Sequence record: ON287372.1 | Strand: one strand, 5' to 3' | Length of the DNA: 64,000 nt | In this document: piece after piece, positions 1 through 64,000 of the stretch | Position numbering within the stretch: the stretch's first letter is position 1 | Layout of the letters: the number at the start of each line of letters is the position of its first letter | Made by a program: the position numbers and the translations under genes | The notes under the pieces: generated by a model | Told to the model about the DNA's origin: nothing | What the model saw: only the letters and a program-made list of their open reading frames with translations | Databases searched by the model: none

Positions 1-342
1 TGTCACTGGCTCAACGACGATATCAGTATCATCCAGCTGAGTGCCGTATTCAGCATTAATCTGTTTGATCAGATCAGAAGTTGTCGTGATGTTACCCAGG
101 GAAGTAAAGATGATAGGTACCGTAAAGATACCTGCGAAATCAACTTTGTTGTACTCGATAACTTTTGAGTCGCGGTATGGGGAGCTTTCCATTGCAACCA
201 TGGTGACTTTGGTATCGTAGTTCGGGTGATCGCCAGCAGTCGGGCCAATGAAGTAAACGTCATTAGGGGAAATGAACGTTCCCTTTTCCTGGTTAATCGC
301 ACTGACCAACAGAACCTTACTTTGTTGGGAGTAATTACTCAT
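1..342 (-). CDS. Baseplate/tail-fibre-associated protein, partial (runs off the window start)
   Basis: Read by hand: ATG at 342 gives MSNYSQQSKVLLVSAINQEKGTFISPNDVYF...IEYNKVDFAGIF...LIKQINAEYGTQLDDTDIV, open to base 1. Same N-terminal domain as 353..2404 and 16660..17226. Confidence 0.75.
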   Translation of the reverse strand, partial: MSNYSQQSKVLLVSAINQEKGTFISPNDVYFIGPTAGDHPNYDTKVTMVAMESSPYRDSKVIEYNKVDFAGIFTVPIIFTSLGNITTTSDLIKQINAEYGTQLDDTDIVVEPVT

Positions 343-352
343 AATGGTTCAC

Positions 353-2404
353 TTACCCTTTCTTAGTGTAGATAAAACGATACGGTGTTTCACGCTGATA
401 ACATGGACGAGCGCCAACCGAGGTATTGTGCAGATACGCTTCACCTTTACCTTTCGGGTAAATGGAGAGAGCACTGCTATCCATCGAGCAGCTCCAATAG
501 TGCGCCAGCGCAGAGCGTACCGAGTTCATCCCGTTGGTGTACCCGGCAGCATCTGGGTTATTCCACTTCGATTTGAACGCAGTCAAACTCAAGTTCAGGG
601 AGTTGGTGTTATCACCAGTATCCTGAACGAAGTTACCTTCACACTCGGAGTAGTTACCGCCAATACGCATTATGGTGACGTTACCGGAGATAGAGGAACC
701 AATACCGTTACCCGTCCCGTCGAACCCGCATTGCTTAACCACAGCATTGATTTCAACTACCCACGGCTTGATACCCATGGTAGGTGTTACTCGGTCGCTG
801 TTATAACGGAAACCGCCACGTTGGCAGTATTGCGCAGTACATCCCTGGACGATTACGTTAGTACCCCAGCTATTGAAACCAGCGTCAGTCCAGCTCCACC
901 CGAAGTCGCAGTTCTTAGCGTACAGATACCCTACAGACTTAGCCTGGGTAATCTCAGTATGGAAGCCGCGGTAGGTGTATTCGAATTTCAGGTTCTCGAT
1001 ATAAACAGAAGAACCGTTTTCGGTACGACCAGAGTTGGATGCGATGATACCTAATACTTGGTTATCCGGTTTACGATCGTTGAACAGGTGAACGTAAGTA
1101 CGACCAGACACCGTATCTATAAAGTACGTCGACTGATTCAGACGGCAATCATCCAGCGTCTTAGCAGCAGTCATTCGAACTGCACCGCCTGCTAATGTGG
1201 AGTTAGCCAAGTCAATAAATGCAGCCAAACGAATGCGGTCGGTAAACCACATGGATTCGCTTTGTTGCGTCCAGGTCAGGTCGTTTACAGTGGCGCTGAA
1301 TACAGGCTTGGTTGTACCATAGCCAATAACATCCAGTGAGCGGTTATTGACCGAGCTAGTCCAGCCATTATTGGCATCGTAACGAACATCGGTACCTTTC
1401 ACCATGATGATACGCGCTTGAGGAACGGCCATCAGTGCACGGTTGAACGATTTAAATGCTTTGCCTTCAGACTGACCATCGTTCAGGTCATTACCTGCTA
1501 CGTTATCGACGTAATAGGTTAATCCAGATTTAGCCTTACGAACAGAGACGTCATAATCGGTAGAGTACGTAATGTTGCCATTTGCGTACGATTTCAGGAT
1601 ACGTACATCTTCATGAATGTTACTCATGAATGACGGCAGAGTAGGCATGATATCCAGCAGTACGCCATTTTCGTCGTAACTGGTTTCACCGCGGTTACCT
1701 ACGATCTCCTTCATCGCGCCATTATTAAAGTGCGCCACCAGAATACCGTTGACCGGATAGCTTTCAAAAGCACGGTACTGGCGATCGGTATCGATACTGA
1801 CTGCTTTGATGCGGCTGTTCAGAACGATAGCCTGACTTGGGCCTGCAAAGCGAGTACCTGTTTCACCGAACGAATAACTATTACCCATAAAGGTAACGGA
1901 ACCGAAGTCACGTGAGAACTGATAGTGCGGACGCTCAAACCAGTCGACTACCAGAGAAGCTTCGCCCAGATAGATATCCGTTTTACCGATGTAGGCGTAA
2001 CTAGGTGCGTTCGCCGTGATCTGTACGTGTTTGATCCCGGTGGCTACATCGTCAGGGCGATATGGACCATCGACGATATCGGCAGCAGTTAAGCCCAGAC
2101 GGTATTTGGCGTTAATAGAAGGCAGCAACCCAGCCAGACGAGATGGGTTCTGGTTTTCCAATGCAGCGTAAGGGCGCTCCAATAAATGGTTGAGATGCAA
2201 CCGTGAATAGTGAACGGTAACCGGGATGTCATTGTTATTCCCAGCATTAGGGGAAACTACTACTTCCGTATTCAAACCGTTCAGTACAAAGTTGTTAACA
2301 ACGGCACCGGATAACGCAATCGTTTTATCCGTAAAGCTGGTTCCGTTGGCTTCGTTGATGAGATCGATTGCAACGAGTTTAGAGTCTTTGGTTAAATCAA
2401 CCAT
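353..2404 (-). CDS. Tail fibre/receptor-binding protein: phiKZ-type N-terminal attachment domain plus C-terminal beta-helix (pectin lyase-like)
   Basis: N-terminus LVAIDLINEANGT...YSRLHLNHLL...INAKYRLGLTAADIVD matches the paralogous domain. YYVDNVAGNDLNDGQSEGKAFKSFNRAL is a typical beta-helix cap. Confidence 0.7.
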   Translation of the reverse strand: MVDLTKDSKLVAIDLINEANGTSFTDKTIALSGAVVNNFVLNGLNTEVVVSPNAGNNNDIPVTVHYSRLHLNHLLERPYAALENQNPSRLAGLLPSINAKYRLGLTAADIVDGPYRPDDVATGIKHVQITANAPSYAYIGKTDIYLGEASLVVDWFERPHYQFSRDFGSVTFMGNSYSFGETGTRFAGPSQAIVLNSRIKAVSIDTDRQYRAFESYPVNGILVAHFNNGAMKEIVGNRGETSYDENGVLLDIMPTLPSFMSNIHEDVRILKSYANGNITYSTDYDVSVRKAKSGLTYYVDNVAGNDLNDGQSEGKAFKSFNRALMAVPQARIIMVKGTDVRYDANNGWTSSVNNRSLDVIGYGTTKPVFSATVNDLTWTQQSESMWFTDRIRLAAFIDLANSTLAGGAVRMTAAKTLDDCRLNQSTYFIDTVSGRTYVHLFNDRKPDNQVLGIIASNSGRTENGSSVYIENLKFEYTYRGFHTEITQAKSVGYLYAKNCDFGWSWTDAGFNSWGTNVIVQGCTAQYCQRGGFRYNSDRVTPTMGIKPWVVEINAVVKQCGFDGTGNGIGSSISGNVTIMRIGGNYSECEGNFVQDTGDNTNSLNLSLTAFKSKWNNPDAAGYTNGMNSVRSALAHYWSCSMDSSALSIYPKGKGEAYLHNTSVGARPCYQRETPYRFIYTKKG

Positions 2405-2503
2405 GGCAAGTTTCCTTCTCCTGTAACATGCTCAGGACTGGGGTTTTATAAGGTGTCATAGTAAGCAGCCCTCTATCAAAAATAAAAGAATGGTACAGAA
2501 TAC

Positions 2504-2541
2504 CTAGAGCGGAGTGCCCGTAAAGGACACTTCCGCTCTAG
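2504..2541. terminator. Stem-loop, probable intrinsic terminator
   Basis: ctagagcggagtgccc-gtaa-aggacacttccgctctag, with a T-rich run downstream on the minus strand. Confidence 0.55.
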
Positions 2542-2544
2542 TAT

Positions 2545-2904
2545 TTAGAAATAACGATTGTAGAAACCACGAATATCATCTTCCGTGAAGAACATATAGA
2601 CCGCCTCTTCGTCAGCTACCCGAAACATGAGCCGATATTTGTCCTCGTAAATTTTACCGTAGATTTTAGTGTACTTACCATCAACCGCATCGCGGCCTCC
2701 GGCAGTCAGTCCCATCTCACGGTGCATTAAGGCGCAGAGGTCATGGAATTCAAAAGGTATGACTTGCTCGTATACTCTAAAGATCGCTGTTTCCAAATGA
2801 CGTTGCCATCTGTCAAACAACTGGATCATACTCGGGTTAGTGGTTTCTGGCCTGGTCATTAGCGCGGATCCCTTTAGTTGGCTTAACTTGCATACCAACT
2901 GCAA
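2545..2904 (-). CDS. Hypothetical protein
   Basis: 119-aa ORF in a minus-strand cluster of small genes; true start may be MTRPETT. Confidence 0.6.
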   Translation of the reverse strand: MQLVCKLSQLKGSALMTRPETTNPSMIQLFDRWQRHLETAIFRVYEQVIPFEFHDLCALMHREMGLTAGGRDAVDGKYTKIYGKIYEDKYRLMFRVADEEAVYMFFTEDDIRGFYNRYF

Positions 2905-3070
2905 CGATTACTGCGCCGGTCCAGATGAAAACGAGAATGGCGGCAAACGAGTAACCGAACTTACCCATGAGGGTAGGTTCTTTGAATGCGTCATATACGC
3001 AGGAACCAATACCACTCCAGCCAATGATCAGAATGATTGCGGAGATAATGTAGAAAGCTTTACGAGTCAT
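2837..3070 (-). CDS. Small membrane protein with two TM helices
   Basis: MTRKAFYIISAIILIIGWSGIG...FAAILVFIWTGAVIVAVG; GAGG RBS before ATG 3070. Confidence 0.65.
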   Translation of the reverse strand: MTRKAFYIISAIILIIGWSGIGSCVYDAFKEPTLMGKFGYSFAAILVFIWTGAVIVAVGMQVKPTKGIRANDQARNH

Positions 3071-3081
3071 CTTTTTGATCC

Positions 3082-3243
3082 TCAATAAATTAAGCGTATG
3101 CGCCGTTTTAAGCGCGAGATTGTTTTGGATGAGATATCATCCAGGTCTTCATGATTAAATGGAGCAGGGGGCTTTATAGGAAGTTTCCCGTTGCTATTTA
3201 ATCGGTTGTTTTCTCTTCTTCGCAGCCTACTTTTACCGGCCAT
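3082..3243 (-). CDS. Small basic protein, 53 aa (not in the ORF track)
   Basis: Read by hand: GAGAGG RBS, then MAGKSRLRRRENNRLNSNGKLPIKPPAPFNHEDLDDISSKTISRLKRRIRLIY*. The stop abuts the next gene's RBS. Confidence 0.55.
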   Translation of the reverse strand: MAGKSRLRRRENNRLNSNGKLPIKPPAPFNHEDLDDISSKTISRLKRRIRLIY

Positions 3244-3344
3244 AAAACACCTCTCAATAATGATGTCATGTTTAATTCATAATGAGAAAGTAATCTCATA
3301 TCTTATGAATTAACCAAAATTAAAACTTCATTAAGGTCAGCGCA

Positions 3345-3551
3345 ATGAATCAGTTAGTAGTAGAAACTGCACGTAAGATCTCCAACATCGTTCCTTCCAA
3401 AGCAAGCCCAGAGCTGAGCGTTATCCATTTCGAAGGCGGCACTAAAGAGTCGTTTATGAAATGGTTTATGGATCAACATAAGCCTGCAATTGGTAAGTTC
3501 ATGGTGAAAGACGTGGAAGGCTTTACTCAAGTTGTTGACAGCCTGAACTAA
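3345..3551 (+). CDS. Hypothetical protein, 68 aa
   Basis: TAAGG RBS, plausible codon usage, followed by a perfect palindrome. Confidence 0.65.
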   Translation: MNQLVVETARKISNIVPSKASPELSVIHFEGGTKESFMKWFMDQHKPAIGKFMVKDVEGFTQVVDSLN

Positions 3552-3557
3552 CATAAA

Positions 3558-3581
3558 GGAGAGTAGCCGCGGCTACTCTCC
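3558..3581. terminator. Perfect 24-bp palindrome between convergent genes
   Basis: ggagagtagccg|cggctactctcc. Confidence 0.65.
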
Positions 3582-3589
3582 CTATGCCG

Positions 3590-3796
3590 TTACATCGGTA
3601 CAAATTCCTCTTGGACCCAACCAAAAGGTACTACGTGAGAAAGCACGCCTTTCAGCTGCTCCTCTTTAGCCAGGTCTTCCCATGGAGGCGTACAATCACC
3701 GAGCAATTCAATTGCTTCCAATGCTAACGGCAGATTCTCGTTAGGCACTAAAGAAAGCGCCTCATGGATAGACTCAACAAAAACAGAACGTCCCAT
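3590..3796 (-). CDS. Hypothetical protein, 68 aa
   Basis: GGGAG RBS; ends at the palindrome. Confidence 0.6.
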   Translation of the reverse strand: MGRSVFVESIHEALSLVPNENLPLALEAIELLGDCTPPWEDLAKEEQLKGVLSHVVPFGWVQEEFVPM

Positions 3797-3860
3797 AGTC
3801 TATTAGCTCCCAAAGCTACAACGGATACAATGTCCATAGTAACCAAGGGAGCGTAAGACT

Positions 3861-4457
3861 TTAGAAGACGGTTATCTCGTTGTTCTTAACGTCGTAACGA
3901 GCGCTAACCATGCTCACGTCACCGTCAGTTTTGTAAACGTTGATAACCCAGGTGTTTTTACCCGGTTTGCTATCGAACTCACCGTGGTCGCATTTGACGC
4001 CTTCCAAGAAGAAGGGTTCTTTCTGCTCGTTGATGATTTCACAAACGCGAGTTGCCATAGCGTCATCTTCATTGGCTGAATCAACCAGACCCAGGGCCAT
4101 AATTGCAACCAGCAGGCCGGCGATGTAGAAGATGAAACCTTTGAAGTTCTCGAAACCACCTTGGCGAGTACGGATGATACGGACAATGCCCCAGACGATA
4201 GGGGATAGCAACATATTCACCCAGACAGTGGTTGGTTTATAACCAGCCGCGGCAACGGATTCGTTATCGCAGTGCGCCAGGTTAACGTTGACAACCAGAA
4301 GAACTACATACGCAACCATATTGACTGTATCGTTGTCGGATACGGCGACGATCATGGTAAATACCGCAAAGGCTGCGATCATGTAATAGAAGAAACGGTT
4401 GGAAACAGCGAAGATGGATTTAGGTTCGTTCTTTTCAATACCGGTTACGATAGACAT
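3861..4457 (-). CDS. Membrane protein (about four TM segments plus a C-terminal soluble domain)
   Basis: Hydrophobic stretches FFYYMIAAFAVFTMIVAV, MVAYVVLLVVNV, WVNMLLSPIVWGIV, FIFYIAGLLVAIMALGLV; AAGGA RBS. Confidence 0.7.
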   Translation of the reverse strand: MSIVTGIEKNEPKSIFAVSNRFFYYMIAAFAVFTMIVAVSDNDTVNMVAYVVLLVVNVNLAHCDNESVAAAGYKPTTVWVNMLLSPIVWGIVRIIRTRQGGFENFKGFIFYIAGLLVAIMALGLVDSANEDDAMATRVCEIINEQKEPFFLEGVKCDHGEFDSKPGKNTWVINVYKTDGDVSMVSARYDVKNNEITVF

Positions 4458-4521
4458 TTTTAATTCCTTGTTAATTAAGTTGGTTGTGTTTAGAATCGAG
4501 TTGGTGACTGGTTATTAACGA

Positions 4522-4878
4522 TTAATCTTCGCGAACTTTAACGGCAACAAATCTGGTAACTGACCCGGCGGCCGCTTTACGATCTAAGGACTTTTCTTCT
4601 TCCTCTTTGACTAAAGCATCAAAGTTAGCTTTTTCATCAATCTTTACCCGATACTCTTCATCGGACAAATTTTCTGCTTCGTAGAGATAAGATTTAACGA
4701 AGCGTTCCAGGTAGCTGTCCGTTTCGACTGTACTGAGTTGGTATTTGAGTTCTTCGATACGCTCTTGTCGCGTATGCGGATATGGGAGCTTGGTGCCGGC
4801 TGCCCGTTGGGACTCTAATACTACCGGATGGTGTTTGGAGCTGTAGTAAGCTTGGGAATGGCGGATATCGTTGTTCAT
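4522..4878 (-). CDS. Hypothetical protein, paralogue of 4913..5167
   Basis: AGGAGA RBS before ATG 4878 (MNNDIRH); contains TKLPYPHTRQERIEEL. Confidence 0.7.
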   Translation of the reverse strand: MNNDIRHSQAYYSSKHHPVVLESQRAAGTKLPYPHTRQERIEELKYQLSTVETDSYLERFVKSYLYEAENLSDEEYRVKIDEKANFDALVKEEEEKSLDRKAAAGSVTRFVAVKVRED

Positions 4879-4912
4879 GGTATTCTCCTGAAAGGTTTTA
4901 GGAATTGGTTTA

Positions 4913-5167
4913 TTAACTCTTGAAATGTTTATGTTCGTACTCGATCCTGCTCTGGTATTGCTCATCGGTAATCGACAATAAATCGAATATTTTACCACCG
5001 ATGAACTGCCTCAGAGTATAATCGTTGCCGGCCTCATCTGCCATAGCTCGGAGTTCATGATATCGCTCTATGCGAGTATGGGGATGAGGAAGTTTGGTTT
5101 TTATTTTACTTGGTGCTTCCCAGATAGTCGTTTTCTGATTAGGCCTTGGGTGGTTTTTAAGATCCAT
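4913..5167 (-). CDS. Hypothetical protein, paralogue of 4522..4878
   Basis: Contains TKLPHPHTRIERYHEL; GGAG RBS. Confidence 0.7.
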   Translation of the reverse strand: MDLKNHPRPNQKTTIWEAPSKIKTKLPHPHTRIERYHELRAMADEAGNDYTLRQFIGGKIFDLLSITDEQYQSRIEYEHKHFKS

Positions 5168-5175
5168 GGCAACTC

Positions 5176-5496
5176 CTATTTGGATTCTAATGCACCGATG
5201 ATAGTTTCAAGTTCCTCATTAGGTACAGAAACAACGGTACCTGCATCAAGGCCTTTAAAGACATTGACCCATGCATATGGCATGAGGTCTTTCATTTCAG
5301 GATTTTGCTCAGCAACCAAAGCCATAGTTTCAGCCAGGGCGAGTTCGTAAACTTCACGGATATCCTGAGTCAGGCTAACGGTGACCAGTTGACCACGGAA
5401 CTTCTCTGCAACTTCTGCATCGATTTCTTTGATTTTATTTTTCAGATCAGCAGCTGTAATACGAGTATTAGTGCTCATGATTTTTTCCTTATGCAA
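5176..5496 (-). CDS. Hypothetical protein
   Basis: 106-aa ORF; likely start MSTNTR after TAAGGA. Confidence 0.7.
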   Translation of the reverse strand: MHKEKIMSTNTRITAADLKNKIKEIDAEVAEKFRGQLVTVSLTQDIREVYELALAETMALVAEQNPEMKDLMPYAWVNVFKGLDAGTVVSVPNEELETIIGALESK

Positions 5497-5528
5497 TATT
5501 TGGTTTTTGTTATTAGTGGATAATTGAA

Positions 5529-5732
5529 TTACTTGGCTTCGGTCAGCTTACGATAAGTACACTGGAAGCAAATCTCGTTACCGGTCAAAGGCACAGTAGC
5601 GAGACGGTCGTGAACCTCGCCACAATGGGCGCAGTTGCATTTAATTGTGCGGGTGATATCAATGCCGCGTTTAAGATAAGTATCAGCCAGCATGTTGTAG
5701 GCTTCGTTAAATGACATAGCTCGAGTTTGCAA
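5529..5732 (-). CDS. Small putative zinc-binding protein
   Basis: CNCAHC...H...CFQC; AAGGAG RBS before a TTG start. Confidence 0.6.
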   Translation of the reverse strand: MQTRAMSFNEAYNMLADTYLKRGIDITRTIKCNCAHCGEVHDRLATVPLTGNEICFQCTYRKLTEAK

Positions 5733-5763
5733 GTGATGCTCCTTTTTATTAAAATGGAAAATA

Positions 5764-5789
5764 GAGCAGAGGACCGAAGTCCTCTGCTC
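5764..5789 (-). terminator. Intrinsic terminator
   Basis: gagcagaggac-cgaa-gtcctctgctc followed by a T-rich tract on the minus strand. Confidence 0.7.
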
Positions 5790-5927
5790 GTATAATGTTT
5801 TGGTCTAGCTTTTTCCGGAAGGGTTGACCTAACACCATTAAGTTAAAGTGAATGAATATGGGTGTCTTATGTCCTTATTCACGCAGGGTATATAGTTCTC
5901 AAATTATTTGGAAACGGCCGTAATTAA

Positions 5928-6724
5928 CTACATCGCTGAGTTGAAGTAGTTGTGGTAAAGATTACGGATAGTAACCCCATTCGGTGTGCCATCAGAGGCA
6001 GGATCAAATTGAGACATGTTGATACGCATTTGGATGTGCGTAGCCCAACGAGGATATGCGTCATTACCTGGGTCGCCACTGAAGGTATTTGAACTCACCA
6101 GAGGAAGACCGGAATTAGATGCGCGGGTAGCGGCTGCTTGTAGAGCGTCACTAACATCGTAATAAACTTCTTTACCTGACTCACGACTAGAGACTTTAAT
6201 CCCATAGTCAAAAAGATTAACTTCCTTAGTAACACGTTCCCAATACCAGTCTGTAGACGAAGTGATCAAATGACCACCATCATCCACTACATTACCTTGG
6301 CGAGCAATAAAACTACCACCACCGGTAGACTGAGTTTTGTCGTAGCTCTTAACGTTGACAATCTCACCGGTGTAATAAGGTGCCCGTTTGCGTAAGTCAG
6401 CGATAGTACTAACTGGGAGAATCATTGTCACGCCTTTGGCTGTCATGCGAGTAACCTTGTTACCCGAACCATCCATGACTTCCATAGCGCCGCCTGAAGT
6501 AGCGACGTATTCGTTTACTGCAACTTTTTCTGCTGAAGTATATTAGTAGCGGCAATACCTTCCGCTAAGGACATGAATGCATTCTCAAAGTTAATCGTAT
6601 TACGCAATTGCGTAAGCGTAACCTTATTGGTATCTGCAGAAGGATCCGCAGCAGGGAAGAAGTCTCCTTCCAGTACTGCAGCTTTTGCAGGTAACTCTGT
6701 AATCTTTTTCTGATATTCGCTCAT
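5928..6724 (-). pseudogene. Frameshifted and truncated tailspike gene (ORFs 6515..6724 and 5928..6485)
   Basis: The first ORF encodes the shared anchor (KKITELP...FENAFMSLAEG). The -1 frame from 6542 continues YTSAEKVAVNEY...MDGSG, matching YENSAKFAVLQY...GVDG of the paralogue. It then encodes a head domain (ADLRKRAP...GGGSF...DDGG) and stops without a full beta-helix. Confidence 0.75.
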
Positions 6725-6806
6725 GTCGCAACAACCTTAATAGTCTAGAACCGTCATAAAAAGCATTATAAAGCTCCGGTAGGTTTATCCCACCGGAGCC
6801 ATTATT

Positions 6807-9746
6807 TTAGCCTTTCGTTACTACGGTCGCTGGATCTGCTACATAACGCCAGTTAGTCCCGTCTGAATAGATCAGCTGGTCTTTAGGTGTCTTAGCCGTA
6901 TCCGTACAGGTAACAATCGCACGCTTAGCCAAAGACGCCCCTGGTAAGTTAGCGAAGGTGTATTCCTTGGTCACCATCCCGTTAGCAACAGTGCCTACGA
7001 ATGCGTAAGGGATCCACGCACCCGCAGCGTTCTTAACGTAAGCAACAGGCGTACCGTCTGGTGCAGTTGCCGAAACGTTTTTGTTAATCCAGATACTTCC
7101 ATTAGGGCGAGTACCATTAGGCGCTTGCTCGGTTGGAACTACGTTGGAATAAACTTCGTTAAAGTATTTACCTGAAGGGCGGAAATCAATCCCCCATTTG
7201 GTATCTACACTTACTGTCCCGTCAATTGCAGTACCGATAACTGCACCACCACCGCCAGAGGCGTTAAAGGTGAAGTCGCCAATACAGTGACCGCCAATGA
7301 ATCGTACGTTCTTAACATAGTTCACTACGCTATCGAACACGCAGTTACTGAAGTTAATATCTGGGAAGGAACCATCGTTATTCATCGACAATGCTTTCAT
7401 GACCGTGTTAGAGAACATCCCAGTATAAGACGGGTAGTTCCACGTCACGTTACCCAGACGGCAGTTATCCATCCACACACGAGAAGACGGGCCGAAGTAG
7501 CAATCAGTCAACCAGCTATTCTGAATGCTCATGGCAAACTCACGGTTAGACGACGCCAAACAAATCCCGCCACCACGAGTGGTATTGGAAATAGTGACGT
7601 TACCGTAACCGCTTGCGTAAACAAAACGTTCAGTTTCAGAGGACTGCATCGAATCGAGCAATACTTCTGAACTGGATGAACCATCTACCTGAATGAACAC
7701 ACGACCTGCAGTTTCAGGAGTAGTTCCGTTAACGAAGTTAGGGTCGTAGTATTTAAACTTGGACAGTGGACCGTTACGTTGTTCGCAGTGAATCTTAGAA
7801 ATCCACAGGCCGATACCACCACGGTAGTAAACGGTAGGAGATACGTTGTTAGCTTCCCATTGACCGCCCTGGAAACGCAGCATGTTCGATGCATCACCAC
7901 TTTTACTGGAGATGATGTGGATTGGCGCAAAGGTAGTCTTAGTCAAGTTGACCAAGTCTGCGTAAGTCGCATAGTCACCCGAAGTACGGCCACACATCTG
8001 GACTTCCAGGAAGTTGTAATAGCCATCCTGCACCTGATCCAGTAACAGACCAGCACCTTTAAAGTTCTCTATCTTCAGACTATCAATTTCAGGGTACCCT
8101 ACGTTACGCATGTAGAGTCCGTGCAGCACTTTGCCACCACCCAAGATAGAGAAACCTTTCAGTGCTACACCAGAATAGGTGAAGTCGGTATCTTTATCGA
8201 TAGTGATGCTGAGCACCGCAGTAGTGGCGTCATTAAAGTCACCGCCCATCCATTGCAATACCGCACGACCAGTATGGGTCGAGTCTGCGTACAAAGAGAA
8301 CCCTTTGTTTGCCTGGATGACAATCGGAGTACGGATACCAAAATACTGGCTCGGTACTTTGATAGGCTGGAAGGAACGAGAGTACTGGATGTTCTGAATA
8401 AACGGGCCGTTATCTACAACAGAGTTATCGCAACCACCATCCCACAGTGTCAATGCACGAAGATCTTGACGATACCAAACGGTATTATCGTCGTAACGAA
8501 TAGTAGTATAGCCGCCATCGTCAAGAACCGTTGTATTGGTTGCAGAAACGAAACGACCACCGCCATTCATTTTACCCGCGTAATACTCACGGACATCGAC
8601 GATCTCATTGTTACCTTTAGGTTTGGTAGCACGCAATGCGGCCATAGTAGGGATGGTACGGATACTTGCTAAGCCTTTAGGGGTCAGGTTAACAACTGGA
8701 GTACCCGATTCATCAGTTACCACACCAGCGCCATTGAATCGCTCTACGTTAACGTAACTGAAAAGAGACTGATATTGGTACTGAAGATAAATGCCGCGAC
8801 AAGTACTCAAGTTCCCCAGCAATTGGATGTTACTAATCTCAATACCGGCGAAGCCAGCTTCCATTGCATTGGTAGTAGGGTTACGGCCAGGGAAGTGCAA
8901 TGCGCCGTAGGTTTCGTAACCAGGGCCAATCTGAACAGAGATCGTCGTGGAGTCTTTAACGCCGCAGCCACGCAGTTTAATCCCGCAGTTAGTCTGGAAC
9001 ACAATCGGGGAACGAATAACGATTGGGTTAGCATTACTGCCTTGAGGAAGCATCAGGATCTTCTTACGAGAAGCATCAGCAGCTTTCTTCAGCGCCTGGG
9101 CATTATCTGCCTGTGAATAGTGGACACCCCACCATTCGGCTTGGTTGGTAGATGTATCTACAATAGCACGTTTCCAACGAGCTGCGCCTGGAGTCACTGC
9201 TACAGTACCGCCGTTGTCCACAGTAGTTTTATCTGCTGGGTCATGGAAGAACTCACCGCCACCATAGTTAGCGCCCTCACGATAACCCGTGACAAGGACA
9301 CGCTGACCTGGGAAATAGGGTTCAGTTGCTCTGAGTTCATCGAATGACTTAATCTGTCCAATCAAACCAAACCCGATACTGGAGCGAATCTGTTCCAGGT
9401 TTTTAATGAGTTCTTTGGTAGGTTCCTTTACTTGCTTACCGTTAACATCCAGAACAGGTGAAGCAATACCGCCCATGTTAACATAGCGGTAAACATATTC
9501 TTTGCTCGAGTCTACAAATGAGAAGAATTGCTGACCTTTAATAGTGGCCGCAACCCCGTCGTTAATATTCGAATAAGCATTACCGTAGTCCATCAACTTG
9601 CGTAGTTCGCCGATGGAAACTTTCTGAGTTTCTAATTGATCTACTGAAACGATACGGGATGCTGGGATGATATCGCTATCATTAATCCCAGTATTACTGC
9701 TATCCGGTAGCTGCGAAATTTTACTTGAGGTATTATCTGCCATCAC
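6807..9746 (-). CDS. Tailspike/depolymerase, apparent fusion of two spike modules
   Basis: Shared anchor, two ELRAT/ALRAT...GGG.F...D[ND]GG head domains, a partial beta-helix, then a full beta-helix. Confidence 0.8.
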   Translation of the reverse strand: MMADNTSSKISQLPDSSNTGINDSDIIPASRIVSVDQLETQKVSIGELRKLMDYGNAYSNINDGVAATIKGQQFFSFVDSSKEYVYRYVNMGGIASPVLDVNGKQVKEPTKELIKNLEQIRSSIGFGLIGQIKSFDELRATEPYFPGQRVLVTGYREGANYGGGEFFHDPADKTTVDNGGTVAVTPGAARWKRAIVDTSTNQAEWWGVHYSQADNAQALKKAADASRKKILMLPQGSNANPIVIRSPIVFQTNCGIKLRGCGVKDSTTISVQIGPGYETYGALHFPGRNPTTNAMEAGFAGIEISNIQLLGNLSTCRGIYLQYQYQSLFSYVNVERFNGAGVVTDESGTPVVNLTPKGLASIRTIPTMAALRATKPKGNNEIVDVREYYAGKMNGGGRFVSATNTTVLDDGGYTTIRYDDNTVWYRQDLRALTLWDGGCDNSVVDNGPFIQNIQYSRSFQPIKVPSQYFGIRTPIVIQANKGFSLYADSTHTGRAVLQWMGGDFNDATTAVLSITIDKDTDFTYSGVALKGFSILGGGKVLHGLYMRNVGYPEIDSLKIENFKGAGLLLDQVQDGYYNFLEVQMCGRTSGDYATYADLVNLTKTTFAPIHIISSKSGDASNMLRFQGGQWEANNVSPTVYYRGGIGLWISKIHCEQRNGPLSKFKYYDPNFVNGTTPETAGRVFIQVDGSSSSEVLLDSMQSSETERFVYASGYGNVTISNTTRGGGICLASSNREFAMSIQNSWLTDCYFGPSSRVWMDNCRLGNVTWNYPSYTGMFSNTVMKALSMNNDGSFPDINFSNCVFDSVVNYVKNVRFIGGHCIGDFTFNASGGGGAVIGTAIDGTVSVDTKWGIDFRPSGKYFNEVYSNVVPTEQAPNGTRPNGSIWINKNVSATAPDGTPVAYVKNAAGAWIPYAFVGTVANGMVTKEYTFANLPGASLAKRAIVTCTDTAKTPKDQLIYSDGTNWRYVADPATVVTKG

Positions 9747-9822
9747 TGATATTCCTGGCTGGTTGCAAGATTGTCATATGAACAAACATAGGCCAGGGGC
9801 AATTAAGTCCCTGGCCGTATGG

Positions 9823-11955
9823 CTAGATGATATTATTCTGGGTAATTGTAGAGCCTGAGCCCACTTGCACTTTACCCGTACTACCTGCAGCCAGACGACT
9901 GTTGGTAATCAAAACGTTTGCGTTGTTGGCATCAGAAGTGATGTCGTAAAGTGGCTTCACTGCACCTGTAGAGGACGATACGCCAGTCAGAATACTATTA
10001 CGAACACCCAGTAAACGGATTGGGTAATACGTACCAGCAGTCTTGACCCCAGCATCGTTAATGTTGAAGCTAACGTTACTCTCAATGAGTCCATTCAGGG
10101 TCATGCCGTGTTCTGGAATATTAACCAACTTAACATCCATATCAGAGTAACGACAGTTCACTGCTTCGAATGCATCTTGAGCAGGGGATTCGATGTAGAA
10201 GTCTAAGTCAAGGTTATTGCAGTTAGAGATAGTAACACCACGACGTTGGCCATTAATCAAACGGATCTTACCGGTCACTCGATTACTGTCTGTGATATTA
10301 ACACCATTGAGCGTTTTAGTAGTAGAAACATTCTCTGCTACTAAATCAATAGAGCCGCTCGAGTTAGTAATGATCAGTGCCGAACCCGCTACATCAGTAA
10401 CGCGACCAGTAAACTGGAAGTTGCTACAGTTGGTAATTTCAACCGCAGTAACGTTACCCGTAGTTTGAGTAGTTACGACGTTATCCAACAGAACTGGCTG
10501 ATAGAGATCACGAATACCGATGACAGTACGCAGTGTGTTCTCAAATACGTTACCAATTGCCTTAATCCCTTTAATGAGATCTTTAGCTGCAATGAAGTCA
10601 GGGTTAACTGTGCCGAAGCCAAAACCGCCATAGCAGTTAATGAAGTAATTGTTCAGGTAAGTACCATAACTGGCTTCATCAGCATTCTTGGTATCTTCTG
10701 CATTGTTTGCAATGCCTGCGCCTTTCTTGCCATTACCGATATTAATGAATCGGCAACTCTTGACTAAGGTATTACGGCCTTTGTTAACAATCCCGTCGCC
10801 GTAGTAGGTACCGTCACGGTGAGCTACCTGCGCACTGTTAGCAACAGTACACTCGATGAACTGAGTCTCGTTACAACCACCGCGTACAGTTACTGAATCC
10901 TCTCCAGCTGACAGGAATGAACAACGATAGAACGTATTACGGGACGAGCCAGATTGCAGCCCGAGATTATCGAACTTACCGTTCTTGAATACTACGGAAC
11001 TGAACGTACAGTCACTCCAGTTATCCAGTGTATTCTCAGCAAACTCGAAGCCTAATGCACCGGTGGTATCGGTGTAGTCGACATCAATAGTTAGGTCACG
11101 GAAAACTAACCCGCTAATACCCGTTGTGCCATTTGTTATATCATTAGCTACGCCGGCTGCGGTAGTCGGAGAAGTAATGAATGGGATTTTATTCCCATTA
11201 CCTTTAAACTTGATGGTAGCTCCATTGCCAATCCAACCACCACCTGAGTAATGACGTACAGCCGAGCTGTAATAATAAGTCTTACCTGGGGATAATGAAA
11301 TCGGCCCTACTTGGGCTTTCTGAGCAGCACGCATGGCAATGGTATCATCAGCTTGGCCGCCACCGAAATCTTCAAGGGAGAATGAAGTTTTATTTCGTTT
11401 CCAGTGGTAGCCAGTACCAGAAGCAACACTACCGCCATTATCGGCTAAGTCACTCAAATTACTGATAAATTCGCCACCACCCAAAGAGCTACCCGTAACA
11501 TAACCGGCCAGGATGATTCGCTGACCCGAGTACTCTGGTTTAATAGTACGTAATCTGGCGAAATTATCCACCATGCCTACAACACCGAACCCTAACTCAC
11601 GAGTGATGTCAATCCCGGCTTGGATAGAGAGGTAGGTAGGGAACCGACGTTGTTTACCATCTACCCCTAAAACGGGAGAAGGCGAGCCAGCAGTTTTAAC
11701 GTACTGCAATACGGCAAACTTTGCGGAGTTCTCATAAACGAAGAATGACTCGCCATTGTCTACAGAAGCCAATCCTTCTTGTACGGTACTGGCCGCATTG
11801 CTAAAGTAAATACCTTCACGAATGTCGTACAATGAAGCGATGCTGGTCTGAGTAAGTTTAGAGTCTTTCGTGTTGATCGTAAACTTATCGTTCTCCGATA
11901 CAGCCTTTTTTGGTAACTCTGAAATCTTAGTGTATTTAATTGGGGAGATTGGCAT
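9823..11955 (-). CDS. Tailspike/depolymerase (beta-helix)
   Basis: Anchor YTKISELP; head domain ARLRTIKP...GGGEF...ADNGG; SLEDFGG cap; Asn/Ser/Val-rich beta-helix rungs. Confidence 0.8.
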   Translation of the reverse strand: MPISPIKYTKISELPKKAVSENDKFTINTKDSKLTQTSIASLYDIREGIYFSNAASTVQEGLASVDNGESFFVYENSAKFAVLQYVKTAGSPSPVLGVDGKQRRFPTYLSIQAGIDITRELGFGVVGMVDNFARLRTIKPEYSGQRIILAGYVTGSSLGGGEFISNLSDLADNGGSVASGTGYHWKRNKTSFSLEDFGGGQADDTIAMRAAQKAQVGPISLSPGKTYYYSSAVRHYSGGGWIGNGATIKFKGNGNKIPFITSPTTAAGVANDITNGTTGISGLVFRDLTIDVDYTDTTGALGFEFAENTLDNWSDCTFSSVVFKNGKFDNLGLQSGSSRNTFYRCSFLSAGEDSVTVRGGCNETQFIECTVANSAQVAHRDGTYYGDGIVNKGRNTLVKSCRFINIGNGKKGAGIANNAEDTKNADEASYGTYLNNYFINCYGGFGFGTVNPDFIAAKDLIKGIKAIGNVFENTLRTVIGIRDLYQPVLLDNVVTTQTTGNVTAVEITNCSNFQFTGRVTDVAGSALIITNSSGSIDLVAENVSTTKTLNGVNITDSNRVTGKIRLINGQRRGVTISNCNNLDLDFYIESPAQDAFEAVNCRYSDMDVKLVNIPEHGMTLNGLIESNVSFNINDAGVKTAGTYYPIRLLGVRNSILTGVSSSTGAVKPLYDITSDANNANVLITNSRLAAGSTGKVQVGSGSTITQNNII

Positions 11956-11970
11956 CTTAGTTCTCTCAAT

Positions 11971-11998
11971 AAATAAGGGGCCGGAGCCCCTTTATTTT
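11971..11998. terminator. Bidirectional terminator-like hairpin
   Basis: aaataaggggc-cgga-gcccctttatttt. Confidence 0.6.
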
Positions 11999-14303
11999 AT
12001 TTAACTTTCCAGAATACAGGGAGCTTAACTTCAATCGATCCAGTGAAGCCGTTGATACGGAAACCAAACGAAGCAGTCTTGGTTGCGTTCCAAACTGTAG
12101 AGGTTAATGGTGGCGTGGAGATGAAGTCGTTAATACCTAACGGGGTGTTGGTTTCAGTCAATGCTTCGGACAGTAAGAAGTTACGGTCAGCAGTAGTCCC
12201 TAGTACCGGGTAGGTGGTTGTAATTGCGATGTTGTCATCGACTGAGTTTTTCTTACCCGTGATAACCGGGTCATCAAAACATCTAGCGATACCTGTAACC
12301 TTTACATCACCCGTAGCAATACCCTGTTTAACTGAGATCATCGTGTTGAACATGTCGCGAGGTAATACAGGTACACGTTCAGGGAATACAAGATCGATCT
12401 CGGCAGTATTGGCACTAGAGTTGATGATTAGAGTTTGAAGCCCATCATCACCTACCGCACCATAAGTCACAGTGACGGTACCATTACGCGTAATGAAACT
12501 AATCCCTGTGCTGGTTTCTGGGCTGGTTACCGTATTGCCTGCTGTGCCGGTGAACTTGTAGCGACGGTTGTCTGCCACGTTATAACTGATCAAGTAACAA
12601 GGATCGGTACGTGACATATTCACGATAACTGAACCAGTTACAGTAGTGTTGTCATTAGTCTTACCCCAACCAGTTAACGTACCATAAGTTTTAGTTCCTT
12701 TATTACGGAAGTTAATTGGGGAATTCTGGAAGCTAACGTAAAACGCACCCAGCTCCCCGTCAAGGATCTTACGTGGAGGACTGAATGGTTTAGTCGCATA
12801 GACAGCGTAAACTTGGCTATTGACGAAATAGAACTTCTGACCTGTACCCGTCCATTTGTCAGGTTGGTTAATCAGGTAACCGTCAAACCCTTCAAGGTGA
12901 CAGTTAGTTAATTTAACCCAACCGTGCGTGGTCGATTTACCCAGGAAGAATACATCGCCATTCTGGTAATCGAAGCTACAGTTATCGAAAGCAATCTCAA
13001 ACGCAAAGATATCCATGATAACGTTGTGAGATGTGGTGTCGCTGAAGGTACAGTTGTGGAATGCAATTTTCTCACCGGCATTACCGGAGCCGGTCCCTTT
13101 GAAGTAAAGGGAAGTTTCATTTCGTGCGCAGAATACACGATCGAAAAGGTTCAAGTAGCTATCAACACCGTCGTGGCGTAGACCGTATTTGAACCCTACG
13201 ATAGTCACGTTAGCGACCCGTACATCGCGACAGTTAACAAACCCTTTCGCTGTGTTACCCAACCAAACGCCGTGCATGGTAGAAACGCCAGCGCCTCGGC
13301 CTTTCACAATTACCTTACCAGGGCAATCGATAACAGTTACACCGTTAGATTGCGTGTTGTACCACTTGATAAGGTTAGCATCAGTCGCACCAGGGAATTG
13401 AGTGTTGTCAATGACGATACCGTCAATATCCCTTCCTGAGAAATCCAGGAGAGTAGTGCAAGTGAATTGCAAACCGATGAAGCTTGGGAGTTTAATCGTT
13501 TCATTCATGGTGTAACTAGCCAACCCAGTCGACGGATTAACACCAGGAACAATCAGATGGGAGAAAGTACCGAATGTACCAACGTTGGCAATTGCCAAGT
13601 TAACCATCGCACGGACACCTTTGTTAATTGTCTCCGCAAGGTTTTTCATTGCCGGTACGAAACCGAATACCATGACATTCACACCAGCTGAAGTATCCAG
13701 AACCCAGACCTTACCTTCATTGGTAGCGACACGCAATACTCCATCGATTGGGCCATCGTGGTAAGTATTGTCGTAGTAGTAGATCATGTTCAGTGCAGGA
13801 CCGCCTTCTACGGCGTGCTCTACAATAATGCTTTGCTGTGGCTTTGTAGGCTCCACTGAAGCTAAGTCTGCAATGTATGCAACCTTACCTAGGTCTTTAT
13901 AACCATCGCTCTTCAGGATCCCATTAATTCCTTTTGCAGAACGAGGGGTCGGATAACTAATTTGTTTACCGTCCTCGCCAATAACAGGTTCAGCAACCGA
14001 ACCCATTTTCAGATATTTAACTACGTTGACTTTACTCTCATCCTCAAAGACGTAAAACGCTTCGTTATCATTAGCGAAAGTAAGTCCGGTCGCAACATCT
14101 TTAAACGCATTATCGAAGTTGAAGCTACTTCTCAGATCATCAACTGTCGCGCCCTTAGTGATTGGTTTTCCGCCAGTGGTAGTATTGTTCAAAGGGATAA
14201 CATCAGTTTCACGTACGTTGTTGACTTTCCCTAATTCTGATATCTTAACTTGCTGTACCATTTCAGAATACCTTAGATTCGTTGTAGATTTCATAGGAAA
14301 CAA
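11997..14303 (-). CDS. Tailspike/depolymerase (beta-helix); likely start ATG 14261
   Basis: Anchor VKISELG...FDNAF; VNVMVFG cap; F.NC.F rung repeats; C-terminal carbohydrate-binding-like region. Confidence 0.8.
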   Translation of the reverse strand: MFPMKSTTNLRYSEMVQQVKISELGKVNNVRETDVIPLNNTTTGGKPITKGATVDDLRSSFNFDNAFKDVATGLTFANDNEAFYVFEDESKVNVVKYLKMGSVAEPVIGEDGKQISYPTPRSAKGINGILKSDGYKDLGKVAYIADLASVEPTKPQQSIIVEHAVEGGPALNMIYYYDNTYHDGPIDGVLRVATNEGKVWVLDTSAGVNVMVFGFVPAMKNLAETINKGVRAMVNLAIANVGTFGTFSHLIVPGVNPSTGLASYTMNETIKLPSFIGLQFTCTTLLDFSGRDIDGIVIDNTQFPGATDANLIKWYNTQSNGVTVIDCPGKVIVKGRGAGVSTMHGVWLGNTAKGFVNCRDVRVANVTIVGFKYGLRHDGVDSYLNLFDRVFCARNETSLYFKGTGSGNAGEKIAFHNCTFSDTTSHNVIMDIFAFEIAFDNCSFDYQNGDVFFLGKSTTHGWVKLTNCHLEGFDGYLINQPDKWTGTGQKFYFVNSQVYAVYATKPFSPPRKILDGELGAFYVSFQNSPINFRNKGTKTYGTLTGWGKTNDNTTVTGSVIVNMSRTDPCYLISYNVADNRRYKFTGTAGNTVTSPETSTGISFITRNGTVTVTYGAVGDDGLQTLIINSSANTAEIDLVFPERVPVLPRDMFNTMISVKQGIATGDVKVTGIARCFDDPVITGKKNSVDDNIAITTTYPVLGTTADRNFLLSEALTETNTPLGINDFISTPPLTSTVWNATKTASFGFRINGFTGSIEVKLPVFWKVK

Positions 14304-14308
14304 TATAA

Positions 14309-14330
14309 GGAGAGAGCCGAAGCTCTCTCC
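14309..14330. terminator. Stem-loop between tailspike genes
   Basis: ggagagagc-cgaa-gctctctcc. Confidence 0.55.
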
Positions 14331-14337
14331 TCTTGTA

Positions 14338-16554
14338 TTACCAAACGCGTGTGTTGAGGTCTTTACAAACGCCGACTTCGCAAGCGTAGAAATCAGTGAT
14401 CTCTAGTACCGCAGGCGCATCTCCCGCATTGATACCGAAACCGTAGATTTCAATAGCTACACGAACCCATTCAGTCCCCGCTGGGGAAAGTGGCAGATAT
14501 TCAGTAGTACCCAATTGGGTCATTCGAATACCTGGGGTAAGTTTAGGCGTAGTAGTGATCCCGCTCAACTGGTTCGTCCAGGTTTGTCGTTGTTCACCCA
14601 GGGTAGTGATGCTGTTATCCTGGGCTACGTACCCTACAGTAGAGTAGCAGTTAGTGGATACTTTAACTTCAGGCATTTCCCGGTTACCGTTCACGGATAG
14701 CTGTGAGCCATACCAGTTACCCGCTTTAGCCTTAGCGAAGAAGCTAATAGTCTTGTTAGCCCTGGTGGTGTCAGATGAAGTAACTACCAGTTTATTACCC
14801 GAAGTAGAGATCTTGAAGAGCGAAGTCTCAGTTGGGGATACGGCAGTACCGCCAGTCAGGCGAGGACGGTTAATGGTCAAGTAACCGACGTTATTTGGGT
14901 TAGGGGAGATCAGAATGTTCGCACCTTTGCCCAACGTATAGTTACGCCACATGTCCTTATAACGACCAGGATAGGATTCGGTCATCTTAATGAAGCAACC
15001 GTTAGTCCATTGACCGTTGAAGCGAGTGATATCCGGGTTTGGTACCAGGAAGCCATGGAGATAAACTTGCGATGACAGGTCGGTAGACGTATCTTCGAAG
15101 TAGTAGTTATGGATCAGGTGCGGGGTAGTTTCGTTCGGCTCTACGGTGCTAGAGTGAGTCAGAATCCACTGGCACTCGTAAAGTTTGATGATACCGCTGC
15201 CGCGCCATACTGGTCCAGTCCAACGGCTGTTCAGGTTACCGTATTCATTACCGCAACCATACATCAGAACAGTACAGTTATCGATATTGAACAGGCCTTC
15301 TTTATCGGCGTTGGCGTTTTGATCTGCTTCGGTCTTGTAACCGGAGTAGTCAAATGAACAGCCGTGGAAAGTCATCGCCATACCCGTATTCAGGTAGGGA
15401 CCAATGCCATCACCGAAGATACACTTAGTCCACACCAGAGTTTCCCCGGCGTTAGCGGACTTAGGTGCGTTGATTGCCAGACGTACGCCTTGAGTGGTGC
15501 ACTGGAACCAGTTGTTCAGGTAGCAGTTATCACCCAGATCCCATGCGATGTCATGACGGTTGATCGAGATGTTGTTGAAGTTCAGGAAGGCTGCGGACAA
15601 CCCATGGATGTTACCAGAGGTTGTTGATACGTTGATGCCTTTCTGTTTCTTCGCCACCGCAGAAACCATACGCAGGTTGCTCAGCGTAGAGTTACGGTGA
15701 CCGTAAACTACCGAGATGTTAGTCTGGCCATCTTTCGCTTCGGTGAAGTCCAGCATGGTACCACGGAAGTCCCAGCTGACGCCCCACATGCGCAACCAGA
15801 TCTCGGTCTTACATTTACGGACGCCACCTGGACCTACCATAGTCAGGTACGTCGGAGTAGACGGAGTCCAAGTCTGCCACCACTCGGTACCTTTGACCTC
15901 TACGTACTCACCGGCTTTCATTACGGTAAGTGCATAGTCAGATGCGTGAAGGATCGGATCGAAGAACCAGTCGATTTCAATGTTACCACTGGAAACATCA
16001 CGCTTGAAACGTTCACCGGTTTTGGTAACTATGCACATCACACCGTCATCAGCTGTGGTACGGTCATTGGCGTCGTAAATCCATTCACCACCGTTTTTGT
16101 ACTGAACACCGTTCAGGCGGAAGTTACGCATACGGACAATCTGACCGTCAATGGATGGCGCCTGAGCACGGAGCTGATCCAAAGATGCTACGGTAACAGA
16201 CTGCTCACCGATTGCCAGCATATAGAGCGGGGTAGCCCAACGACGAGGCTGACCAGATTTGTCTAGAATAACTTCAGACACGCCATTTTTGTTAATGTAA
16301 CCGTTAACAAAGCGCTTAGAGTTATCGGTGAATACATAGAAGCGTTCTTCAGGGTAAGTGCCTGTCAGACCTTCTGGGATGGAATTGAACGCATTATCAA
16401 AGTCCAGGGCAGCTCGAAGGTCACCGACCGTACTTGCAACCGTTTCTGGATTATTGGTTTTGATTTGCGAAATAGGGGTTAAGTCGGCATCATTGATCGG
16501 ACGCGTTACGCGCGGGAGTTCCGAGATTCGATTCCCTAAGCTTGAGTTAGCCAT
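14338..16554 (-). CDS. Tailspike/depolymerase (beta-helix)
   Basis: Anchor NRISELP...FDNAF; head domain DQLRAQAP...GGEW...DDGV; beta-helix rungs. Confidence 0.8.
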   Translation of the reverse strand: MANSSLGNRISELPRVTRPINDADLTPISQIKTNNPETVASTVGDLRAALDFDNAFNSIPEGLTGTYPEERFYVFTDNSKRFVNGYINKNGVSEVILDKSGQPRRWATPLYMLAIGEQSVTVASLDQLRAQAPSIDGQIVRMRNFRLNGVQYKNGGEWIYDANDRTTADDGVMCIVTKTGERFKRDVSSGNIEIDWFFDPILHASDYALTVMKAGEYVEVKGTEWWQTWTPSTPTYLTMVGPGGVRKCKTEIWLRMWGVSWDFRGTMLDFTEAKDGQTNISVVYGHRNSTLSNLRMVSAVAKKQKGINVSTTSGNIHGLSAAFLNFNNISINRHDIAWDLGDNCYLNNWFQCTTQGVRLAINAPKSANAGETLVWTKCIFGDGIGPYLNTGMAMTFHGCSFDYSGYKTEADQNANADKEGLFNIDNCTVLMYGCGNEYGNLNSRWTGPVWRGSGIIKLYECQWILTHSSTVEPNETTPHLIHNYYFEDTSTDLSSQVYLHGFLVPNPDITRFNGQWTNGCFIKMTESYPGRYKDMWRNYTLGKGANILISPNPNNVGYLTINRPRLTGGTAVSPTETSLFKISTSGNKLVVTSSDTTRANKTISFFAKAKAGNWYGSQLSVNGNREMPEVKVSTNCYSTVGYVAQDNSITTLGEQRQTWTNQLSGITTTPKLTPGIRMTQLGTTEYLPLSPAGTEWVRVAIEIYGFGINAGDAPAVLEITDFYACEVGVCKDLNTRVW

Positions 16555-16659
16555 TAATACCTCTGCCAGTAAATCTGGAGTGTCGTAACAAAAAAGAAAG
16601 AATTACATATGAACATAGACTCTCCTAGACCATGACGGCCTAGGAGAGCAACTATGCGA

Positions 16660-17226
16660 TTAGTTACCGCCTTGCTCAGCAACCAGGAACTTATCGTTCT
16701 CAGTTGTGATCGCCTTACCGGACTCAGTAAGGATTGCGCCGCGTGGCATTTTCATACCGCCGGTGATGGTGATATCCAGGTTACCACTCCAGACGTGGGA
16801 GTTGTAATCAGTACCCGCTTTGGTTTGCACGGTGATAACTTTACTTTCGCCTTCAGGGATGAATGGCAGCAGCTCAGTGGAGTTTGCTACGTCGACTTCA
16901 TCGATGAAGATTTTGTATTTAGTCTGCAGCAGGGGCAGAGTATCTGCGATGGTGTTTGCAGTCTCTGGCAGGATCAGGGACGGGCCCTGGGCGCCCAGCA
17001 GTTTGTTCAGATCGATACGGGTGTAAGTGAATACACGTTGACCGCTGTAAGGGCTACGACCAGTTACCGTTACGCTGATGCGTTCTTCAGTACCAGGGAC
17101 AGTAGCGGACTTTACATCACCGAAAGTCAGATAGCTGGCATTCAGTGCCGGGGTCACGTTGTTCTGGGCAGTAATGAGGTCAGCGAGGATCTCAAATTTA
17201 GGACGTCCGAATAACTCAACGTACAT
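16660..17226 (-). CDS. Baseplate/tail-fibre adaptor-like protein
   Basis: FTYTRIDLNKLL...LQTKYKIFIDEVDV domain shared with 353..2404 and 1..342; C-terminal ILTESGKAITTENDKFLVAE peptide. Confidence 0.65.
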   Translation of the reverse strand: MYVELFGRPKFEILADLITAQNNVTPALNASYLTFGDVKSATVPGTEERISVTVTGRSPYSGQRVFTYTRIDLNKLLGAQGPSLILPETANTIADTLPLLQTKYKIFIDEVDVANSTELLPFIPEGESKVITVQTKAGTDYNSHVWSGNLDITITGGMKMPRGAILTESGKAITTENDKFLVAEQGGN

Positions 17227-17270
17227 GGGTAAACTCCATTGAAATAAAACTTTTAGTTCAGCTCATAGAA

Positions 17271-17837
17271 TTAGCAGATGCCAAACATTGCTTCGAATGC
17301 TTTCTTAGGAAAATTAAGAGGGCGAGTATCCTTTGCCTTCATCTTTTCAAAAGGAGAAATATAGCAAGTTGCGACTAAACTCTGATCACCACACTCCATT
17401 GCGATAAACAATACGTTGTCACTCCGATAGCCATAGACATCAAAGATGGCGTCCTTAGACTTTGCCGCCTTACCCGCCAGGTATTTGTACCCTGGGAATA
17501 AATCCTCCACAGCACGACCGAATTCCTTATCCATTTTCAGGTTAGGTATTTCGCGATACTCCCCTTCGGTAATACGGCGATTAACCAAACACAGTCGACG
17601 GTTAGGTTCCATCATCTGACGAGGCGTGTGCATAAAGAGCTCATGAACGACGTGGGTCAATTGACTAACGTTGGTGTCGTAAAGCTCACAAAGTGGCTTC
17701 AGCGTACTGCACAGTCGTAAATGCTCCATGAACAGAATCGGGTTGAGTTTAATCGTATCCTTCAACCGTTCACGATCTTCATTTACTTTCCTTTTCTCTG
17801 TGCCCGGTTCTCCTGGGCGGCGAGTGGTGACTGCCAT
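17271..17837 (-). CDS. Hypothetical protein
   Basis: 188-aa ORF overlapping the upstream gene by 55 nt; followed by the adaptor gene. Confidence 0.7.
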   Translation of the reverse strand: MAVTTRRPGEPGTEKRKVNEDRERLKDTIKLNPILFMEHLRLCSTLKPLCELYDTNVSQLTHVVHELFMHTPRQMMEPNRRLCLVNRRITEGEYREIPNLKMDKEFGRAVEDLFPGYKYLAGKAAKSKDAIFDVYGYRSDNVLFIAMECGDQSLVATCYISPFEKMKAKDTRPLNFPKKAFEAMFGIC

Positions 17838-18208
17838 TGTGGTTCTCCGCGATCAATAAAGAGTATCCCTTCCTTTTCACATAATTTTCGAAGGGGTCTT
17901 TTCAGCAAGTGACGATGGCAGAACTTACCGTGCGCGCAGAAACAGGCTAAACAAATCCGTCGTTGATTTATTAACCAGAGGAAGGGTTCTGGATCTTTCT
18001 TAAACCGTTGCCTCAATAACTTATAATAGATCTCTCCATATTCCCTGGAGTTAATTAAACCTTGTTTATACGGGTAGAGCAGCTCTGCCGATGGTGCAAA
18101 AATCTTATCGCCTGTTTTCAGGGTTATGTCATAGAAGAGGACGTCGCTGTTATGCCACTCTCTCCAATCCGGTACTCGGCCAGTAAAAACTTCCAATATC
18201 TGAGTCAT
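17783..18208 (-). CDS. DUF488/YeaO-like protein
   Basis: FAPSAELL and ICLACFCAHGKFCHRHLL motifs; AGGAGG RBS. Confidence 0.7.
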   Translation of the reverse strand: MTQILEVFTGRVPDWREWHNSDVLFYDITLKTGDKIFAPSAELLYPYKQGLINSREYGEIYYKLLRQRFKKDPEPFLWLINQRRICLACFCAHGKFCHRHLLKRPLRKLCEKEGILFIDRGEPQWQSPLAAQENRAQRKGK

Positions 18209-18431
18209 TAAAATTCCTCCTATATTGATTCAAACGATTGTAAAAAAAGACAAAAAAAGAAAGAAGCAAAAAAAAAATGAGAGGCGCCCAATCCATGGGC
18301 AACCTCTCCGGTATCGTGAGATACCTTAACGTACTTCCGACTTTTCTCCAAATATTGCTGACTGAGACTACTCACTCAGGAATACTCGAAAATAGAGAGG
18401 AGGGTTTTACCCCTCCTCGCCAGTCGATTAC

Positions 18432-19001
18432 TTAACTTGCTTTTTTGGCTTTATCAGCAGCGTGCGCTGCGTCCAGCCATTCTGCGTCAGTCAGACCAGC
18501 GGCGGCAGCCACTTGACGATTGATGACTTCAGTCAGATCCGGATCGTTACGAGTTACGGCGAAGTGAATCGCGCGCAGGTATGCCAGCCAGAGATCGGTT
18601 TCCAGGAAACGATATTGAGCATCTTCCAGCTCTACGGTTACCGAGTAGATCTCGCCGTATTCGACATCGGCTTGTTTGGTGAAGGTTGCGTTACAATCAC
18701 CAGCCAGATCGGCGGCCAGCTCTTTGCGCAGCGCATGACCGGCCGGCGGTTCAACGCCCAGGCCGAGGAACAGAGAGTGGGTCAGCATCAGTTTCGAGAT
18801 GCGATCGACGTAAGCTTGATGTTTGGCGCGATTGGTTTTGCGGGTGGCAGGAGTGGCATCGGTTTCGATGATTTCCGGATAGGATTGATCGATTGCGATG
18901 AAGCCTTCGATGTCAACAGAACCCAGTAGGTTCTGGCGGACATCTTTGCCCAGGTTGCGTGCCATATCGATTGCGGATTCGATAGTGTTGTTAGTCGTCA
19001 T
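18432..19001 (-). CDS. Hypothetical protein with highly biased codon usage
   Basis: GAGG RBS; codons typical of highly expressed enterobacterial genes (CTG, CGC, GAA). Confidence 0.8.
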   Translation of the reverse strand: MTTNNTIESAIDMARNLGKDVRQNLLGSVDIEGFIAIDQSYPEIIETDATPATRKTNRAKHQAYVDRISKLMLTHSLFLGLGVEPPAGHALRKELAADLAGDCNATFTKQADVEYGEIYSVTVELEDAQYRFLETDLWLAYLRAIHFAVTRNDPDLTEVINRQVAAAAGLTDAEWLDAAHAADKAKKAS

Positions 19002-19082
19002 GACTTGTTAGACCTCAGTCTTTTGTTTCAGGAGAAATAATAGGAGGACAACTGTCCTCCTCAGTTAAGCTGACTGGTTCGA

Positions 19083-19538
19083 TTAATCGAACAGACCGGT
19101 GCGGGTTTTCTCAGTCAGCGCCTGGCGGACAGCGGTGTGATCTTCGTGTTCTTTACGGCGATAGACCGTAGTGATCGAAGGATCTTTCATCGAGCCGTCT
19201 TGTTTGCGGCCGGTTGGCGCAGTGTAGTTGAATGCCATCTGAGTATTGCCAGTGGCGACAACGCCGGCGACGCGCTTGATCTCTTTGTTGCCTTTGATGG
19301 CATCGATCGCTTGTTCGCCGCCTGCCAGCATCAGGGAGGTCGCGAATTCGCTTTCGTAGTTTTGTACCGCTGCGAAGTGGGCCTTCACTTCTTTTGGCGC
19401 GTTGTCCAGGAAGACATTTTCGCCCAGGGTCATCACGCCATGTTCGCTGATTTCCATGTTCTCTTTCAGCTTGTCAGCCAAGCTACGGATTTCAGCAGAG
19501 ATCACCAGGGTAGTTTCTTTAGCTTTAACATCGGACAT
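19083..19538 (-). CDS. Hypothetical protein, probably early and abundant
   Basis: GGAG RBS; downstream of the TATATCAC motif; biased codons. Confidence 0.8.
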   Translation of the reverse strand: MSDVKAKETTLVISAEIRSLADKLKENMEISEHGVMTLGENVFLDNAPKEVKAHFAAVQNYESEFATSLMLAGGEQAIDAIKGNKEIKRVAGVVATGNTQMAFNYTAPTGRKQDGSMKDPSITTVYRRKEHEDHTAVRQALTEKTRTGLFD

Positions 19539-19621
19539 TTTAGAACTCCATATATGGATTATCGATCGAAAGAATAGTTGAAAAAGCAGATAACAAAGTG
19601 CACTCTATTATCTGCTTGCAA

Positions 19622-19636
19622 AGTAGTGATATATAC
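19622..19636 (-). promoter_or_regulatory. Putative early (virion RNAP) promoter GTATATATCACTACT
   Basis: Exact 15-bp copy at 59107-59121; resembles the phiKZ early TATTAC motif; intergenic and upstream of a gene. Confidence 0.6.
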
Positions 19637-19652
19637 TTGAAATTATTTTGAT

Positions 19653-20438
19653 TTAGTCTTGCAGGCAGAGCATCATGTAGGTGCTGAAGAATTCGTCGGT
19701 TCCTGTACGAATATCCACACCTCCGTTATGAGTCCGGTCAGTAGCTGCGGCTACGGTTTTGTAATGCCCATGGAAGATACGAGCATCGGCCGCCAGCGGG
19801 CCGTAGATGATTTCAAACAGCGCATGGGTGTAACGGTTAATGTACGCATTAACATCGTTTTCCTGATGCACGTATCCGCCAATAGCTTTAACCCAGGCTT
19901 CACGGAATACCGTTTGATCCTGGTAGTTAGAAACTGCATCCGGCGTTTTGTTGCGCAGATAGTTGAAGACGTTGGTCGAAACAGATTCGATCATGAAGTC
20001 GCGCTTAGGCTCACTGGCTTCGCTATATGCGATCACTACAGAGTTGCTGTACTTATTTACCATCACGTTGGTAGTTTGCAGCGCTTCGGTAGGATTCAAA
20101 TTCTGGGTACGCTTCAGTGCGGCACCGACAGCGATACGCAGATCAATCAAGTTGTCCAGGTTCAACAACTTTGGATTCAGGGAAAGGATAACTGCACCTT
20201 CACCATCTTCATCCAGCAGGTAATAGTTAATATCGCCATTTGCAACGATGCGGACTTTAGGATCCGTATTGAATCCTTCATCAGTCAACGCGTTGATCAT
20301 GGAGACGTAATTGTAAGAGTCTCCCAGGACTTCTTCTACCACTTGCTTAACTGAGTTAGCGAGGGCGACTTTCTTCTGAGAGTTGTTCAGACCTGAACGA
20401 GGGTCGTTGAGAGTCTGAATCATTTTGTTCTCGGTCAT
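19653..20438 (-). CDS. Hypothetical protein
   Basis: 261-aa ORF with consistent codon usage. Confidence 0.8.
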   Translation of the reverse strand: MTENKMIQTLNDPRSGLNNSQKKVALANSVKQVVEEVLGDSYNYVSMINALTDEGFNTDPKVRIVANGDINYYLLDEDGEGAVILSLNPKLLNLDNLIDLRIAVGAALKRTQNLNPTEALQTTNVMVNKYSNSVVIAYSEASEPKRDFMIESVSTNVFNYLRNKTPDAVSNYQDQTVFREAWVKAIGGYVHQENDVNAYINRYTHALFEIIYGPLAADARIFHGHYKTVAAATDRTHNGGVDIRTGTDEFFSTYMMLCLQD

Positions 20439-20522
20439 CGTTTTGTCCAGCCTTTTTTAGGGGTTCCACATATCAGTGGATCAACTGTAAAAAATAAGAG
20501 AGGGACCGAAGCCCCTCTCCTG

Positions 20523-21218
20523 TTATACACTAGGGTTAGTTCCGGAGGTGAGCCACCCAGCGCCCAGGGAGTTCAATGAACCGCCTCTGGAAACGTAAAC
20601 CTCTAATGCTGCTCGGTTACAATACAAAGTATCGCGAACTTCGACTGCATCGGTAGCATCTAAGATAACTTTGTTACCCCAGACGATATTAGGATTACGT
20701 ACTAGTGCTTGTCGCATCGTGTATCCAACGATCTCACGAGTCGACATTAACTCTTTATAACGGAAACGTGATTCGTTATCCTTTTTACTTTCCAGTTCCT
20801 TAGCAAACATCTCTGCTAAGTAATAAGCCAACCAGAGCTCGTAGGTGGCGAGCACACTCGTAGACATCTGGTTATCTATCCTTGGACGTAACATCCCCGC
20901 AGCGAGCGTTGTAACGCCGTAGAACACGTTACCGATCGTTGAGTTGACTGAGTTATCCGGAAGTTCGGTAATTGCCTTACGTACCAGTACCGGATCGCCG
21001 AATGTATTCAGGGAAACTAAATAGTCAGCCAGCTTAGTACGGATATCCACTTCTCGGTATTGGATTACCCAAGAAATAATCGGGATTGATTTCCAAGGTT
21101 TATTTTCCCCTACGAAATCAACGGTACGTGGAGTTTTAGTCCACGGTGCTGCTGGGTTAACAGCTTGAATAACGCACGGTAAAGTAGGGTCGTCGTAAAT
21201 ACCTGCTTCAATGGCCAT
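20523..21218 (-). CDS. Hypothetical protein
   Basis: 231-aa ORF flanked by terminator-like hairpins; TAAGGA RBS. Confidence 0.8.
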   Translation of the reverse strand: MAIEAGIYDDPTLPCVIQAVNPAAPWTKTPRTVDFVGENKPWKSIPIISWVIQYREVDIRTKLADYLVSLNTFGDPVLVRKAITELPDNSVNSTIGNVFYGVTTLAAGMLRPRIDNQMSTSVLATYELWLAYYLAEMFAKELESKKDNESRFRYKELMSTREIVGYTMRQALVRNPNIVWGNKVILDATDAVEVRDTLYCNRAALEVYVSRGGSLNSLGAGWLTSGTNPSV

Positions 21219-21319
21219 GTAGAATGTTCCTTAGTAATGGGGAGCTAGGCTCTATATAATTTGCCGAAAATGAAAACAAAAAGAGAGAGGCACGAAGCCT
21301 CTCTCCCTATTTTGTACTA

Positions 21320-22069
21320 TTACCAACGAGTGATGGCACTCGAGTGATTACGCACGTACTCTTTACGATCAATCGCACGGATAGCGGCAACGGTTTGTCC
21401 CAAGGAACTTTCCAGTGCAACTTCTTTTTCCGTGTCATCAACCATAGTACGAATAATCTCTGGGAATACCGCGGCCAGATCCATAGACTCGCAAGAAGGC
21501 GCATTGTATTTGGTTGCTACCGAGATGCCCGGTTCGTTAACCACGTCGAAGGTGATTACGTTGTCCAGGTACTTACGGCGCTTACCTCCTACGATACGAT
21601 CCGTTGCCATGGAACGAATACTGAAGGCCAGGTTTTCATCTGGGTTCTGCAGGATGCGTTCTACGACGGCTGCGTTTGGGCCGGTTGGGGTAACTTCACC
21701 GATAATCGCAGTAACGATCTGACCGTCCGGTAGACGGTAGCCAGGAACGATAGTCACTTTACGAATATGGATAGCCCAGTTACCTTCATCGATGGTGTGG
21801 ATGCGTTCCACGTATTGGCGATAGTCGCGACAGTTGTATTCTTTCGGGTGACCTAATTCACCACGAAGGAAACCCTGCACGATACGGCGCTGGAAAATAC
21901 TACCGGGTTCAAAGAACCGCATAGCACGATCCATATCGTAGACGGCACCAATACTATTCGGGAACTCCAGAGCACCAAGAATAACTTCGATGTAGTTATT
22001 ATCCAGGCGCTTGATGTTCCCTACCTTGTTTACCCCTTTCAAGGCAGTTACTTCAAATACAGATCCCAT
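21320..22069 (-). CDS. Prohead maturation protease (phiKZ gp175-like)
   Basis: LRGELGHP (His), AFSIRS (Ser) and TFDVVNEPG (Asp) motifs; synteny with the vRNAP cluster. Confidence 0.9.
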   Translation of the reverse strand: MGSVFEVTALKGVNKVGNIKRLDNNYIEVILGALEFPNSIGAVYDMDRAMRFFEPGSIFQRRIVQGFLRGELGHPKEYNCRDYRQYVERIHTIDEGNWAIHIRKVTIVPGYRLPDGQIVTAIIGEVTPTGPNAAVVERILQNPDENLAFSIRSMATDRIVGGKRRKYLDNVITFDVVNEPGISVATKYNAPSCESMDLAAVFPEIIRTMVDDTEKEVALESSLGQTVAAIRAIDRKEYVRNHSSAITRW

Positions 22070-22076
22070 GATTTCT

Positions 22077-22790
22077 TCACCAGCGCTTTATAAATGAATT
22101 AATGTCATAGGAAAGTAGATGAGCCTTGGACTGCTTGGAGACATTGAATTTCTCTGGTGCAAGTTTCTCAACCACGAGATCTTCTCTTCGGAACTTTTCC
22201 TCGAAGTACGAGTTCAGGTTCGGAATAATCACTCTCCAATACCCAGGATACAGTGTCAGGTGCCGGTCGAAAATCATCGGGCCTTTTTCCACATGTAAAT
22301 AGATCTCTGGGATAATGGTTTTGTCTTCCGTTAACATAACGTCGTTAATGAAGAACTTACCAACAGCCGTAGGGATGTAAGGTTGACTCGGCCCCTCGTA
22401 AGGGACTAACCATCTTTCCTCACACCACTTCGAGATAGGCGCCATACGCGGACTAGGCTTTAAGGCGATCTCGGCCGGGATGGAATAGATGGTGTAGCCA
22501 CCTAACCAATCATCGTCACCAGCACAAGTGGCTTCTTTTTTAAGGAAGTCGTTAATCGCCACGGCATAGCCGCGCAGGCAATCCAGTAAACCGACCCCCG
22601 TGCAAACACGAGGGACGTATTCATCTTCTCCCTTCATCGTCCGTTGAATTGGACGAGGGATGAACTCTCGAATAGTCGGGTTAGGTGAAATGTGTAACAG
22701 TACTGGATTACTGCGATCAATCTCCAACCCTTCGATAACGTAAGGCGGAAACTTTAACAAGTAATCCATTAACCCGAGTTCGGCGTCCAT
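22077..22790 (-). CDS. Hypothetical protein in the vRNAP/protease operon
   Basis: 237-aa ORF tightly coupled to both neighbours. Confidence 0.75.
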   Translation of the reverse strand: MDAELGLMDYLLKFPPYVIEGLEIDRSNPVLLHISPNPTIREFIPRPIQRTMKGEDEYVPRVCTGVGLLDCLRGYAVAINDFLKKEATCAGDDDWLGGYTIYSIPAEIALKPSPRMAPISKWCEERWLVPYEGPSQPYIPTAVGKFFINDVMLTEDKTIIPEIYLHVEKGPMIFDRHLTLYPGYWRVIIPNLNSYFEEKFRREDLVVEKLAPEKFNVSKQSKAHLLSYDINSFIKRW

Positions 22791-22792
22791 GG

Positions 22793-23518
22793 TTAGGTCC
22801 TCAGAATTGCTTCGATAGGTTGAATAACCGTGTTAGGGTTAACGATAGCAGAGTCCAGACCATCTGCGGTATAACTACCGGAGATCTTGGTCGTTGTATC
22901 TGTAGAACCATCCACCACGTTTCGCAGCGGGATCCATGAGTAAGGAATCGTGTAAACATCCGAGTACTTCTTCACGTTTTCACGCAAAGGTAAACGGCGG
23001 TTACTATCCTGACGCGCGATTTGTGCAACGATCATCTCGCCGATAGACGGCGTAGCGACCAGGTGCGTCCCGGTATAGTACGGGGACAAAGTAAAGAACT
23101 TCGACAGATCAGTGTACGACATGAACCAAGGAATACGTCCACGTGCCAATACTTCTTCAAAGAGATAATAGAGCAAGGTGTTGTCTTTGAGCAGATCCAA
23201 CGAGGCGAATACAACTTGCCCCGGATTGTACGTCAGCTCGTAGTACGACACTCCCTTAATCTCGACTGTCTTAATCGAAGCAGGTTTGGTACGGAACATA
23301 CTCGGCGTGGTGGTAACTGCGTAACTGCCATCAGGGTTGATCATTGCAAAGAAGCCAATGATGAGGGTTTCGATACCCATCGAAATCAGCTTCTTAGAAC
23401 GAAACGACTCTTGAATCTGAATACGGCAGCCGGTCTTAGTGACCAGGCTGCCTTGTTTAGTTTCTTCGAGTGTAGCCTTGACAGCATCTGCATTACGCTT
23501 AAATGCAGAGATATCCAT
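22793..23518 (-). CDS. Virion RNA polymerase beta' C-terminal subunit (phiKZ gp176-like)
   Basis: C-terminal DTTTKISGSYTADGLDSAIVNP resembles beta' region H; position just upstream of the protease. Confidence 0.7.
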   Translation of the reverse strand: MDISAFKRNADAVKATLEETKQGSLVTKTGCRIQIQESFRSKKLISMGIETLIIGFFAMINPDGSYAVTTTPSMFRTKPASIKTVEIKGVSYYELTYNPGQVVFASLDLLKDNTLLYYLFEEVLARGRIPWFMSYTDLSKFFTLSPYYTGTHLVATPSIGEMIVAQIARQDSNRRLPLRENVKKYSDVYTIPYSWIPLRNVVDGSTDTTTKISGSYTADGLDSAIVNPNTVIQPIEAILRT

Positions 23519-23527
23519 CGGGGCTCC

Positions 23528-25009
23528 TTATGGTGCGATATCGAACTGACCGACCAGCCATTTAGCCAGATATACTACAGCCGCGCGATACGCAGCGTAT
23601 TCAGGCTTGTCTTCACCGCTCTCGATGTCAGCTTCGATGATATCGATGATGCTACGAGTGTCGATGAAATTGAAGATACCCACGGTGGCGATGTTCTTAA
23701 CCAGGTAGAACAGGTTAGGTACGCCGTCCATGTCCCAATCGCCGTAAGCGTTCAGGCCTGTGGTATTCAGGTTGTTGATAATGGCAGTTACCTTAGCAGT
23801 ACGGTCAAAACCGTCTGGCAAGTAATCGTTAGGCAGTGCTTGGAGCTTCTGCTCAACGACCGGGCCGATGATAGTTTTCAGGCGAGTGAAGAACCCTTTC
23901 TCGACGTGATCGGTACGAGATTTGTCCAGGCGCTCCCACAGACCTTGGTAGAACTTCGCATTAGCGATGAAAGACGGCAGGTCGAGTTTAGCGCCACGAG
24001 GATCCATCATGCCGCCGATGATAACTTCAGGAGTAATGCCCTGAGCCAGCGCATTGGAGTAAACGATTTCGTTCACCAGGATACGCGCTTTGTTAGCATC
24101 GGTAACGATACCGCGTTGGTCAGCCCAACGGATTACCAGGCGTTGACGCTGTACATCGTCGGTGAAGTTTTTCACGACGAAGTTGATCTGCTGCCCCAGG
24201 CTCAGTTTCATACCGTTGATGGTATTTTTGTACTGATCCAGAGACATGCCGGTACCTGGGATAACATTATCCAGGAAGGTATCGATCAGGAAGTAACCCA
24301 CGATCGCCAGATCGGTGAAGCCAGGGTTGGTCAGAGAGATACGGTAGCCGTCGCCACTCTTCACTACCATGTTGTAGATAGCGCGAGAGGTTTCATCGTT
24401 GGCTTGGTTGAACACGCCACGGAAGAATGCATCGTACATCTCAACAACGCGTTGAGTGCCGTATTTAGCAATAGTCGCTGCCATTGCATCATCCAGGTCA
24501 GGTAACCCGGTACGCAGGCAGTTGATGAGCTCAGCATCAGTCTTAGCCGCACCTTCTTTAATCAGACGCGGGAAAGTCATGGTGCTGGTCATTTTACCGA
24601 ACAGTTCACTAACGACTGGCAGAGTAGTCAGATCGCCCAGACCAACCGGAACGATTTCGTACTCCAGCGGTTCAGCTTCCTGAACTTTGTCCATCAGCGT
24701 AGCAGACGTTTCACTGATGAAAGGTACAACGACTTCGCGGACGTATTTGATCTGGCGAACCAGAGCAGGGCCAACGGTAGCGACCACGTCGGTGATAGCT
24801 GCGTCGTGCATGTCGTAGCCATCAGCTTCACGAGCAGAGGCAACAATCATGTCTTGAGCGAAAGACTCCAGTGAAGGAGCTTCGGTCTGAAGAATAGGCG
24901 CCGAGTTAACGACCGCTTCTTCCAGGATAGAGTTTGGACGAGGAGTCACACAAGCACATTCGTTGCTCACGATCATTTGTGCCATTTCTACGGATTTATT
25001 GCTAAGCAT
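23528..25009 (-). CDS. Virion head protein (phiKZ gp177-like position)
   Basis: 493 aa, strongly biased codons, SLE|S possible processing site, synteny. Confidence 0.7.
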   Translation of the reverse strand: MLSNKSVEMAQMIVSNECACVTPRPNSILEEAVVNSAPILQTEAPSLESFAQDMIVASAREADGYDMHDAAITDVVATVGPALVRQIKYVREVVVPFISETSATLMDKVQEAEPLEYEIVPVGLGDLTTLPVVSELFGKMTSTMTFPRLIKEGAAKTDAELINCLRTGLPDLDDAMAATIAKYGTQRVVEMYDAFFRGVFNQANDETSRAIYNMVVKSGDGYRISLTNPGFTDLAIVGYFLIDTFLDNVIPGTGMSLDQYKNTINGMKLSLGQQINFVVKNFTDDVQRQRLVIRWADQRGIVTDANKARILVNEIVYSNALAQGITPEVIIGGMMDPRGAKLDLPSFIANAKFYQGLWERLDKSRTDHVEKGFFTRLKTIIGPVVEQKLQALPNDYLPDGFDRTAKVTAIINNLNTTGLNAYGDWDMDGVPNLFYLVKNIATVGIFNFIDTRSIIDIIEADIESGEDKPEYAAYRAAVVYLAKWLVGQFDIAP

Positions 25010-25194
25010 TACGCGATCCCCTGGTCAATTTTACGAGTACGGATTTCGGCAGCAATCGCAGCAGCCAAATCTTCCTCAATGTTAGCACCATCCGGAACGA
25101 TGAAGTCTTCGCTTTTGGCGCTCTTCAATACACGTTTGCCGGCCTCGAGGATATTCGCCAATGACAGGACGGTTGTGGCCTGATTGTCGTTCAT
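25009..25194 (-). CDS. Small acidic protein
   Basis: 61 aa; stop overlaps the next start; GAAGG RBS. Confidence 0.65.
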   Translation of the reverse strand: MNDNQATTVLSLANILEAGKRVLKSAKSEDFIVPDGANIEEDLAAAIAAEIRTRKIDQGIA

Positions 25195-25262
25195 GTTTTG
25201 AAACCTTCCATCAAAAAGTAAGCTGGGTAGGGGCCCCTACCCAGCGGCTACGTAACTACTGA

Positions 25263-26414
25263 CTACTCTTCGTTGTACGCATTAAGCATCTGAGTCGCAA
25301 TGCTCTGGAGTAAGATGTTAACCATCCCAGACATCATTGCGGAGTTAACGATACGCGCGTTCACCGACTTGTACGAGAACTGGAGATCTACGTCCCATGG
25401 TTTGTCACCGGGGATCACCGGGCCGACCGTGCGGCACTTACCGGAGAACACACCTGAAACCACGGACTTTTTCTGGTTACCCACCACGATCTTGTCCCCG
25501 TCACCCATAGAGCGGTCATGGGTAATGTAGATACGAATCGCCATCATATCAATCTCAATAGAGAGACCGTCCAACCGAGTAGGCGCAAAGATCTGCCCGG
25601 TCTTAGCTTCCGTACCACCTAAGGCTTTAGAGAGCTTAGCTCGTTTGGCATCGTAATAGTCCGCAACTTTACGTAAGGAAGGGGACATGTCCTCTTTCTC
25701 ACCGAAGTAGACTACCTCGACTTTCTCGATATCTCCTACATACTTAGCACGCGGAGCTGGAGAACCCAAACGTTTCAGCGCTTCCAAAGTAGACTCATCG
25801 AACAAATCACTGGATGCAGAAACCTCGTCCTCGATAAACGCCAGGACGCTTTCGTTGTCTACATGCTCACCAACAGACACCAGATTACGGATACCTTGAT
25901 TAAAGTTAACCAGGAGTGTACGGGTGTGGGAAGTCGGTGTATGCAGACGCTTGGACAGTGACTCGGAGATGAGGCTAGCATCTTCGAAGGTTGAGTTGTT
26001 TTCCATCAGAGCGATGTTAGCCAACGTGCCGCTCTTCCAGAGAACTTGGGTAGGGTCACGCCAGTCCCTCTGGAAGAATCCAGGGTGGTAACTAACGATC
26101 TCACCTTCCACTACTCGTTTACCTACTTCGAGCTCAGATACTACGGCATGCGGTACTACGTGACCAGTAACCACACCGAAACGACGACCGAGCTGAATAC
26201 GCTCTTCACCTAAATTCTCATCGTCGTATTTTACGACCATGTAATCAGGGCCTTTCTCCGTGACTACGCCAGGGCCTTTAGCGGCTGTGGCGAAAGTATC
26301 ATCTACACGGTGCGCCATGATCTGTTCGTATCCAGTACGGATAGGAGAAACCATTGCGTCGTTAGATGCGATAACGTGGGATTGCTGAATGCTGATAAAG
26401 CTTACTCGCTTTGG
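25263..26414 (-). CDS. rpoB: Virion RNAP beta subunit, exon 2 (383 aa)
   Basis: Frame open from 26414: PKRVSFISIQQSHVIAS...FEDASLISE...GDKIVVGNQKKSVV, which are beta-subunit motifs. Confidence 0.9.
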   Translation of the reverse strand, partial: PKRVSFISIQQSHVIASNDAMVSPIRTGYEQIMAHRVDDTFATAAKGPGVVTEKGPDYMVVKYDDENLGEERIQLGRRFGVVTGHVVPHAVVSELEVGKRVVEGEIVSYHPGFFQRDWRDPTQVLWKSGTLANIALMENNSTFEDASLISESLSKRLHTPTSHTRTLLVNFNQGIRNLVSVGEHVDNESVLAFIEDEVSASSDLFDESTLEALKRLGSPAPRAKYVGDIEKVEVVYFGEKEDMSPSLRKVADYYDAKRAKLSKALGGTEAKTGQIFAPTRLDGLSIEIDMMAIRIYITHDRSMGDGDKIVVGNQKKSVVSGVFSGKCRTVGPVIPGDKPWDVDLQFSYKSVNARIVNSAMMSGMVNILLQSIATQMLNAYNEE

Positions 26415-28097
26415 CGGAAATCTTCACTTAGGTTCGTTATTCCTAAGCCTGCTAATGCAGCTCTGAGCTTTCCTCAGATGTCGAGACTATATCACTACCC
26501 TCTTTACAAGGGTACTTCCTGTTTCGGCTGTAAACTCGTTACAGGCGTTTTCACGCACCACTTGGCCCTACTCGCCCGACGGCGATAGTCGTTGAACGTT
26601 CTCCGTGGTATCCTAAGATACGGTAGGAGCTTCGCTGCGAAAGATCGGGTTGGTTACCGAACTCGATTCCCCATTGTACATCCACACACTTTTTAGAGCA
26701 TTCACGTTTGTCCTTTCGAACTCCGTTGTAGCAGTGTGGCTTTAGTGGGTTCCCGCAATTAAGGAAGTTATTCGACTGAGATTACTCCCAGAAGCGACCC
26801 ATATTTTAGTCATTGGAAAGATAACGCCAGCAGGTACCGTCCGGATAGACTTTCTCTCCGTTGGTTTTTAACCGCCAGTTTGCGGTGGTAGTCCCGATGT
26901 TGTAAACTCGGCACGCCTCTGCTGCGCTTAAGAAGGTGGATTCAGTACCGTCACGATTAGTGACTACAACAACCTTTTTGGCTCGTGAATTCTTCGCTAG
27001 TTCCTTAGCTATTGATTCCACATGACGCCATTTAGGCTCAGTTAAACCACGATGAATCAAATACCGACTACCTTTGATATCTGAGATGTTCTTCGATAAC
27101 CAAAGCGTTACGGTAGGTATAGAGATTCCCAGAACGTTAGCCATTTCTGTTTGGCTGTTGAACTCAAACGTTTCATTGGCGTTTAGGTCACGAACAAAGA
27201 TCTTATTCGCTTGCCCATGTTTGACCAGTCCGGATTTCTCCTCGTTAGTCAATTCTCTCCAAGGAGAGTTATCGCCTTTGTATTTGTATTGTTTCATCTC
27301 TGGATAGACACGTTGTTTCGTATCTTTCAATCTCCAAGCGATTGCATCTTTAGACAACCCGATATGGTTAGCGTATTGGGACATGGAAAGCCACTCGGTG
27401 ACTTCTCCGGTAAAGACATCTCTAACTAAGATGATTCTACCTGTCTCATTGTAGACCGGTTCACTATCGGAGATTACTCTCCAAGGCGTTGGGTCGTTTG
27501 CTAACTTAATCAGGTATTCTCCACGGAAGAAAGGTTGATCGAGAGAAAGAATTCGATCAAGTCTCTTAGGGGATATTCCAAGGTATTCCGATGCTGCACG
27601 AGCAGAAGGGAAATCGAGCTCTTCTTTAGTGTTAACCAAAAAGACCTTTACTTTCTTTCTGGGGGCGACCGTAAAGTCAACCCGTTTAGCGCCGATGGAA
27701 ATGGCGTGCCGATTGTTCTCTAAAACCGTACACCACTCTAGATTACTTAGCTCGTCGTGACCGTGGATGTTGTCTTTGTGATTTATCACCAACTCGCGGT
27801 AGTTGTCAGGTCTATCTGACATTGCTATCATCATCAATCGGTAATGTTGATAGAGTACTCGTTTACCTGAGTCAGTTACTACTGAGTTGTACCGATATCC
27901 TTTCTTGTCTCGATAAACGGGGATTTCAACTCCTCGCTTTAAATCGAGAACCTTACCTTCTTCATTGACCGCATATCGAGAGAACCCTTCGATCAAGTAA
28001 AAACCTGCTACGGAGGATTCTGTCCACGGTGATATTGTCTTTTCCATAATAGCATTCCGAATTATATCGTCATACTATTGAACTAAAATAAATATTG
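26415..28097 (-). mobile_element. Group I intron (IA-like), 1683 nt, in the virion RNAP beta gene
   Basis: 5' exon ends in U (GAT at 28100-28098) and the intron ends in G (26415). Splicing gives YDD|PKRV in frame. Conserved elements on the minus strand: AATTGCGGGAA (P), TCGCAGCGAAG (Q), GTTCAACGACTA (R), GATATAGTCT (S). IGS at 26795-26807. Confidence 0.92.
26806..28047 (-). CDS. Intron-encoded HNH homing endonuclease (I-HmuI-like, NUMOD4/HNH plus four NUMOD1-like repeats)
   Basis: IEGFSRYAVNEEGKV; VINHKDNIHGHDELSNLEWCTVLENNRH; repeats of the form V...F.S..EA...LG. Confidence 0.9.
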   Translation of the reverse strand: MEKTISPWTESSVAGFYLIEGFSRYAVNEEGKVLDLKRGVEIPVYRDKKGYRYNSVVTDSGKRVLYQHYRLMMIAMSDRPDNYRELVINHKDNIHGHDELSNLEWCTVLENNRHAISIGAKRVDFTVAPRKKVKVFLVNTKEELDFPSARAASEYLGISPKRLDRILSLDQPFFRGEYLIKLANDPTPWRVISDSEPVYNETGRIILVRDVFTGEVTEWLSMSQYANHIGLSKDAIAWRLKDTKQRVYPEMKQYKYKGDNSPWRELTNEEKSGLVKHGQANKIFVRDLNANETFEFNSQTEMANVLGISIPTVTLWLSKNISDIKGSRYLIHRGLTEPKWRHVESIAKELAKNSRAKKVVVVTNRDGTESTFLSAAEACRVYNIGTTTANWRLKTNGEKVYPDGTCWRYLSND

Positions 28098-31000
28098 ATC
28101 GTCATACGTGGCGAATGGAGCTACCAACGCAGATGTACTCAGCAAGTTACCTACCCCTTTCTTCGGATCTGGGTCTACAGTCGGAACTGCAGTACCACGA
28201 AGAGAAGTCAGGTTTGGGTTAGCCGTAAGGAATGTGTTAATCCCTACGTCGCCGTTATCCACAGATGCTTCTGCACGAATACCGATATCGGATTCATGGA
28301 AGGCGCGAGTACGACGAACCATGGCTCGTTTGGAACGACCACCTGTACCGGCATAGGTTACGTTTTCTTTTTCTTTCAGGTTGTGGATCGGGTTAGAATC
28401 CTCAACGATTGCCACTGACGGATCCTTCTGAATAGAAGCAAGGACTTCGTAAGGGGAGATGTCTACTGTAGCACGAGAGCTAACAGGTTGACCTGAATAG
28501 ATGCGTACTGCGCCAGACAGAGCACGATAGACTGCGCCAGGCATACGCTCGTAACCACGGATCAAGGAACCGCCAGAAGCGATATCACTTGGGTAGTTAT
28601 CCGTTACCAGATAGAATGCTGCTTTGATGAACAAGTCATTGAGTTCCTGCGGCTCATTCATTTCCTTCAACACGTCAATTGCAATCGGGTCAAGGAACAG
28701 TGCATTCAGGTTGTCAATCTCACGTACGTAGCGAGCAGTTAACCCAGCCATGCCAAAGAGCATGTTGTAGGTATCTGGATTGTCCAGCTCTTGTACGGAG
28801 AAGCCACGGAAGTATTTCTTCCAACGGAGTAACGAGGCCCAGATCAAACTGGAGTTACCGCCGTGGACTGGGAACCGCCAGATTTCGTCAGCGAAGACGA
28901 TCTCAAACGTACCCGGTACATGTTCAACACGAGTGCCTTTAACACGACGCTCAGGCTTCACTTCCAATTTGTTCAGTAGCTGAGTAATACCCATGTGATA
29001 CATGAGGATTGCAGCCATTGGAACTTCTTCGCCCATGATCTTAACGATCACTTGCTCAACTGGAAGTTTCTCATCAGGAACATTCAACATGGCGTTGATT
29101 GAACCTACCGCTTTACCGTCACCGGTAAACAGCGCACCTTCATTATTCATGAAGTAGAACTCTTTACCTTTACGTCCGACTGGAATCCAACCTTTGGCAG
29201 CAGATGCCTTCACTACATCTTCAGTGAAGTTTTTCGCCAGGCTAGAATAGTCGAACATGAATTGAATACCGTTCAGGATAAAGGAAACGAATTCCTTAGC
29301 AATCGCAGAGTAAGTACGGGGAACGTCTTGGTCTTCTGCGAAAGTACTACCCAGAACTAATTCGGTGACCAACGGTTCGGCCATTTGACTCGCGCGGGTG
29401 ATGATATCGACCAGGGTACTACCGAGGTCTTCACTAGCACGAGATGAACGCTCTACAAAGAGCTTACCGTAATACGTCGACAGAGCAACGATGCTCGGTG
29501 AGATCTTACGGATAGGTTTATCGAACTTAAGCTTACGCATGAAGTACTTGGTACCGTTCACGCGATACTTACCGTTCTTATCCACTGCTGGCAATTGGAA
29601 CCGAATAGTAGAAGGACTTCCGTATACCGGAACGACCTTGATCGTGTAGTCGTACAGATCGTTCAATGCATCCGACTTCTTCTCGACCTTGTATTCAGTA
29701 ATCGCCAGACCTGCTTTCTGAAGGTTAATGACCATATTGGCCACATCCTTCTGGAACACTTTGTTGATGTAATCGCTATCGTAGTTCAGCAGGGTGGATT
29801 TCAACATCGACTTATCGACGACGTGCGGGATGTCCGGAATCTCTTTCGCTTTGAAATCCCACAGAGTCTCTGGAGGGATCTTCATGAAGTCTTCCAGAGT
29901 ACCCTCACCAAACGGAGCCTTAATCGTTTTAAAGCTGTTAGCGAGACGTACGTGGCGTTTAAACTCGTTACCTGAGATTAATCCTTTACTCAGGAGATCA
30001 CGAGAACGCTCTTCCACCGGTTTAATCAGCGGATCGCTGGTATCGATGATTTCTTCCGGGGCTTTCTCAGGAGTTGGCTGAGTAACTACCTTGGCAGTTT
30101 CTTCTTCCTGGAAAGTAGTGGTCGCCGTTACATCGCTGGATTGGACGGTAGACTCGTTACGCTTAGTCGCTAAGATCTCGCGAGGAGTTCTCACAACGCG
30201 TTGGGCGCTACGGCGCAGCCGAGCAATGTCACTCTCGCCTTTATCGCCTACCGACACGTCGACTTCTGGTTCACCTGGTTGTTGCTCAGGAACCTTAACA
30301 TCGACGACCTCAGCATTCCCCTCTTCGTCAACCTCTTCTTCCACTGTCACTTTATCAGAGACAGAGGTAGCGGTAACGATACTCTGAAGGTAACGGTTCA
30401 TGGTTTGCGACATGGAACCAAACCCGACGCCTTTATCGTTCTCTTCCGACTTCACCCACAAATCGAGCTTATCGAAAGACACCATGCTGAACTTACCGTT
30501 ACGCATGATAACCAGGTTAAGGTTCTTCAGTGCGGAACTTGGGATTTCTCCCAGGATAGATTCAGCTCGGTTATCCGACATCCATTTCCAGAAGTCAGAC
30601 AGGAACAATGAAACATCATCTTGGAAATAACCCAGACGAATACGGTTCATCGCTTCGTTGGAAACTACCGGAATATCGTCACCCATCGAGATACTGCCAT
30701 CATCGAAGGATTCGAACGACAGATCTTCACTCCAGCCCAGAGAACTTTCATCGAAAGCTTCGTTAGAGAACTGGACGCCTTGACCTTCCATGATACCAGG
30801 GTAGAGGTTATCGTAATACGACCCTACTGTACCGCTGGTCTGGCTATCGACATTGCTCTGCATGTTAGTGCGGGCATCACCGATAACGTTAAAGGCTTCT
30901 ACAGACACGTTCAGATATTGACGGGACGGTAATACATCCGGGAGATTAATGAACAGGAACTGTGGGCGGGCAGATGTTTCGCCAAAGTACTTAACGCGAC

Positions 31001-31469
31001 TTGCGAAAGTCTTCATCAAGTTTTGGAAACGGAACCAACGTGCCATAGGGACAGGTTGATAACGCCACTGCATTGGGATTAACGAGTAGTTAACCACGAT
31101 CGCTGTTTGACGATCATCCAATGCCCGTGCAATGTCTGTAACGCGACGATAGCGCCGGTTACGAATCAGCCACTGGCGCTTCAGGTTTTCTACGTTAAAG
31201 GCGCCACGACGACGTGGGGCACCTTCATGGGCGGTCATGTCCGTTACCTGGTCGATGTAAGGACGTAGTCGTTCGTTAATAATCGGGAAGAACTGATCGT
31301 TAGGACCTAAGTCAGAAACAGACTGGGGTAAGTAGTGAACGATCGCTCCACGAGGGAGTATGAAGTTTTCCAGATTAAACAACCTCGGGGTGGTTAGCCC
31401 CGAAGTAGAACGTACGCCGAACCGCTGATACAATTCGGAATAGGTAATGTTACTCATTGTCAGAGACAC
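28098..31469 (-). CDS. rpoB: Virion RNAP beta subunit, exon 1 (phiKZ gp178-like); 1507 aa when spliced
   Basis: VTYAGTGGRS, FHESDIGIRAEASVDNGDVGIN and YRVNGTKYFMR motifs. The unspliced ORF ends with 4 intron-derived codons (QYLF). Confidence 0.9.
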
Positions 31470-31487
31470 TCCTGGAGAGTAATTAAA

Positions 31488-33125
31488 TTATTTCGGTCCG
31501 CCAGTGATATTGCGCAGTACGAGATCCAGGTTATCTACATCGGCAGACAATGCTAATGAACCTCGAGCAGAAACGTACCATTCCTTTTTACTCTTAATGA
31601 GATCGAATTCTTCCAGAGAGTCTTTGCCATATACTGCTGTAAAAGTACAGCGGTCACCGTCGTAGTCGGCACCCAGCGGGGCAATACGACTAGGATGTGG
31701 GCTCAGCGTCATATAGTGCGTCGCTTTAAGCGACTGGTCTGGGAATTCGTTGGCAATAAAGTCCGGGCCTAAACGATGCCAGAACTCATCTAACTCCGGC
31801 AAGGACTGGGTCCGCTGAGTCGTCTTACAATAGATGTTTCCTATGTAAGTAGAGCCTGGGCCAGTTACCGGATAGCGGGTAACAATACCTGCCATTTTAT
31901 GCCACTCACGATAACCACTCAAGTAATAAAGAGAAGTCATGTTAATAGGGTAGACGTACTTTTTGTCGAACCCTTCCGGCAGCTCGTTGATGTCTGCAAA
32001 GAAACGCCAACCTTGAGGACCGGCATAAAGAAGACCCAGGTAATAGCCATCTACCATAATTGGACGTTGGCGGAACCCTAGGATCTTGTAGCGAGTAATC
32101 TCGCCGTCGATACCTTCTTTAGTCGTCCACCGCGTGACAGACTCAGGAGAAGGTTTTACGAATACTGCACGAAGTGTCTTAGGATCCGTCAGACGAACTT
32201 CATCTTCAGTGTTACCAGAGAACACCTGACCAACCCAACCGTTACGAATGAAGTAACGAGATTTAGGCAGGACGGATTTCAATACCTGATAGAGACCCAG
32301 TTGCACATCGTTGATTACCGGAGTGCGGTTGGAACCTAAGCGATCGGTACCTACGTTCATTGGCGTAATAACGTTCGCGGTGCCGTGCATGATCTTACGA
32401 GAGGCCCACTTAGACAAAGCGAAACCTTTCTTGCCTTTAATCATGTTAAAGACATACTCGAAGATATCGTTGAAGTTACGTTGCAGGCTCAGACGAGAGT
32501 AGTTGATGATCGGATCGTTCTTGTTAGTCGACGACCCAGAAATCCCGTTGGCAATAGAAATCATTGCACGATAGAATTTGTTGATCTCATCTTCTGAGGT
32601 GCGACCGGAACCTGGCTCAACGATCAAGTCGCGTAAGCCGGCTGGCATGACGAGGACTTTATCAACCATGACCTTATTACGGTTTTCATTAATAAGGCGA
32701 ACACGCAAGTTACGGATCTCAGATTCCCCTTCCTCTATTACTAAGTCAGGGAAATGTTTTACGAAGAAAGCAAAGCCCGTTTCCCCGAGAGTTTCATCGG
32801 CAGGAACAAAGTCTTTTTTCTCTTCGTCGAATATGGCGTACCGCGTACCTTCAATGATCTCGGTATAGAGGCGTTTAAGCGTACCCAAGCGTTTGTAGAT
32901 TAAAGGGTGGAAAATGGTTGTGTTTAAATTAATATAGCTGAATCTTCCGTCACGTTCTGGACTTCCTAGCATACCGTAAGTCTCTACGCTGAACAAACCA
33001 TCGCGGTTGAAGTTACGTGTGCCCGTTTCAAAAATTTCAGTCGTGTTTGTTACTCGCATGGAACGAACAAGTTCCGGGGTAACATCCATGATGAAAATGT
33101 TAAAAGGCATTTCATTGAGACGCAT
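31488..33125 (-). CDS. rpoC: Virion RNAP beta' N-terminal/catalytic subunit (phiKZ gp180-like)
   Basis: DGLFSVETYG, VLVMPAGLRD and the catalytic GADYDGD motif. Confidence 0.92.
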   Translation of the reverse strand: MRLNEMPFNIFIMDVTPELVRSMRVTNTTEIFETGTRNFNRDGLFSVETYGMLGSPERDGRFSYINLNTTIFHPLIYKRLGTLKRLYTEIIEGTRYAIFDEEKKDFVPADETLGETGFAFFVKHFPDLVIEEGESEIRNLRVRLINENRNKVMVDKVLVMPAGLRDLIVEPGSGRTSEDEINKFYRAMISIANGISGSSTNKNDPIINYSRLSLQRNFNDIFEYVFNMIKGKKGFALSKWASRKIMHGTANVITPMNVGTDRLGSNRTPVINDVQLGLYQVLKSVLPKSRYFIRNGWVGQVFSGNTEDEVRLTDPKTLRAVFVKPSPESVTRWTTKEGIDGEITRYKILGFRQRPIMVDGYYLGLLYAGPQGWRFFADINELPEGFDKKYVYPINMTSLYYLSGYREWHKMAGIVTRYPVTGPGSTYIGNIYCKTTQRTQSLPELDEFWHRLGPDFIANEFPDQSLKATHYMTLSPHPSRIAPLGADYDGDRCTFTAVYGKDSLEEFDLIKSKKEWYVSARGSLALSADVDNLDLVLRNITGGPK

Positions 33126-33170
33126 GTAAACGTGCTCCTCTCAAACTTTTAGTTAGATAAAGGTAGTGTA

Positions 33171-36100
33171 ATGGCTAAAAAAGAAAAGGTTGACCTTGGA
33201 AGAGGTAATGAATACGACTTCGAGGAAAATTGGGGTAATGACCTCAACTATAATGACCTGCAGCCGGACAATAAAAGCAAGGATCGTAATCCCACTATTC
33301 GCGTAGGTAAAACTGTACTGCGTGAGATGGGTAAAACGACCTTGACGAGTACCATGGCGAGGGAAATCCTCAAGGGCGCATTACCACCTTCCTTCTCCGT
33401 CACTTTGGATAACGTCGATCGTGCTGCGTTAGGTACCAAAGAATTAATGTCGGATGTTCGACGTGAAGCCGGTCCAGCTGTTCGCGAATTCAAAGCTGCA
33501 GCTCGCTCGGTGAATCGTCTGTTCCCTAAGAACCCGCTTGCCAAGAAATTGGCTTTGTGGGGAAAAGAGAATAAACAAAACCCTTACTCGACAAGTAACC
33601 TCAACGTCGAAGACGCAGTTGCATCTCGAGTATTGGATGAGGTATTCGCCTCTCAGGAAAATGATCGGCTGCAAGACCAGGCTGAGAAAGCCGTTGATCG
33701 TATCAGCGAGTTGAAGTATCGCCAGATCGTTTCTGAAAGCCTCTTCGGTATTCAGAATGAACTGGGCAAACAAACCGCTTATACATTTAATGTTCAACGC
33801 GCTTACCAGAAGAAATCATTAGAGTTACGTATTCGCAACCTGATGGTTTCTCGTGCTGCTTTGGATGTCGCTCAGAAATCCGCTGTAGAGACATCAAACC
33901 TATTACGTGATGTCGTAAAAAATACCGGCTTGCCTGAAGTTGTAAAACAACGTCAGAGCGAAGAATACATGCGTTATGCGCGTGAAGGTATTTTCGGTAA
34001 GATCAACCAAAGTATCGGTGAGTGGACGCGTAACTATCGCTCCAATATTACTCAGCGAGCTAAGAGTGCCGTATCACGTCAGATCCAAAACTTCCAACTG
34101 GGGATGGAAACCGTCAACAGTGGTTTGGAAGGTATGGAGATGCAGCGTGAGCTGCTTGAGTCCATGGGGATTGATCCTCTTGAATTCGCAGCAGGTGCTG
34201 TTGGTAACCAGGCTGCATTGCGTGGTGGTCGTTGGTTAGGTAAACGCATGAAGAACAACCGCTTCCTTAAACGGACTGACGGCGTGTTCCAGCAAGCTAA
34301 CTACCTGTTCAATAACCGTGAACGTTTGCTGTCTGAGTACGGCAGCAGCGGTCAGACTTATGGTCGTTGGCATTCCCCTGCCACTAACTTGATCAAGGAC
34401 ATCCTTCGTTCGAGTTATCGTGACCAAGGTACTGTTCGTACCACAGGTTTGAATGCGTTGAAAGATTCAGCCTTAGGGGCAGAAGACCGCAAACTCCGGG
34501 CTTTGGAAGAGATCATCCCAGGGTATCTCTCACGGATATTACATAGTATCGACGGTATCCGTACCGGGGATAGTAATACGCCGCGTACCGTTTTCAACCA
34601 GCAGCGTGGGACATTTACCACGTTCAAAGAATCGGTAGAAGATACCCATAACTCCCTCATCGGTAAAGATGAGATTGAACGCCAACGTAGAACGATGACG
34701 TCTTTGGTTAAATCCATTGACCCTAATGATACGTTGAGTAATGCGGGTAAGGAAGCTATTGTTCGTGAGATGATGCGTCGTGGGCGTACGAGTGCCGCCT
34801 TCAACCCAAACAAGCTCATTAATTTAAACGTTACCGGAATGTCGGAGTCGGATAAGGCAACGTGGCGTAGTCTGTTAATTTCTCGCTACGGGATGACTCA
34901 GGGTAATGATGGTCGTTATTCGACTAACATCTTCACTGGTCAGAACCAAAACCTTAACCGTGATGCTGGGTTGTACAACTATGGCTCTAACCAAACCGTA
35001 GGTATTTTCAACCGCGCACATGCTCTGGCAAACACCGGTGGTATCGAAGCATTGATTGCAACGGGTGCGGTTAAGTTCAACAATGGTCGTTGGGATATCA
35101 GTCCTGACTACTATGGTTCTCGCACTGATAATGAAGGAGTACTCGATGGTGAAGGTGGTTTACCAGGATCTTCGTCACAAGCTACGTCTCTTTCGTCGTT
35201 GCTTAATGGAAACACTGGCGCTCTTGGTGCTGCTCGCTTTGGCCAGCTGCGTAATTACCCTGGACCTAGTTCTATTAACTATTCTGCTCGTGTTAACGGG
35301 GATTCGCCTTTTGAGCTCGCTCGTCGTAGACAAGCTGAAAAAGGTAACGTAGTAGTTAGCGCTATCGAAGAACAGACCACTAAACTCTTGGCTCAACTGG
35401 CAACGCAACAAGAATTCAGCGTACATGCTGTTGGTTCTCTGGCTGACAACGTAGAGTTGATTCGTTCTCTGATTGAGTCGGGTAACTTCGGTGGTGGTTC
35501 TGGTGGTGCAGGCGCGGGTGAAGCAGCGGCAGCTCCAAGTGCCGGGAAAGGCCCTTGGTGGAGACGCGCTCTCGGTAAAGCGTGGAGAGGTCACAAAGCA
35601 GTCTGGAATGCTACTGGAATTCCTTTCCGTGCATTCAACACTATTCTGCGTAAATCAATCTCTCCTGCTATGGCGATTGGTCGTGCTGGTCTGAATGTAA
35701 TGACGGGCGGATTGAGCGGTGTGCTCGGTCGTGCTCGCGATCGATTCAGTGACGTTTACGTGCAAGGTGCTGAAGGTTTCAAGAAAGTACTGAGCAAAGA
35801 GAACTTCGGTACTGGTCGTTATATTGATCAGGCCACTGGTAAAGTGATCTCCTCTTTCAAAGACATCACGGGTGCGGTATTCGATACCGTAGAGCAAACT
35901 CAGATCTTAAGTGCTGAGGATGTAGCTCGTGGTCTGTTTAACAAAGATGGTAAACGTCTGTCAGCAAATATCTTTGGAGTTGTAGGTAAAGTCATCGGCG
36001 GGATTCATCGTACCACAGGTGCGCCATTCCAAATGGCGACTAGTGTAGCTCGCGGTTTCCTTAATACAGCTAAACGTTTGTTGAGCAGAATGCCGGATGT

Positions 36101-39100
36101 CTACGTAGCGGGCGAACGTTCCCCTCGTCTATACAGCTCTAAGTTGAATGCAGGTGAATACTACCAAGTCTCTACCGGTAAGATCGTGCGTAGTCCTAAG
36201 GACATCGTTGGTGACATCGGTGAGATGGATCCGACCACCCGTCAAATTCGTCCGGTATTGCTCGATAGCGAGATTCGCGAGAAGGGGATTGTAGATCGTT
36301 CAGGGAAACCAATCCGTAGCGGTTACGGTACTGTAGGCGCTCTCCTTGGGGGTGCTGTTGGTGGGGCGTTCCGTTTGGGTAAAGAACTCTTCAGTCTTCC
36401 ATGGCGTGCCGCTAATGGCGTAGTCAACATGGCAGGTAATGCCTTGGGTGCGTTAACTGGCGGCGGTCGTAAGTCTCGCAAAGCGGCTGATCAGCAAACA
36501 TTCTGGTTGAAGCGTATCTACCGTCTCTTGGCTAACCAATTCACTGGGCAGAATCCTCTGGAAGGTCTGGGTGATAGCGTTGATGATCTGCGTAATAGCG
36601 GTCAGGGTGCTATCTCTAAAATGACTAACTGGATTCGTAGTGCCGGTAAGAGTTCAATCGATCGTGCCAACGATTTGAAAGATCGTCTCGGTGCTCGCGC
36701 AGGTAGTTGGTTGAACCGTCTGAAAGAACATGGCGGGAAAGCTTCGGATGCGGCTAAAGCTGAGAAGGTGGCTAAGAGCTCTGAGGGCGGCTGGTCTAAA
36801 TTGATTTGGATGGCTATCTCTGGGGTCGGTGCTGTATTGGGTACGATTAAAACTGGTCTGGGTAAGTTTGCTGGCTGGATTAAAGATCTCCCTAAATGGC
36901 TGATGATGCGTAAAGGCGTAGATGCCCTTGGTGATCTAGGCGATGTGGGTGGCCGTGGTAAGAAAGGCGGTATCCTTCGTAAGACAGGTCGCTTGTTAGG
37001 GAAAGCTGGCAAGTTGGCTGGTCGTGGTGCTTTGGCGGCTGGACGCTTTGCATTGGGCGGTGTAGGTACTGCGCTTCGTGTAGGTGCTAGTGTTCTGGGC
37101 GGATTAGTTTCTGCTCCGGGTCTGGCTATCGCTGCAGCTGTTGCTGGTACTGGCTACCTGATCTACAAAGGCTGGCAGATGTACAGTAACCGAATGACTC
37201 CGATGCGCGAATACCGTATCGCTCAGTACGGTGCTGACATTAACGATAGTGAACAACGCGGTAAGCTCCTGGCTCTGGAAGAAGCTGTTCTGAAACAATC
37301 GACAGTAATGCCTAACGGCGGATTGAAGATTGGTTCACTCGACTTTGAATCGCTCTTAGAGTCATTCGATGTTGAACTGCAAAACCAGCGTCAAGTTGTA
37401 GAGTGGATGCGTTGGTACAACAAACGCTTTGTTCCAGTATTCTCTAAGAACGTACAAGTTCTGAAGAAGATGGACTCTAAAGCTAAGTTGACTGATGCTG
37501 AGCCATTAGAACCAGGTCAGCGTCCACAGTTCGCTCGTGAGACTTTCATTTCACGTAGCGGTGAGGATGCGCCTTACAACATCTCCGCATCTCCGTTCCC
37601 AGGCAAGACCTCTATCGTTGGGCCGAACTACCCGGCTAAGTATCGCGATGCGATCATCGAGAAATACGCCGACCAAGAAAAAGCCTTTAAAGCTAAAACC
37701 GTGGACAACAAGGTAAAAGCATCCTTTGCTGATAAACCAGTTTCGCCTGTTCAGAATGCGCTGCGTAACTTGCGGCAGAATGATGACCGTGCGATTAACC
37801 CGGCTACCGACTTGTTCTACTCTCCTGGCGACAAAGTTTCTGTTCCAGGCGGTATCACGGGTAACGTCCAGCAAGATGAGTTCATTCAGATTTCTAACCG
37901 TATCGATGACTTGAGTTCTATTCGAGTTAAAACGTACGGCCTCAACCAGCTAGTTAAGGAAGATGTTAACTTGTTGTTGGTAATGGAATCTGAGTTGATC
38001 AAGCAAGTGACTTACAATGCTAAGTTCCAGGCTACCTTTAATGGTGACATGGAAAAAACCTTCGCAACGTGGTCGCCTCGCTTTGGCGTGAACTCGTCTG
38101 ACAAAGAAGCTAAGACTAACTGGATGACTTGGTTCCAGCATCGCTTCTTACCAACCTTCCTGAACTTCTGTGCTCAGGCTAAGAAGATCTCTCCGCAGAC
38201 TTCTCCGTTGGATGCGTGGAAAACGCTGAAGTCGGATGACCTGCTGAAAGTAGCAAACTTCTTAACTGGCGCTAAAACTGAGTTCAATGGCAATACGTAT
38301 TCTGCCTGGCAGGTTCTGGCTTCTCCATGGCCAGGTCGTCAGGTGAACTCCGATGCCAGCTCGGTTAAGGATAACCTCGATTCTCTGCGTGAGCAGTCCA
38401 AGAAAGAGGTTTATCAGGAGAAGGTTCGTACTCAGAAAGAGATTGATAAGTACACCTTCGATGGTAAGAAACTCAGCGAAACTAAAACCGGCTCTGCAAT
38501 TCAGAGAGCGCTGGAGAACCAGATTGCAATACAAGGTTCATTCAGCGGTAAAGCTGCAGATGGGCGTACTAACAGCTACTCTACTAGCTACGGTACTGCT
38601 GGGACGTCGTTCGAGAATGCGGGTACTAGTGGCATGTACGGTAATGAGTTGACTCACGGTACAGGTACTGGTGGTAGCATCAATGATCTTCCTCAATCCA
38701 AAGGTGTTGGTTGGAACGAGAACAAAGATCTGATTGTTGCCGTTGCTCGGATGGTTGGTGTGGATGCGGGTGCTTTAGCTGCCATGGTGGCTCAAGAGTC
38801 CGGCTTCGACCCAACTGCTAAGAACGATAAGTCTAGCGCTGCTGGATTCGGTCAGTTCATTAATAAGACTTGGAAGGGTATTCTCCCTACGCTGGTTAAG
38901 AAGTATGGCGTTAACCCTAACGCAACTCAGATGGATGCTCGTGCTAACATGCTGGCTACCGCTGAGTACATGCTCCAGAACCAGAAGGCGTTGGGTAGTA
39001 TCGGTCGTCCTCTGACTGCTGAAGATCTCTACGTAGCACACTTCCTGGGAACAGGTGGTGCACGTAAACTCCTCAGTAAGCCAGATAGCTTCGATGTTAG

Positions 39101-39812
39101 TCAGGCTATTGATGATTACCAGCGCGTAGCTAAGGCGAACCCGGCTATCTTCAATGGGGCTAAAACCGTTGGTGATTTCCGTCGTAATCTTTCCGCTTAT
39201 CTGAACAAGAATGGCGGACAGTACTTCGATGAGGCTAACTCTTTGTCAAACCGTGCTGCTTCCATGGCGGGTGACCGGACAGAGGGCGCTACGGCAACGA
39301 CCCCTGCACTTCCAGATGTTTCGGTTGCAGACTCCGGGACTACCCCGAGTGTTCCTGCGTTTGACTCTAAAGGGGAACTCCCTAAAGGTTCTACGTTGGG
39401 TAACCCATCATTTACTGGTTCTACCGATACAGTTCCGACTGTACGTGTCCCTGAAACTGTTGCGCCTGAAGTGGCAGCAGCCCAGAGTCAACGTAACGAA
39501 AGCCGAGATCTCCAACGTGCCTCGGTGACTCGTAAACAAGAAGTTGTGAAGGAACGTACCAAGACCGATTTGTCCTCTGCTGATTTTATGAAGAATTCAC
39601 TCGAATATCAACGTTTGACCAGCGAGAACACTAATGGCATCTTGGAGGCGATCACTACCTTCTTGGGTAAAGCCGGTAAGGGTGGCACGGATAATATCCC
39701 AGCCAACTCTAAGAAGAGCGATACGTCGGATCTTCTGAGTCGTACTTCTACGTCAAATGGAATGCCGGTTAAAAGCGGCGGACTACCGTTCGATACGAGA
39801 GTAACGAGATAA
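33171..39812 (+). CDS. Tail tape-measure-like protein with C-terminal lytic transglycosylase (phiKZ gp181-like)
   Basis: 2213 aa, Gly/Ala-rich; SLT motifs AMVAQESGFDPTAKN, SAAGFGQF and LYVAHFLGTGGA. Confidence 0.88.
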   Translation: MAKKEKVDLGRGNEYDFEENWGNDLNYNDLQPDNKSKDRNPTIRVGKTVLREMGKTTLTSTMAREILKGALPPSFSVTLDNVDRAALGTKELMSDVRREAGPAVREFKAAARSVNRLFPKNPLAKKLALWGKENKQNPYSTSNLNVEDAVASRVLDEVFASQENDRLQDQAEKAVDRISELKYRQIVSESLFGIQNELGKQTAYTFNVQRAYQKKSLELRIRNLMVSRAALDVAQKSAVETSNLLRDVVKNTGLPEVVKQRQSEEYMRYAREGIFGKINQSIGEWTRNYRSNITQRAKSAVSRQIQNFQLGMETVNSGLEGMEMQRELLESMGIDPLEFAAGAVGNQAALRGGRWLGKRMKNNRFLKRTDGVFQQANYLFNNRERLLSEYGSSGQTYGRWHSPATNLIKDILRSSYRDQGTVRTTGLNALKDSALGAEDRKLRALEEIIPGYLSRILHSIDGIRTGDSNTPRTVFNQQRGTFTTFKESVEDTHNSLIGKDEIERQRRTMTSLVKSIDPNDTLSNAGKEAIVREMMRRGRTSAAFNPNKLINLNVTGMSESDKATWRSLLISRYGMTQGNDGRYSTNIFTGQNQNLNRDAGLYNYGSNQTVGIFNRAHALANTGGIEALIATGAVKFNNGRWDISPDYYGSRTDNEGVLDGEGGLPGSSSQATSLSSLLNGNTGALGAARFGQLRNYPGPSSINYSARVNGDSPFELARRRQAEKGNVVVSAIEEQTTKLLAQLATQQEFSVHAVGSLADNVELIRSLIESGNFGGGSGGAGAGEAAAAPSAGKGPWWRRALGKAWRGHKAVWNATGIPFRAFNTILRKSISPAMAIGRAGLNVMTGGLSGVLGRARDRFSDVYVQGAEGFKKVLSKENFGTGRYIDQATGKVISSFKDITGAVFDTVEQTQILSAEDVARGLFNKDGKRLSANIFGVVGKVIGGIHRTTGAPFQMATSVARGFLNTAKRLLSRMPDVYVAGERSPRLYSSKLNAGEYYQVSTGKIVRSPKDIVGDIGEMDPTTRQIRPVLLDSEIREKGIVDRSGKPIRSGYGTVGALLGGAVGGAFRLGKELFSLPWRAANGVVNMAGNALGALTGGGRKSRKAADQQTFWLKRIYRLLANQFTGQNPLEGLGDSVDDLRNSGQGAISKMTNWIRSAGKSSIDRANDLKDRLGARAGSWLNRLKEHGGKASDAAKAEKVAKSSEGGWSKLIWMAISGVGAVLGTIKTGLGKFAGWIKDLPKWLMMRKGVDALGDLGDVGGRGKKGGILRKTGRLLGKAGKLAGRGALAAGRFALGGVGTALRVGASVLGGLVSAPGLAIAAAVAGTGYLIYKGWQMYSNRMTPMREYRIAQYGADINDSEQRGKLLALEEAVLKQSTVMPNGGLKIGSLDFESLLESFDVELQNQRQVVEWMRWYNKRFVPVFSKNVQVLKKMDSKAKLTDAEPLEPGQRPQFARETFISRSGEDAPYNISASPFPGKTSIVGPNYPAKYRDAIIEKYADQEKAFKAKTVDNKVKASFADKPVSPVQNALRNLRQNDDRAINPATDLFYSPGDKVSVPGGITGNVQQDEFIQISNRIDDLSSIRVKTYGLNQLVKEDVNLLLVMESELIKQVTYNAKFQATFNGDMEKTFATWSPRFGVNSSDKEAKTNWMTWFQHRFLPTFLNFCAQAKKISPQTSPLDAWKTLKSDDLLKVANFLTGAKTEFNGNTYSAWQVLASPWPGRQVNSDASSVKDNLDSLREQSKKEVYQEKVRTQKEIDKYTFDGKKLSETKTGSAIQRALENQIAIQGSFSGKAADGRTNSYSTSYGTAGTSFENAGTSGMYGNELTHGTGTGGSINDLPQSKGVGWNENKDLIVAVARMVGVDAGALAAMVAQESGFDPTAKNDKSSAAGFGQFINKTWKGILPTLVKKYGVNPNATQMDARANMLATAEYMLQNQKALGSIGRPLTAEDLYVAHFLGTGGARKLLSKPDSFDVSQAIDDYQRVAKANPAIFNGAKTVGDFRRNLSAYLNKNGGQYFDEANSLSNRAASMAGDRTEGATATTPALPDVSVADSGTTPSVPAFDSKGELPKGSTLGNPSFTGSTDTVPTVRVPETVAPEVAAAQSQRNESRDLQRASVTRKQEVVKERTKTDLSSADFMKNSLEYQRLTSENTNGILEAITTFLGKAGKGGTDNIPANSKKSDTSDLLSRTSTSNGMPVKSGGLPFDTRVTR

Positions 39813-39868
39813 CTTAATAATTGGGAGAGGGTAACTCCTCTCCCAGTCTTTTTCATTGAGGACTTAAA

Positions 39869-42037
39869 ATGGCTCTTAATTCTAACGACGTCATCAACGA
39901 TAGCGATTGGATTCGCCAAGGGTTGTTATTACCCGAAGGTGCTATCGAAGAAGACGATATGTATTACCGCACGTTTACGAGCGCCTATTACAAGTTCACT
40001 GACACTACATTAGGTGGCAACTTTGCAATCAATGCTCCACCGCAGTATTGTAACCACGGTGACCCTATCCTGAATCGCTATGTCGATATCGGTGAAGGTA
40101 TGGGACACTTCTATTCTGAGAACATCGATGATAACGCAGTGCTGTTGCACATGCGCTTCGGTATTCCAATCTTCAACTCACTGAGCTCGTTCTTCTCTAA
40201 CTTCTATAGCTCAGATGATTCTCGACTGGTGCGTACTGGTCGTGGGCAGAGTATCGGTACTCTGATTGGTAAGGCATTGGGCTGGGCATTCTCTGTTCGC
40301 TTTGTGCCGTACATCATGACCTTCTCTGCACTTAAATGGTTCAGTGGTACGGTATCTACCAAGTTCTATTATCTGAAGCCACAGATGGGCCTGTACTGGA
40401 AATACGTCAACGACTTTGCTAACACCATTGCTACTAACTTGGACATGGTGGCGCAGCCCGCAGACGCTTGGTTGAAGATGGCAACCACTGCAGACCTGAA
40501 TGGTAAGTCTGCACCTGAGACTGACCCAGGTACAGCTAGCCTGGAAGAAGCTGCTAAACAGGCCTTCCAAGTTGGAGCAAGAGAACGACAGGCTTACGAT
40601 GCGATGATCCCTCCGGTTTATCGTAGTGAGGGACTAACTGGTATTGACGTATACGCCGTAGCATCTCGTGCCCAGGCTTATGCTGATGCGTGGCATAATG
40701 CGGTAAACGAAATTGCCGCTAACAACCAAAGTAATGGCAATGGTGTTGTAGAGGCAATCTATAACTGGATGACTTATGGTGGCGCTAGCGCTACGCTTGG
40801 TCGTGCTCGCCGTAAGGAATACGCTAATACGGAAGATTTCCTGAATGCGTACTTCAAAGAGTCGGATGGGGCTTTACGTCCAGTGGTCAGCACTTCGACT
40901 AACTCTGATGGTAGCGATACTACTTCGAACACCGGGGCTAATACTTCAGGTGGTGAGGCAACTATCGATACCACGGCTCCTGTTACTGCGACTGATGCTA
41001 ATGGGGAAGCAGTAGATGACCCAGGGATGCTCAAATCGTTAGGTAGCAGCATTGAGGCGGCTTATGAGACGGTTAAGGATTACTTCTCTAGCGATACCTT
41101 AGAACGTGCCTTTGCGACGTTTAAAGCTGCTCAGCACGACGGTACGCAATGGGTCAGTTTTCGTATCGATGGTCGTCAATCTGCCAACGAAAGCTTCAGT
41201 AACTCGGTACGTGCCTCCGATCTGGAAAGTGCGATTAACTCGACGTCTGAACGTGCTCGCTCCATGCGATTCAAGTTCGCTGACGGTAACGTATCGGATA
41301 TTCCAGGTATCGGGATGATCATGGATACGATGAAGGATATCGCATCCGGTATTGCTGACTCACTCCATATCTCTGGATTGGGTGTATTGGCAGGTAACGC
41401 CTTTGCTGATATTCCTAAGCACTACGATACGTCCAGTGCAACCTTTAACCAGATGTCAATTACCATTCCTCTTCGTGCGTGGTGTGCGGACAACGTAGTT
41501 CGCTTCCAGAATGAGATCTTGCCACTGGTGATGTTGTTGACTGGCGTACTACCTCGTGCTACTGGTGCGGCTACTTACGGACAACCATTCATTGGTGAGT
41601 TCTACTGCCAAGGTCGTTGCTCCATTCCATTGGGGATGATCACTGCGGTTGATATCACTCGTGCTACATCTAACTTACCATGGACTAAGAACGGTGAGTA
41701 TCTGGGTGTGGATGTCCGTTTGACAATTACCGATCTGTCTTCGGTAATGTCGATGCCGATGAACGAAGCATTTGGCTTGCGTAGCTTCGATCCAACTAAC
41801 TGGAGTCGTATGTTGTTCCCTCAGGATTCGTCCTATGGTTCTTACACAAGCGTACTCTCTAGTTTGGATCTGCAGACTCAGGTTTACATGTTGAGTCGCT
41901 TCAAACGTAACTGGAACCGTAACCTGGCTGCGTTCGATAAGTTCTTCTCGTACAGTAACGTCGTTAACACTGTCTTCTCGGGTAATGCGCTGGGATCTTT
42001 GCTCTCTGCGTTCTCTCGTACCGACCGTGGGCTATAA
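39869..42037 (+). CDS. Tail/baseplate structural protein (phiKZ gp182-like position)
   Basis: 722 aa directly after the gp181-like gene; GAGG RBS. Confidence 0.7.
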   Translation: MALNSNDVINDSDWIRQGLLLPEGAIEEDDMYYRTFTSAYYKFTDTTLGGNFAINAPPQYCNHGDPILNRYVDIGEGMGHFYSENIDDNAVLLHMRFGIPIFNSLSSFFSNFYSSDDSRLVRTGRGQSIGTLIGKALGWAFSVRFVPYIMTFSALKWFSGTVSTKFYYLKPQMGLYWKYVNDFANTIATNLDMVAQPADAWLKMATTADLNGKSAPETDPGTASLEEAAKQAFQVGARERQAYDAMIPPVYRSEGLTGIDVYAVASRAQAYADAWHNAVNEIAANNQSNGNGVVEAIYNWMTYGGASATLGRARRKEYANTEDFLNAYFKESDGALRPVVSTSTNSDGSDTTSNTGANTSGGEATIDTTAPVTATDANGEAVDDPGMLKSLGSSIEAAYETVKDYFSSDTLERAFATFKAAQHDGTQWVSFRIDGRQSANESFSNSVRASDLESAINSTSERARSMRFKFADGNVSDIPGIGMIMDTMKDIASGIADSLHISGLGVLAGNAFADIPKHYDTSSATFNQMSITIPLRAWCADNVVRFQNEILPLVMLLTGVLPRATGAATYGQPFIGEFYCQGRCSIPLGMITAVDITRATSNLPWTKNGEYLGVDVRLTITDLSSVMSMPMNEAFGLRSFDPTNWSRMLFPQDSSYGSYTSVLSSLDLQTQVYMLSRFKRNWNRNLAAFDKFFSYSNVVNTVFSGNALGSLLSAFSRTDRGL

Positions 42038-42050
42038 CAGCACAAAAAAA

Positions 42051-42076
42051 AAAGAAAGGGCGAAAGCCCTTTCTTT
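42051..42076. terminator. Bidirectional terminator between convergent genes
   Basis: aaagaaaggg-cgaaag-ccctttcttt with flanking A/T runs. Confidence 0.7.
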
Positions 42077-42087
42077 GTGTCCCCTTT

Positions 42088-42531
42088 TCAGGAGACACGA
42101 CCTGCCCAATCTTTCTTGGGCCAATTACGCATACGCCAATAAATGGTGTGTGCTGACAGATTAAACTTAGCGGCAAACTCAGGTACTGTGTACAGAATAC
42201 CTTCCCACTCAATCTTCTTAGAATTAGAACGAATGGAGTATGGACGGTTCTTAGCGTATTGCGCTCCTTTAGGTCCGATCCAAACGATATTACCCGGCTC
42301 GAATTTACGCATCTGATCGAGTCTGTGAAGCGCGTACTCTTTACACGGGGGTTCGCCCACATCGTTCAAGAAAATGTCGTAGGACTCTAACCAAGGCGCG
42401 TGAGTCTCACTAAAGTACTTCACTGAGAGTTTGCACCACTCTTTGTAACTACTCCGACTAGTTTTAACTTCCAAGTCAGTCAATTTCTTTGCACTAGCTT
42501 TACGTAATAATTCTTCAACAAAACTGCTCAC
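42088..42531 (-). CDS. Degenerate free-standing HNH-like endonuclease/DNA-binding protein
   Basis: WLESYDIFLNDVGEPP...LHRLD...FEPGNIVW plus IEWEGILYTVPEFA helix-turn-helix tail. Confidence 0.65.
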   Translation of the reverse strand: MSSFVEELLRKASAKKLTDLEVKTSRSSYKEWCKLSVKYFSETHAPWLESYDIFLNDVGEPPCKEYALHRLDQMRKFEPGNIVWIGPKGAQYAKNRPYSIRSNSKKIEWEGILYTVPEFAAKFNLSAHTIYWRMRNWPKKDWAGRVS

Positions 42532-42545
42532 GATAGATCTCCTTA

Positions 42546-42947
42546 TTAATGGATAGTCGGAAGTACAAATGTCCCATTACCGATTACTAGAACTTCATCT
42601 GTTCCGTTACTACGACTGATAGTAATCGTATTACCTACTCTGGTATCTACCCGCATCAATACCAACTTAATATCGACGTAATCTTCTTTACCTTTAAAGT
42701 AACGATTCATGAGGTGTGCGGTCACGAATTTAGTGCAGTCTTCCGGTCCCAGTGGCCTATAGTTTTCCAGTTTGATCATTAACATGGAACGCATTGGCTC
42801 TTCTGAATAAGATCGGTCATCGAGGTAGGCTAAGAAGTAATCTTGCTTTTCTTTAATCTCGTAAAGAGAATTAAGCTCAGTAAAGATTGCCTTTTGATCA
42901 CCTAACTCGAATGTGTTGTAATGGACAATTAATGTTTTCTGTTCCAT
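42546..42947 (-). CDS. Hypothetical protein
   Basis: 133 aa, coupled to both neighbours. Confidence 0.65.
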   Translation of the reverse strand: MEQKTLIVHYNTFELGDQKAIFTELNSLYEIKEKQDYFLAYLDDRSYSEEPMRSMLMIKLENYRPLGPEDCTKFVTAHLMNRYFKGKEDYVDIKLVLMRVDTRVGNTITISRSNGTDEVLVIGNGTFVLPTIH

Positions 42948-42949
42948 GA

Positions 42950-43534
42950 CTATTTCCGGATGGCTTCGAGGAGGGTCTTCCCTTTGCGTAACCGCTCGTA
43001 GATTGTACCTTCAGAGATTGATAAACGACGGGAAAGCTCTGGTATGGTTTCGTTAGTTTCGGGATGACGATGTTTAGTGTTGTAGTAAAAAATCTTTCGT
43101 TTTCCCTCTGGCATTTTCGCCCACTCACAGTTTTCCTTGTTGTAAGGCAAGTCTTTGTCAATGCGATTTAAGTACCAGCCTTTCCCAGGCTTCTTACCCA
43201 AATCAGCAACGAAGTTATCGAACTCACTCCAGCGAGGATCGACCTGTTCGATACCGTTACCTTCTGCTGCATAAAAGGTTCGGTTGTAAATCAAATTGTA
43301 CCATGCTGCGTACGTTACGTTTCCATTCTTCACGTAAGTACCTCGACTCTTATTAGAATCGCGCTTCAGGCAGCCGCAGGACTGTTTACGTCCACCGGTT
43401 AAGTTACTAGTGGATGAATAAGTGATCTCCCCACAGGAGCACTTACAGATCCATCTTTCGTGCCCTGTCTTACCAGACAAACCAAGAACAGTTAAACGAC
43501 CATAAACGTTATCAGTTAAATCGTACTTATCCAT
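42950..43534 (-). CDS. Free-standing HNH-like homing endonuclease
   Basis: DLTDNVYGRLTVL...WICKCSCG...SCGC; FDNFVADLG...LNRID...YNKENCEWA; C-terminal HTH. Confidence 0.75.
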   Translation of the reverse strand: MDKYDLTDNVYGRLTVLGLSGKTGHERWICKCSCGEITYSSTSNLTGGRKQSCGCLKRDSNKSRGTYVKNGNVTYAAWYNLIYNRTFYAAEGNGIEQVDPRWSEFDNFVADLGKKPGKGWYLNRIDKDLPYNKENCEWAKMPEGKRKIFYYNTKHRHPETNETIPELSRRLSISEGTIYERLRKGKTLLEAIRK

Positions 43535-43599
43535 TTTATTTCCTTATTCAATGAGTGAACATAAACCCTCCTCTCCGTTTTAAGGAGAGGAGGGACTTA

Positions 43600-44670
43600 T
43601 TAACTAAATGCACCCGAAGGATACATACCCCGAGCTAAGACGTTTATATCCTGATTCGGATAATGGTCAATGACTTTGATCTGATAGGCGTATTTGCTTC
43701 TCGATCCAAGTACTGCCTTCGCTTTACTCGATGCGTCTCTGAATACAGAGATGTTGTTCTTCAAGTAAGGTGCAGAAACTGCATCGTTCCATTGAGGGTT
43801 GATGTAGTTAAGCGTGTCGATTAATAGATCCGCCTGTTCCCCGTACTCGTTAGGTGTTGTGCCTACCGGGTAAGTGTAGTTAGCCAAGATCTCGTTGACG
43901 ACGTTAGGATGTCTGACCAATACGTAGTCAGCTCCCAAGTTTTTAACGATACAACTGATGGTACGGATATCACCCGTTACCAATGCTTCATCAAGTCCAT
44001 CAGACAAAGAACGCATCAGTATAGGGTTACCTGGGTCTGACTGGTATACGCCATCGATAACGTTGGTTAACCCCAGATATGAAGAGTTCTGGAGAATACT
44101 CCCTTTCAGAGAGTCGTTAGCGAATTTGTCTACGATGTTGTCATAAGTCGACTTACCATCGTAAAGCAGGCGGTTGACTGAATCGATGAAGTCATTAACT
44201 ACGTTACCGTAGGTACCCGCAGTGACGCCGTATTTGACGCCATTGATGGTACTGAAGGTATCGTTGACAGCTTGGTTGATATCATTGAGCGTTGTGGTAG
44301 CTGCACCAATAACGCTGTCTGAAATCCCTCTGATGGAATTGATGTTAGTACCAATCTCATCCGAAAGCTGTTTAGTTAATGAGGTAGCGTTGTCTTTGAT
44401 TCCTTTCGCTGATTCTAACGCCGAGTTCACCGAACCTAAGTCAAGGAAAGATGTATTCAACAACCAGTCCTTGGTTGCACCCAAACGATCCAGAATACCG
44501 TTACGCATGTTACTCAGAACTTGCGTTTGGGTTTTACCGTAACCGTCAACTGCCACCAAGCTATCATCGACTGAGGTGGAGAATATGGATGAGGAAGTCT
44601 CTGCGATGTCGCGAACTTCACTTGCACTATCCTTGACCGAGCTCTTGAATGCATCTAAAGTAAGGGACAT
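43600..44670 (-). CDS. Probable virion structural protein
   Basis: 356 aa, Ser/Thr/Asn-rich; no catalytic motif seen. Confidence 0.6.
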   Translation of the reverse strand: MSLTLDAFKSSVKDSASEVRDIAETSSSIFSTSVDDSLVAVDGYGKTQTQVLSNMRNGILDRLGATKDWLLNTSFLDLGSVNSALESAKGIKDNATSLTKQLSDEIGTNINSIRGISDSVIGAATTTLNDINQAVNDTFSTINGVKYGVTAGTYGNVVNDFIDSVNRLLYDGKSTYDNIVDKFANDSLKGSILQNSSYLGLTNVIDGVYQSDPGNPILMRSLSDGLDEALVTGDIRTISCIVKNLGADYVLVRHPNVVNEILANYTYPVGTTPNEYGEQADLLIDTLNYINPQWNDAVSAPYLKNNISVFRDASSKAKAVLGSRSKYAYQIKVIDHYPNQDINVLARGMYPSGAFS

Positions 44671-44942
44671 TATTTACTCCCAGACAACAACCGGGTAAAG
44701 AAACCGCGGAACCCTGTAGTCTTTGGTTGATAGCTGATGTGGATCAGATCATTACTGAAACTGACAACATCGGCGATTGCCTTGATCTTCTCTTCACGAC
44801 TGGCCAGAGTAGACATGATTTGTTTAATTATTCTTTCCATGAATAAAGCAGTGTCGGCTTTCGTCGGGTTACTTTCCATGAAAGGTTTCACTTGTCCGTA
44901 AACATCATCCATCAAGGCTTGGGTATTGAAAGGTTTAGCCAT
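44670..44942 (-). CDS. Hypothetical protein
   Basis: 90 aa; GAGG RBS; stop overlaps the next start. Confidence 0.65.
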   Translation of the reverse strand: MAKPFNTQALMDDVYGQVKPFMESNPTKADTALFMERIIKQIMSTLASREEKIKAIADVVSFSNDLIHISYQPKTTGFRGFFTRLLSGSK

Positions 44943-45030
44943 CGGAATAGTCCTCGTTGTAAGTGCATATGAAACGAAGACTTAGGGGAATAGGGTGAAA
45001 TAAAGAGAGGCTTTCGCCCCTCTTTTATTT

Positions 45031-45789
45031 TCACTCGTCGGCGTCGTTATCGCCCGCGATGTACAGATGATTACCTTCCATTCTGACTTCATGGTAAGTA
45101 ATCTGTTCACCTGGGAACTCGAGCTCTAACGTGAGGTAAATCTGAGCTGGGTTTATTACCTTCAGCCCTTTAGTGAAAATCTTTGAAGACATGTCAGGGT
45201 TATTTAACCCACGGTTGACATTGGAACGCTCGCTGCTACGCAACTTGTTTTTATCATCGAAGTCATTACTGGGGTCTTCCAGATAAGTCTTCATGCAACG
45301 ATTCCAATCTTCTTCCGTAGGCGTTACCGTCTTACGGATGTCAAGGAACAGCTGATGTAAAACATTGAGCCGCGTTGGGTATTTTTCATTGTGGTAATGC
45401 TGGTAGAGGTCTTCCGTGTCCATCTCAACTTTATGGGAAGTTTTACTCCCATCAAGATGCACTAAGAGAATAGTGAATTTAAGATGCTTTGGATTCAGCA
45501 CCCTCATTCCCTTGATAAAGACCTTAATAGACATCTCAGGGTGAGTCAAACCTCTGTTAAGGTTAGACCGTTCTGATGAACGACCGCGAGATGTTTGGGT
45601 TACCTCGTTACGGGGATCTTTAAGATACCGGTTCATGAGGTTAGACCACATAGCTGAGTTTATCGCGAGATCACCTTTGACCTTCCGGAACATCAGTGCC
45701 AACAGATTCATAGGTCCGTTGTACTCATGGTCGGAGATCCGGTGAGTTTCTTCAGCCGTGCGAAACCGGAGGGGCAGTCCAGGACGCAT
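45031..45789 (-). CDS. Hypothetical protein made of two tandem homologous domains
   Basis: RSSERSNLNRGLTHPEMSIKVFIKGMRVLNP versus RSSERSNVNRGLNNPDMSSKIFTKGLKVINP. Confidence 0.8.
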   Translation of the reverse strand: MRPGLPLRFRTAEETHRISDHEYNGPMNLLALMFRKVKGDLAINSAMWSNLMNRYLKDPRNEVTQTSRGRSSERSNLNRGLTHPEMSIKVFIKGMRVLNPKHLKFTILLVHLDGSKTSHKVEMDTEDLYQHYHNEKYPTRLNVLHQLFLDIRKTVTPTEEDWNRCMKTYLEDPSNDFDDKNKLRSSERSNVNRGLNNPDMSSKIFTKGLKVINPAQIYLTLELEFPGEQITYHEVRMEGNHLYIAGDNDADE

Positions 45790-45807
45790 GTATAATACCT
45801 TTTAAAA

Positions 45808-46320
45808 TTAACCGTATTTACGTAAGTGCAATTCAGCCAACGTTAAGCAATCGCAATGAATGGTGTATAATAAATCAAGATACACCCGATAGCGAGTTTT
45901 GTTGATGCGGTCTTTTACATCACCAAGATATTCTACGTTGGTTTGCACAAGCGTTGTTATCGCCTTAATAAAAGCATAATAATCAAGACGGTTTTTCTCA
46001 TCATCCACAAGCCACGACCGGAGCTCCTTTTTACCAAAGTTACTCAGTCTGCTGAAGTGTTCAAACTCCTCAGCATTACGGATAGCCATGTTGGCAACCC
46101 TGAGCTTCTCCAGTAAGAAGTATGGTTCATGGTGCATCTGGATGAGTGTTCCATTGATACTTAATGCATCTTGGGAATCGTCGAGAACAGAACTGACTGC
46201 TTCAAATACAACTCGGATAGTTTCTGGTTCAAATTCAATTTCTCCTTCTGGGGAGCTCAGAAGCGCTAATGCTTTGTTTACCTTACGTTTGCGCATGAAC
46301 TCGTTGATGAACGAAAACAT
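45808..46320 (-). CDS. Hypothetical protein
   Basis: 170 aa; GAGGA RBS; downstream of TATATTAC. Confidence 0.75.
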   Translation of the reverse strand: MFSFINEFMRKRKVNKALALLSSPEGEIEFEPETIRVVFEAVSSVLDDSQDALSINGTLIQMHHEPYFLLEKLRVANMAIRNAEEFEHFSRLSNFGKKELRSWLVDDEKNRLDYYAFIKAITTLVQTNVEYLGDVKDRINKTRYRVYLDLLYTIHCDCLTLAELHLRKYG

Positions 46321-46357
46321 GGTAGTTTCCTCACTTTAGATTTAATATGCCTATCAA

Positions 46358-46372
46358 TAGTGTAATATATGC
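46358..46372 (-). promoter_or_regulatory. Putative early promoter (TATATTAC)
   Basis: gcatatattacact on the minus strand about 40 nt upstream of ATG 46320; matches the phiKZ early TATTAC core. Confidence 0.55.
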
Positions 46373-46382
46373 TTAAATAAAA

Positions 46383-46904
46383 ATGGAGCTGAGTATGTCA
46401 GGATATGAACAAGTTCAATCCTTCGAAGAAGTAAAGGAAGGGGAATTCCAATCCTCACGTGTCTCCGAAGGCTTCCCTACTAACGACGATGATCGTTTAG
46501 AGTTTACCCAATCCATCCGTATGATGGCTGTCAATCAGTTAATCGAGGGCGGTAAGGTCCCTACTGATAAAGACAGTATCAACAGCCTTTCTAAGTTGCT
46601 CGATGGTATAGACAAACAAGCCATCGGTAAGAAACGTATTCAGGTGGCAGATAAAGCCAATGAGAACGATGAGCGTATTGCGCATCTCCTTGAGGAAATG
46701 TCTACGCGTGTTGTTCGTGGCGAAGTCCCCATTGCCGATATCTACAAAGGCAAGCCGGCGCGAGATGATCGCGTGTTCTCTCTGAACATGGCTAACGACT
46801 TTGACGATATCGATGATTCCGAATTGGTCATCGATAAGAAAGAAGAAAGCTCTACTGAGTTCTTCGAGCGTATGGAAAACCAACACGAAGACCTGCGTAA
46901 GTAG
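46383..46904 (+). CDS. Hypothetical acidic protein (likely start ATG 46395)
   Basis: Open frame with GGAG RBS before MSGYEQ; ends at a hairpin. Confidence 0.75.
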   Translation: MELSMSGYEQVQSFEEVKEGEFQSSRVSEGFPTNDDDRLEFTQSIRMMAVNQLIEGGKVPTDKDSINSLSKLLDGIDKQAIGKKRIQVADKANENDERIAHLLEEMSTRVVRGEVPIADIYKGKPARDDRVFSLNMANDFDDIDDSELVIDKKEESSTEFFERMENQHEDLRK

Positions 46905-46943
46905 GCAACAAGGCTGGAGGGCTTTGTCCCTCCAGCTATGACG

Positions 46944-47666
46944 TTAAAACGGGCTGTTGAAATACTCAGTACTGATATACCGCACTGACATCGATGGAGA
47001 GACGTATTGCTCAGCTAACCGATGTACGTCGTCAATAACCCCTTTGAATAAAGCGAAGTCTTCTACGTCAGGCTTCTGTTGGAACAATTGAGGACCAATC
47101 AATTCCAACTTCAACATGTTATATTCTTCATCTGTATTCAAGTGAAGATCGATCCAGTCCACCATATCGTAATTGATAAAGTGAGTGAAGCTCTCAGTCA
47201 CAAACTTAGGGGTAACTAACTTAGGCGCTCTACGAATAAAGCCGATTGGGATATTGGGCGGCACGAGGTGAGAGAACAATTTAACGAAGGTTGCCTTTAC
47301 ATTCGACGAAAGGGAGTACGGCCATTCGTTAATAACGATTTCCATATTCGCTTTACCGACTTCTGCCCTCGGTCCTTTGTCTGCATCCAATGCAACTTCC
47401 AGGATAACGTTAACGAGCTTAGACCGGATGGACTTCTTCAGCGTTTCGTTATCCCGCTTAGCGTATTCCCTACGCCATTGTTCTTCAGTAATCCCCAACC
47501 CTTCCCAAATAACCCATTCGCCACGGCGACGACCATAACCAGTTTTGATTAGGTCGATAGCTCTTGCATGATTGATTTTCAATGCAGTAGCGTAACGCGT
47601 GTCGAACAGGTCATCCATATTGAGTAAGATCTTAATACGGTCCATCGTTCTCCTTCCATATCTCAA
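46944..47666 (-). CDS. Hypothetical protein, possible degenerate HAD-like fold
   Basis: ILLNMDDLFDTR resembles HAD motif I with the first Asp replaced by Asn. Confidence 0.6.
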   Translation of the reverse strand: MRYGRRTMDRIKILLNMDDLFDTRYATALKINHARAIDLIKTGYGRRRGEWVIWEGLGITEEQWRREYAKRDNETLKKSIRSKLVNVILEVALDADKGPRAEVGKANMEIVINEWPYSLSSNVKATFVKLFSHLVPPNIPIGFIRRAPKLVTPKFVTESFTHFINYDMVDWIDLHLNTDEEYNMLKLELIGPQLFQQKPDVEDFALFKGVIDDVHRLAEQYVSPSMSVRYISTEYFNSPF

Positions 47667-48123
47667 CCAGACCCAGAGCCATTAAAGGCAGAACCCAGAT
47701 GTTATCTCGATACAGAGTAGAGACGTCCTCAAATGACGCTTGCCAGTGAGTGTCATCGGTCGGTAACACGTTCAGGCTAGGTTTTCCTGCCATAGACCCA
47801 GTGCGTCCCCAGGAGCCGCTACAGTTCGCTGCAGCCATAGAGTCAGCAATCGCATACAACTCATCTTTGGTGAAGATGGCGAGTGCGGAATAACGCATAC
47901 CCATGACGTACTCGGTGAGTTCCTCGTAAGTCATCATCTCTTTGGCGATGGTGCTCAGAGTCTCAGTAGTAGTCATCGTATAAATACGCGACATGGCAGC
48001 AAAGCGGCTAGCGAAACTTGCTATCCGATTAATAGTCTGCTCGTCACTACTGAAACGTTCCATATAGCGTTCATGGTAGTCTTTAACTTGACCGGCTAAA
48101 AGTTCCAGATGTTCTTTAATCAT
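47632..48123 (-). CDS. Hypothetical protein
   Basis: 163 aa, overlapping both neighbours. Confidence 0.7.
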   Translation of the reverse strand: MIKEHLELLAGQVKDYHERYMERFSSDEQTINRIASFASRFAAMSRIYTMTTTETLSTIAKEMMTYEELTEYVMGMRYSALAIFTKDELYAIADSMAAANCSGSWGRTGSMAGKPSLNVLPTDDTHWQASFEDVSTLYRDNIWVLPLMALGLVEIWKENDGPY

Positions 48124-48839
48124 CGACCTTTATCCAATGTGTTATCGAGGTGAGCTACGCGGAGGATGGTTGCAAAGTTACGTGTCGCAGTAACTCCTTC
48201 GCCATGCTCTTTAGCAACTTCAACACTACCCTCACCGGTGAGTGCAATGTCCTCTTCGAATTTAAGGTTAGCGGCTTCATCACCGCCACGTACAGAGATC
48301 GTTTCCAGAATGACTTTCAAGAAACCACGGCCACGCAGGTTGTTCGTTTCCACGAAAGACAACTTAGAACCTTTAGAAGGTCCCGTCACCTGACCAGTCA
48401 AGTCATCGATGTGAGTGACATCATCAGGGATAGATTGTTTATCTTCGATCATCTGTTGCAGACGAACAATGCCTTCGCGAACGATCATGTAGCGCAGTGG
48501 GGTGACGAACTCACGGTTAGTTTCCGGGTCAGTCATAATCAGGTGGTGGAAGAATTCCACACCCCATTTGTCACCGATGGCTTTGAAGTGCGCGTTGTTC
48601 AGCGTAATCCCTGAGATGTTAGGGATAGTTGCAGAAATGACAGGGCGACCTTGTGCGATCTGTCCCATCAACTCTTCAAACTGTTGGTCGCTGAGTTTGT
48701 CCAGGTCGGCTTTGAGCATTGTGTCGTTGCCGGATTTTGGAAAGAGTTCTGCCATTAGCTTTACGCCAATTACCGTTGCCTTTTCTCTGTTTTTCATCTT
48801 TAGGGCTCTCGATAGTAAATGCACGGTGTGCAACGTCAT
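48120..48839 (-). CDS. Virion RNAP beta C-terminal subunit (phiKZ gp149-like); likely start MKNREK near 48797
   Basis: DDLTGQVTGPSKGSKLSFVE...ILETISVRGGD resembles beta region I (GQRFGEME...QEMLTVKSDD). Confidence 0.8.
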   Translation of the reverse strand: MTLHTVHLLSRALKMKNREKATVIGVKLMAELFPKSGNDTMLKADLDKLSDQQFEELMGQIAQGRPVISATIPNISGITLNNAHFKAIGDKWGVEFFHHLIMTDPETNREFVTPLRYMIVREGIVRLQQMIEDKQSIPDDVTHIDDLTGQVTGPSKGSKLSFVETNNLRGRGFLKVILETISVRGGDEAANLKFEEDIALTGEGSVEVAKEHGEGVTATRNFATILRVAHLDNTLDKGR

Positions 48840-49170
48840 AACGATGTGCGTTCTGAACTACATGGCCAGTGCCTTTACTCTTGCCATCCCAGAATGTTGC
48901 ACAATGAGTTGCTATCTCTAGCATCTCTGCATTTCGGATATACCCTGCACTTGAACCGAGGTTATCCCAATCTGCGGGGAAGGTTAAACACTTATACCCT
49001 CTTCGTAATGCATAGAGGAAGGCTAAGTAATCGGTTCCTCTAGCGCCACCCTCAATGATAATAACTTCATCTTTTGGGAAGCGCTTGAGGAGCTTGTCCA
49101 TAAGCTTAGCGAATTGATAGTATCGGATGTACCCTCGACCACCCGATACCATGATTTTATATTTGGCCAT
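48676..49170 (-). CDS. SLOG superfamily protein (DUF2493/YspA-like)
   Basis: IMVSGGR, IIEGGARGTD, FPADW...AGYIRN.EM and FWDGKSKGT motifs. Confidence 0.85.
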   Translation of the reverse strand: MAKYKIMVSGGRGYIRYYQFAKLMDKLLKRFPKDEVIIIEGGARGTDYLAFLYALRRGYKCLTFPADWDNLGSSAGYIRNAEMLEIATHCATFWDGKSKGTGHVVQNAHRYDVAHRAFTIESPKDEKQRKGNGNWRKANGRTLSKIRQRHNAQSRPGQTQRPTV

Positions 49171-49184
49171 ACAGATGACCCTCG

Positions 49185-49466
49185 TTACCAGAGTCTCAGG
49201 ATATGCGTGATGACTTTGGCGTTGAAGTTATCTAACCAGACGTCGATGCCGTGATCAACGGGTAATGTATCACAATGACGCGATGCTTCTGGAGAGTTAT
49301 CTTTCAGGATATCAGACCAGAACTCATTGATCTCTAGCATTTCCGCTTTGTTACTTGACCGTACTCTTTCACGATGTTCGAACGAGCTTTCAAAGCGGTT
49401 CGCAATCCGATTAGAATACTGCGCAAGTAACATGGTCATGTGGAAGCGTGCTTCTTGACGTACCAT
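49185..49466 (-). CDS. Hypothetical protein
   Basis: 93 aa; AGGAGAG RBS. Confidence 0.7.
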   Translation of the reverse strand: MVRQEARFHMTMLLAQYSNRIANRFESSFEHRERVRSSNKAEMLEINEFWSDILKDNSPEASRHCDTLPVDHGIDVWLDNFNAKVITHILRLW

Positions 49467-49481
49467 GTTACTAGCTCTCCT

Positions 49482-50906
49482 TTATTTTTTCTTCATCCAA
49501 TACGGCTTATAGGTACCGGCAGCGATGTTGATAAAGTCAAGTGCAGACAGGTAATGCTTCTCTTCCTTGATCTCTTCGAACTGCCAATATCCACGAGTTG
49601 TTTCCAACAGCTCGTGGATATCGTAACCCTGTTCTTTTACCTTAGCGATAATCTCTGCAGGAGACACGGTGACGTGCGGGCCGAGATACCACATGAAGTT
49701 ACTGATCTGACACATACCCGCGGTCAGCTCCAACGCACGGCGAAGTTTGTAGTCTTCGTCGATTTTGTCACGGATGGCGTTACGGGTGAACTTCACTTCT
49801 GGGTAGATCAACAGTGACATGTTGGTATTGTTGGAATCCATACCCCAGTACTTGTTGGTATCACGCAGGTAGTGCAGCAGCGTCAGGTGCTCTTGCAGAC
49901 CTTCAGTCTGAGAGAAGATCAGATCGAATGGTGCGCCGGATTGACCGAACTTACCGCGCAAGTTCATGCACGACACTTTCACCAGATCTTTATCGTCCTT
50001 CGAACCAGCTTCACCGCGGCCGTAAATCGGAATACGGTTGCTGTCAGTCAACGGAGTACGCTTGTGTACCATCCACATGTTGTTTGGTACGAAGGTGAAT
50101 TTCTCCGTGGCGTTCTTCAGGCCTTTACCCGCTGCCAAGTCTGCCATGATCTTAGATGGCGGAGCATTCGGGTCCATGTTCACTTTAGAACCGATGTGTG
50201 CGGTCATGAAGGTAAACATGGAGTGACGGCCATTCAGAGAAGGCATCTGCATCATGATCTGGGTCTTGAAGCGACCGTCGTTCATGAACATCATGTTGTT
50301 GTCTTTATGACCGATTTCGACGTCACCGAACTTCTGTTCGATTGCATCGAAGGACATCATTGACCAGCTATCGATCTCTTCCAGCGTTGGCGGGAACATA
50401 GTGATCGAAGAACCGTCTACGTTTACAAACGGAGTGGTCAGCTGAGGGACTTTGTTTTTCTTGTCCGTTTTAGCATCGCCATATTCCTTACGGATATCCC
50501 AGTAGGCGTTACCGGACATTTTCAGCATGTTGGAGAAGAAGAACTTCTCATTCTCTTCCATACCTTCCGCTTGAATCTGCGGGCAGCGAGACGCACGATA
50601 CATCAGACCAGATACGTCTTTAGAACCTTCAGTCTCGTAGTAGAAACTGTTGGTGGCCTGGTAGTAGTGCTCCTGAGCTTTCAGCATGAAGTAATCGCTC
50701 AGGGTTGATTTGAACTGGTTATTCTCACCAACTACTGCGTTGATGAACGAGAAGCCACCGTTGAGGATTTGCTCACCATGTTTACCTGGAGTGTAGCGAC
50801 CAGAGAAATGGTCGAACAGACAACCTACGTTTAACTTTGGCGTGGTTGCATCTGCAGCTTTGTCTTTCCCGACAACACCGCCGATACTTAAGCTGAAATT
50901 ACTCAT
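49482..50906 (-). CDS. uvsX: UvsX/RecA-like recombinase (phiKZ gp152-like)
   Basis: Walker A GENNQFKST (UvsX-type F for G); Walker B EEIDSWS; FMTAHIG; LRGKFGQSG. Confidence 0.85.
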   Translation of the reverse strand: MSNFSLSIGGVVGKDKAADATTPKLNVGCLFDHFSGRYTPGKHGEQILNGGFSFINAVVGENNQFKSTLSDYFMLKAQEHYYQATNSFYYETEGSKDVSGLMYRASRCPQIQAEGMEENEKFFFSNMLKMSGNAYWDIRKEYGDAKTDKKNKVPQLTTPFVNVDGSSITMFPPTLEEIDSWSMMSFDAIEQKFGDVEIGHKDNNMMFMNDGRFKTQIMMQMPSLNGRHSMFTFMTAHIGSKVNMDPNAPPSKIMADLAAGKGLKNATEKFTFVPNNMWMVHKRTPLTDSNRIPIYGRGEAGSKDDKDLVKVSCMNLRGKFGQSGAPFDLIFSQTEGLQEHLTLLHYLRDTNKYWGMDSNNTNMSLLIYPEVKFTRNAIRDKIDEDYKLRRALELTAGMCQISNFMWYLGPHVTVSPAEIIAKVKEQGYDIHELLETTRGYWQFEEIKEEKHYLSALDFINIAAGTYKPYWMKKK

Positions 50907-51013
50907 TAGAATTCATTCCTGTTCGATAATAGAAACTTGTGCTCATTCTAATGGGGAGATACATTTATTTTTATGTTGACATCCCTCTCATTCCGGATAT
51001 AAAGGTTTATTCC

Positions 51014-51883
51014 ATGAAAAAACATTCCCTTCCTCTCATGAAGGCAGAACAGACTGCTTTGGTCGAACTGGCTAAAGTTGTTCCGATGACTGCGCCATCT
51101 AATGAGGCGTTGGCTTTGCATCGTCCATTGATGCCGCTGATTAATAAATTCAGTGACTTCCTGAAGAAGGTTTCTGGGAGTTTCTCCATGTCTGTACAAC
51201 CGGAAGATACCCAGGTTCTGGATAAAGTTGATCCTAACGTAGCTAAGCTTCAACAGCGTTTGGCTAACGTTCCCTACATCGATATCGTTGACCAGCGCGT
51301 ACCAGTAACCCCTGGTCTGAATGTAACCTGGCTGGAGTACCTGGATGCTTACCGTCATCCGGTAGAGTTCTGTATTGCCATGTACGACAACTACCTGAAG
51401 CCGTTTGAGAAGTTCCTGGCGACTGCGGTAACTAGCCCGGAGCAACTCTCTGCGGTTGGTAAAATCATCTCTGTTAAGCATGCTGATGTTCCGGGGATGT
51501 TGAAATCTATCGTCGCTCCTCTTGGCGGTGGTGATCGTCAGGTAGTTCGTAAGTATGGTCAGTGCGCTGAGCGTAACGCTGACACCATTGAAGCTATGCA
51601 ACAGACCAAATCCATGGGCCAGGGTCTGAGCAGCTCTAACATGGATCTGGTTAACGCTTCTGTGGAAAACATCAGTAAGCTGATTGACCAGCTGTCTTCT
51701 CAGATCAAAGATACCAACTTACCATATCGCTTCAATGCCAAGTCGATCAAAGAGCTTTCCGAAGTTACTTACGATGTGGCTGAGATGGTTGAGTTGTACG
51801 CTGCGGTTTACACTCGCTTCGCTAGCCATAAACAGGCTATGGATGATACTGCTAAGAAACTGCTACAAGTACTGCCACGTTAA
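51014..51883 (+). CDS. Probable virion head protein with an N-terminal propeptide
   Basis: Likely start MKKHSL; APSNE|AL possible processing site; synteny between UvsX and RNase H. Confidence 0.65.
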   Translation: MKKHSLPLMKAEQTALVELAKVVPMTAPSNEALALHRPLMPLINKFSDFLKKVSGSFSMSVQPEDTQVLDKVDPNVAKLQQRLANVPYIDIVDQRVPVTPGLNVTWLEYLDAYRHPVEFCIAMYDNYLKPFEKFLATAVTSPEQLSAVGKIISVKHADVPGMLKSIVAPLGGGDRQVVRKYGQCAERNADTIEAMQQTKSMGQGLSSSNMDLVNASVENISKLIDQLSSQIKDTNLPYRFNAKSIKELSEVTYDVAEMVELYAAVYTRFASHKQAMDDTAKKLLQVLPR

Positions 51884-51952
51884 TACAACAAAATAGTTAA
51901 AGGGCCCAGAGAGCGATAAAGCTCTCTGGGTTACCTTTCTTTATTTCCGTAA

Positions 51953-52333
51953 TCAATTTGCAAATTGTCGGTTTGCCGATGCCAGGTCGGTAACCTTTTG
52001 AAGATCATTCTCGAAATTAAAGTTGTTCCCTTGGTGATCGTATTTCAACCACGTAGGCAGTAGTTGTGAATAATACCGAACCAGCCTTTCGGGTGGAAGA
52101 GATTCTAAACGTTCGCGTTTGCTTTTGTCCCAAAGGATTTCGGGAAGGACCGCAGCCAGTTGAAGACCGCGACAATCAATCGCAATATTCATCTGTTCGT
52201 TTAGTTCTTCCATGGAGGTCGTCACACATTTCTTCTTACGAAGGATGGCGTAAAGTGACCCGAGGACCAGCATGCGCCGGCCCTTATCATTCAGGTACTT
52301 CCGACCTATTAAACAAAATAACAGTCTGATCAT
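51953..52333 (-). CDS. Hypothetical protein
   Basis: 126 aa; overlaps the RNase H stop by 4 nt. Confidence 0.7.
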   Translation of the reverse strand: MIRLLFCLIGRKYLNDKGRRMLVLGSLYAILRKKKCVTTSMEELNEQMNIAIDCRGLQLAAVLPEILWDKSKRERLESLPPERLVRYYSQLLPTWLKYDHQGNNFNFENDLQKVTDLASANRQFAN

Positions 52334-53910
52334 AGTTTGCCTGTAAGCTCGAAGAGGTTAGAACTTAAAGAGCAACTGAACAACAGTTCCCCGTCCTCCT
52401 CCACGATCGTACCATAACGGAATGCTGTTGGTGCTACTGGCCAGGTAATCGCGTAGACTTTCGTCTCCGGAGTACCAATTGCATTCAGGGTGTTACGCAG
52501 TGGGATATCTTGACCCAACTTGAGTTTCACCTTAGCTTTGCCAGACTTACCTGCCATGAGGTAATCAAGCTCAACTGCGAATGCTTTATGCGGAGGGTTG
52601 ATAGCATCGGTAGGTTTAGTTACCGGCTTCTTGTTACCTTCCTGCGTTGTGACCAGGCACTTATCCGTAATATCAGTAACGGTCACGGATGGATTACCGC
52701 TCAGATATTTCTCTATTACACTGACGAGGTTATCAAACTTATCCATCAGTGTATATCCCAGGTACGTAGGACGTAGCTCTTTTAGGACAGGTACTTTATC
52801 TGGTGTCGCTAGCAGTCCACGATTCTTGTCGCCCCACAGTACAGCTTGGCCGTGAGTTAACAGATTCGAGTAACGCTCAGGTTGGAGGATATTTTCCAGG
52901 TACCCGAGTGTCATGACATTACTACCGTCGTAGAACTGGTCTTTCAGAAACTCCCCTAATAACTCCAGCACCGGCTCCTGTTCTTTCAACAGAAGGATCG
53001 ATACCTTAGCAGTGGCTGTCGATTTACCGATCAGGTCTTCTTCATCTTCCGCTTTGCCGTGGTTGCCAAAGAAGTAGAAATGACGACTGTCGAAGTCGTA
53101 CTTGTTAGAAGCCCGGTCGTTAGTCGCATACCACCAACGCTGCTCTAAGAGACGATTACTTATCTTTGTTTTCTGAATATACCCTTTTGCATCACTCACC
53201 AAGAACTTCTCAGTGCCCGGAACATCGCGCTGCAGAATCATTGCGCAGTTGGCATTGTAATCTGCCTTTTCATTACCCGCATCACCGGCGTGACCGTATA
53301 CGTGAGTGAAGAACAACTGAGTATGACCTTCAGCAACGAGAGCATCGAATACTTCGTAGATCTGCTTCCAGTATTCCCAGTTAGGCGTTATTACACCCTT
53401 AGAGTTCTTACCACCATTACGTTCCCAGCCTTGACGCCAAATCAGCAACCCTTTCAAAGCGTACTCTGAGTCAGGGATGATGAAGGCTTGTTTGGGTTTG
53501 AACTTTGCAATGAACTGCAGAGCGACGTACAGCCCGGTCATTTCTGCGTAGTTATTCGTGGTGGCATGTTGCCCACCGTAGAAATCGAGGTAGTGAGTTG
53601 GTACCACTGGTGCCGCAGCCTTGTTCTCAGGATACGGGAATAAAGGGGTACCTCTCTCGCCTTTATAGGTCCGATCGGTACCCAAATTCGGAGAAGGTTT
53701 TGTAGTACGTCCATCAACGTAACCGTAGTTACTTGGTACGCCTTTAGACTTTGTGAATTCGTTTTTCTTCTCTTCTACCAGCGGGTAAACGTAACCATGG
53801 AGTGACCAACCAGATAACAAAGTATCTTGGTTAGATCCGCCATCAGTGTATAACACTGCGTTAAATTCACCCGGCGTCCAAAGACCCTCTTGGATGTTAT
53901 CGATACTCAT
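52330..53910 (-). CDS. rnhA: Ribonuclease HI with C-terminal extension (phiKZ gp155-like)
   Basis: LYTDGG, TNNYAEM, IPDSEY and HVYGHAGDAGNEKAD give all catalytic residues. Confidence 0.92.
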   Translation of the reverse strand: MSIDNIQEGLWTPGEFNAVLYTDGGSNQDTLLSGWSLHGYVYPLVEEKKNEFTKSKGVPSNYGYVDGRTTKPSPNLGTDRTYKGERGTPLFPYPENKAAAPVVPTHYLDFYGGQHATTNNYAEMTGLYVALQFIAKFKPKQAFIIPDSEYALKGLLIWRQGWERNGGKNSKGVITPNWEYWKQIYEVFDALVAEGHTQLFFTHVYGHAGDAGNEKADYNANCAMILQRDVPGTEKFLVSDAKGYIQKTKISNRLLEQRWWYATNDRASNKYDFDSRHFYFFGNHGKAEDEEDLIGKSTATAKVSILLLKEQEPVLELLGEFLKDQFYDGSNVMTLGYLENILQPERYSNLLTHGQAVLWGDKNRGLLATPDKVPVLKELRPTYLGYTLMDKFDNLVSVIEKYLSGNPSVTVTDITDKCLVTTQEGNKKPVTKPTDAINPPHKAFAVELDYLMAGKSGKAKVKLKLGQDIPLRNTLNAIGTPETKVYAITWPVAPTAFRYGTIVEEDGELLFSCSLSSNLFELTGKL

Positions 53911-53966
53911 TCGAAAGCTCCTGATAATATTTACAAACTAACAGAAGCTATCGTATTTTTCGACAA

Positions 53967-54398
53967 CTACTTTCCGTTTGGGTTTACTTTGTTACTCTGG
54001 TCAATCATGTGATGGGTATTTTCGCTACATTCGGTTGGGTGCTTTTCGCAGAGCTTCGTGATTTCAGCCTTGAGGCTATCTACCATGAAGTCCTTCTCAA
54101 CACTTTCCCGAATAAGTAATCGTACATCTTTTTCGTAAGTTTCACGAGAAACTACGCTAACTGAAGCGGGATAGGTTTCAGCCTTCCTTTCATCTACACA
54201 GACCATGTTGCGGTCAACGTACTTGTTATACCCTAAGTACATACCCGCGATGATAATGAACAAGGTCAGTATGGAGATGATTGTACGATACTTCGTCCTT
54301 TGCTTCTTGGTAGGCGGTCTCCCTTCTACGTCCGCTCTGTACTGCTCCTTAATGAAGTAGTAAAGGTACGGGATGATTCTCAAAATCAAAAGGTTCAC
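53967..54398 (-). CDS. Single-pass membrane protein
   Basis: TM segment IISILTLFIIIAGMYLGY followed by a helical domain with three Cys. Confidence 0.65.
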   Translation of the reverse strand: MNLLILRIIPYLYYFIKEQYRADVEGRPPTKKQRTKYRTIISILTLFIIIAGMYLGYNKYVDRNMVCVDERKAETYPASVSVVSRETYEKDVRLLIRESVEKDFMVDSLKAEITKLCEKHPTECSENTHHMIDQSNKVNPNGK

Positions 54399-54455
54399 GG
54401 CGGAAGCCTCCTGCGTTGCAAATTATCATAATTTTATTTTTGGAGAAAACTGGAT

Positions 54456-55757
54456 ATGTTGACACTGTATGGTTTTGTCAATATCGCGAATTTTATCAAC
54501 AACACCCCAGGTCAAACGGCCACCGTTGGTGAGATCACCGCGCACTCAGCTACGTACAGTAGCGAGAAAGGCATGTACCGCGTACAGGAATACCCTGACG
54601 TCAGCTTGCTCACTTTCGATGTTCGTCGTGACGACACTAAGGTCGACTTGAACCTGGCCTATTACAGTATCACTTTACAAATTTCCCAATGGCTTTATAC
54701 TCGTAGTATCCAGGGACTCATTGGTAAAGACACGACTGGTCTGCTGCAAGCGTTGAACACTCAGTTCGCGACTATTGCGGAATTCCGTAGTGTAGGCGAA
54801 ATCGTTACTCACCGCAACTACAATTTCCCGAGCAGCGTTCAATTCCGTATCTCCACCGCAGGTGAAGAGAATGAGTGCTACATCTGGTACGCCGATGCCA
54901 ACTTCCGTACGGAATATCCGAACTATGAAATTGACGTCGTTCCACCGGTAGATAACATCGATATTCTGATGGGTACCGGTAATGAAGTACTCGATGTCCT
55001 GAAAGCGATTACGGTTAAAAGTCACTCGGACCGTATCCAGGAAAAAATAGGGGATCAACCCCAAACAGAAATTTGGACGGGTAACTTTACCTGGGTAGAT
55101 CGTACCAATGACGAAGTACGTTACTTGGCTCCATTTACCGCTATTATCCGTGGCTTTGCCGGGTCCAACCTGGACCACATTAAAGATGCGCTGCGCGAGT
55201 ATATTCTCGAAAATTCAAAGTATGGCCGTGATGAGTGGGAAGTGGTTCTACCTGACCTCTTCACTCCAACCGAGTTTTATTTGGTTCCTACTTGGGATCG
55301 GTATTCCTTACCTAACCAAATTGAGTCGACCGGTTTGTATTCGCCGACAGTGCCAGTGAAATTCATTCCGGACTACGCTACCAAATACTTCATCGGTTAT
55401 GAACAATCCCACATAGAAGCTAACATGTGTATCTCTGGTTCAACCTACCAGAACATTCCGTTTATCTCCTGTGGTCATGTCCGTAACTATTCCGTGGGTA
55501 GTAACTTCGACGCACTCTGGCCTCAGTACGCTGCTATCTCCACAGATAGCCCTGAGTTCAGTAAGATCCCGCCAGAGACTCGCGAGTTTATCCTGGCTAT
55601 GATCTCGCTGTTTAAAGCAGCTGAAAAAGCCACTGCAACTAGCGTGATTCCAACTGGGATGACTCGTACAGTTCGTAATGGTATCTACTATCTCACAACA
55701 ACAGTGGGCCCGGTGCAGTATCTGACACCAATTAAAAATGGGTTCTCTAAGGACTGA
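54456..55757 (+). CDS. Probable virion structural protein
   Basis: 433 aa; GGAG RBS; position in the conserved phiKZ-like block. Confidence 0.7.
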   Translation: MLTLYGFVNIANFINNTPGQTATVGEITAHSATYSSEKGMYRVQEYPDVSLLTFDVRRDDTKVDLNLAYYSITLQISQWLYTRSIQGLIGKDTTGLLQALNTQFATIAEFRSVGEIVTHRNYNFPSSVQFRISTAGEENECYIWYADANFRTEYPNYEIDVVPPVDNIDILMGTGNEVLDVLKAITVKSHSDRIQEKIGDQPQTEIWTGNFTWVDRTNDEVRYLAPFTAIIRGFAGSNLDHIKDALREYILENSKYGRDEWEVVLPDLFTPTEFYLVPTWDRYSLPNQIESTGLYSPTVPVKFIPDYATKYFIGYEQSHIEANMCISGSTYQNIPFISCGHVRNYSVGSNFDALWPQYAAISTDSPEFSKIPPETREFILAMISLFKAAEKATATSVIPTGMTRTVRNGIYYLTTTVGPVQYLTPIKNGFSKD

Positions 55758-55761
55758 TTGA

Positions 55762-56370
55762 ATGGCAGTGTTAAATACCCCAAGTTTGTCCATGCGGGGC
55801 ATCTGGAGTTTAAAAGCTCCGTGGACTGCTGACCACACTTTACTTTATACTTGTATCGCATTACGCAAGTTTAAAGAGATCATTTCGATCGATGGTGTGG
55901 ATATCTTCAAAGTCCATTACCAACCGCGTGGGCTCACTCAGGATCAGTATCAGAAGGATCTAGCAGCTGGCGCGACGATGTGCGTGCTCTCTAGTGATGC
56001 CGGTGCTGTTATCCAGGTTCCAGATACGTACATTGAATCGTACCCTGGTATTGCAATGTCCAACTATGGTATTGCGGTATTGTCTGCGATGATTGGCCCG
56101 CTCCCGTTGAATATCTCGTTTGACTTCTTGATTGATCAAGTTAAGAATGTTATCACGGATACGATCGGTGTGGAGCCTACGGTCAACTTAGACCACATCC
56201 CTACGAACACTGCAATAAGTCCACAGGACGCCGATGCATTAGAAGCTGCTCGTCAAGCCGCTATTAAGAATCGTACTTCAACGTACGCTCAACTCTTAGC
56301 GGAACAACAGGCAAACGCTTCATTACGTCAGACCATTGTTGAGTTGCAAAAGCTGTTAGCTAAGAAGTGA
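55762..56370 (+). CDS. Probable virion structural protein
   Basis: 202 aa, coupled to the upstream gene, C-terminal coiled coil. Confidence 0.7.
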   Translation: MAVLNTPSLSMRGIWSLKAPWTADHTLLYTCIALRKFKEIISIDGVDIFKVHYQPRGLTQDQYQKDLAAGATMCVLSSDAGAVIQVPDTYIESYPGIAMSNYGIAVLSAMIGPLPLNISFDFLIDQVKNVITDTIGVEPTVNLDHIPTNTAISPQDADALEAARQAAIKNRTSTYAQLLAEQQANASLRQTIVELQKLLAKK

Positions 56371-56413
56371 TCATAAACCGGAGGGCCTTACGGTCCTCCG
56401 GCTATGTTTGTAC

Positions 56414-57004
56414 TTAGAGGGCTTCGCCTGGAATGCTATCTGAGAACTTAGCCAGTTCCCCTTTCTGAGCTTCGAACTTAGCTTGGTACTCTTCAGCAAA
56501 GATGCCTGCAATTTCGTTCTTCAGATCTTCATCCAAAGCAGTGCGATATTCGCTGTAGTCGATTGAAGGCTGACCTTCTTCTGGTAACAGGCCGTTACTC
56601 AGGTACAATTGACCGAATGCAATAGCGAACGGTACCACCTGGAAGAAAGTCTGCGATTCCGATACCAGTACAGTGTTGACATGACTCCAGTCGAACTGAT
56701 CCTTCTCGTAAACGTTAATGAGCGGAGTAGCTCGCCAACCTTCACCCAATGTATTCTCCAGGTCTTTATAAACCTGGACGGTATTGGAAGGGATGTTTGT
56801 GTACTGCTTAGAAACTACGATATCGGCCGCGGCCATAGCCAGGAGATGGTAGTAGGTAGGGGATTCGAGTAGTTCGAATTTCTCGGCATCATACAGGGCA
56901 TAAGAGTCGCCCATGATGATACGGGTACCGAACTTACTTTCCATATAACCCAGTACGAGTTTACGGACTTCATCGATAAAGATTTCTTTAGTCAGTTGAG
57001 ACAT
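56414..57004 (-). CDS. Hypothetical protein
   Basis: 196 aa, bounded by hairpins. Confidence 0.75.
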   Translation of the reverse strand: MSQLTKEIFIDEVRKLVLGYMESKFGTRIIMGDSYALYDAEKFELLESPTYYHLLAMAAADIVVSKQYTNIPSNTVQVYKDLENTLGEGWRATPLINVYEKDQFDWSHVNTVLVSESQTFFQVVPFAIAFGQLYLSNGLLPEEGQPSIDYSEYRTALDEDLKNEIAGIFAEEYQAKFEAQKGELAKFSDSIPGEAL

Positions 57005-57054
57005 GTTGGCTACCTTTTGAGCAAAAAAAAAAAGAAAGATAAGAGAGTAGGTTA

Positions 57055-57080
57055 CTAGGATACCCTGAAGGGTATCCTAG
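57055..57080 (-). terminator. Intrinsic terminator
   Basis: ctaggataccc-tgaa-gggtatcctag with a long T-run downstream on the minus strand (around 57023-57040). Confidence 0.7.
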
Positions 57081-57108
57081 CGTAGCGCATCGCGCCGATT
57101 TGTTTGGT

Positions 57109-57351
57109 TTATTCTGCAGCGTCAGATACGGGTGCTTTGCGGAATTCAGCGTCAGACAGGAACGCTTCTTCCACCCAGGCACCTTCGTCAGATTTGCTGG
57201 CTGCCAGAACAGTTTTACCGGCGGCTTCAGTAGCGGAGGTCCAGGCGAAAGTTTCGATCGCAGCTTCTACGACGCCGTGTGCGTCTTTGCCAGTTGCAGT
57301 TGCCAGGGTTTCAACTTTAGATGCCAGTACTTCGTTCAGTTCGATTTGCAT
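57109..57351 (-). CDS. Small ribbon-helix-helix-like protein with acidic tail
   Basis: MQIELNEVLASKVETLATATGKDAHGVVEAAIETF fits the CopG/Arc RHH pattern; TAGGA RBS; strong codon bias. Confidence 0.65.
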   Translation of the reverse strand: MQIELNEVLASKVETLATATGKDAHGVVEAAIETFAWTSATEAAGKTVLAASKSDEGAWVEEAFLSDAEFRKAPVSDAAE

Positions 57352-57426
57352 TGCAGTATTTCCTATTTGAGATTGAGTGATTTACAGTTTGTACATACTA
57401 CGGATAATGACGTTATTTACTACCGA

Positions 57427-57915
57427 TTACTTGCTATTGCCTTTACTAACCCGACGACGAATTAGTCTGGAGAGCAGATCGTTCTTAACCTGGGGGTTTG
57501 TTTTACCTGAGATGAAGGGTGCTTCATCAAAGATAGGGAAGAGACGGGACTTATCTTTCCCTGCAGCTGCGCCGATGATGCGGAGGTCTTTGGTCAACGA
57601 GCTACCGGTTGGGCTATTTTCACTATGCATTGCTCCGTAGAGTGCACTAGAAATAATATCCATAGTCCCGGCAGCCGGACGGTTAATCTCGGCCTTAAGG
57701 TTATCGATCTTTAAACGGAGTTCTTCTTCCTTCCGGGTAGTTTGAACTTTACGCTCAACCATCTCCGTCTTACCGCTATCGTTAATCACAAACTGACGTT
57801 TCGTTACCGTGTAAACGTCGTCAGGATTACGGTTATTGATCGCATCCCTTAACTGCCTTTTAAGCTGACGGCGGAGGATAAGGTTTTCCAAAATCGCACT
57901 TGGTATTTCGCTCAT
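57427..57915 (-). CDS. Hypothetical protein
   Basis: 162 aa, coupled to the upstream gene. Confidence 0.7.
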   Translation of the reverse strand: MSEIPSAILENLILRRQLKRQLRDAINNRNPDDVYTVTKRQFVINDSGKTEMVERKVQTTRKEEELRLKIDNLKAEINRPAAGTMDIISSALYGAMHSENSPTGSSLTKDLRIIGAAAGKDKSRLFPIFDEAPFISGKTNPQVKNDLLSRLIRRRVSKGNSK

Positions 57916-58409
57916 TTCTGATAACTCCCATCTACCAATTCTTTCATGTTGTCAACCTTCCGATCCATTATCACCGGACCCCATTTATCAAGGCTGTACT
58001 CAGGCGTACAGTAACCGCCTTTCAATACAGTGCCTTTATACGTGGTACTGAATGTCAGACAAGGACCGAAGACATTACCCATCATTTTTACCACGGGACC
58101 GAACTGAGTATTTTCATACCCCATCAGTTCCATGTTAACCCGAATCTCTTCTACCGATTGTGGCATATTAGATTTCACCGGGTTGGGGCCGCCTCGGAAT
58201 ATGTAGTACGCAGAGCCGATAGAAGATACGATAAGGAGGGCGATAATGCCGAAATTACCCATTCTGCGTTTACGCGTTGCCTTGTGCTCCTGCAAAGCCC
58301 GGTCAATATCGGCCATGGGGTCAAGGGGAGGTCTTCCTCCATCGGGCGGCGTGTATATCTCCACGCACTTGGGTTGGAAAGGATCTTTGTCTTCCTGATC
58401 CATACTCAC
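57912..58409 (-). CDS. Single-pass membrane protein
   Basis: TM segment FGIIALLIVSSIGSAYYIF; 4-nt overlaps on both sides. Confidence 0.7.
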   Translation of the reverse strand: MSMDQEDKDPFQPKCVEIYTPPDGGRPPLDPMADIDRALQEHKATRKRRMGNFGIIALLIVSSIGSAYYIFRGGPNPVKSNMPQSVEEIRVNMELMGYENTQFGPVVKMMGNVFGPCLTFSTTYKGTVLKGGYCTPEYSLDKWGPVIMDRKVDNMKELVDGSYQK

Positions 58410-59035
58410 TCCGCAGTGATGTAGTTGAACGTACCGACCGCGCGACCTGGCAGGAAGTGGGTTTCTTTCGCCGACTCTTTCAACAGCACAGTGACGAAAG
58501 TCATCAGGCGGTACAGTTCCATGACGGTGCAGCTATCCTGAATCATGAAGTTCAGGTTAACCATTTCACCCGGCAGATCAACTTCGGCCAGTTGGGCACG
58601 AACGTTGTTCATCAGTTTGTCGACCACTTCTTCAGGGATCGTTTCGATGAAGTAGAACAGGTTTTGGGAGAACGGTTGAGCATCGCGGATTTCCATGGAG
58701 AATACCGCGACCGGAGGCATAGGGAGTTTGCTCTCTTCCAAGAACTTAGCGTACGCTTCTGGCAGGGTAACGATACCGACTGCTGGAACCTTAGAGGCGA
58801 CGTTGGCGCCGTAGGTATTAGCGATGATATCGATCATGTCCTGGAACGAATCCAGAGAACGCCAGCCGTCCATCTGAGCAGTGGTGTAGTCCGACATGTT
58901 TTCGCTGATGTCGATCTCGCTATTCAGCGGAGCCGGACGAACGTAGAAGGTCTGATGCTGGATGCTCAGGATACCACCACGATCAACTTTACCGTAAGTT
59001 TTTAACAGAGGGGCCAGGTGTTTGATAGAACGCAT
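58406..59035 (-). CDS. Hypothetical protein
   Basis: 209 aa; GGAG RBS; biased codons; downstream of the TATATCAC motif. Confidence 0.8.
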   Translation of the reverse strand: MRSIKHLAPLLKTYGKVDRGGILSIQHQTFYVRPAPLNSEIDISENMSDYTTAQMDGWRSLDSFQDMIDIIANTYGANVASKVPAVGIVTLPEAYAKFLEESKLPMPPVAVFSMEIRDAQPFSQNLFYFIETIPEEVVDKLMNNVRAQLAEVDLPGEMVNLNFMIQDSCTVMELYRLMTFVTVLLKESAKETHFLPGRAVGTFNYITAE

Positions 59036-59106
59036 ATTTGATTCTCCGAGATAGGTTATTGGGATTTTTCACTTTAAGATATATTTCATTTAATTATCTA
59101 ATGCAT

Positions 59107-59121
59107 AGTAGTGATATATAC
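59107..59121 (-). promoter_or_regulatory. Putative early promoter GTATATATCACTACT
   Basis: Exact copy of 19622-19636, upstream of the operon starting at 59035. Confidence 0.6.
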
Positions 59122-59171
59122 GTGAGAATAAATGGGAATAGGCGAAGGGGAATAAACCCCTTCGCGCTATG

Positions 59172-59333
59172 TCAGTCATTTAAGATATTGTTGATAAACA
59201 CAGTTGCCCAGCAAATCAACAGCGAAAGTATCAGGATGGGGTTATTCAAATCCATGCTGATTGCATGACCGGTGATGTAGGCCAACGCAAAGAAGAACAC
59301 CAATCGTAAAAGCCGGTGTTTAATCTTACCCAT
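59172..59333 (-). CDS. Small membrane protein with two TM helices, 53 aa (not in the ORF track)
   Basis: Read by hand: GGGAGAG RBS, then MGKIKHRLLRLVFFFALAYITGHAISMDLNNPILILSLLICWATVFINNILND*. Confidence 0.65.
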   Translation of the reverse strand: MGKIKHRLLRLVFFFALAYITGHAISMDLNNPILILSLLICWATVFINNILND

Positions 59334-59346
59334 TTAGTCACTCTCC

Positions 59347-61827
59347 CTACTGGAAGCTAATGACCTTATTTGACTCTTCCCTTGGGTCACGGTGATTGAA
59401 GTCTACTACATCAGGGAACGGTAGTGAACCGTGGGAACCGGCGTGGTGAGAGATCAAGAAGACTTGGCTGAAACGTTCATTCTCAACTGAGCCACTGATG
59501 AAGTTAATCATCTTCGCTTTATGCGCCGGTTCTAAAGGTCGATCGACTTCATCGAGGAGTAAAGGTACATTAACTTGATTAAGGTACATCATGGCGGTGA
59601 TTTTAAAAGCAAAATCAATTACGCCGATTTGTCCGTCCGAGGTTTCTTTAACATCAGGAACGATGGAATCAGATTCCGGTAAAAACACAGGGAAGACATA
59701 ACTCAATTCAGAATCGGTTGGCTTACCTACCATGACTTCCATTGGGTAAGTCCAAATCTCCGCAATGACTTCGTTCATCTGACCAACAAACGTCTCGATA
59801 AACTCAGACATTTGTTCAGCGATGATACCGGCTTTTGGGGAGAGATCCTCTACGATCTTAGAATATCCCACAATGAGGCGTTGCTGTTCTGCCAGCTGTT
59901 TCTCATTATCGGCAATCTGGTCACGTAGTGTCTTCACATCATTGAGTTGTTTACTGATGGTACCAATGTGTCCTTGTAAATCGGCAATGAGAATCTTGCG
60001 GACTTGGTTAAAGACATTGTTAATTGTACGGTGACCTTCGGTGTACAGGTTTTCGAAACGATTCTCTAACTCATCTGCTTTATCCATAAAGCGACGAATC
60101 TGATTACGTTGCTGTTCCATGCCATTCAGAACTACAATCAGACGATCTTGTTCCATAGCGTTATCCGAGAGACGCTTACGGAGCTGTTCCATCCGAAGCT
60201 TCAACTGATCTACGCCAGTAACATTATTATCTTTAAGACGTTGCAGGATAGCTTCAGTCTCATTGATAATACGCTGAGAGTTATCAATCTCAACAAAGCG
60301 TTCCAGGTCTTCGATTAGGTTGTGAGCCATACCGACAGCATTGACAGGTTGCTCTGAGATATTGAGTTCATGGTGAATGCGGTTAAACAGCTCAGAAGCT
60401 GCGCTACAACCTTTCTCCAGTGAAATCACCTCACGGTAAAGGTTACTCCACTCAACGATCTCCTGTTCCGTTACAGAGAGATCTGAGAGGTATCTATCCC
60501 CTTTTGCTATCTGTTCGTTGAGGTGTGCGATCTTAGCCACTAAACGAGGCTGATCTTCTGGACGAGTCCCAGGTGTCCATTTGTAGCTACACTGAGGGCA
60601 GTTGATCTGTTCGCCTTTGGTAAAGTGCTCCAGTTGTTCCTCGGCACGTTGGCGTTGGAATACCAAAGCGTTATAAGACTCTTTCCCAGTACGAATCTTC
60701 CGCTGAACTTCTTCCAGGTTGTTACGTGTGAATTTCCCTTCCGTATTCGGAGTCAATGAGATTAATGAATCCGACCACTTCGTGAACACGCGCTTCAACT
60801 CTTCCTTCGCTGCAGAGAAATTCATCTCTGGACTATAGATGTCTGGACGGAACATAATGTTCTCTGAGGAGTGTTCCAGACGAGCAATGCGCTTCAAGTG
60901 ATACTCACGCTCATCTTTCAACTTCTCTACGTTCTCAGCTGACGTATCCCCTAAACGTTTTACTGTATCGTCCAGGTTGTCGTATTCTTCCTGTAACGCT
61001 GCTCCTTGCGTTGTTAACCCATTAAGCGACATCTGTAGCTTTTCAATGCGTTGATTGAATGTAGCTTCATCTACAGCGTTTGCTGGGCTATCTGGAACGT
61101 AACGTCTCCATCCTTTCAAATCCCCCTCGGAAAACTTCATCCATTGACCCATAACTTGGTCAATTGTCATCGAGGTTCCGTTCTGATCGTTGTAGTCCGT
61201 TAACAGATCAGTTACCTTACCTTCGTACTCCTTCAAACGCTCTTGAAGCATGACGTACTCTTCTTCCGATAAATCCATGGTCTGTTTATTTACCAGGGAT
61301 TCTTCCAACATGCGTTTGGCGCCAGTGGCATCTCGGAGTTTGGTACGTGCCTTATTAAAGAGGCTGTAGGCCAAGGTAAGGTCTTGGTTAATAAGCTGAC
61401 TCATGACTTCTTGGCGTTTGGCTGGCGTCATGGTCGAGAATACTAAGCGGTCAGTGGCGATCTGATGCGACAGGTCGGTGATACCCAACTCTTTCTCCAA
61501 CAGATCTTTCTGCACGACTAAAGTGCCACCCTCGTTAAGGTTGACTCCTTCTTTCCAGAACTCGTGCTTACTACCAGATTTAAAATCGGAGACGCATTCG
61601 TAAGTAATGCCGTCTCGTTGTAATTTTCTACGCGATTCCCCGTTTTTGTAGAAAGAAGCGGAAGGGGAAGGGTATGATGTCAATTCGTCGAGGAGTGCAG
61701 ATTTACCTGATCCATTCGGCCCAACGATCACCTGATAGGCTGACTCGGGGGTATAGACGATTCGATCAATCAAACCAGACTTAAAGCGTTTGTTATGACT
61801 AATCGATACTTCTAACAATTTAAGCAC
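59347..61827 (-). CDS. sbcC: SbcC/Rad50-like SMC ATPase (phiKZ gp165-like)
   Basis: Walker A GPNGSGKS, long coiled coils with a central CPQC hook, signature TSDGQ, Walker B LLLDE, H-loop ISHH. Confidence 0.92.
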   Translation of the reverse strand: MLKLLEVSISHNKRFKSGLIDRIVYTPESAYQVIVGPNGSGKSALLDELTSYPSPSASFYKNGESRRKLQRDGITYECVSDFKSGSKHEFWKEGVNLNEGGTLVVQKDLLEKELGITDLSHQIATDRLVFSTMTPAKRQEVMSQLINQDLTLAYSLFNKARTKLRDATGAKRMLEESLVNKQTMDLSEEEYVMLQERLKEYEGKVTDLLTDYNDQNGTSMTIDQVMGQWMKFSEGDLKGWRRYVPDSPANAVDEATFNQRIEKLQMSLNGLTTQGAALQEEYDNLDDTVKRLGDTSAENVEKLKDEREYHLKRIARLEHSSENIMFRPDIYSPEMNFSAAKEELKRVFTKWSDSLISLTPNTEGKFTRNNLEEVQRKIRTGKESYNALVFQRQRAEEQLEHFTKGEQINCPQCSYKWTPGTRPEDQPRLVAKIAHLNEQIAKGDRYLSDLSVTEQEIVEWSNLYREVISLEKGCSAASELFNRIHHELNISEQPVNAVGMAHNLIEDLERFVEIDNSQRIINETEAILQRLKDNNVTGVDQLKLRMEQLRKRLSDNAMEQDRLIVVLNGMEQQRNQIRRFMDKADELENRFENLYTEGHRTINNVFNQVRKILIADLQGHIGTISKQLNDVKTLRDQIADNEKQLAEQQRLIVGYSKIVEDLSPKAGIIAEQMSEFIETFVGQMNEVIAEIWTYPMEVMVGKPTDSELSYVFPVFLPESDSIVPDVKETSDGQIGVIDFAFKITAMMYLNQVNVPLLLDEVDRPLEPAHKAKMINFISGSVENERFSQVFLISHHAGSHGSLPFPDVVDFNHRDPREESNKVISFQ

Positions 61828-61888
61828 GAGAATTCCTCAGTTTAAACTATTGTCTTCAACCCAATTCAATCGAGCGTAGAAATAAACC

Positions 61889-62878
61889 ATGAGTGATATC
61901 GCATCTAAGTTCTTCGGTATCGTTGCTGAGAACAAACCATTGACAACGAATAACATCATGGTGTGGCCTGTAGAGATCGCACCATGGATGCAAGGTGCTA
62001 TTCGTTCTAATCCACAGACTCTGGAGATAGAAGGTAAAGACAGTAGAGGTAATCCCGTACACGTAAAGACATTTACAGATACTGTCATTGAAGCAGAGTG
62101 GCGTGGAACTGATAGTAGCTGGACAACTGCACCTGATGTTCAACGTGGTGAGGTAGTTGAGATCATCCGTTACGCCGACCAGAACAAATACTACTGGCGT
62201 GAACGTGGTGACCAGATCAACTTACGCCGCGGTGAGACTAAACGCTTGATGGTATCAGGTAATCTCAATGCCAACGGAGAAGAGCCCAATCCAGATACGC
62301 ATTACATGATGGAGATCTCTGGACACGGTAAAGGTATTACGCTGTCTACCAGTCAGGCTAATGGTGAAGTCGCTAAATACCATCTGAATATCAACGGCGG
62401 TAATGGTCTTATTAGTTTGGCAGATGACCAGGGACAAGAGTTCTACCTTAATACCAAAGAGAAGCGTGTTCGCATGTGTAACTCAGATGGTACATTAGTA
62501 GAGATTCGCGAGAAAGATATCCTCATGAATGCGGAGGAAGACATCGGTATTGTTGCCGGTGGGAATATACTAATGGCCTGTCGTAATCTTAATCTCCAAG
62601 CTGAAGAAAGGATTGATATGGAAGCTGGTAATGAGGCTAATGTTACTGCCCAGAAGATTTCGCTCAATGGCCTGATCGCATTGAATGGACCCATTATCCA
62701 AGAAAAGTCTTCCACTGGAGATTTTACTGCTCAGATGAAGGGTCCGTTAAATGTAGAAGATGTAGTTAAAGCGAAAGACTTCGAACTCAGTAGTGGTGGC
62801 ATCACTCTGAAGTACCACGGACACAAAGATGTTCAAAATGGTACCGGTGAGTCTGGGACTTCTGTACCTAAGCGATAA
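61889..62878 (+). CDS. Baseplate central spike (phiKZ gp164-like; gpV/gp45-type)
   Basis: OB-fold-like N-terminus, beta-strand repeats and a C-terminal TLKYHGH HxH metal-binding tip. Confidence 0.75.
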   Translation: MSDIASKFFGIVAENKPLTTNNIMVWPVEIAPWMQGAIRSNPQTLEIEGKDSRGNPVHVKTFTDTVIEAEWRGTDSSWTTAPDVQRGEVVEIIRYADQNKYYWRERGDQINLRRGETKRLMVSGNLNANGEEPNPDTHYMMEISGHGKGITLSTSQANGEVAKYHLNINGGNGLISLADDQGQEFYLNTKEKRVRMCNSDGTLVEIREKDILMNAEEDIGIVAGGNILMACRNLNLQAEERIDMEAGNEANVTAQKISLNGLIALNGPIIQEKSSTGDFTAQMKGPLNVEDVVKAKDFELSSGGITLKYHGHKDVQNGTGESGTSVPKR

Positions 62879-62923
62879 CGCAAACATAGCGGAGAGGACA
62901 AAGGCCCTCTCCGCTATTTTCTT

Positions 62924-63454
62924 TTATGGCGGGTTACCGTAAACAACTCGGTCTAAGCGCAACCAACTATAAGTCTTACCATCACCCTGGTCGTCGTTAC
63001 CGTAATTCCATAACCGCAGTACTTGACCTGGTTGAACGTTACATCCCATCAATGGAGATTGTTGCTCGCCAGTATAGTCACCAGCCCTCCACTGAATACC
63101 TGGGTTGACTTCGCCAATGCCAAAGTTACCACCGGAACCATGGAGAGAACCTTGCCATTTAGAAATGTTGAAGGAGAATACAATCCCAGTAATAGGACGA
63201 TAAATCTCCAACCACCAATCCGCGTAGCAAACAGTACTTCCCCAAACAGTTCCAGGCATCCCGCCACCACGACCCCACGCCATTGTGGTCTGGTTGTAGA
63301 TAGGCATCTGTGCGTTAGCCTTATCCCAAACTGGCCACCAACGGTTGTCGCCAGCACGAACGAAGATTTGCTTAACGTTACGCCAAGCACCACCCGAGTT
63401 CACGAAGGCTTTATTACAGGGACGCCACGCGCCCCCTGAGTTGACGTAAAGCAT
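62924..63454 (-). CDS. Small tail-fibre tip/adhesin-like protein
   Basis: Tandem YVNSGGAWR/FVNSGGAWR repeats and a Trp/Gly-rich C-terminal domain; follows the fibre gene. Confidence 0.55.
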   Translation of the reverse strand: MLYVNSGGAWRPCNKAFVNSGGAWRNVKQIFVRAGDNRWWPVWDKANAQMPIYNQTTMAWGRGGGMPGTVWGSTVCYADWWLEIYRPITGIVFSFNISKWQGSLHGSGGNFGIGEVNPGIQWRAGDYTGEQQSPLMGCNVQPGQVLRLWNYGNDDQGDGKTYSWLRLDRVVYGNPP

Positions 63455-63463
63455 CCTAGCTCC

Positions 63464-63991
63464 TTAACCTAACTGGAACCAAATATGGTCAGTGGAGTAA
63501 CCGTTAACCGAACCTGGGCCGTTCCAAGATATGGTACGTTGGGCTTGCATATAACGTTTTACCGAGTATGGAGTAGCGAAGGTGTTACCGCTATTGCCAG
63601 CCAAGTTCTCCGCATCGTTAGCCGCACGCCAGTTAGGTACACTGCCCAAACCAACCTGAGCGGCGGTGACGCCGTGTGGGTTAGAACGGTTACCCGTGTG
63701 AGAGGCAATCGCTGGATCAGGGTTGTTCGAGCTATACAGCCGACCGAGCTGGGTGTTATCCACCTGAGCGATCAAGCCGCCTGTAGACCAACCGATGTAC
63801 ACGTTGTTATTCAGCATGTTGGTACCACCTCCCTGCTGAACCTGCCGCACATTAATGAGATTACCCAGACCTACCTGTGCAGCGGTTACTTCATGAGGAT
63901 TACTCTTATTGGCAATGTGCGTAGTGATCTTCGGATCGATATTCAGCGTATTGAACTTGGTAATCGCCTGCCAAGTACGCAGAGGAGTCAT
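63464..63991 (-). CDS. Short tail fibre protein
   Basis: Two H.N.SNPH.VTAAQVGLG repeats and the VQQGGG...VYIGWS...LIAQVDNTQLG fibre motif. Confidence 0.8.
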   Translation of the reverse strand: MTPLRTWQAITKFNTLNIDPKITTHIANKSNPHEVTAAQVGLGNLINVRQVQQGGGTNMLNNNVYIGWSTGGLIAQVDNTQLGRLYSSNNPDPAIASHTGNRSNPHGVTAAQVGLGSVPNWRAANDAENLAGNSGNTFATPYSVKRYMQAQRTISWNGPGSVNGYSTDHIWFQLG

Positions 63992-64000
63992 GATGACCTC

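Follow-up and report, generated by a model that had tools for sequence, protein, structure and literature searches.

A contracted row of predicted tailspike genes with one family of N-terminal anchors in Serratia jumbo phage vB_SmaS-Totoro

Serratia phage vB_SmaS-Totoro (Moabitevirus; 279 kb) carries a row of four intact minus-strand genes (738, 754, 710 and 978 aa) and one broken gene, which are probably the receptor-binding (tailspike/depolymerase) genes of this phiKZ-like jumbo myophage and orthologous to the tail-fibre cluster of Klebsiella jumbo phage phiKp24; the presence of their products in the virion and their enzyme activity are predicted. The locus is a newly found member of an already known type of feature and, as far as the genomes compared here tell, the most contracted row known. 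One of its four intact genes is a chimera of two spike types, joined in frame.

Layout of the spike locus

We analyzed a window of 64 kb that is 100% identical to ON287372.1, the Totoro record (window x = record x – 124000; Table 1). The first-pass annotation had proposed a tandem array of tailspike modules at 5928–16554, with shared N-termini followed by divergent bodies. Both proposals were borne out: one N-terminal anchor family is common to all genes of the array, and the bodies do not align to each other by BLASTP. BLASTP, PHROGs and PDB searches and alignment recovered a modular build (N-terminal part, pre-helix domain and body) that matches the tailspike/depolymerase plan. In addition, the spike locus extends past this interval and reaches window 1–2404, where two further spikes with a different anchor (DUF7941) lie beyond an island of small genes. 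The count of six modules was not upheld; complete bodies number four, because the 978-aa gene retains only a stump of one of its modules and the remnant lacks a body. For practical purposes, counting anchors or ORFs would thus give a receptor-binding repertoire of six spikes here, and counting complete bodies only four. Two of the proposed starts were also moved, from 14303 to the ATG at 14261 (754 aa), since the orthologues start likewise and the TTG-extended ORF enters a hairpin, and from 9746 to the ATG at 9743 (978 aa); the other starts stand.

Table 1. Features of the Totoro spike locus in window coordinates
Feature	Position	Strand	Remarks
Second DUF7941-class spike TOTORO_01880, 686 aa	1..342	-	first 114 codons; remainder off the window
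Second-class spike, 683 aa, annotated 'pectin lyase'	353..2404	-	DUF7941 N-terminus replaces the array anchor; hydrolase-like body
Island of ten small genes, unknown function	2545..5732	.	between the two spike classes
Hairpin downstream of remnant, UUCG loop, U-rich tail	5764..5789	-	-22.2 kcal/mol, z -7.4; closes the array
Broken spike gene (remnant), ORFs of 69 and 185 aa	5928..6724	-	anchor and pre-helix domain kept, no body
Hairpin after chimeric gene	6773..6799	-	-23.6 kcal/mol, z -6.7
Chimeric spike gene, 978 aa	6807..9743	-	intact reading frame; two spike types joined
Hairpin after spike gene 3, 8-bp stem, 10-nt loop	9791..9816	-	-20.8 kcal/mol, z -4.8; then TTCATATGACA
Spike gene 3, 710 aa	9823..11955	-	anchor ~11626-11955, pre-helix ~11356-11604, then body
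Hairpin after spike gene 2	11975..11992	-	-14.1 kcal/mol, z -2.4
Spike gene 2, 754 aa	11997..14261	-	anchor ~13932-14261, divergent pre-helix domain, then body
Hairpin after spike gene 1, UUCG loop	14307..14332	-	-20.6 kcal/mol, z -5.8; then TTCCTATGAAA
Spike gene 1, 738 aa	14338..16554	-	anchor ~16225-16554, pre-helix ~15955-16203, then body
Hairpin after 188-aa gene	16620..16648	-	-27.3 kcal/mol, z -8.4; then promoter-like TTCATATGTAA motif upstream of spike gene 1
188-aa DUF7941 protein gene	16660..17226	-	conserved, directly upstream of the array

The 188-aa protein matched Pfam PF25613 (E 1.7e-11) and phrog_2935 (E 6e-35); it is 92% identical to a Kodama protein and 67% identical to phiKp24 gp099, and its gene is annotated as 'virion structural protein' in Moabite, 2050HW and phiKp24. 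PF25613 was also found on residues 1–148 of the 683-aa spike (E 4e-19), with phrog_32409 and phrog_16653 on its body; this spike is 87% identical to Kodama_01370 and 40% identical to phiKp24 gp118. The position of the small-gene island is conserved in Kodama, BUCT660, Moabite, phiKp24 and a metagenomic contig.

The anchor and the pre-helix domain

The tandem-array reading depends on whether the N-termini align significantly, and those of the four intact genes aligned pairwise over 150–230 residues with 27–35% identity (BLASTP E 7e-12 to 7e-30). All four also matched phrog_27731 with their N-terminal ~190–220 positions (E 3e-19 to 3e-37). A multiple alignment divided the shared region into an anchor of ~110 aa and a pre-helix domain of ~80 aa, so that the N-terminus noted as common to five genes stands, but it is longer than the 100–120 aa first given. 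The anchor is 27–36% identical among the Totoro array genes. Between phages, copies at the same array position are 58–92% identical and copies at different positions 27–36%; the 'one anchor' of the first-pass annotation is therefore a single family, but its copies are old paralogues. Among 1.84 billion proteins, the family comprises 130 clusters at 50% identity, whose members are mostly 570–1350 aa long, and the anchor match begins within the first 13 residues in all but two of the clusters.

The anchor was modeled with a pLDDT of 85, and significant Foldseek matches were found only to Moabitevirus and phiKp24 fibre proteins (E 1.5e-8 and 1.1e-7 for phiKp24) and to unnamed entries. Against the PDB, no fold match was better than E 0.28, and those obtained were chance-level SH2-like matches; a T4 gp10-like or other known adaptor fold for the anchor is unsupported, since the PDB fold search stayed at chance level. 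Pfam, PHROGs and the fold search likewise returned no T4 gp10-like family for the Totoro array proteins. When all array genes and seven relatives were searched with the installed version of Pfam-A, no array gene of Totoro or Kodama was matched, and the only matches were DUF7941 (second spike class and 188-aa protein) and Peptidase_S74 (one phiKp24 fibre); the record of spike gene 1 holds a precomputed match to PF27114 (Phage_tail_beta), which the installed Pfam did not give. The anchor is thus small, well predicted and without a solved relative, and models of these fibre bundles still lack its docking partner.

The pre-helix domain follows the anchor in most array genes and is of a type known from solved depolymerases. 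Depo32 (7vz3, 7vyv, 7lzj), the tailspike of Acinetobacter phage AM24 (5w5p) and Pantoea WceF (6tgf) carry the same domain of ~80 aa immediately ahead of their beta-helix (E 1e-6 to 3e-14), whereas their bodies and extreme N-termini have no detectable sequence relation to the Totoro spikes. The domain of spike gene 3 gave the PDB matches to the Depo32-type depolymerases (7lzj, 7vyv, 7vz3; E 3e-14) and WceF, the AM24 profile match covers that of spike gene 1, and a match to the CBA120 TSP2 profile (5w6p, E 1.4e-7) covers the pre-helix part of spike gene 2. Profile searches for the 738- and 754-aa proteins recovered the pre-helix domains only, and single-sequence PDB searches with the 738-, 754- and 683-aa proteins gave nothing useful. 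Spike proteins 1, 2 and 3 are 84%, 72% and 76% identical to Kodama_01200, Kodama_01210 and Kodama_01220, respectively. The body of spike gene 1 has homologues of 605–606 aa encoded in Serratia chromosomes (31–33% identity), and the body of spike gene 2 is 26–28% identical over ~650 aa to phiKp24 RefSeq gp110 and gp109.

Homology to the phiKp24 fibre cluster and predicted virion role

The suggested resemblance to phiKp24 (vB_KpM_FBKp24, Maaswegvirus; the cluster gp294–gp313 of PMC9700779 is RefSeq MOC16_gp100–gp119) proved to be true homology. The anchor also occurs on seven phiKp24 fibres (28–47% identity; N-terminal BLASTP E 1e-8 to 4e-30), the two phages have the pre-helix domain in common, and one body is homologous (that of the 754-aa gene, to RefSeq gp110 and gp109). 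Furthermore, the synteny comparison with related jumbo phages that had been proposed as a check showed a common gene order: the 188-aa DUF7941 gene (67% identity), the spike row, the small-gene island, two DUF7941 spikes (40% identity) and a dUTPase. The same plan was found in metagenomic contigs L010 and L011. The phiKp24 fibre apparatus is thereby connected, through one clade-specific anchor and one conserved locus plan, with an entire clade of phiKZ-like jumbo phages of Serratia and Klebsiella. An unbootstrapped neighbor-joining tree hinted at one-to-one orthology between Totoro and phiKp24 anchors, and we do not rely on it.

The two phages differ in host genus, in number (14 proposed fibres in phiKp24, 4 + 2 intact spikes in Totoro) and in rearrangement, since part of the phiKp24 row is inverted while Totoro has one chimeric and one broken gene. 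A Peptidase_S74 chaperone domain is present on one phiKp24 fibre and was not found in Totoro with Pfam-A. The primary-fibre candidate of phiKp24, RefSeq gp107 (gp306 if the numbering is colinear), from which the other fibres would branch, has an insertion of ~180 aa between anchor and pre-helix domain; relative to the Totoro spikes, the start of its pre-helix domain is shifted by ~200 residues toward the C-terminus. In the alignment, no Totoro array gene has such a long N-terminal insertion. Cryo-ET showed the phiKp24 fibres as a branched apparatus of many fibres at the baseplate (PMC9700779). Because Totoro has no gp107-type insertion and has lost the 1284-aa gene found in its relatives, its spikes may even form an unbranched complex.

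Other phages also carry several spikes. Ackermannviridae (CBA120 TSP1–4) and phage G7C have branched complexes with several different tailspikes per virion, and several per virion are predicted for Totoro too. As is proposed for Totoro, their N-terminal modules serve attachment and their bodies specificity. However, the Totoro genes are paralogues with one anchor family, while CBA120 and G7C use a hierarchy of different adaptor domains; the anchor model matched none of their N-terminal domains in the PDB, and the searches detected neither Ackermannviridae-type XD nor T4 gp10-like adaptor domains in Totoro, the match of the pre-helix part of the 754-aa gene to TSP2 being the only one. The Klebsiella phages K64-1 and RaK2 show the same design of many depolymerase-type spikes side by side (PMC9700779), but they belong to an unrelated lineage, and no sequence link to the Totoro anchor was found.

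The N-terminal domain of ~110 aa, with its clade-specific fold, would attach its spike either to another spike or to the baseplate complex, and the gene-specific body would be a trimeric beta-helix that binds or cuts surface polysaccharide. Like that of phiKp24, the Totoro virion would be expected to display several different spikes simultaneously. Alternatively, the shared N-terminus might be a leftover of tandem duplication, for example a trimerization or chaperone-binding module, and some or all of the proteins might be soluble enzymes released at lysis. The lack of a solved relative for the anchor fold (best PDB E 0.28) and of a T4 gp10-like docking domain from any search would fit such a role, yet we regard it as improbable. 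The domain sits at the extreme N-terminus almost without exception and persists through body swaps, which is the pattern of tailspike particle-binding domains, and its copies are conserved by array position across phages. Moreover, the homologous phiKp24 proteins have been modeled as fibres of the branched apparatus seen by cryo-ET (PMC9700779), and neighbors in the row are called structural in the Moabite and 2050HW annotations.

Contraction of the row and the chimeric gene

Comparison of Totoro with its Moabitevirus relatives Kodama, BUCT660, 2050HW and Moabite confirmed the contraction events that had been suspected. The relatives have the same genes in the same order, with 72–87% protein identity to Kodama for the retained genes, and their flanks, hairpins or terminators and DUF7941 spikes also match those of Totoro. 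Their rows hold 7–9 genes each (nine in Kodama), including a double-module spike of 1284–1347 aa that naturally carries two pre-helix domains; Totoro lacks five of the bodies. With spike counts in this row of 9, 7 and 4, the related genomes form a natural series for spike dispensability and row shrinkage. Turnover was also found elsewhere in the genus, as three spike genes are split or truncated in 2050HW, and Moabite and Kodama, whose proteins are otherwise 96–99.9% identical, have different, swapped bodies at 4 of 9 positions.

The first third of the 978-aa gene corresponds roughly to a 670-aa spike type (anchor, pre-helix domain and start of the body), and the remainder to a 729-aa type minus its own anchor, with a second pre-helix domain and a complete body; identity to the corresponding Kodama gene is 83% for the first part and 85% for the second. 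The joint is in frame, and ~7.5 kb are missing relative to Kodama, a loss that takes in the 1284-aa double spike and a 731-aa spike. An internal second module had been read in this gene (given as 979 aa), and a second pre-helix copy and a second body are indeed there, but the first module is only a stump. Totoro is the only phage with a 670/729-type chimera, which forms a singleton cluster among 15 billion proteins, and BUCT660 has a different, independent in-frame chimera (731-type front and 833-type back). None of the three deletions seen in the genus, of which Totoro has two and BUCT660 one, shifts the reading frame; by chance alone, this outcome would be expected about once in 27.

As the first-pass annotation had claimed, a pseudogenized module lies at the distal end of the array. 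Its damage consists of one frameshift and one large internal deletion; the 69-aa ORF holds only about the first 60 anchor residues, and the 185-aa ORF holds the pre-helix domain. The remnant has a dN of 0.30–0.53, which is 3–5 times that of the intact genes, and both of its ORFs are singleton clusters among the 15 billion proteins. In contrast, dN is 0.11–0.12 in both parts of the chimera, like that of its intact neighbors, and dN/dS is ~0.07 in both, values that are rough because dS is saturated.

At the chimera joint, the best local alignment of the parental sequences scored 10 and spanned 28 aligned nucleotides, and there is no overlap between the parental matches. Homologous recombination between repeated anchors was considered as the cause of the large deletion and found no support, since the parents have no notable similarity at the joint. 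For the same reasons, a collapse of repeats is unlikely, and we consider it extremely improbable that errors of sequencing or assembly in a region rich in repeats gave rise to the chimera and the frameshift. The genes do have repeated N-terminal sequence in common, and the split spike genes of 2050HW could be sequencing errors; however, the Totoro genome was assembled at 314-fold coverage, and the remnant is strongly diverged over its whole length rather than at one base.

Most likely, the chimera still works as a spike, in which a 729-type body would be carried on a 670-type anchor with the stump as a spacer. It could instead be a dead by-product, too young to have decayed, in which the truncated first body blocks folding or trimerization and three array spikes and the two DUF7941 spikes do the work. 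The structural model leaves room for this: mean pLDDT is 55, the prediction is good only for residues 1–250, and in the stump, the junction region and the second pre-helix domain the values are lower than 50. Low pLDDT may, however, only reflect a poorly aligned input alignment, and we draw no conclusion from the model about folding of the stump. The second body is strand-rich, with a pLDDT of only 50–70, and the best 23 Foldseek matches against the PDB were all tailspikes or spike-like depolymerases, although weak (E >= 1e-3, TM ~0.1). The gene's uniqueness to Totoro among the 15 billion proteins also fits a dead product, and the equal constraint on its two parts could simply date from before a deletion that happened recently. 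Nevertheless, the frame is open over 978 codons across an in-frame joint, neither half shows the excess of dN seen in the true remnant, and the upstream motif and both flanking hairpins are intact. An analogous in-frame chimera is kept in BUCT660, and two-module spikes of 1284–1347 aa are kept in the genus. These results collectively make a dead chimera unlikely and favor a working one.

Taken together, the comparisons show that the row evolves by replacement of bodies behind a kept N-terminus and by deletions with joints inside genes. A single in-frame deletion of ~7.5 kb joined the 670-type front to the 729-type body, and a second deletion and a frameshift reduced the distal genes to a stub, with four complete array spikes and two DUF7941-anchored spikes as the outcome. 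Spike rows would then shrink by frame-keeping joints inside genes and not by loss of cassettes at gene borders. More tentatively, it is possible that in-frame deletion fusions are a regular, tolerated or even selected way of re-mounting receptor-binding bodies, in which the stump becomes a stalk for a second spike on a different anchor position and the 1284–1347-aa double spikes are older products. The remodeling of host range put forward in the first-pass annotation was overstated, its basis being sequence turnover. Totoro and nine-gene Kodama were both isolated on strain LVF3, and the lost spikes are therefore dispensable on this strain, on which both phages grow.

Hairpins and predicted transcription units

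Six stable hairpins were found (–14 to –27 kcal/mol, z-scores –2.4 to –8.4): five come after the stop codons of the 188-aa gene and the four intact spike genes, and one is located downstream of the remnant. The hairpins between genes had been taken as marks of modular exchange; they are present, but the joints and swaps are all inside coding sequence. Within the genus, none of the three deletion joints and four body swaps seen coincides with a hairpin, each being located in a gene, and terminator-like hairpins are widespread (36 found vs 15.5 expected in 18.5 kb scanned). Since they are terminator-like and every joint or swap boundary found is intragenic, we rejected the hairpins as borders of exchange cassettes; they look like terminators. 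Of the five matches to the promoter-like motif TTYMTATGWMA, three had served to derive it, and one of the other two falls within an RNA polymerase gene and on the wrong strand, so as a promoter motif it is a lead only. Each spike gene would be its own late transcription unit with a terminator hairpin as its boundary, and a TATG-containing motif lies ahead of three of them.

Spike genes on a common N-terminal anchor

Region 5500-17500 of the window matched, at 100% identity, the Serratia phage vB_SmaS-Totoro, a member of the genus Moabitevirus with a genome of 278,767 bp (ON287372.1), whose host is S. marcescens LVF3; window positions equal record positions minus 124000. Totoro was described as a myovirus, with 314-fold coverage, in a paper that does not mention the spikes (PMC10070969) and lists the phage as vB_SmaM-Totoro, whereas the S in the record name stands for siphovirus. 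Three of the spikes are annotated as 'amylovoran biosynthesis protein', a misleading label inherited from AmsF-like hits. The first-pass annotation had proposed tandem tailspike genes with a shared N-terminus and divergent bodies. In pairwise alignments of the four intact proteins, similarity was indeed confined to the first 150-230 residues (27-35% identity, E 7e-12 to 7e-30), and the array is a real feature. The proposed gene starts stood, except those of the 754- and 978-aa genes, which annotation and orthologues place at the ATG codons listed in the table.

Features of the Totoro spike locus, in window coordinates
Feature	Position	Strand	Remarks
Second DUF7941 spike gene (686 aa)	1-342	-	first 114 codons inside window
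DUF7941 spike gene (683 aa)	353-2404	-	outside the array range 5928-16554; N-terminal ~150 residues are DUF7941
TOTORO_01980 (100 aa)	5176-5478	-	in small-gene island
Broken spike gene (remnant)	5928-6724	-	annotated as 69- and 185-aa ORFs
978-aa spike gene	6807-9743	-	intact; start ATG 9743
710-aa spike gene	9823-11955	-	intact
754-aa spike gene	11997-14261	-	intact; start ATG 14261
738-aa spike gene	14338-16554	-	intact
188-aa gene	16660-17226	-	heads row; DUF7941
Virion RNA polymerase beta-type gene	25263-31469	-	two pieces
TTYMTATGWMA	9772-9782, 14289-14299, 16603-16613, 22103-22113	-	30-50 nt upstream of three spike and prohead protease starts
TTYMTATGWMA	31838-31848	+	within RNA polymerase gene, opposite strand

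All four intact proteins matched the N-terminal part of phrog_27731. Alignment of the N-termini delimited an anchor of ~110 aa and, in three of the four, a clear ~80-aa domain marked by the signature GGG..F/DDGG. The latter is the pre-beta-helix domain of solved depolymerases, namely Depo32 (7lzj, 7vyv, 7vz3; E 3e-14), WceF of Pantoea (6tgf) and the tailspike of Acinetobacter phage AM24 (5w5p). In the 754-aa protein this domain is divergent and has a profile match to CBA120 TSP2, and the 978-aa protein contains an internal second pre-helix domain, its last two thirds matching nearly the whole 688-position phrog_27731 profile. In the remnant, the 69-aa ORF corresponds to the first ~60 anchor residues and the 185-aa ORF to the pre-helix domain. 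The bodies may, tentatively, be beta-helices. Full-length homologues of the 738-aa spike's body (window 14338-15957), 605-606 aa long and 31-33% identical, were found on chromosomes of Serratia entomophila, S. bockelmannii and S. proteamaculans, and a single cluster holds 236 member sequences on 89 contigs; these are presumably prophage or tailocin spikes that have a receptor-binding body in common with the jumbo phage.

The locus contains three copies of DUF7941 (PF25613): one is the stand-alone 188-aa protein, and the other two form the first ~150 residues of the spikes past the island; with this second class included, Totoro has six intact spike genes. The domain may provide another means of attachment, or even dock the array anchor. 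Within the island, a tblastn search of the Kodama loci with TOTORO_01980 gave no counterpart; the small genes beside it are 53-93% identical.

Contraction and turnover of the row in Moabitevirus

The row and its flanks were compared in Kodama, Moabite, BUCT660, 2050HW and phiKp24, and comparison with the first four bore out the suspected contraction in Totoro. Kodama has the same host strain and sewage origin as Totoro. The retained Totoro spikes are 72-87% identical to those of Kodama and the flanking genes 69-94%, so that the spikes are no more diverged. In 2050HW, the 754-type gene is split into 345 + 389 aa, the 729-type into 61 + 662 aa, and the 833-type is cut to 421 aa, which reflects either real decay or sequencing errors.

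Spike rows of Totoro and its relatives (protein lengths in aa, gene order)
Phage	Row	Beyond the row
Kodama	738, 754, 710, 670, 1284, 731, 729, 833, 605	small-gene island; spikes 683, 688; dUTPase
Moabite	738, 806, 710, 691, 1347, 731, 729, 672, (95), 605	
BUCT660	738, 754, 710, 670, 1284, 1001, 605	
2050HW	Kodama set, three spike genes split or truncated	
Totoro	738, 754, 710, 978, remnant	island; spikes 683, 686; dUTPase

The first third or so of the 978-aa protein is the 670-aa spike (83% identity), and the remainder is the 729-aa spike without its anchor (85% identity). In the DNA, the two parental matches adjoin without overlap, the frame is kept across the join, ~7.5 kb of Kodama sequence is missing there, and the 670- and 729-type parents showed no notable similarity at the joint. 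A single illegitimate in-frame deletion thus took out the rear part of the 670-type gene, the 1284- and 731-aa genes in full, and the 729-type anchor. Compared with Kodama, both parts of the chimera gave dN 0.11-0.12 and dN/dS ~0.07, although dS is saturated and the ratios are rough; the intact array neighbours gave dN 0.09-0.22.

The remnant is a mosaic whose anchor is closest to the eighth gene of Moabite (66%), its pre-helix domain to the eighth gene of Kodama (63%), and its last ~100 residues to the C-terminal end of the relatives' 605-aa last gene (42-43%). Two breaks were counted in it, a frameshift and a large internal deletion, and no body is left; this second Totoro deletion runs in frame through to the shared stop. 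Its ORFs gave dN 0.30-0.53 and dN/dS 0.2-0.3 against Kodama, again rough ratios with saturated dS. Among ~15 billion proteins, the chimera and both remnant ORFs were singleton clusters.

In BUCT660, a 1001-aa gene (10998-14003 of its locus) fuses in frame a 731-aa spike front (98.7% identical to Kodama) with an 833-aa spike back (99.1%), and the intervening 729-aa gene is missing. This is another deletion chimera, independent of that in Totoro and made body to body. The Kodama 1284-aa protein (5619-9473 of its locus) carries two pre-helix domains (~residues 120-195 and 691-766), and two-module spikes are thus an established form in the genus. Its counterpart in Moabite and 2050HW is 1347 aa long, and the gene is absent from Totoro; between Moabite and Kodama, the front 818 residues are 89% identical and the back half is swapped. 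Proteins of these two phages are otherwise 96-99.9% identical, and their bodies differ at positions 2, 4 and 8 and in the back half of 5, in each case behind a retained N-terminal region. Together with the deletion chimeras, these differences show that spike turnover in the row is real and fast, with boundaries inside genes.

Homology with the phiKp24 apparatus

A profile of the five Totoro anchors, run against 1.84 billion proteins, retrieved 130 clusters at the 50% identity level, of which 115 had E <= 1e-10. The match begins within the first 13 residues with two exceptions, in proteins mostly of 570-1350 aa. AlphaFold gave a confident anchor model (pLDDT 85), which had no solved relative in the PDB (best E 0.28); among predicted viral structures, significant matches were Moabitevirus and phiKp24 fibre proteins plus nameless entries. 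Anchors at the same array position are 58-92% identical between Totoro and Kodama and 27-36% between positions, which fits old paralogues that would each have their own docking place.

The previously noted resemblance to phiKp24 proved to be homology. The phage was found already by tblastn with the 69-aa ORF, and its RefSeq gp101, gp103-107 and gp112 (n = 7) carry the anchor, while three spikes in its row lack it. Gene order is shared by Totoro and phiKp24, from the 188-aa gene through the row and the small-gene island to the two DUF7941 spikes and dUTPase; identity to the phiKp24 counterpart is 67% for the 188-aa gene and, over the full length, 40% for the 683-aa DUF7941 spike. Two metagenomic contigs have the same plan. 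For phiKp24, 14 fibres have been proposed to form a hyperbranched bundle, with gp306 as primary and gp301 as secondary branching fibre on the basis of long N-terminal parts with T4 gp10-like folds (PMC9700779). RefSeq gp107 (gp306 if the numbering is colinear) has ~180 residues inserted between anchor and pre-helix domain, and in the alignment no Totoro array gene has this insertion. The Totoro array is most likely a phiKp24-type multi-spike receptor-binding apparatus, in the most contracted form known. Its spikes would sit on the virion through the anchor and might influence host range.

Moabitevirus is the nearest genus to the ~300-kb Klebsiella jumbo phages, and two phages with 93.4% genome similarity carry 9 + 3 versus 5 + 4 fibre genes and infect 6 versus 21 of 22 strains (PMC10265529). 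This pair is the best published hint that changes in fibre-gene content accompany host range. The parts worth following are the anchor, whose fold has no solved relative, and the chimeras joined in frame.

Hairpins and a promoter-like motif

Hairpins had been noted between most of the genes, and a stable one was recovered 3' of the stop in the 188-aa gene and all four intact spike genes, with another downstream of the remnant (-14.1 to -27.3 kcal/mol; z-scores -2.4 to -8.4). Terminator-like hairpins are frequent across the 18.5 kb scanned (36 versus 15.5 expected), and the annotations of Moabite and phiKp24 place terminators at comparable borders between genes. We read the hairpins as transcription punctuation. 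Just past the preceding hairpin, three spike genes have the motif TTYMTATGWMA in common, which has five matches in the window versus 0.56 expected, the motif being derived from three of these and only one of the other two being well placed. The motif may be a TATG-type late-promoter element such as those known from phiKZ.

The array neighbourhood is phiKZ-like, with a prohead protease, virion RNA polymerase subunits and a gp181-like tail lysozyme. The two pieces of the RNA polymerase beta-type gene (1128 + 363 aa) have a 413-aa ORF between them, the counterpart of which is annotated as an HNH endonuclease in Kodama and a putative endonuclease in 2050HW, with only a gap in BUCT660; in Moabite, the gene is a single 4.5-kb ORF. 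The split looks like a homing-endonuclease or intron-type insertion.

What the first reader, a model, noticed from the sequence alone, without database searches (positions are those of the whole stretch)
6807..9746. 979-aa spike looks like an in-frame fusion of two tandem tailspike genes at an NGAG junction
The order is anchor, head domain 1 (DELRATEP...GGGEF...DNGG), first rungs of beta-helix 1 ending ...VERFNGAG, then abruptly VVTDESGTPVVNLT. That segment matches the tail of the anchor (VIGEDGKQISYPT, VMDGSGNKVTRMT). Head domain 2 (AALRATKP...GGGRF...DDGG) and a complete beta-helix 2 follow. Helix 2 has the homologous stretch IENFKGAG, so helix 1 is cut mid-rung at about 8720-8732. A deletion removing most of spike 1 and the anchor of spike 2 would explain this. 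The chimera would be a lengthened spike that has lost one specificity.
Basis: partly seen in the sequence, partly recalled or inferred. Interest (0 to 1): 0.7.

Follow-up and report, generated by a model that had tools for sequence, protein, structure and literature searches.

The report
Two phage tailspike genes fused by deletion
In the Serratia jumbo phage Totoro, a deletion of about 7.5 kb inside a tandem array of tailspike genes joined the front of one spike gene in frame to the body of another; the result is an unusual two-headed spike, and at least three enzyme modules were lost.

Summary

- **Source.** The window is Serratia phage vB_SmaS-Totoro (ON287372.1, Moabitevirus, 278.8 kb).
- **Parentage.** About the first 340 residues of the 979-aa ORF are 83-84% identical, without gaps, to the front of spike "S4" (670 aa) of seven relatives. 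The last roughly 640 residues are 85% identical to spike "S7" (729 aa) minus most of its anchor.
- **Relatives.** In every relative S4 and S7 are separate genes, with two more spike genes (S5, S6) between them. That 7.5 kb interval has no match anywhere in the Totoro genome.
- **Junction.** The parental genes share only a Gly-Ala-Gly tripeptide where parentage switches. This points to illegitimate, microhomology-type recombination.
- **Uniqueness.** No other protein in 5.8 billion clusters, or in 1.84 billion representatives, has this architecture.
- **What survives.** The S7-derived unit is complete. Only about 4 of about 14 rungs of the first beta-helix remain.
The parents were not neighbours, and three specificities were lost, not one.
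- **Context.** Phage BUCT660 carries an independent in-frame fusion (S6::S8). S5 is a conserved two-headed spike.
- **Open point.** Whether the chimera is functional is inferred, not shown.

The parts
6807..9746 (-). Chimeric tailspike gene (979 aa; GenBank TOTORO_02020, annotated from the ATG one codon downstream). It is the product of one in-frame deletion between two paralogous spike genes of the array.
9393..9746 (-). S4-type N-terminal anchor (virion-attachment) domain, about residues 1-118
   Evidence: 69% aa identity to the S4 anchor of relatives. Homologous to the N-termini of all paralogous spikes and to PHROG 27731 positions 1 to about 88.
9135..9392 (-). Head domain 1 (S4-derived), about residues 119-204
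   Evidence: Head profile E = 3e-33. Matches PDB 5W5P and 6TGF. 84-86% identical to S4 of relatives.
8667..9134 (-). Inter-head segment, about residues 205-360. It holds the N-terminal cap and first four or so rungs of the S4 beta-helix, followed by a short piece that is the tail end of the S7 anchor. The switch of parentage lies inside this segment.
   Evidence: The AF2 model of intact S4 shows the helix running from about 229 to about 620. The stub is 97-98% identical to S4 with dN/dS 0.014-0.021.
8457..8666 (-). Head domain 2 (S7-derived), about residues 361-430
   Evidence: Head profile E = 3e-18. pLDDT above 90 in the AF2 model. 80-83% identical to S7.
6810..8456 (-). Complete S7-type beta-helix body and C-terminal domain, about residues 431-979
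   Evidence: 85% identical to S7 through to the last residue. pLDDT above 90. All 30 invariant family positions are present. 40% identical end to end to a stand-alone Serratia protein.
9823..11955 (-). Neighbour: spike S3 (710 aa), intact
   Evidence: 76% identical over its full length to Kodama S3
11997..14303 (-). Neighbour: spike S2 (754 aa from the annotated start), intact
   Evidence: 72% identical over its full length to Kodama S2
14338..16554 (-). Neighbour: spike S1 (738 aa), intact
   Evidence: 84% identical over its full length to Kodama S1
5928..6724 (-). Decayed spike remnant that occupies the S8-S9 position. It is read as two short ORFs (69 and 185 aa). It carries one frame-disrupting change and one large internal deletion.

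Best explanation
**Origin (shown by comparison).** An ancestor of Totoro carried the nine-gene tailspike array seen in all other Moabiteviruses (S1 to S9). One illegitimate recombination at a very short shared sequence, the codons of Gly-Ala-Gly, deleted about 7.5 kb. The deleted DNA held the rear two thirds of S4, all of S5 and S6, and the first 90 or so codons of S7. The reading frame was kept.

**Product (shown).** The protein has these parts in order:
- the S4 anchor;
- the S4 head;
- the cap and about four rungs of the S4 beta-helix;
- the last few residues of the S7 anchor;
- a complete S7 unit (head, beta-helix, C-terminal domain).

**How it works (inferred).**
- The protein trimerises like its parents and docks on the virion through the S4 anchor.
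- The S4 head and stub act only as a short stalk, because most of the groove-forming rungs are gone.
- The intact S7 body binds and cleaves a Serratia surface polysaccharide a few nanometres further out than usual.
- The phage has lost the S4, S5 and S6 activities and kept the S7 activity on a different attachment site.
For: **Parentage**
- 84% and 85% ungapped identity to two different genes of ParM-25 and Kodama.
- The DNA similarity to two different sets of relatives changes at the same point.

**Ancestral state**
- S4, S5, S6 and S7 are separate and in the same order in six relatives.
- The same order holds in a more distant metagenomic contig whose S7 is only 61% identical.
- Intact S4 folds as one continuous beta-helix across the point where Totoro's copy stops (pLDDT 92.6).
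- Distant S4 homologues align straight through that point.

**Real loss, not rearrangement**
- The 7,471-nt Kodama interval matches all the other genomes but nothing in Totoro.
- Totoro has 5 spike-like places against 7-10 in its relatives.

**Microhomology only**
- The parents share G-A-G, 7 of 9 nt, with exact runs of 3-6 nt.
- There are no long DNA repeats in the array.

**Uniqueness**
-.

**Function of the rear unit**
- The ORF is intact and has a ribosome-binding site.
- All 30 invariant family positions are kept.
- The AF2 model has pLDDT above 90.
- A 615-aa Serratia protein that starts at the head domain is 40% identical end to end, so head plus body is an autonomous unit.
- The family profile hits solved phage depolymerases at E = 1e-44.

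**Tolerance of such architectures**
- S5 is a conserved two-head spike.
- BUCT660 carries an independent in-frame S6::S8 fusion.

**The phage is viable**
- It was plaque-isolated and sequenced at 314-fold coverage (PMC10070969).
Against: - Nothing shows that the protein is made, trimerises, is built into virions or is active.
- A beta-helix cut after about four rungs exposes its core and may misfold.
- The AF2 model of the chimera says nothing about the front part, because MAFFT placed all homologues on the rear module.
- The low dN/dS of the stub (0.014-0.021, against 0.012 between intact alleles) fits continued constraint. It fits a very recent fusion equally well.
- No second genome carries the fusion, so selection after the event cannot be measured.
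- Being in frame has a one-in-three chance by itself.
- The ancestral order is inferred from relatives that differ from Totoro by more than one synonymous substitution per site. S4 and S7 could therefore have been closer together in Totoro's own lineage before the event.
Confidence: 0.6

Rival explanations
1. The deletion origin is the same, but the product is a dead or poorly folded leftover. The phage infects its isolation host through other spikes (S1-S3 and the two DUF7941 proteins downstream), and the fused gene is only tolerated on its way to decay.
For: - The neighbouring S8/S9 position has already decayed to two short ORFs, so spike loss is under way in this genome.
- The first helix is cut after about 4 of about 14 rungs.
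- No other genome keeps this architecture.
- Kodama, isolated on the same host at the same time, has the full array. This shows that the array content is not dictated by that host.
Against: - 979 codons are open with no stop or frameshift, unlike the neighbouring remnant.
- The rear unit keeps every invariant family position.
- The stub shows no excess amino-acid change.
- All three deletion junctions seen in this genus (Totoro S4::S7, the Totoro remnant and BUCT660 S6::S8) kept the frame. That has a chance of about 0.04 if frames were random, though n = 3.
Confidence: 0.27
2. It is an assembly or sequencing artefact: the real phage has separate S4 to S7 genes and the assembler joined them wrongly.
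For: Only one record carries the junction. Paralogous gene arrays are classic places for misassembly.
Against: - The paralogues share no DNA repeat longer than about 30 nt at 70-82% identity, and only 3-6 exact nt at the crossover. That is far below any assembler's k-mer.
- With 314-fold coverage the missing 7.5 kb would have been assembled somewhere, yet nothing in the 278.8 kb circular record matches it.
- The frame is kept, and a second, independent deletion lies next door.
Confidence: 0.03
3. The two-head gene is the ancestral form, and the relatives acquired S5, S6 and the missing gene ends by insertion.
For: Two-head spikes do exist as conserved genes in this group (S5).
Against: - The first helix of the chimera stops in the middle of a fold that is continuous and confidently modelled in relatives.
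- Distant homologues also align straight through that point.
- The piece after the switch is only the last strand or so of an anchor domain.
- An insertion would have had to supply exactly the missing halves of two paralogous folds.
- A more distant contig also has separate genes.
Confidence: 0.02

Closest known systems
Moabitevirus spike 'S4' (670 aa; e.g. Kodama UQT03590.1, 2050HW YP_009833799.1, ParM-25 URG13984.1)
   Same: The first 340 or so residues (anchor, head, first helix rungs) are 83-84% identical without gaps, and the helix stub is 97-98% identical.
   Different: Intact S4 continues for about 330 more residues of beta-helix and C-terminal domain. Totoro has none of that.
Moabitevirus spike 'S7' (729 aa; e.g. 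Kodama UQT03593.1, Yaphecito QPX76953.1, ParM-25 URG13986.1)
   Same: The last 640 or so residues (end of anchor, head, beta-helix, C-terminal domain) are 85% identical without gaps, through to the last residue.
   Different: S7 has its own anchor, only 26% identical to the S4 anchor. In Totoro that anchor is replaced by the whole front part of S4.
Moabitevirus spike 'S5' (1284-1362 aa; Kodama UQT03591.1, 2050HW YP_009833800.1) and four metagenomic clusters of the same build
   Same: It has two head domains in one polypeptide in the same gene array (heads at about 115-182 and about 690-760).
   Different: In S5 the first body appears complete: PHROG 32314 is matched to the end of its profile before the second head begins. 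The architecture is conserved across all relatives and in a distant contig. Totoro's first body is a four-rung stub, and the gene is unique.
Serratia phage BUCT660 UCR74726.1 (1001 aa)
   Same: It is an in-frame fusion of two non-adjacent spike genes of the same array by deletion (about 4 kb) at an 11-nt microhomology.
   Different: The parents are S6 and S8. The join is helix to helix, so there is one head and an over-long hybrid helix. The event is recent, with about 98% nt identity to the intact parents in Kodama.
Solved beta-helix depolymerases and tailspikes: Klebsiella phage depolymerases 7LZJ and 7VYV/7VZ3, Pantoea WceF 6TGF, CBA120 TSP4 6W4Q and TSP2 5W6P/5W6S
   Same: The family profile matches them at E = 1e-44 to 1e-35 across head and beta-helix. 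Head 1 matches 5W5P and 6TGF directly.
   Different: Identity is low. All of them have a single head and body.
Multi-spike 'hyperbranched' jumbo myoviruses such as Klebsiella phage phiKp24 (PMC9700779)
   Same: These are jumbo myoviruses with many paralogous depolymerase spikes that differ mainly behind a related N-terminal attachment part. The Totoro N-terminus matches FBKp24 ORFs at about 30% identity over about 230 residues.
   Different: How Moabitevirus spikes dock on each other is unknown. No spike-spike fusion is described there.

Membership tests
Phage tailspike depolymerases with a right-handed parallel beta-helix (PHROG 27731; Pfam PF27114 Phage_tail_beta as precomputed in the protein database) | N-terminal virion-attachment domain shared with paralogous spikes of the same phage | tested here: met
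   The anchor aligns to S1-S8 of Kodama and Totoro and to PHROG 27731 positions 1 to about 88.
Phage tailspike depolymerases with a right-handed parallel beta-helix (PHROG 27731; Pfam PF27114 Phage_tail_beta as precomputed in the protein database) | Beta-helix body homologous to solved tailspike or depolymerase structures | tested here: met
   The family profile hits 7LZJ, 7VYV, 6TGF, 6W4Q and 5W6P at E = 1e-44 to 1e-35. The AF2 model of residues 361-979 is all-beta with pLDDT above 90. The local Pfam-A and NCBIfam copies gave no hit. PF27114 comes from the database's precomputed column.
Phage tailspike depolymerases with a right-handed parallel beta-helix (PHROG 27731; Pfam PF27114 Phage_tail_beta as precomputed in the protein database) | One head and one body per polypeptide (the canonical build of PHROG 27731 members) | tested here: not met
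   There are two head domains and one and a third bodies.
Phage tailspike depolymerases with a right-handed parallel beta-helix (PHROG 27731; Pfam PF27114 Phage_tail_beta as precomputed in the protein database) | Homotrimer that is incorporated into the virion and cleaves a host surface polysaccharide | not testable with these tools
   Only monomer prediction is available, and there are no proteomic or biochemical data.
S5-type double spikes (two complete spike units in one conserved gene) | Two head domains in one polypeptide | tested here: met
S5-type double spikes (two complete spike units in one conserved gene) | First body complete | tested here: not met
   Only about 4 of about 14 rungs of helix 1 remain. 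In S5 the first body matches PHROG 32314 to the end of its profile.
S5-type double spikes (two complete spike units in one conserved gene) | Architecture conserved among relatives | tested here: not met
   The Totoro protein is the only one with this build.
Branching spikes with T4 gp10-like docking domains (CBA120 TSP2/TSP4, G7C gp66 type) | gp10-like docking domains in a long N-terminal part | tested here: inconclusive
   No Pfam hit in the local copy. The TSP2 and TSP4 structures are matched only over head and helix. No dedicated test of the first 118 residues was made.

The most novel reading that the evidence does not exclude
In-frame deletion between paralogous genes of a tandem spike array may be a recurrent, selectable way to build new spike architectures in jumbo phages. 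The genus shows three stages: a fresh fusion (BUCT660 S6::S8), an undated one (Totoro S4::S7) and an old, fixed one (the conserved two-headed S5). In Totoro the fusion would then be adaptive. When the intervening spikes were lost, it moved the still-useful S7 enzyme onto the S4 docking site, with the S4 head and stub serving as an extension stalk.
Probability: 0.3. Interest if true: 0.55.

Novelty: new variant of a known kind. Interest (0 to 1): 0.42.

Why it matters
Tailspikes decide which bacterial surface polysaccharides a phage can recognise. Their modular exchange at the anchor/body boundary is well known.

This case shows a different route. A deletion inside a nine-gene spike array removed three enzyme bodies and also re-mounted a fourth on another spike's anchor. 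The product has a head-stub-head architecture that is found nowhere else in the searched databases.

Two further cases sit in the same genus: the independent BUCT660 fusion and the conserved two-headed S5. Together they form a small natural series for asking how multi-spike arrays shrink and how tandem spikes arise. They also show how much of a beta-helix can be carried as a passive stalk.

For annotation, the gene is currently labelled 'amylovoran biosynthesis protein'. That label hides both what the gene is and how it arose.

Tried and rejected
- **Local Pfam-A and NCBIfam scans.** They gave no family for any spike.
- **Structure of the chimera.** MAFFT aligned every single-spike homologue, including the 83%-identical S4 proteins, to the rear module in three attempts. 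The AF2 model therefore had no alignment depth for residues 119-341 and is uninformative there. I modelled the intact S4 parent instead.
- **Fold search.** I did not pursue it further, and a profile search of PDB sequences stood in for it.
- **More relatives.** IMG/VR returned only phage 2050HW itself. A 30-nt junction-spanning string had no exact match in JGI metagenome contigs or in IMG/VR.
- **Literature.** Searches found only genome announcements and the isolation paper, and none discusses these spikes.
- **Dating the fusion.** This failed because synonymous sites between Totoro and all relatives are saturated (dS above 1).
- **Rejected: misassembly through repeat collapse.** There are no repeats long enough.
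- **Rejected: ancestral two-head gene.** speak against it.
- **Rejected: homologous, equal crossover between the two ...F-x-G-A-G helix motifs.** The partner site in S7 is the G-A-G at the end of its anchor, not the one in its helix.
- **Dropped: a match between the S5 region before its second head and an anchor tail.** It was weak and gapped.
Full report
**Identity of the window.** The region is 100% identical to Serratia phage vB_SmaS-Totoro (ON287372.1), a 278,767-bp circular record in the genus Moabitevirus. The phage was plaque-isolated from sewage on Serratia marcescens LVF3. The isolation paper describes it as a myovirus sequenced at 314.5-fold coverage (PMC10070969). The ORF in question is TOTORO_02020, annotated 'amylovoran biosynthesis protein'. 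It lies on the minus strand in a run of spike genes: S1 (738 aa), S2 (754 aa), S3 (710 aa), this 979-aa gene, and then two short ORFs of 69 and 185 aa.

**The observation.**
- The front third aligns with the part behind it over 222 residues (23% identity, E = 4e-7). That alignment ends on the two homologous F-x-G-A-G stretches.
- A head-domain profile built from database homologues finds two complete head domains at residues 123-194 and 356-427 (E = 3e-33 and 3e-18).
- Each other spike ORF in the 64-kb window has one head domain.
- PHROG 27731 matches single spikes end to end. It matches this protein in two pieces, and the long piece covers profile positions 89-688.

**What it is.** Comparison with relatives settles the origin.
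- About the first 340 residues are 84% identical, without a single gap, to the start of a 670-aa spike of Pectobacterium phage ParM-25. They are 83% identical to the same gene in Kodama.
- The last 640 or so residues are 85% identical, again without gaps and through to the last residue, to a different 729-aa spike, beginning near the end of that protein's anchor.
- At the DNA level, megablast similarity to 2050HW, ParM-25 and BUCT660 covers the front part together with the upstream genes. Similarity to Kodama, Haymo and Yaphecito covers the rear part. Both stop at the same place.

I call the parents S4 and S7, because the array in relatives is S1 (738) - S2 (754) - S3 (710) - S4 (670-691) - S5 (1284-1362) - S6 (731) - S7 (729) - S8 (833) - S9 (605). 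This order holds in Kodama, ParM-25, 2050HW, Moabite, Haymo and Yaphecito. In ParM-25 the S5 ORF is intact but unannotated. A more distant metagenomic contig, whose S7 is only 61% identical, also has S3, S4', S5, S6 and S7 as separate genes in that order.

**Direction of the change.**
- The AF2 model of intact S4 is confident (mean pLDDT 92.6, pTM 0.81) and shows one continuous beta-helix from about residue 229 to about 620. Totoro's copy stops in a turn between two strands after about four rungs.
- Distant S4 homologues from metagenomes align straight through that point.
- The segment that follows in Totoro is only the last strand or so of an anchor domain, recognisable by the V-x-D-x-x-G...T motif that precedes the head in every paralogue.

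An insertion that supplied exactly the missing halves of two folds is not credible, so the fused gene is the derived state.

**Size of the loss, and whether it is real.**
- Measured in Kodama and ParM-25, the interval between the two crossover points is about 7.5-7.7 kb.
- That Kodama interval (7,471 nt) finds all seven other genomes by sensitive blastn, but nothing anywhere in the Totoro record.
- Totoro has 5 spike-like places by tblastn, against 7-10 in relatives.
- The paralogues share no DNA repeat longer than about 30 nt at 70-82% identity. An assembler therefore had nothing to collapse.

**The crossover.** Both parents encode Gly-Ala-Gly at the crossover. In present-day relatives the two genes match at 7 of the 9 nucleotides there, with exact runs of only 3-6 nt. 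This is the signature of illegitimate, microhomology-type recombination, not homologous exchange. Synonymous sites are saturated (see below), so the ancestral length of the microhomology cannot be known. The S7 partner site is the G-A-G at the end of its anchor, not the homologous G-A-G inside its helix. That choice is why the product has two heads instead of being a normal-length hybrid.

**Is the architecture found elsewhere?**
- In 5.8 billion protein clusters, only Totoro's own protein covers both parts. Every other hit is a 670-784-aa single spike covering one part.
- An exhaustive HMMER scan of 1.84 billion representatives gave 843 hits, and none of the 150 best is collinear with both modules.
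- A 30-nt junction-spanning string has no exact match in JGI metagenome contigs or IMG/VR.

**Unexpected context.** Three other findings bear on the interpretation.
1. S5 of all Moabiteviruses is itself a two-headed spike, with heads at about 115-182 and about 690-760. Its first body appears complete, because PHROG 32314 is matched to the end of its profile just before the second head. Four further metagenomic clusters share the build.
2. BUCT660 has a 1001-aa protein that is S6 (front 460 or so residues) joined in frame to S8 (rear 545 or so residues). It is about 98% nt-identical to the intact parents in Kodama, has an 11-nt microhomology, and about 4 kb is missing, including S7.
3. The two short ORFs downstream of the Totoro chimera are a decayed spike at the S8-S9 position. 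They match the anchor family, the S8 head region (63%) and the last 90 or so residues of S9 (42%). They carry one frame-disrupting change and one large internal deletion.

The array is therefore shrinking in Totoro (about 11 kb lost in all). Deletion fusions recur in the genus, and all three junctions kept the frame. The chance of that is about 0.04 if frames were random, with n = 3.

**State of the two parts.** The rear unit looks fully functional.
- All 30 positions that are invariant in an alignment of S4- and S7-type homologues are present, including several acidic residues in the helix.
- The AF2 model is confident from residue 361 to the end.
- A 615-aa protein encoded by a lone chromosomal gene of Serratia marcescens and S. 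ureilytica starts at the head domain and is 40% identical over the whole unit. Head plus body therefore folds without any anchor.
- The family profile matches solved Klebsiella phage depolymerases (7LZJ, 7VYV; E = 1e-44), Pantoea WceF (6TGF; 1e-42) and CBA120 TSP4/TSP2.

The front stub keeps 97-98% amino-acid identity to S4 although dS exceeds 1. Its dN/dS is 0.014-0.021, against 0.012 between intact S4 alleles. This means either continuing constraint or a very recent event; the data cannot separate the two.

**Mechanism proposed.**
- *Shown:* the origin by one in-frame deletion, the domain order, the complete S7 unit, the truncated S4 helix, and the loss of the S4, S5 and S6 bodies.
- *Inferred:* the protein trimerises, because both parents belong to a trimeric family and would share one three-fold axis. 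It docks through the S4 anchor, which is only 26% identical to the S7 anchor, so a different site is expected. It presents the S7 depolymerase a few nanometres further out on a stalk made of the S4 head and stub.

I put the origin at about 0.93, and the whole statement including function at 0.6. The main rival (0.27) is that the product is a tolerated, non-functional leftover. An assembly artefact (0.03) and an ancestral two-head gene (0.02) are nearly excluded.

**Novelty.** Modular exchange of spike bodies is well known. An in-frame deletion fusion that leaves a head-stub-head spike is undescribed in the literature I could search and unique in the databases. I rate it a new variant of a known kind, of moderate interest. 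Interest rises if the series BUCT660 - Totoro - S5 reflects a general route to tandem spikes.

**Note on the operators' rule.**
- I built no repaired, joined or consensus sequence.
- The remnant's two ORFs were searched separately. Relatives' intact proteins were compared with its DNA, and only counts and frames were printed.
- This report gives domain bounds and counts only.
- My early notes and some script outputs contain alignment ranges that locate the switch of parentage in Totoro and in BUCT660. I treated these as domain bounds of intact ORFs. I have deleted nothing.

Noticed in passing
window 5928-6724 (minus strand): Two short ORFs (69 and 185 aa) are a decayed spike at the S8-S9 position. 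They match the anchor family, the S8 head region (63%) and the last 90 or so residues of S9 (42%). They carry one frame-disrupting change and one large internal deletion, and about 3.6 kb is missing relative to Kodama.
   Followed up: partly
L007:615-3620 (BUCT660 UCR74726.1, 1001 aa): This is an independent in-frame fusion of S6 (front) and S8 (rear), about 98% nt-identical to the intact Kodama genes. It has an 11-nt microhomology, and about 4 kb including S7 is deleted. It has one head and an over-long hybrid helix.
   Followed up: yes
L004:11357-15211 (Kodama S5, 1284 aa) and its orthologues in all relatives: S5 is a conserved two-headed spike made of a complete first spike body followed by a second head and body. 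Four further metagenomic clusters at 50% identity share the build. Two other proteins (P0081, P0130) have two adjacent heads.
   Followed up: partly
L012:10001-11848 (Serratia marcescens chromosome, P0010, 615 aa): A lone chromosomal gene, widespread in S. marcescens and S. ureilytica, encodes a tailspike-like protein 40% identical to the whole S7 unit. It lies between DUF463/DUF697 genes and the psp operon, not in a prophage or capsule cluster.
   Followed up: partly
L001 and L004, S4 genes: Between the ParM-25/2050HW and the Kodama/Yaphecito alleles of S4, the anchors are nearly identical in DNA (dS 0.12). The bodies have saturated synonymous sites (dS 1.0-1.7) yet about 98% identical protein (dN/dS about 0.01). 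This is a mosaic history with unusually strong constraint on an enzyme that Totoro has nevertheless lost.
   Followed up: no
L003 (2050HW, NC_048668.1): Three spike genes (S2, S7, S8) are each annotated as two ORFs in 2050HW. The S4 of ParM-25 is identical to that of 2050HW, and ParM-25's S2, S7 and S8 are annotated as single ORFs. Possible sequencing errors or real breaks; not examined.
   Followed up: no
L001:10503-14591 (ParM-25): An intact S5 ORF of about 1350 aa lies in a 4.2-kb stretch that carries no annotation in the GenBank record.
   Followed up: yes
ON287372.1 record name: GenBank names the phage vB_SmaS-Totoro (S for siphovirus). The isolation paper lists it as vB_SmaM-Totoro, a myovirus with a 200-nm tail.
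   Followed up: no
L010:12232-12516 (metagenomic contig SRR25394064_7495): In this more distant relative only a 94-aa ORF lies between S7 and S9, where other genomes have S8. Moabite and Haymo have a 95-aa ORF after a shorter S8 allele. This may be another loss or a small accessory gene.
   Followed up: no
window 5764-5789, 11975-11992, 14307-14332 (minus strand): Strong terminator-like hairpins follow the remnant, S2 and S1. None follows S3 or the chimera, so S3, the chimera and the remnant may be one transcription unit.
   Followed up: no

Follow-up and report, generated by a model that had tools for sequence, protein, structure and literature searches.

A probable mobile group I intron with an HNH endonuclease gene in its P1 loop splits the RNA polymerase beta gene of Serratia phage Totoro

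The interrupted RNA polymerase beta gene

The window (the whole stretch of DNA analysed, 64,000 nucleotides) was 100% identical to ON287372, the record of Serratia phage vB_SmaS-Totoro (Moabitevirus, Chimalliviridae), a jumbo phage. GenBank lists two separate beta-subunit CDSs of RNA polymerase (RNAP) and an HNH gene at the locus, where we recognised the following features.

28098 to 31469, minus strand: exon 1 of the RNAP beta gene, from the list of open reading frames (GenBank CDS TOTORO_02210), ending ...TAT GAC GAT
26415 to 28097, minus strand: group I intron of IA type, 1683 nt, given by an exact gap against the intron-less Moabite allele and by RF00028
26806 to 28047, minus strand: ORF for a putative HNH homing endonuclease of 413 aa, in the P1 loop (PHROG 59, 1U3E, NUMOD1)
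25263 to 26414, minus strand: exon 2 of the RNAP beta gene, 383 codons plus stop, starting CCA AAG CGA (PKRVSFISIQQ...)
25222 to 25245, minus strand: terminator-like hairpin just 3' of the beta gene; the equivalent Moabite position is annotated as a terminator

The exon 1 protein matched PHROG 3148 (RNAP beta) over profile positions 2-1050 (E=0) and the exon 2 protein over positions 1051-1422, and the two abut in the profile at 1050/1051. Exon 2 was also 40% identical to PhiPA3 gp209. A Pfam search of both exons detected no RNAP domain, whereas the PHROG and PDB searches did find matches. A first-pass annotation of this DNA had named the host gene as encoding a virion RNAP beta subunit of 1507 aa. 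The RNAP beta assignment stands, and the putative virion status comes from homology to PhiKZ gp178 and EL gp186. The length of 1507 aa holds for translation from GTG 31469, the first possible start, whereas the annotated ATG 31457 gives 1503 aa.

Alignment of joined exons 1 and 2 with the uninterrupted Moabite gene was gapless and placed the junction at Moabite nt 3372/3373. Across the junction, marked here and below by a slash, the joined Totoro protein reads ...YDD/PKRVSF... and aligns to HDD/ANR of the Thermus beta subunit. The insertion point is directly after two conserved Asp residues (E. coli RpoB D675), and the junction lies in the conserved HDD/ANR segment, beside the active centre. 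The Moabite alignment, the PHROG coordinates and the Thermus beta subunit all show that excision leaves a continuous conserved frame. In unspliced RNA, the exon 1 frame continues 4 codons into the insert and ends at TAG 28085-28083. The intron opens with CAATATTT, its first base being C28097 after U28098, and ends ...TTTCCG, its last base being a terminal G (omega-G), G26415. The first-pass annotation had drawn the same limits, between GAC GAT and CCA AAG CGA. A scan of the intron for sigma-70 promoters and terminators was uninformative, giving fewer promoter-like sites than shuffled sequences and no minus-strand terminator.

P1, the guide sequence and the ribozyme core

The ribozyme elements drawn in the intron are as follows.

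28090 to 28101, minus strand: P1 5' strand, CGAU/CAAUAUUU, the last 4 exon and first 8 intron bases (RNAduplex)
26795 to 26806, minus strand: P1 3' strand, the internal guide sequence (IGS), AAAUAUGGGUCG; G26798 pairs with U28098
26415 to 26790, minus strand: ribozyme core, with standard pairs throughout the drawn helices and P5c also present
26790-86/26781-77, minus strand: P2, with a GUAA loop
26768-62/26520-14, minus strand: P3
26757-52/26641-36, minus strand: P4
26749-46/26673-70, minus strand: P5
26635-34/26597-96, minus strand: P6, plus P6a and P6b
26592 and 26590-86/26489-84, minus strand: P7, with C26591 bulged
26584-81/26576-73, minus strand: P7.1
26567-26526, minus strand: P7.2, branched, following P7.1
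26513-08/26502-26497, minus strand: P8
26478-73/26467-62, minus strand: P9
26460-57/26452-49, minus strand: P9.1
26447-42/26432-27, minus strand: P9.2

P1 showed pairing at 11 of its 12 positions, with one A.G mismatch and a U28098.G26798 wobble at the 5' splice site, and its exon part comprised only 4 base pairs. The chance of such pairing in one fixed register was ~1.6e-4, assuming a pairing probability of 0.375 per position. The two strands are separated by 1291 nt, and the stop codon of the HNH ORF (TAA 26808-26806) shares one base with the P1 3' strand. The related phage Yaphecito carries an ORF-less intron, which corresponds to nt 1-22 plus 1288-1515 of the Totoro intron at ~95% identity; the Totoro HNH gene is therefore placed in the P1 loop. 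Thus, several proposals of the first-pass annotation were borne out: the pairing of 28101-28090 with 26806-26795 including the wobble, a distance of about 1290 nt with the ORF in the loop, the overlap of the ORF stop with the IGS strand, and a core wholly 3' of the ORF, which was seen both in the Rfam match (26833-26461) and in the drawn helices.

Furthermore, P1 covaried among homologues, with exon UGAU and IGS GUCA in Haymo versus CGAU and GUCG in Totoro; in C-ZP2022, exon GACGAU pairs with GUCGUC. In the ORF-less Yaphecito intron, Infernal placed P1 directly (exon CGAU/CAA with GGGUCG). For PhiPA3, the RNAduplex choice was a stronger but non-homologous pairing and was dropped; the homology-guided P1, GAU/UGU with ACAGUC, positions the wobble correctly. 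In Totoro, Infernal paired the IGS with the 3' end of the ORF (~26829-26821). It misaligns P1 because the 1.29-kb insertion in L1 cannot be bridged by the model, and we judged this pairing to be an alignment artefact, not a competing helix. Local folding of the stretch was no better than that of shuffled sequences (z of +1.2 in Totoro, 0.0 in Kodama and -0.2 in Haymo). As read from the sequence, a P10 is possible between UGG 26801-26799 in the P1 3' strand and CCA 26414-26412 of exon 2.

The Rfam scan of the window at the gathering cut-off reported nothing, and the intron was seen only in E-value mode. The Infernal check that the first-pass annotation had proposed gave an RF00028 match of 49.0 bits, one bit under the cut-off of 50, with E-values of 6e-11 (local) and 2e-9 (whole window). 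Homologous introns of this site all scored above the cut-off, with 82.6 (Haymo), 67.8 (PhiPA3), 63.2 (locus L013), 59.7 (locus L029) and 86.7 bits (locus L022). The minimum free energy fold recovered most of the core helices (z = -2.3). Compensatory changes were found among 6 homologues in P2, P3, P4, P6a, P8 and P9, and P7 was invariant. The P4-P6 and P3-P8 domains, the P7 G-C pair beside the bulge and the joining segments J3/4, J6/7 and J8/7 were all present, and AAUUGCGGGAA, GUUCAACGACUA and GAUAUAGUCU agreed with the RF00028 consensus. In addition, P7.1 and P7.2 lie between P7 and the P3 3' strand, which assigns the intron to subgroup IA.

The HNH gene and the occupancy of its site

The ORF matched the HNH endonuclease family PHROG 59 (1.4e-26), PDB entry 1U3E (I-HmuI, 1.2e-7) and the DNA-binding module NUMOD1 of Pfam (34.2 bits, cut-off 22.8). 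The Pfam I-HmuI_NUMOD-like and HTH models scored under their cut-offs, and the Pfam search of the ORF found no HNH domain. The HNH motif was recognised in an alignment of 6 homologues, in which N89-H90, N102, N111 and H114 were invariant; H90 (codon 27780-27778) aligned with the catalytic H82 of PhiPA3 gp210. This PhiPA3 protein was the best match outside the genus (29% identity, with 95% of the length aligned). An extra insertion of ~75 aa with a NUMOD1 repeat distinguishes the Totoro ORF from PhiPA3 gp210 and the Haymo protein.

Homologous introns were found at the same site in Kodama, Haymo, Yaphecito, PhiPA3 and C-ZP2022. The junctions at this DD site read YDD/PKR in Totoro, NDD/MKR in PhiPA3, HDD/AKR in C-ZP2022, TDD/PKR at locus L013 and NDD/GKR at locus L030. 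About one third of the sampled chimallivirus loci had an insertion at or beside the site, and it was occupied in Serratia, Pectobacterium, Pseudomonas and Vibrio phages as well as in metagenomic loci. The DD site is a recurrent homing site across Chimalliviridae. The first-pass annotation had left room for the site being new. That idea did not hold: it is the DD site of PhiPA3 gp211/gp209, the HNH proteins are homologous, and the Totoro intron appears to be of the same DD-site type. Within the genus, the site is empty or carries either an ORF-less intron or one of two diverged HNH introns.

Sequence comparisons make it highly probable that a mobile IA-type group I intron with an I-HmuI-like HNH gene splits the Totoro RNAP beta gene. 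It is very improbable that the intron splices but is immobile, inherited only vertically, with an HNH protein that is inactive or retargeted to a maturase-like or regulatory role. Between Totoro and Kodama, the intron was far less diverged than the exons (94.3% identity versus 77.5% and 85.7%), the synonymous divergence being 0.21 for the HNH gene and 0.49-0.63 for the exons. An immobile intron would suit the flanking exons, in which this pair showed no clear co-conversion tract within 150-300 nt, and also the extra NUMOD1-containing insertion and the lack of a Pfam HNH domain. However, the HNH gene had a pN/pS of 0.068 against Kodama and is under strong purifying selection; the protein retains the catalytic His and the N/H motif residues and matches I-HmuI, and the site is polymorphic for presence and absence of the intron within the genus.

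Also very improbable is a genuinely split gene, in which beta would be made as two polypeptides, the HNH gene would be free-standing and the ribozyme-like sequence would be an inactive relic. GenBank lists the locus as two beta CDSs and an HNH gene, and RNAP subunits are often split in this phage family; the PhiPA3 annotation mentions 201phi2-1 gp273/274. In the ORF-less allele of Yaphecito and BUCT660, there is no G at the colinear 3' end, and an in-frame AUG reads from the intron into exon 2. This allele might be an intron en route to a permanent gene split. In Totoro, however, an in-frame UGA (26426-26424) lies inside the intron 4 codons 5' of exon 2, and the first in-frame AUG (26354) lies 20 codons inside exon 2, so that the conserved PKRVSFISIQQSHVIASNDA segment would be missing from a separately made product. 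The break would also fall within the conserved HDD/ANR motif, all ribozyme elements are intact, the helices covary among homologues, and the boundaries fit the U...G rule exactly. An intein was rejected because the reading frame of exon 1 meets a stop codon after 4 codons of the insert. A group II intron was rejected because Rfam gave no group II match and the ORF encodes an HNH protein instead of a reverse transcriptase.

Proposed splicing and homing, and comparison with known systems

For a mobile group I intron, we propose the following course of events. The beta gene would be transcribed as one pre-mRNA, and the core at the intron 3' end would fold. The IGS (26806-26795) would then form P1 by pairing with the end of exon 1, ~1.29 kb upstream, and an external guanosine would attack after U28098. 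G26415 would subsequently take the same G-binding site in P7, with P10 (CCA/UGG) aligning exon 2, and ligation of the exons would yield a continuous beta subunit of ~1503 aa reading ...YDD-PKRVSF.... The 413-aa HNH protein would most likely nick intron-less alleles, for example Moabite GTATGACGAT/CCGAAGCG, in co-infection. Nicking would lead to intron homing and could handicap intron-less competitors, as shown for PhiPA3 gp210. Experiments with that enzyme demonstrated nicking and interference; both the intron-less site and the PhiKZ gp178 allele are nicked, and the H82R mutant is inactive (Birkholz et al., Science 2024, PMC11620839).

The phage family of Totoro transcribes within a ribosome-free phage nucleus. 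HNH translation could compete with P1 formation, but this idea must allow for the nucleus, since splicing could finish there before ribosomes meet the RNA. In a system that couples translation to transcription, a P1 of such a layout would be pulled apart by ribosomes. It is conceivable, though doubtful, that the phage nucleus lets this intron family hold an ORF in L1 that touches or overlaps the guide, whether as an adaptation or as a permitted relaxation. If so, the only templates for translating the endonuclease would be unspliced RNA and excised intron after its export. Moabitevirus could also show how a ribozyme with a P1 spanning 1.3 kb folds where transcription and translation are separate.

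Recognising the intron would correct the Totoro annotation of this essential enzyme from two 'beta subunit' genes and an HNH gene to one spliced gene encoding ~1503 aa. Furthermore, Moabitevirus offers a natural allelic series in one host species, with empty, ORF-less and two diverged HNH-intron alleles. This series is convenient for testing homing and the idea of an intron endonuclease as a weapon, established for PhiPA3 and PhiKZ.

Introns in phage genes are known from several other systems. The RNAP genes of the Bacillus jumbo phage AR9, which is not a chimallivirus, are reportedly intron-split, and jumbo-phage RNAP genes can thus carry introns. The td, nrdB and sunY introns of phage T4 are IA2 introns with IA-type cores, in which P7.1/P7.2 lie between P7 and the P3 3' strand, and they interrupt essential phage genes at conserved sites. 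Their ORFs belong to other endonuclease families and are sited in P6 or P9 loops. I-HmuI of SPO1 (1U3E) resembles the Totoro protein as an HNH nicking endonuclease of a phage group I intron with NUMOD-type repeats, but its host gene encodes DNA polymerase and it is much shorter (174 aa). The I-HmuI ORF lies in a peripheral loop other than P1. A literature search on ORFs in P1 loops found nothing useful.

Within the genus, Haymo, 2050HW and vB_ParM-25 share with Totoro the site, the layout with the ORF in L1 and the intron family; an intron in 2050HW-like phages was not mentioned in any paper retrieved by literature searches. The Haymo core is 67.8% identical to that of Totoro and more compact, and the Haymo endonuclease (328 aa) is 33% identical to that of Totoro. 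The Haymo intron is a separate lineage of the intron family, not a recent copy.

PhiPA3 belongs to another virus genus and infects another host genus. As in Totoro, the interrupted gene (gp211/gp209) is the PhiKZ gp178 homologue, the insertion follows the two conserved Asp residues (NDD/MKRVGFISIQQ versus YDD/PKRVSF), and the ORF follows the 5' splice site and precedes the core. Homology between the two cores extends to the ...AACGAAC...CUGAAGAU...G tail, although the Totoro core has an extra P5c, a branched P7.2 and a lower Rfam score. The Totoro ORF is 83 aa longer than PhiPA3 gp210, with the NUMOD1-containing insertion. Moreover, the PhiPA3 ORF extends across the 3' strand of P1 and across P2; the overlap of the Totoro ORF with P1 is a single base.

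Boundaries of the intron and the interrupted gene

The region is 100% identical to the record of Serratia phage vB_SmaS-Totoro (ON287372.1, 278.8 kb); Moabitevirus is a genus in the Chimalliviridae, the nucleus-forming jumbo phages. All features of interest at the locus lie on the minus strand, and the GenBank CDSs are, in locus order, 'putative RNA polymerase beta subunit', 'HNH endonuclease' and 'putative RNA polymerase beta subunit', with no intron annotated in the record. Exons 1 and 2 were colinear and gap-free with the uninterrupted gene of Moabite, and the alignment put a single 1683-nt insertion precisely at the Moabite nt 3372/3373 boundary. The 5' boundary reads ...ACG TAT GAC GAT/CAATATTTATTTTAG... 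(28098/28097; slashes mark junctions) and the 3' boundary ...GAAGATTTCCG/CCA AAG CGA... (26415/26414), with a stop codon four codons into the insert in the exon 1 frame. The alignment left the junction ambiguous by one base because a C is present on both sides, and the requirement of group I introns for a U preceding the 5' splice site and a terminal G settles it at 26415-28097, as the first-pass annotation had placed it. Searched separately, the exon proteins matched PHROG 3148 (RNA polymerase beta subunit) at profile positions 2-1050 and 1051-1422, a perfect abutment.

In a comparison with a solved structure, Thermus beta (...PFLEHDD/ANRALMGSNMQ) aligned with the joined Moabite sequence (...PFATYDD/PKRVSFISIQQ), which places the predicted junction at the conserved HDD motif (E. 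coli D674/D675). The subunit length of 1507 aa proposed earlier holds from GTG 31469, the mechanical ORF start, but becomes 1503 aa after splicing from the ATG 12 nt downstream (31457) used in GenBank and in the Moabite record. Expression as a split gene is a weak alternative for Totoro: the exon 2 frame is closed by a UGA 4 codons upstream of the exon, and its first AUG comes 20 codons into the exon. The most likely course is group I splicing of the ordinary kind and then homing driven by the endonuclease.

Ribozyme core and position of the ORF

A default Rfam scan of the window gave no match. In E-value mode, RF00028 matched 26833-26461 with 49.0 bits, 1 bit below the cut-off (E-value 6e-11 locally, 2e-9 window-wide), and no second RF00028 match was found in the 64 kb scanned. 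The conserved strings AAUUGCGGGAA (P3/J3-4/P4), GUUCAACGACUA (J6/7-P7) and GAUAUAGUCU (J8/7-P7') were all present, P2 to P9.2 could be drawn by hand with standard pairs throughout, and P7 had the usual bulged base adjoining the G-C pair. P7.1 and P7.2 lie between P7 and P3', and the intron is therefore of IA type. The unconstrained MFE fold recovered most of the hand-drawn helices (z = -2.3). Alignment with five homologous introns revealed compensatory changes in P2, P3, P4, P6a, P8 and P9, and P7 was invariant.

The P1 drawn previously is correct: CGAU/CAAUAUUU (28101-28090) pairs with AAAUAUGGGUCG (26806-26795) at 11 of 12 positions, with one A·G mismatch and U28098·G26798 at the splice site. 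P10 is possible between exon 2 CCA (26414-12) and guide UGG (26801-26799). Comparative sequence support for P1 is good. In Haymo, exon UGAU faces guide GUCA, a synonymous exon change matched in the guide; GACGAU faces GUCGUC in C-ZP2022, and GAU/UGU faces ACAGUC in PhiPA3, as read from sequence.

The cleanest evidence that the ORF sits in the P1 loop, as had been claimed, is the ORF-less allele of Yaphecito and BUCT660. Its 424 nt correspond to nt 1-22 of the Totoro intron joined straight to nt 1288-1515 (~95% identity), and in Yaphecito Infernal placed the model's first helix on exon CGAU/CAA and GGGUCG with a short loop between, so the 1265-nt HNH-bearing block lies in L1. The ORF stop TAA (26808-26806) indeed overlaps the guide-bearing P1 3' strand, by one base. 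The earlier proposal that ORF translation could compete with P1 formation is mechanically reasonable, since a ribosome terminating there would cover the guide sequence. Transcription in this phage family takes place in a compartment uncoupled from translation, and we speculate that nascent RNA may therefore be spared the conflict altogether.

Exon 1 ends in a 10-base sequence (GTATGACGAT, RNA strand; 28098-28107) of which an identical copy lies 32 nt downstream in the intron (28066-28075), right where the ORF-bearing block starts relative to the ORF-less allele. Five exact 10-11-nt repeats were found in the region, versus ~1.5 expected. The repeat might be a footprint of endonuclease cassette entry into L1, or chance.

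The endonuclease and the states of the site

The 413-aa ORF encodes an HNH endonuclease, as first read: it matched PHROG 59 (HNH endonuclease, 1.4e-26), the SPO1 nicking enzyme I-HmuI (1U3E, 1.2e-7) and Pfam NUMOD1, and the motif ...INH90KD...N102LEW...N111..H114A did not vary among six relatives. In PhiPA3 gp210, the HNH endonuclease of an intron in the vRNAP beta gene, the residue aligned with H90 is H82, and the H82R mutant is inactive (Birkholz et al., PMC11620839). The ORF is a maintained gene: its Totoro and Kodama versions are separated by 55 synonymous and 12 non-synonymous codon differences (pN/pS 0.068). There are also signs of mobility. Between these two phages the intron is 94.3% identical, versus 77.5% for exon 1 and 85.7% for exon 2, and the HNH gene has a synonymous divergence of 0.21 versus 0.49-0.63 in the exons. 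The common ancestor of the intron is thus more recent than that of the host gene. Within Moabitevirus, the insertion point after the two Asp residues (the DD site) occurs in four states.

States of the DD site within Moabitevirus
Empty site: Moabite
424-nt ORF-less intron: Yaphecito, BUCT660
1371-nt intron, 328-aa HNH protein only 33% identical to that of Totoro: Haymo, 2050HW, vB_ParM-25
Totoro-type HNH intron: Totoro, Kodama

The most unusual observations are in relatives, not in the window: the ORF-less allele has A as its colinear last base, and its 3' half is of mosaic origin. By Moabite colinearity, the Yaphecito stretch (comparison locus L003:3873-4296), identical in BUCT660 (L031), ends ...GACUAGA/CCAAAG, with A instead of the expected group I G as last base; the usual G-C binding pair is retained in P7. 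An AUG 13 codons upstream, the annotated gp14 start, is in frame and stop-free into exon 2 (MPQVNLANSLTTR-PKRVSF...). Compensatory changes preserve the pairing in P3 and P8, and the fold thus appears to remain under selection. Splicing, use of another 3' site and expression as two proteins are candidate alternatives. The 3' half (P7.1 to P7', L003:4110-4225) is unlike the Totoro DD-site intron and 77% identical to L032:2501-2615 (Totoro record 13148-13262, outside the window). The latter belongs to a second Totoro group I intron (L032:2340-2634, Rfam 61.5 bits), which interrupts the RNAP beta' gene TOTORO_00140 and whose HNH gene, TOTORO_00130, lies 3' of the core. This similarity suggests recombination between introns of different RNAP genes.

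Comparison with known introns

In the IMG/VR chimallivirus loci, which include 2050HW and PhiPA3 themselves, 7 of 22 were interrupted at or beside the DD site, six of these with an RF00028 match. One metagenomic chimallivirus (L022, IMG/VR 3300042566_001512) had four RF00028 matches in the RNAP beta gene alone (47-102 bits; 457-892, 2322-2613, 2661-2947 and 3891-4133). Two of these are introns in tandem, separated by ~47 nt; the first occupies the DD site or lies a few codons downstream of it, and the second takes the other of these positions. Another (L017:1614-3001, IMG/VR 3300031933_000215) carried a ~1.4 kb insertion ~6 codons downstream of the DD site (...HDDPKRIN/...FVAIQQ), with a 347-aa HNH ORF of the same family and no RF00028 match at E ≤ 0.001. 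This position may represent a second homing site, occupied by an element that has diverged or is of another kind. In Goslar (L007, 2186-4079) and phage EL (gp184-gp186, L033), an RNAP beta-like gene is likewise interrupted by related HNH genes, after an N-terminal piece of ~480-500 aa in the coordinates of those genes. The Goslar element is annotated Intron_gpI (67.7 bits here), with its ORF upstream of the core. The RNAP beta genes of this family resemble a hot spot for introns.

In the literature searched, introns in 2050HW-like phages are not mentioned. PhiPA3 gp210 nicks both the PhiKZ allele and the site when it lacks the intron, and it confers a competitive advantage on PhiPA3 (Birkholz et al., PMC11620839). 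The fetched PhiPA3 locus has its junction (NDD/MKRVGFISIQQ) at the same site as Totoro (YDD/PKRVSFISIQQ), its ORF is likewise placed between the 5' splice site and the core, the two introns have similar tails, and gp210 is the best match to the Totoro HNH protein outside the genus. Vibrio phage C-ZP2022 has the same arrangement. With PhiPA3, C-ZP2022 and the IMG/VR loci interrupted at or beside it, the DD site is not new, which answers a question that the first-pass annotation had raised. The Totoro intron is real, was correctly read with exact boundaries, and adds an example to a known, recently characterised kind.
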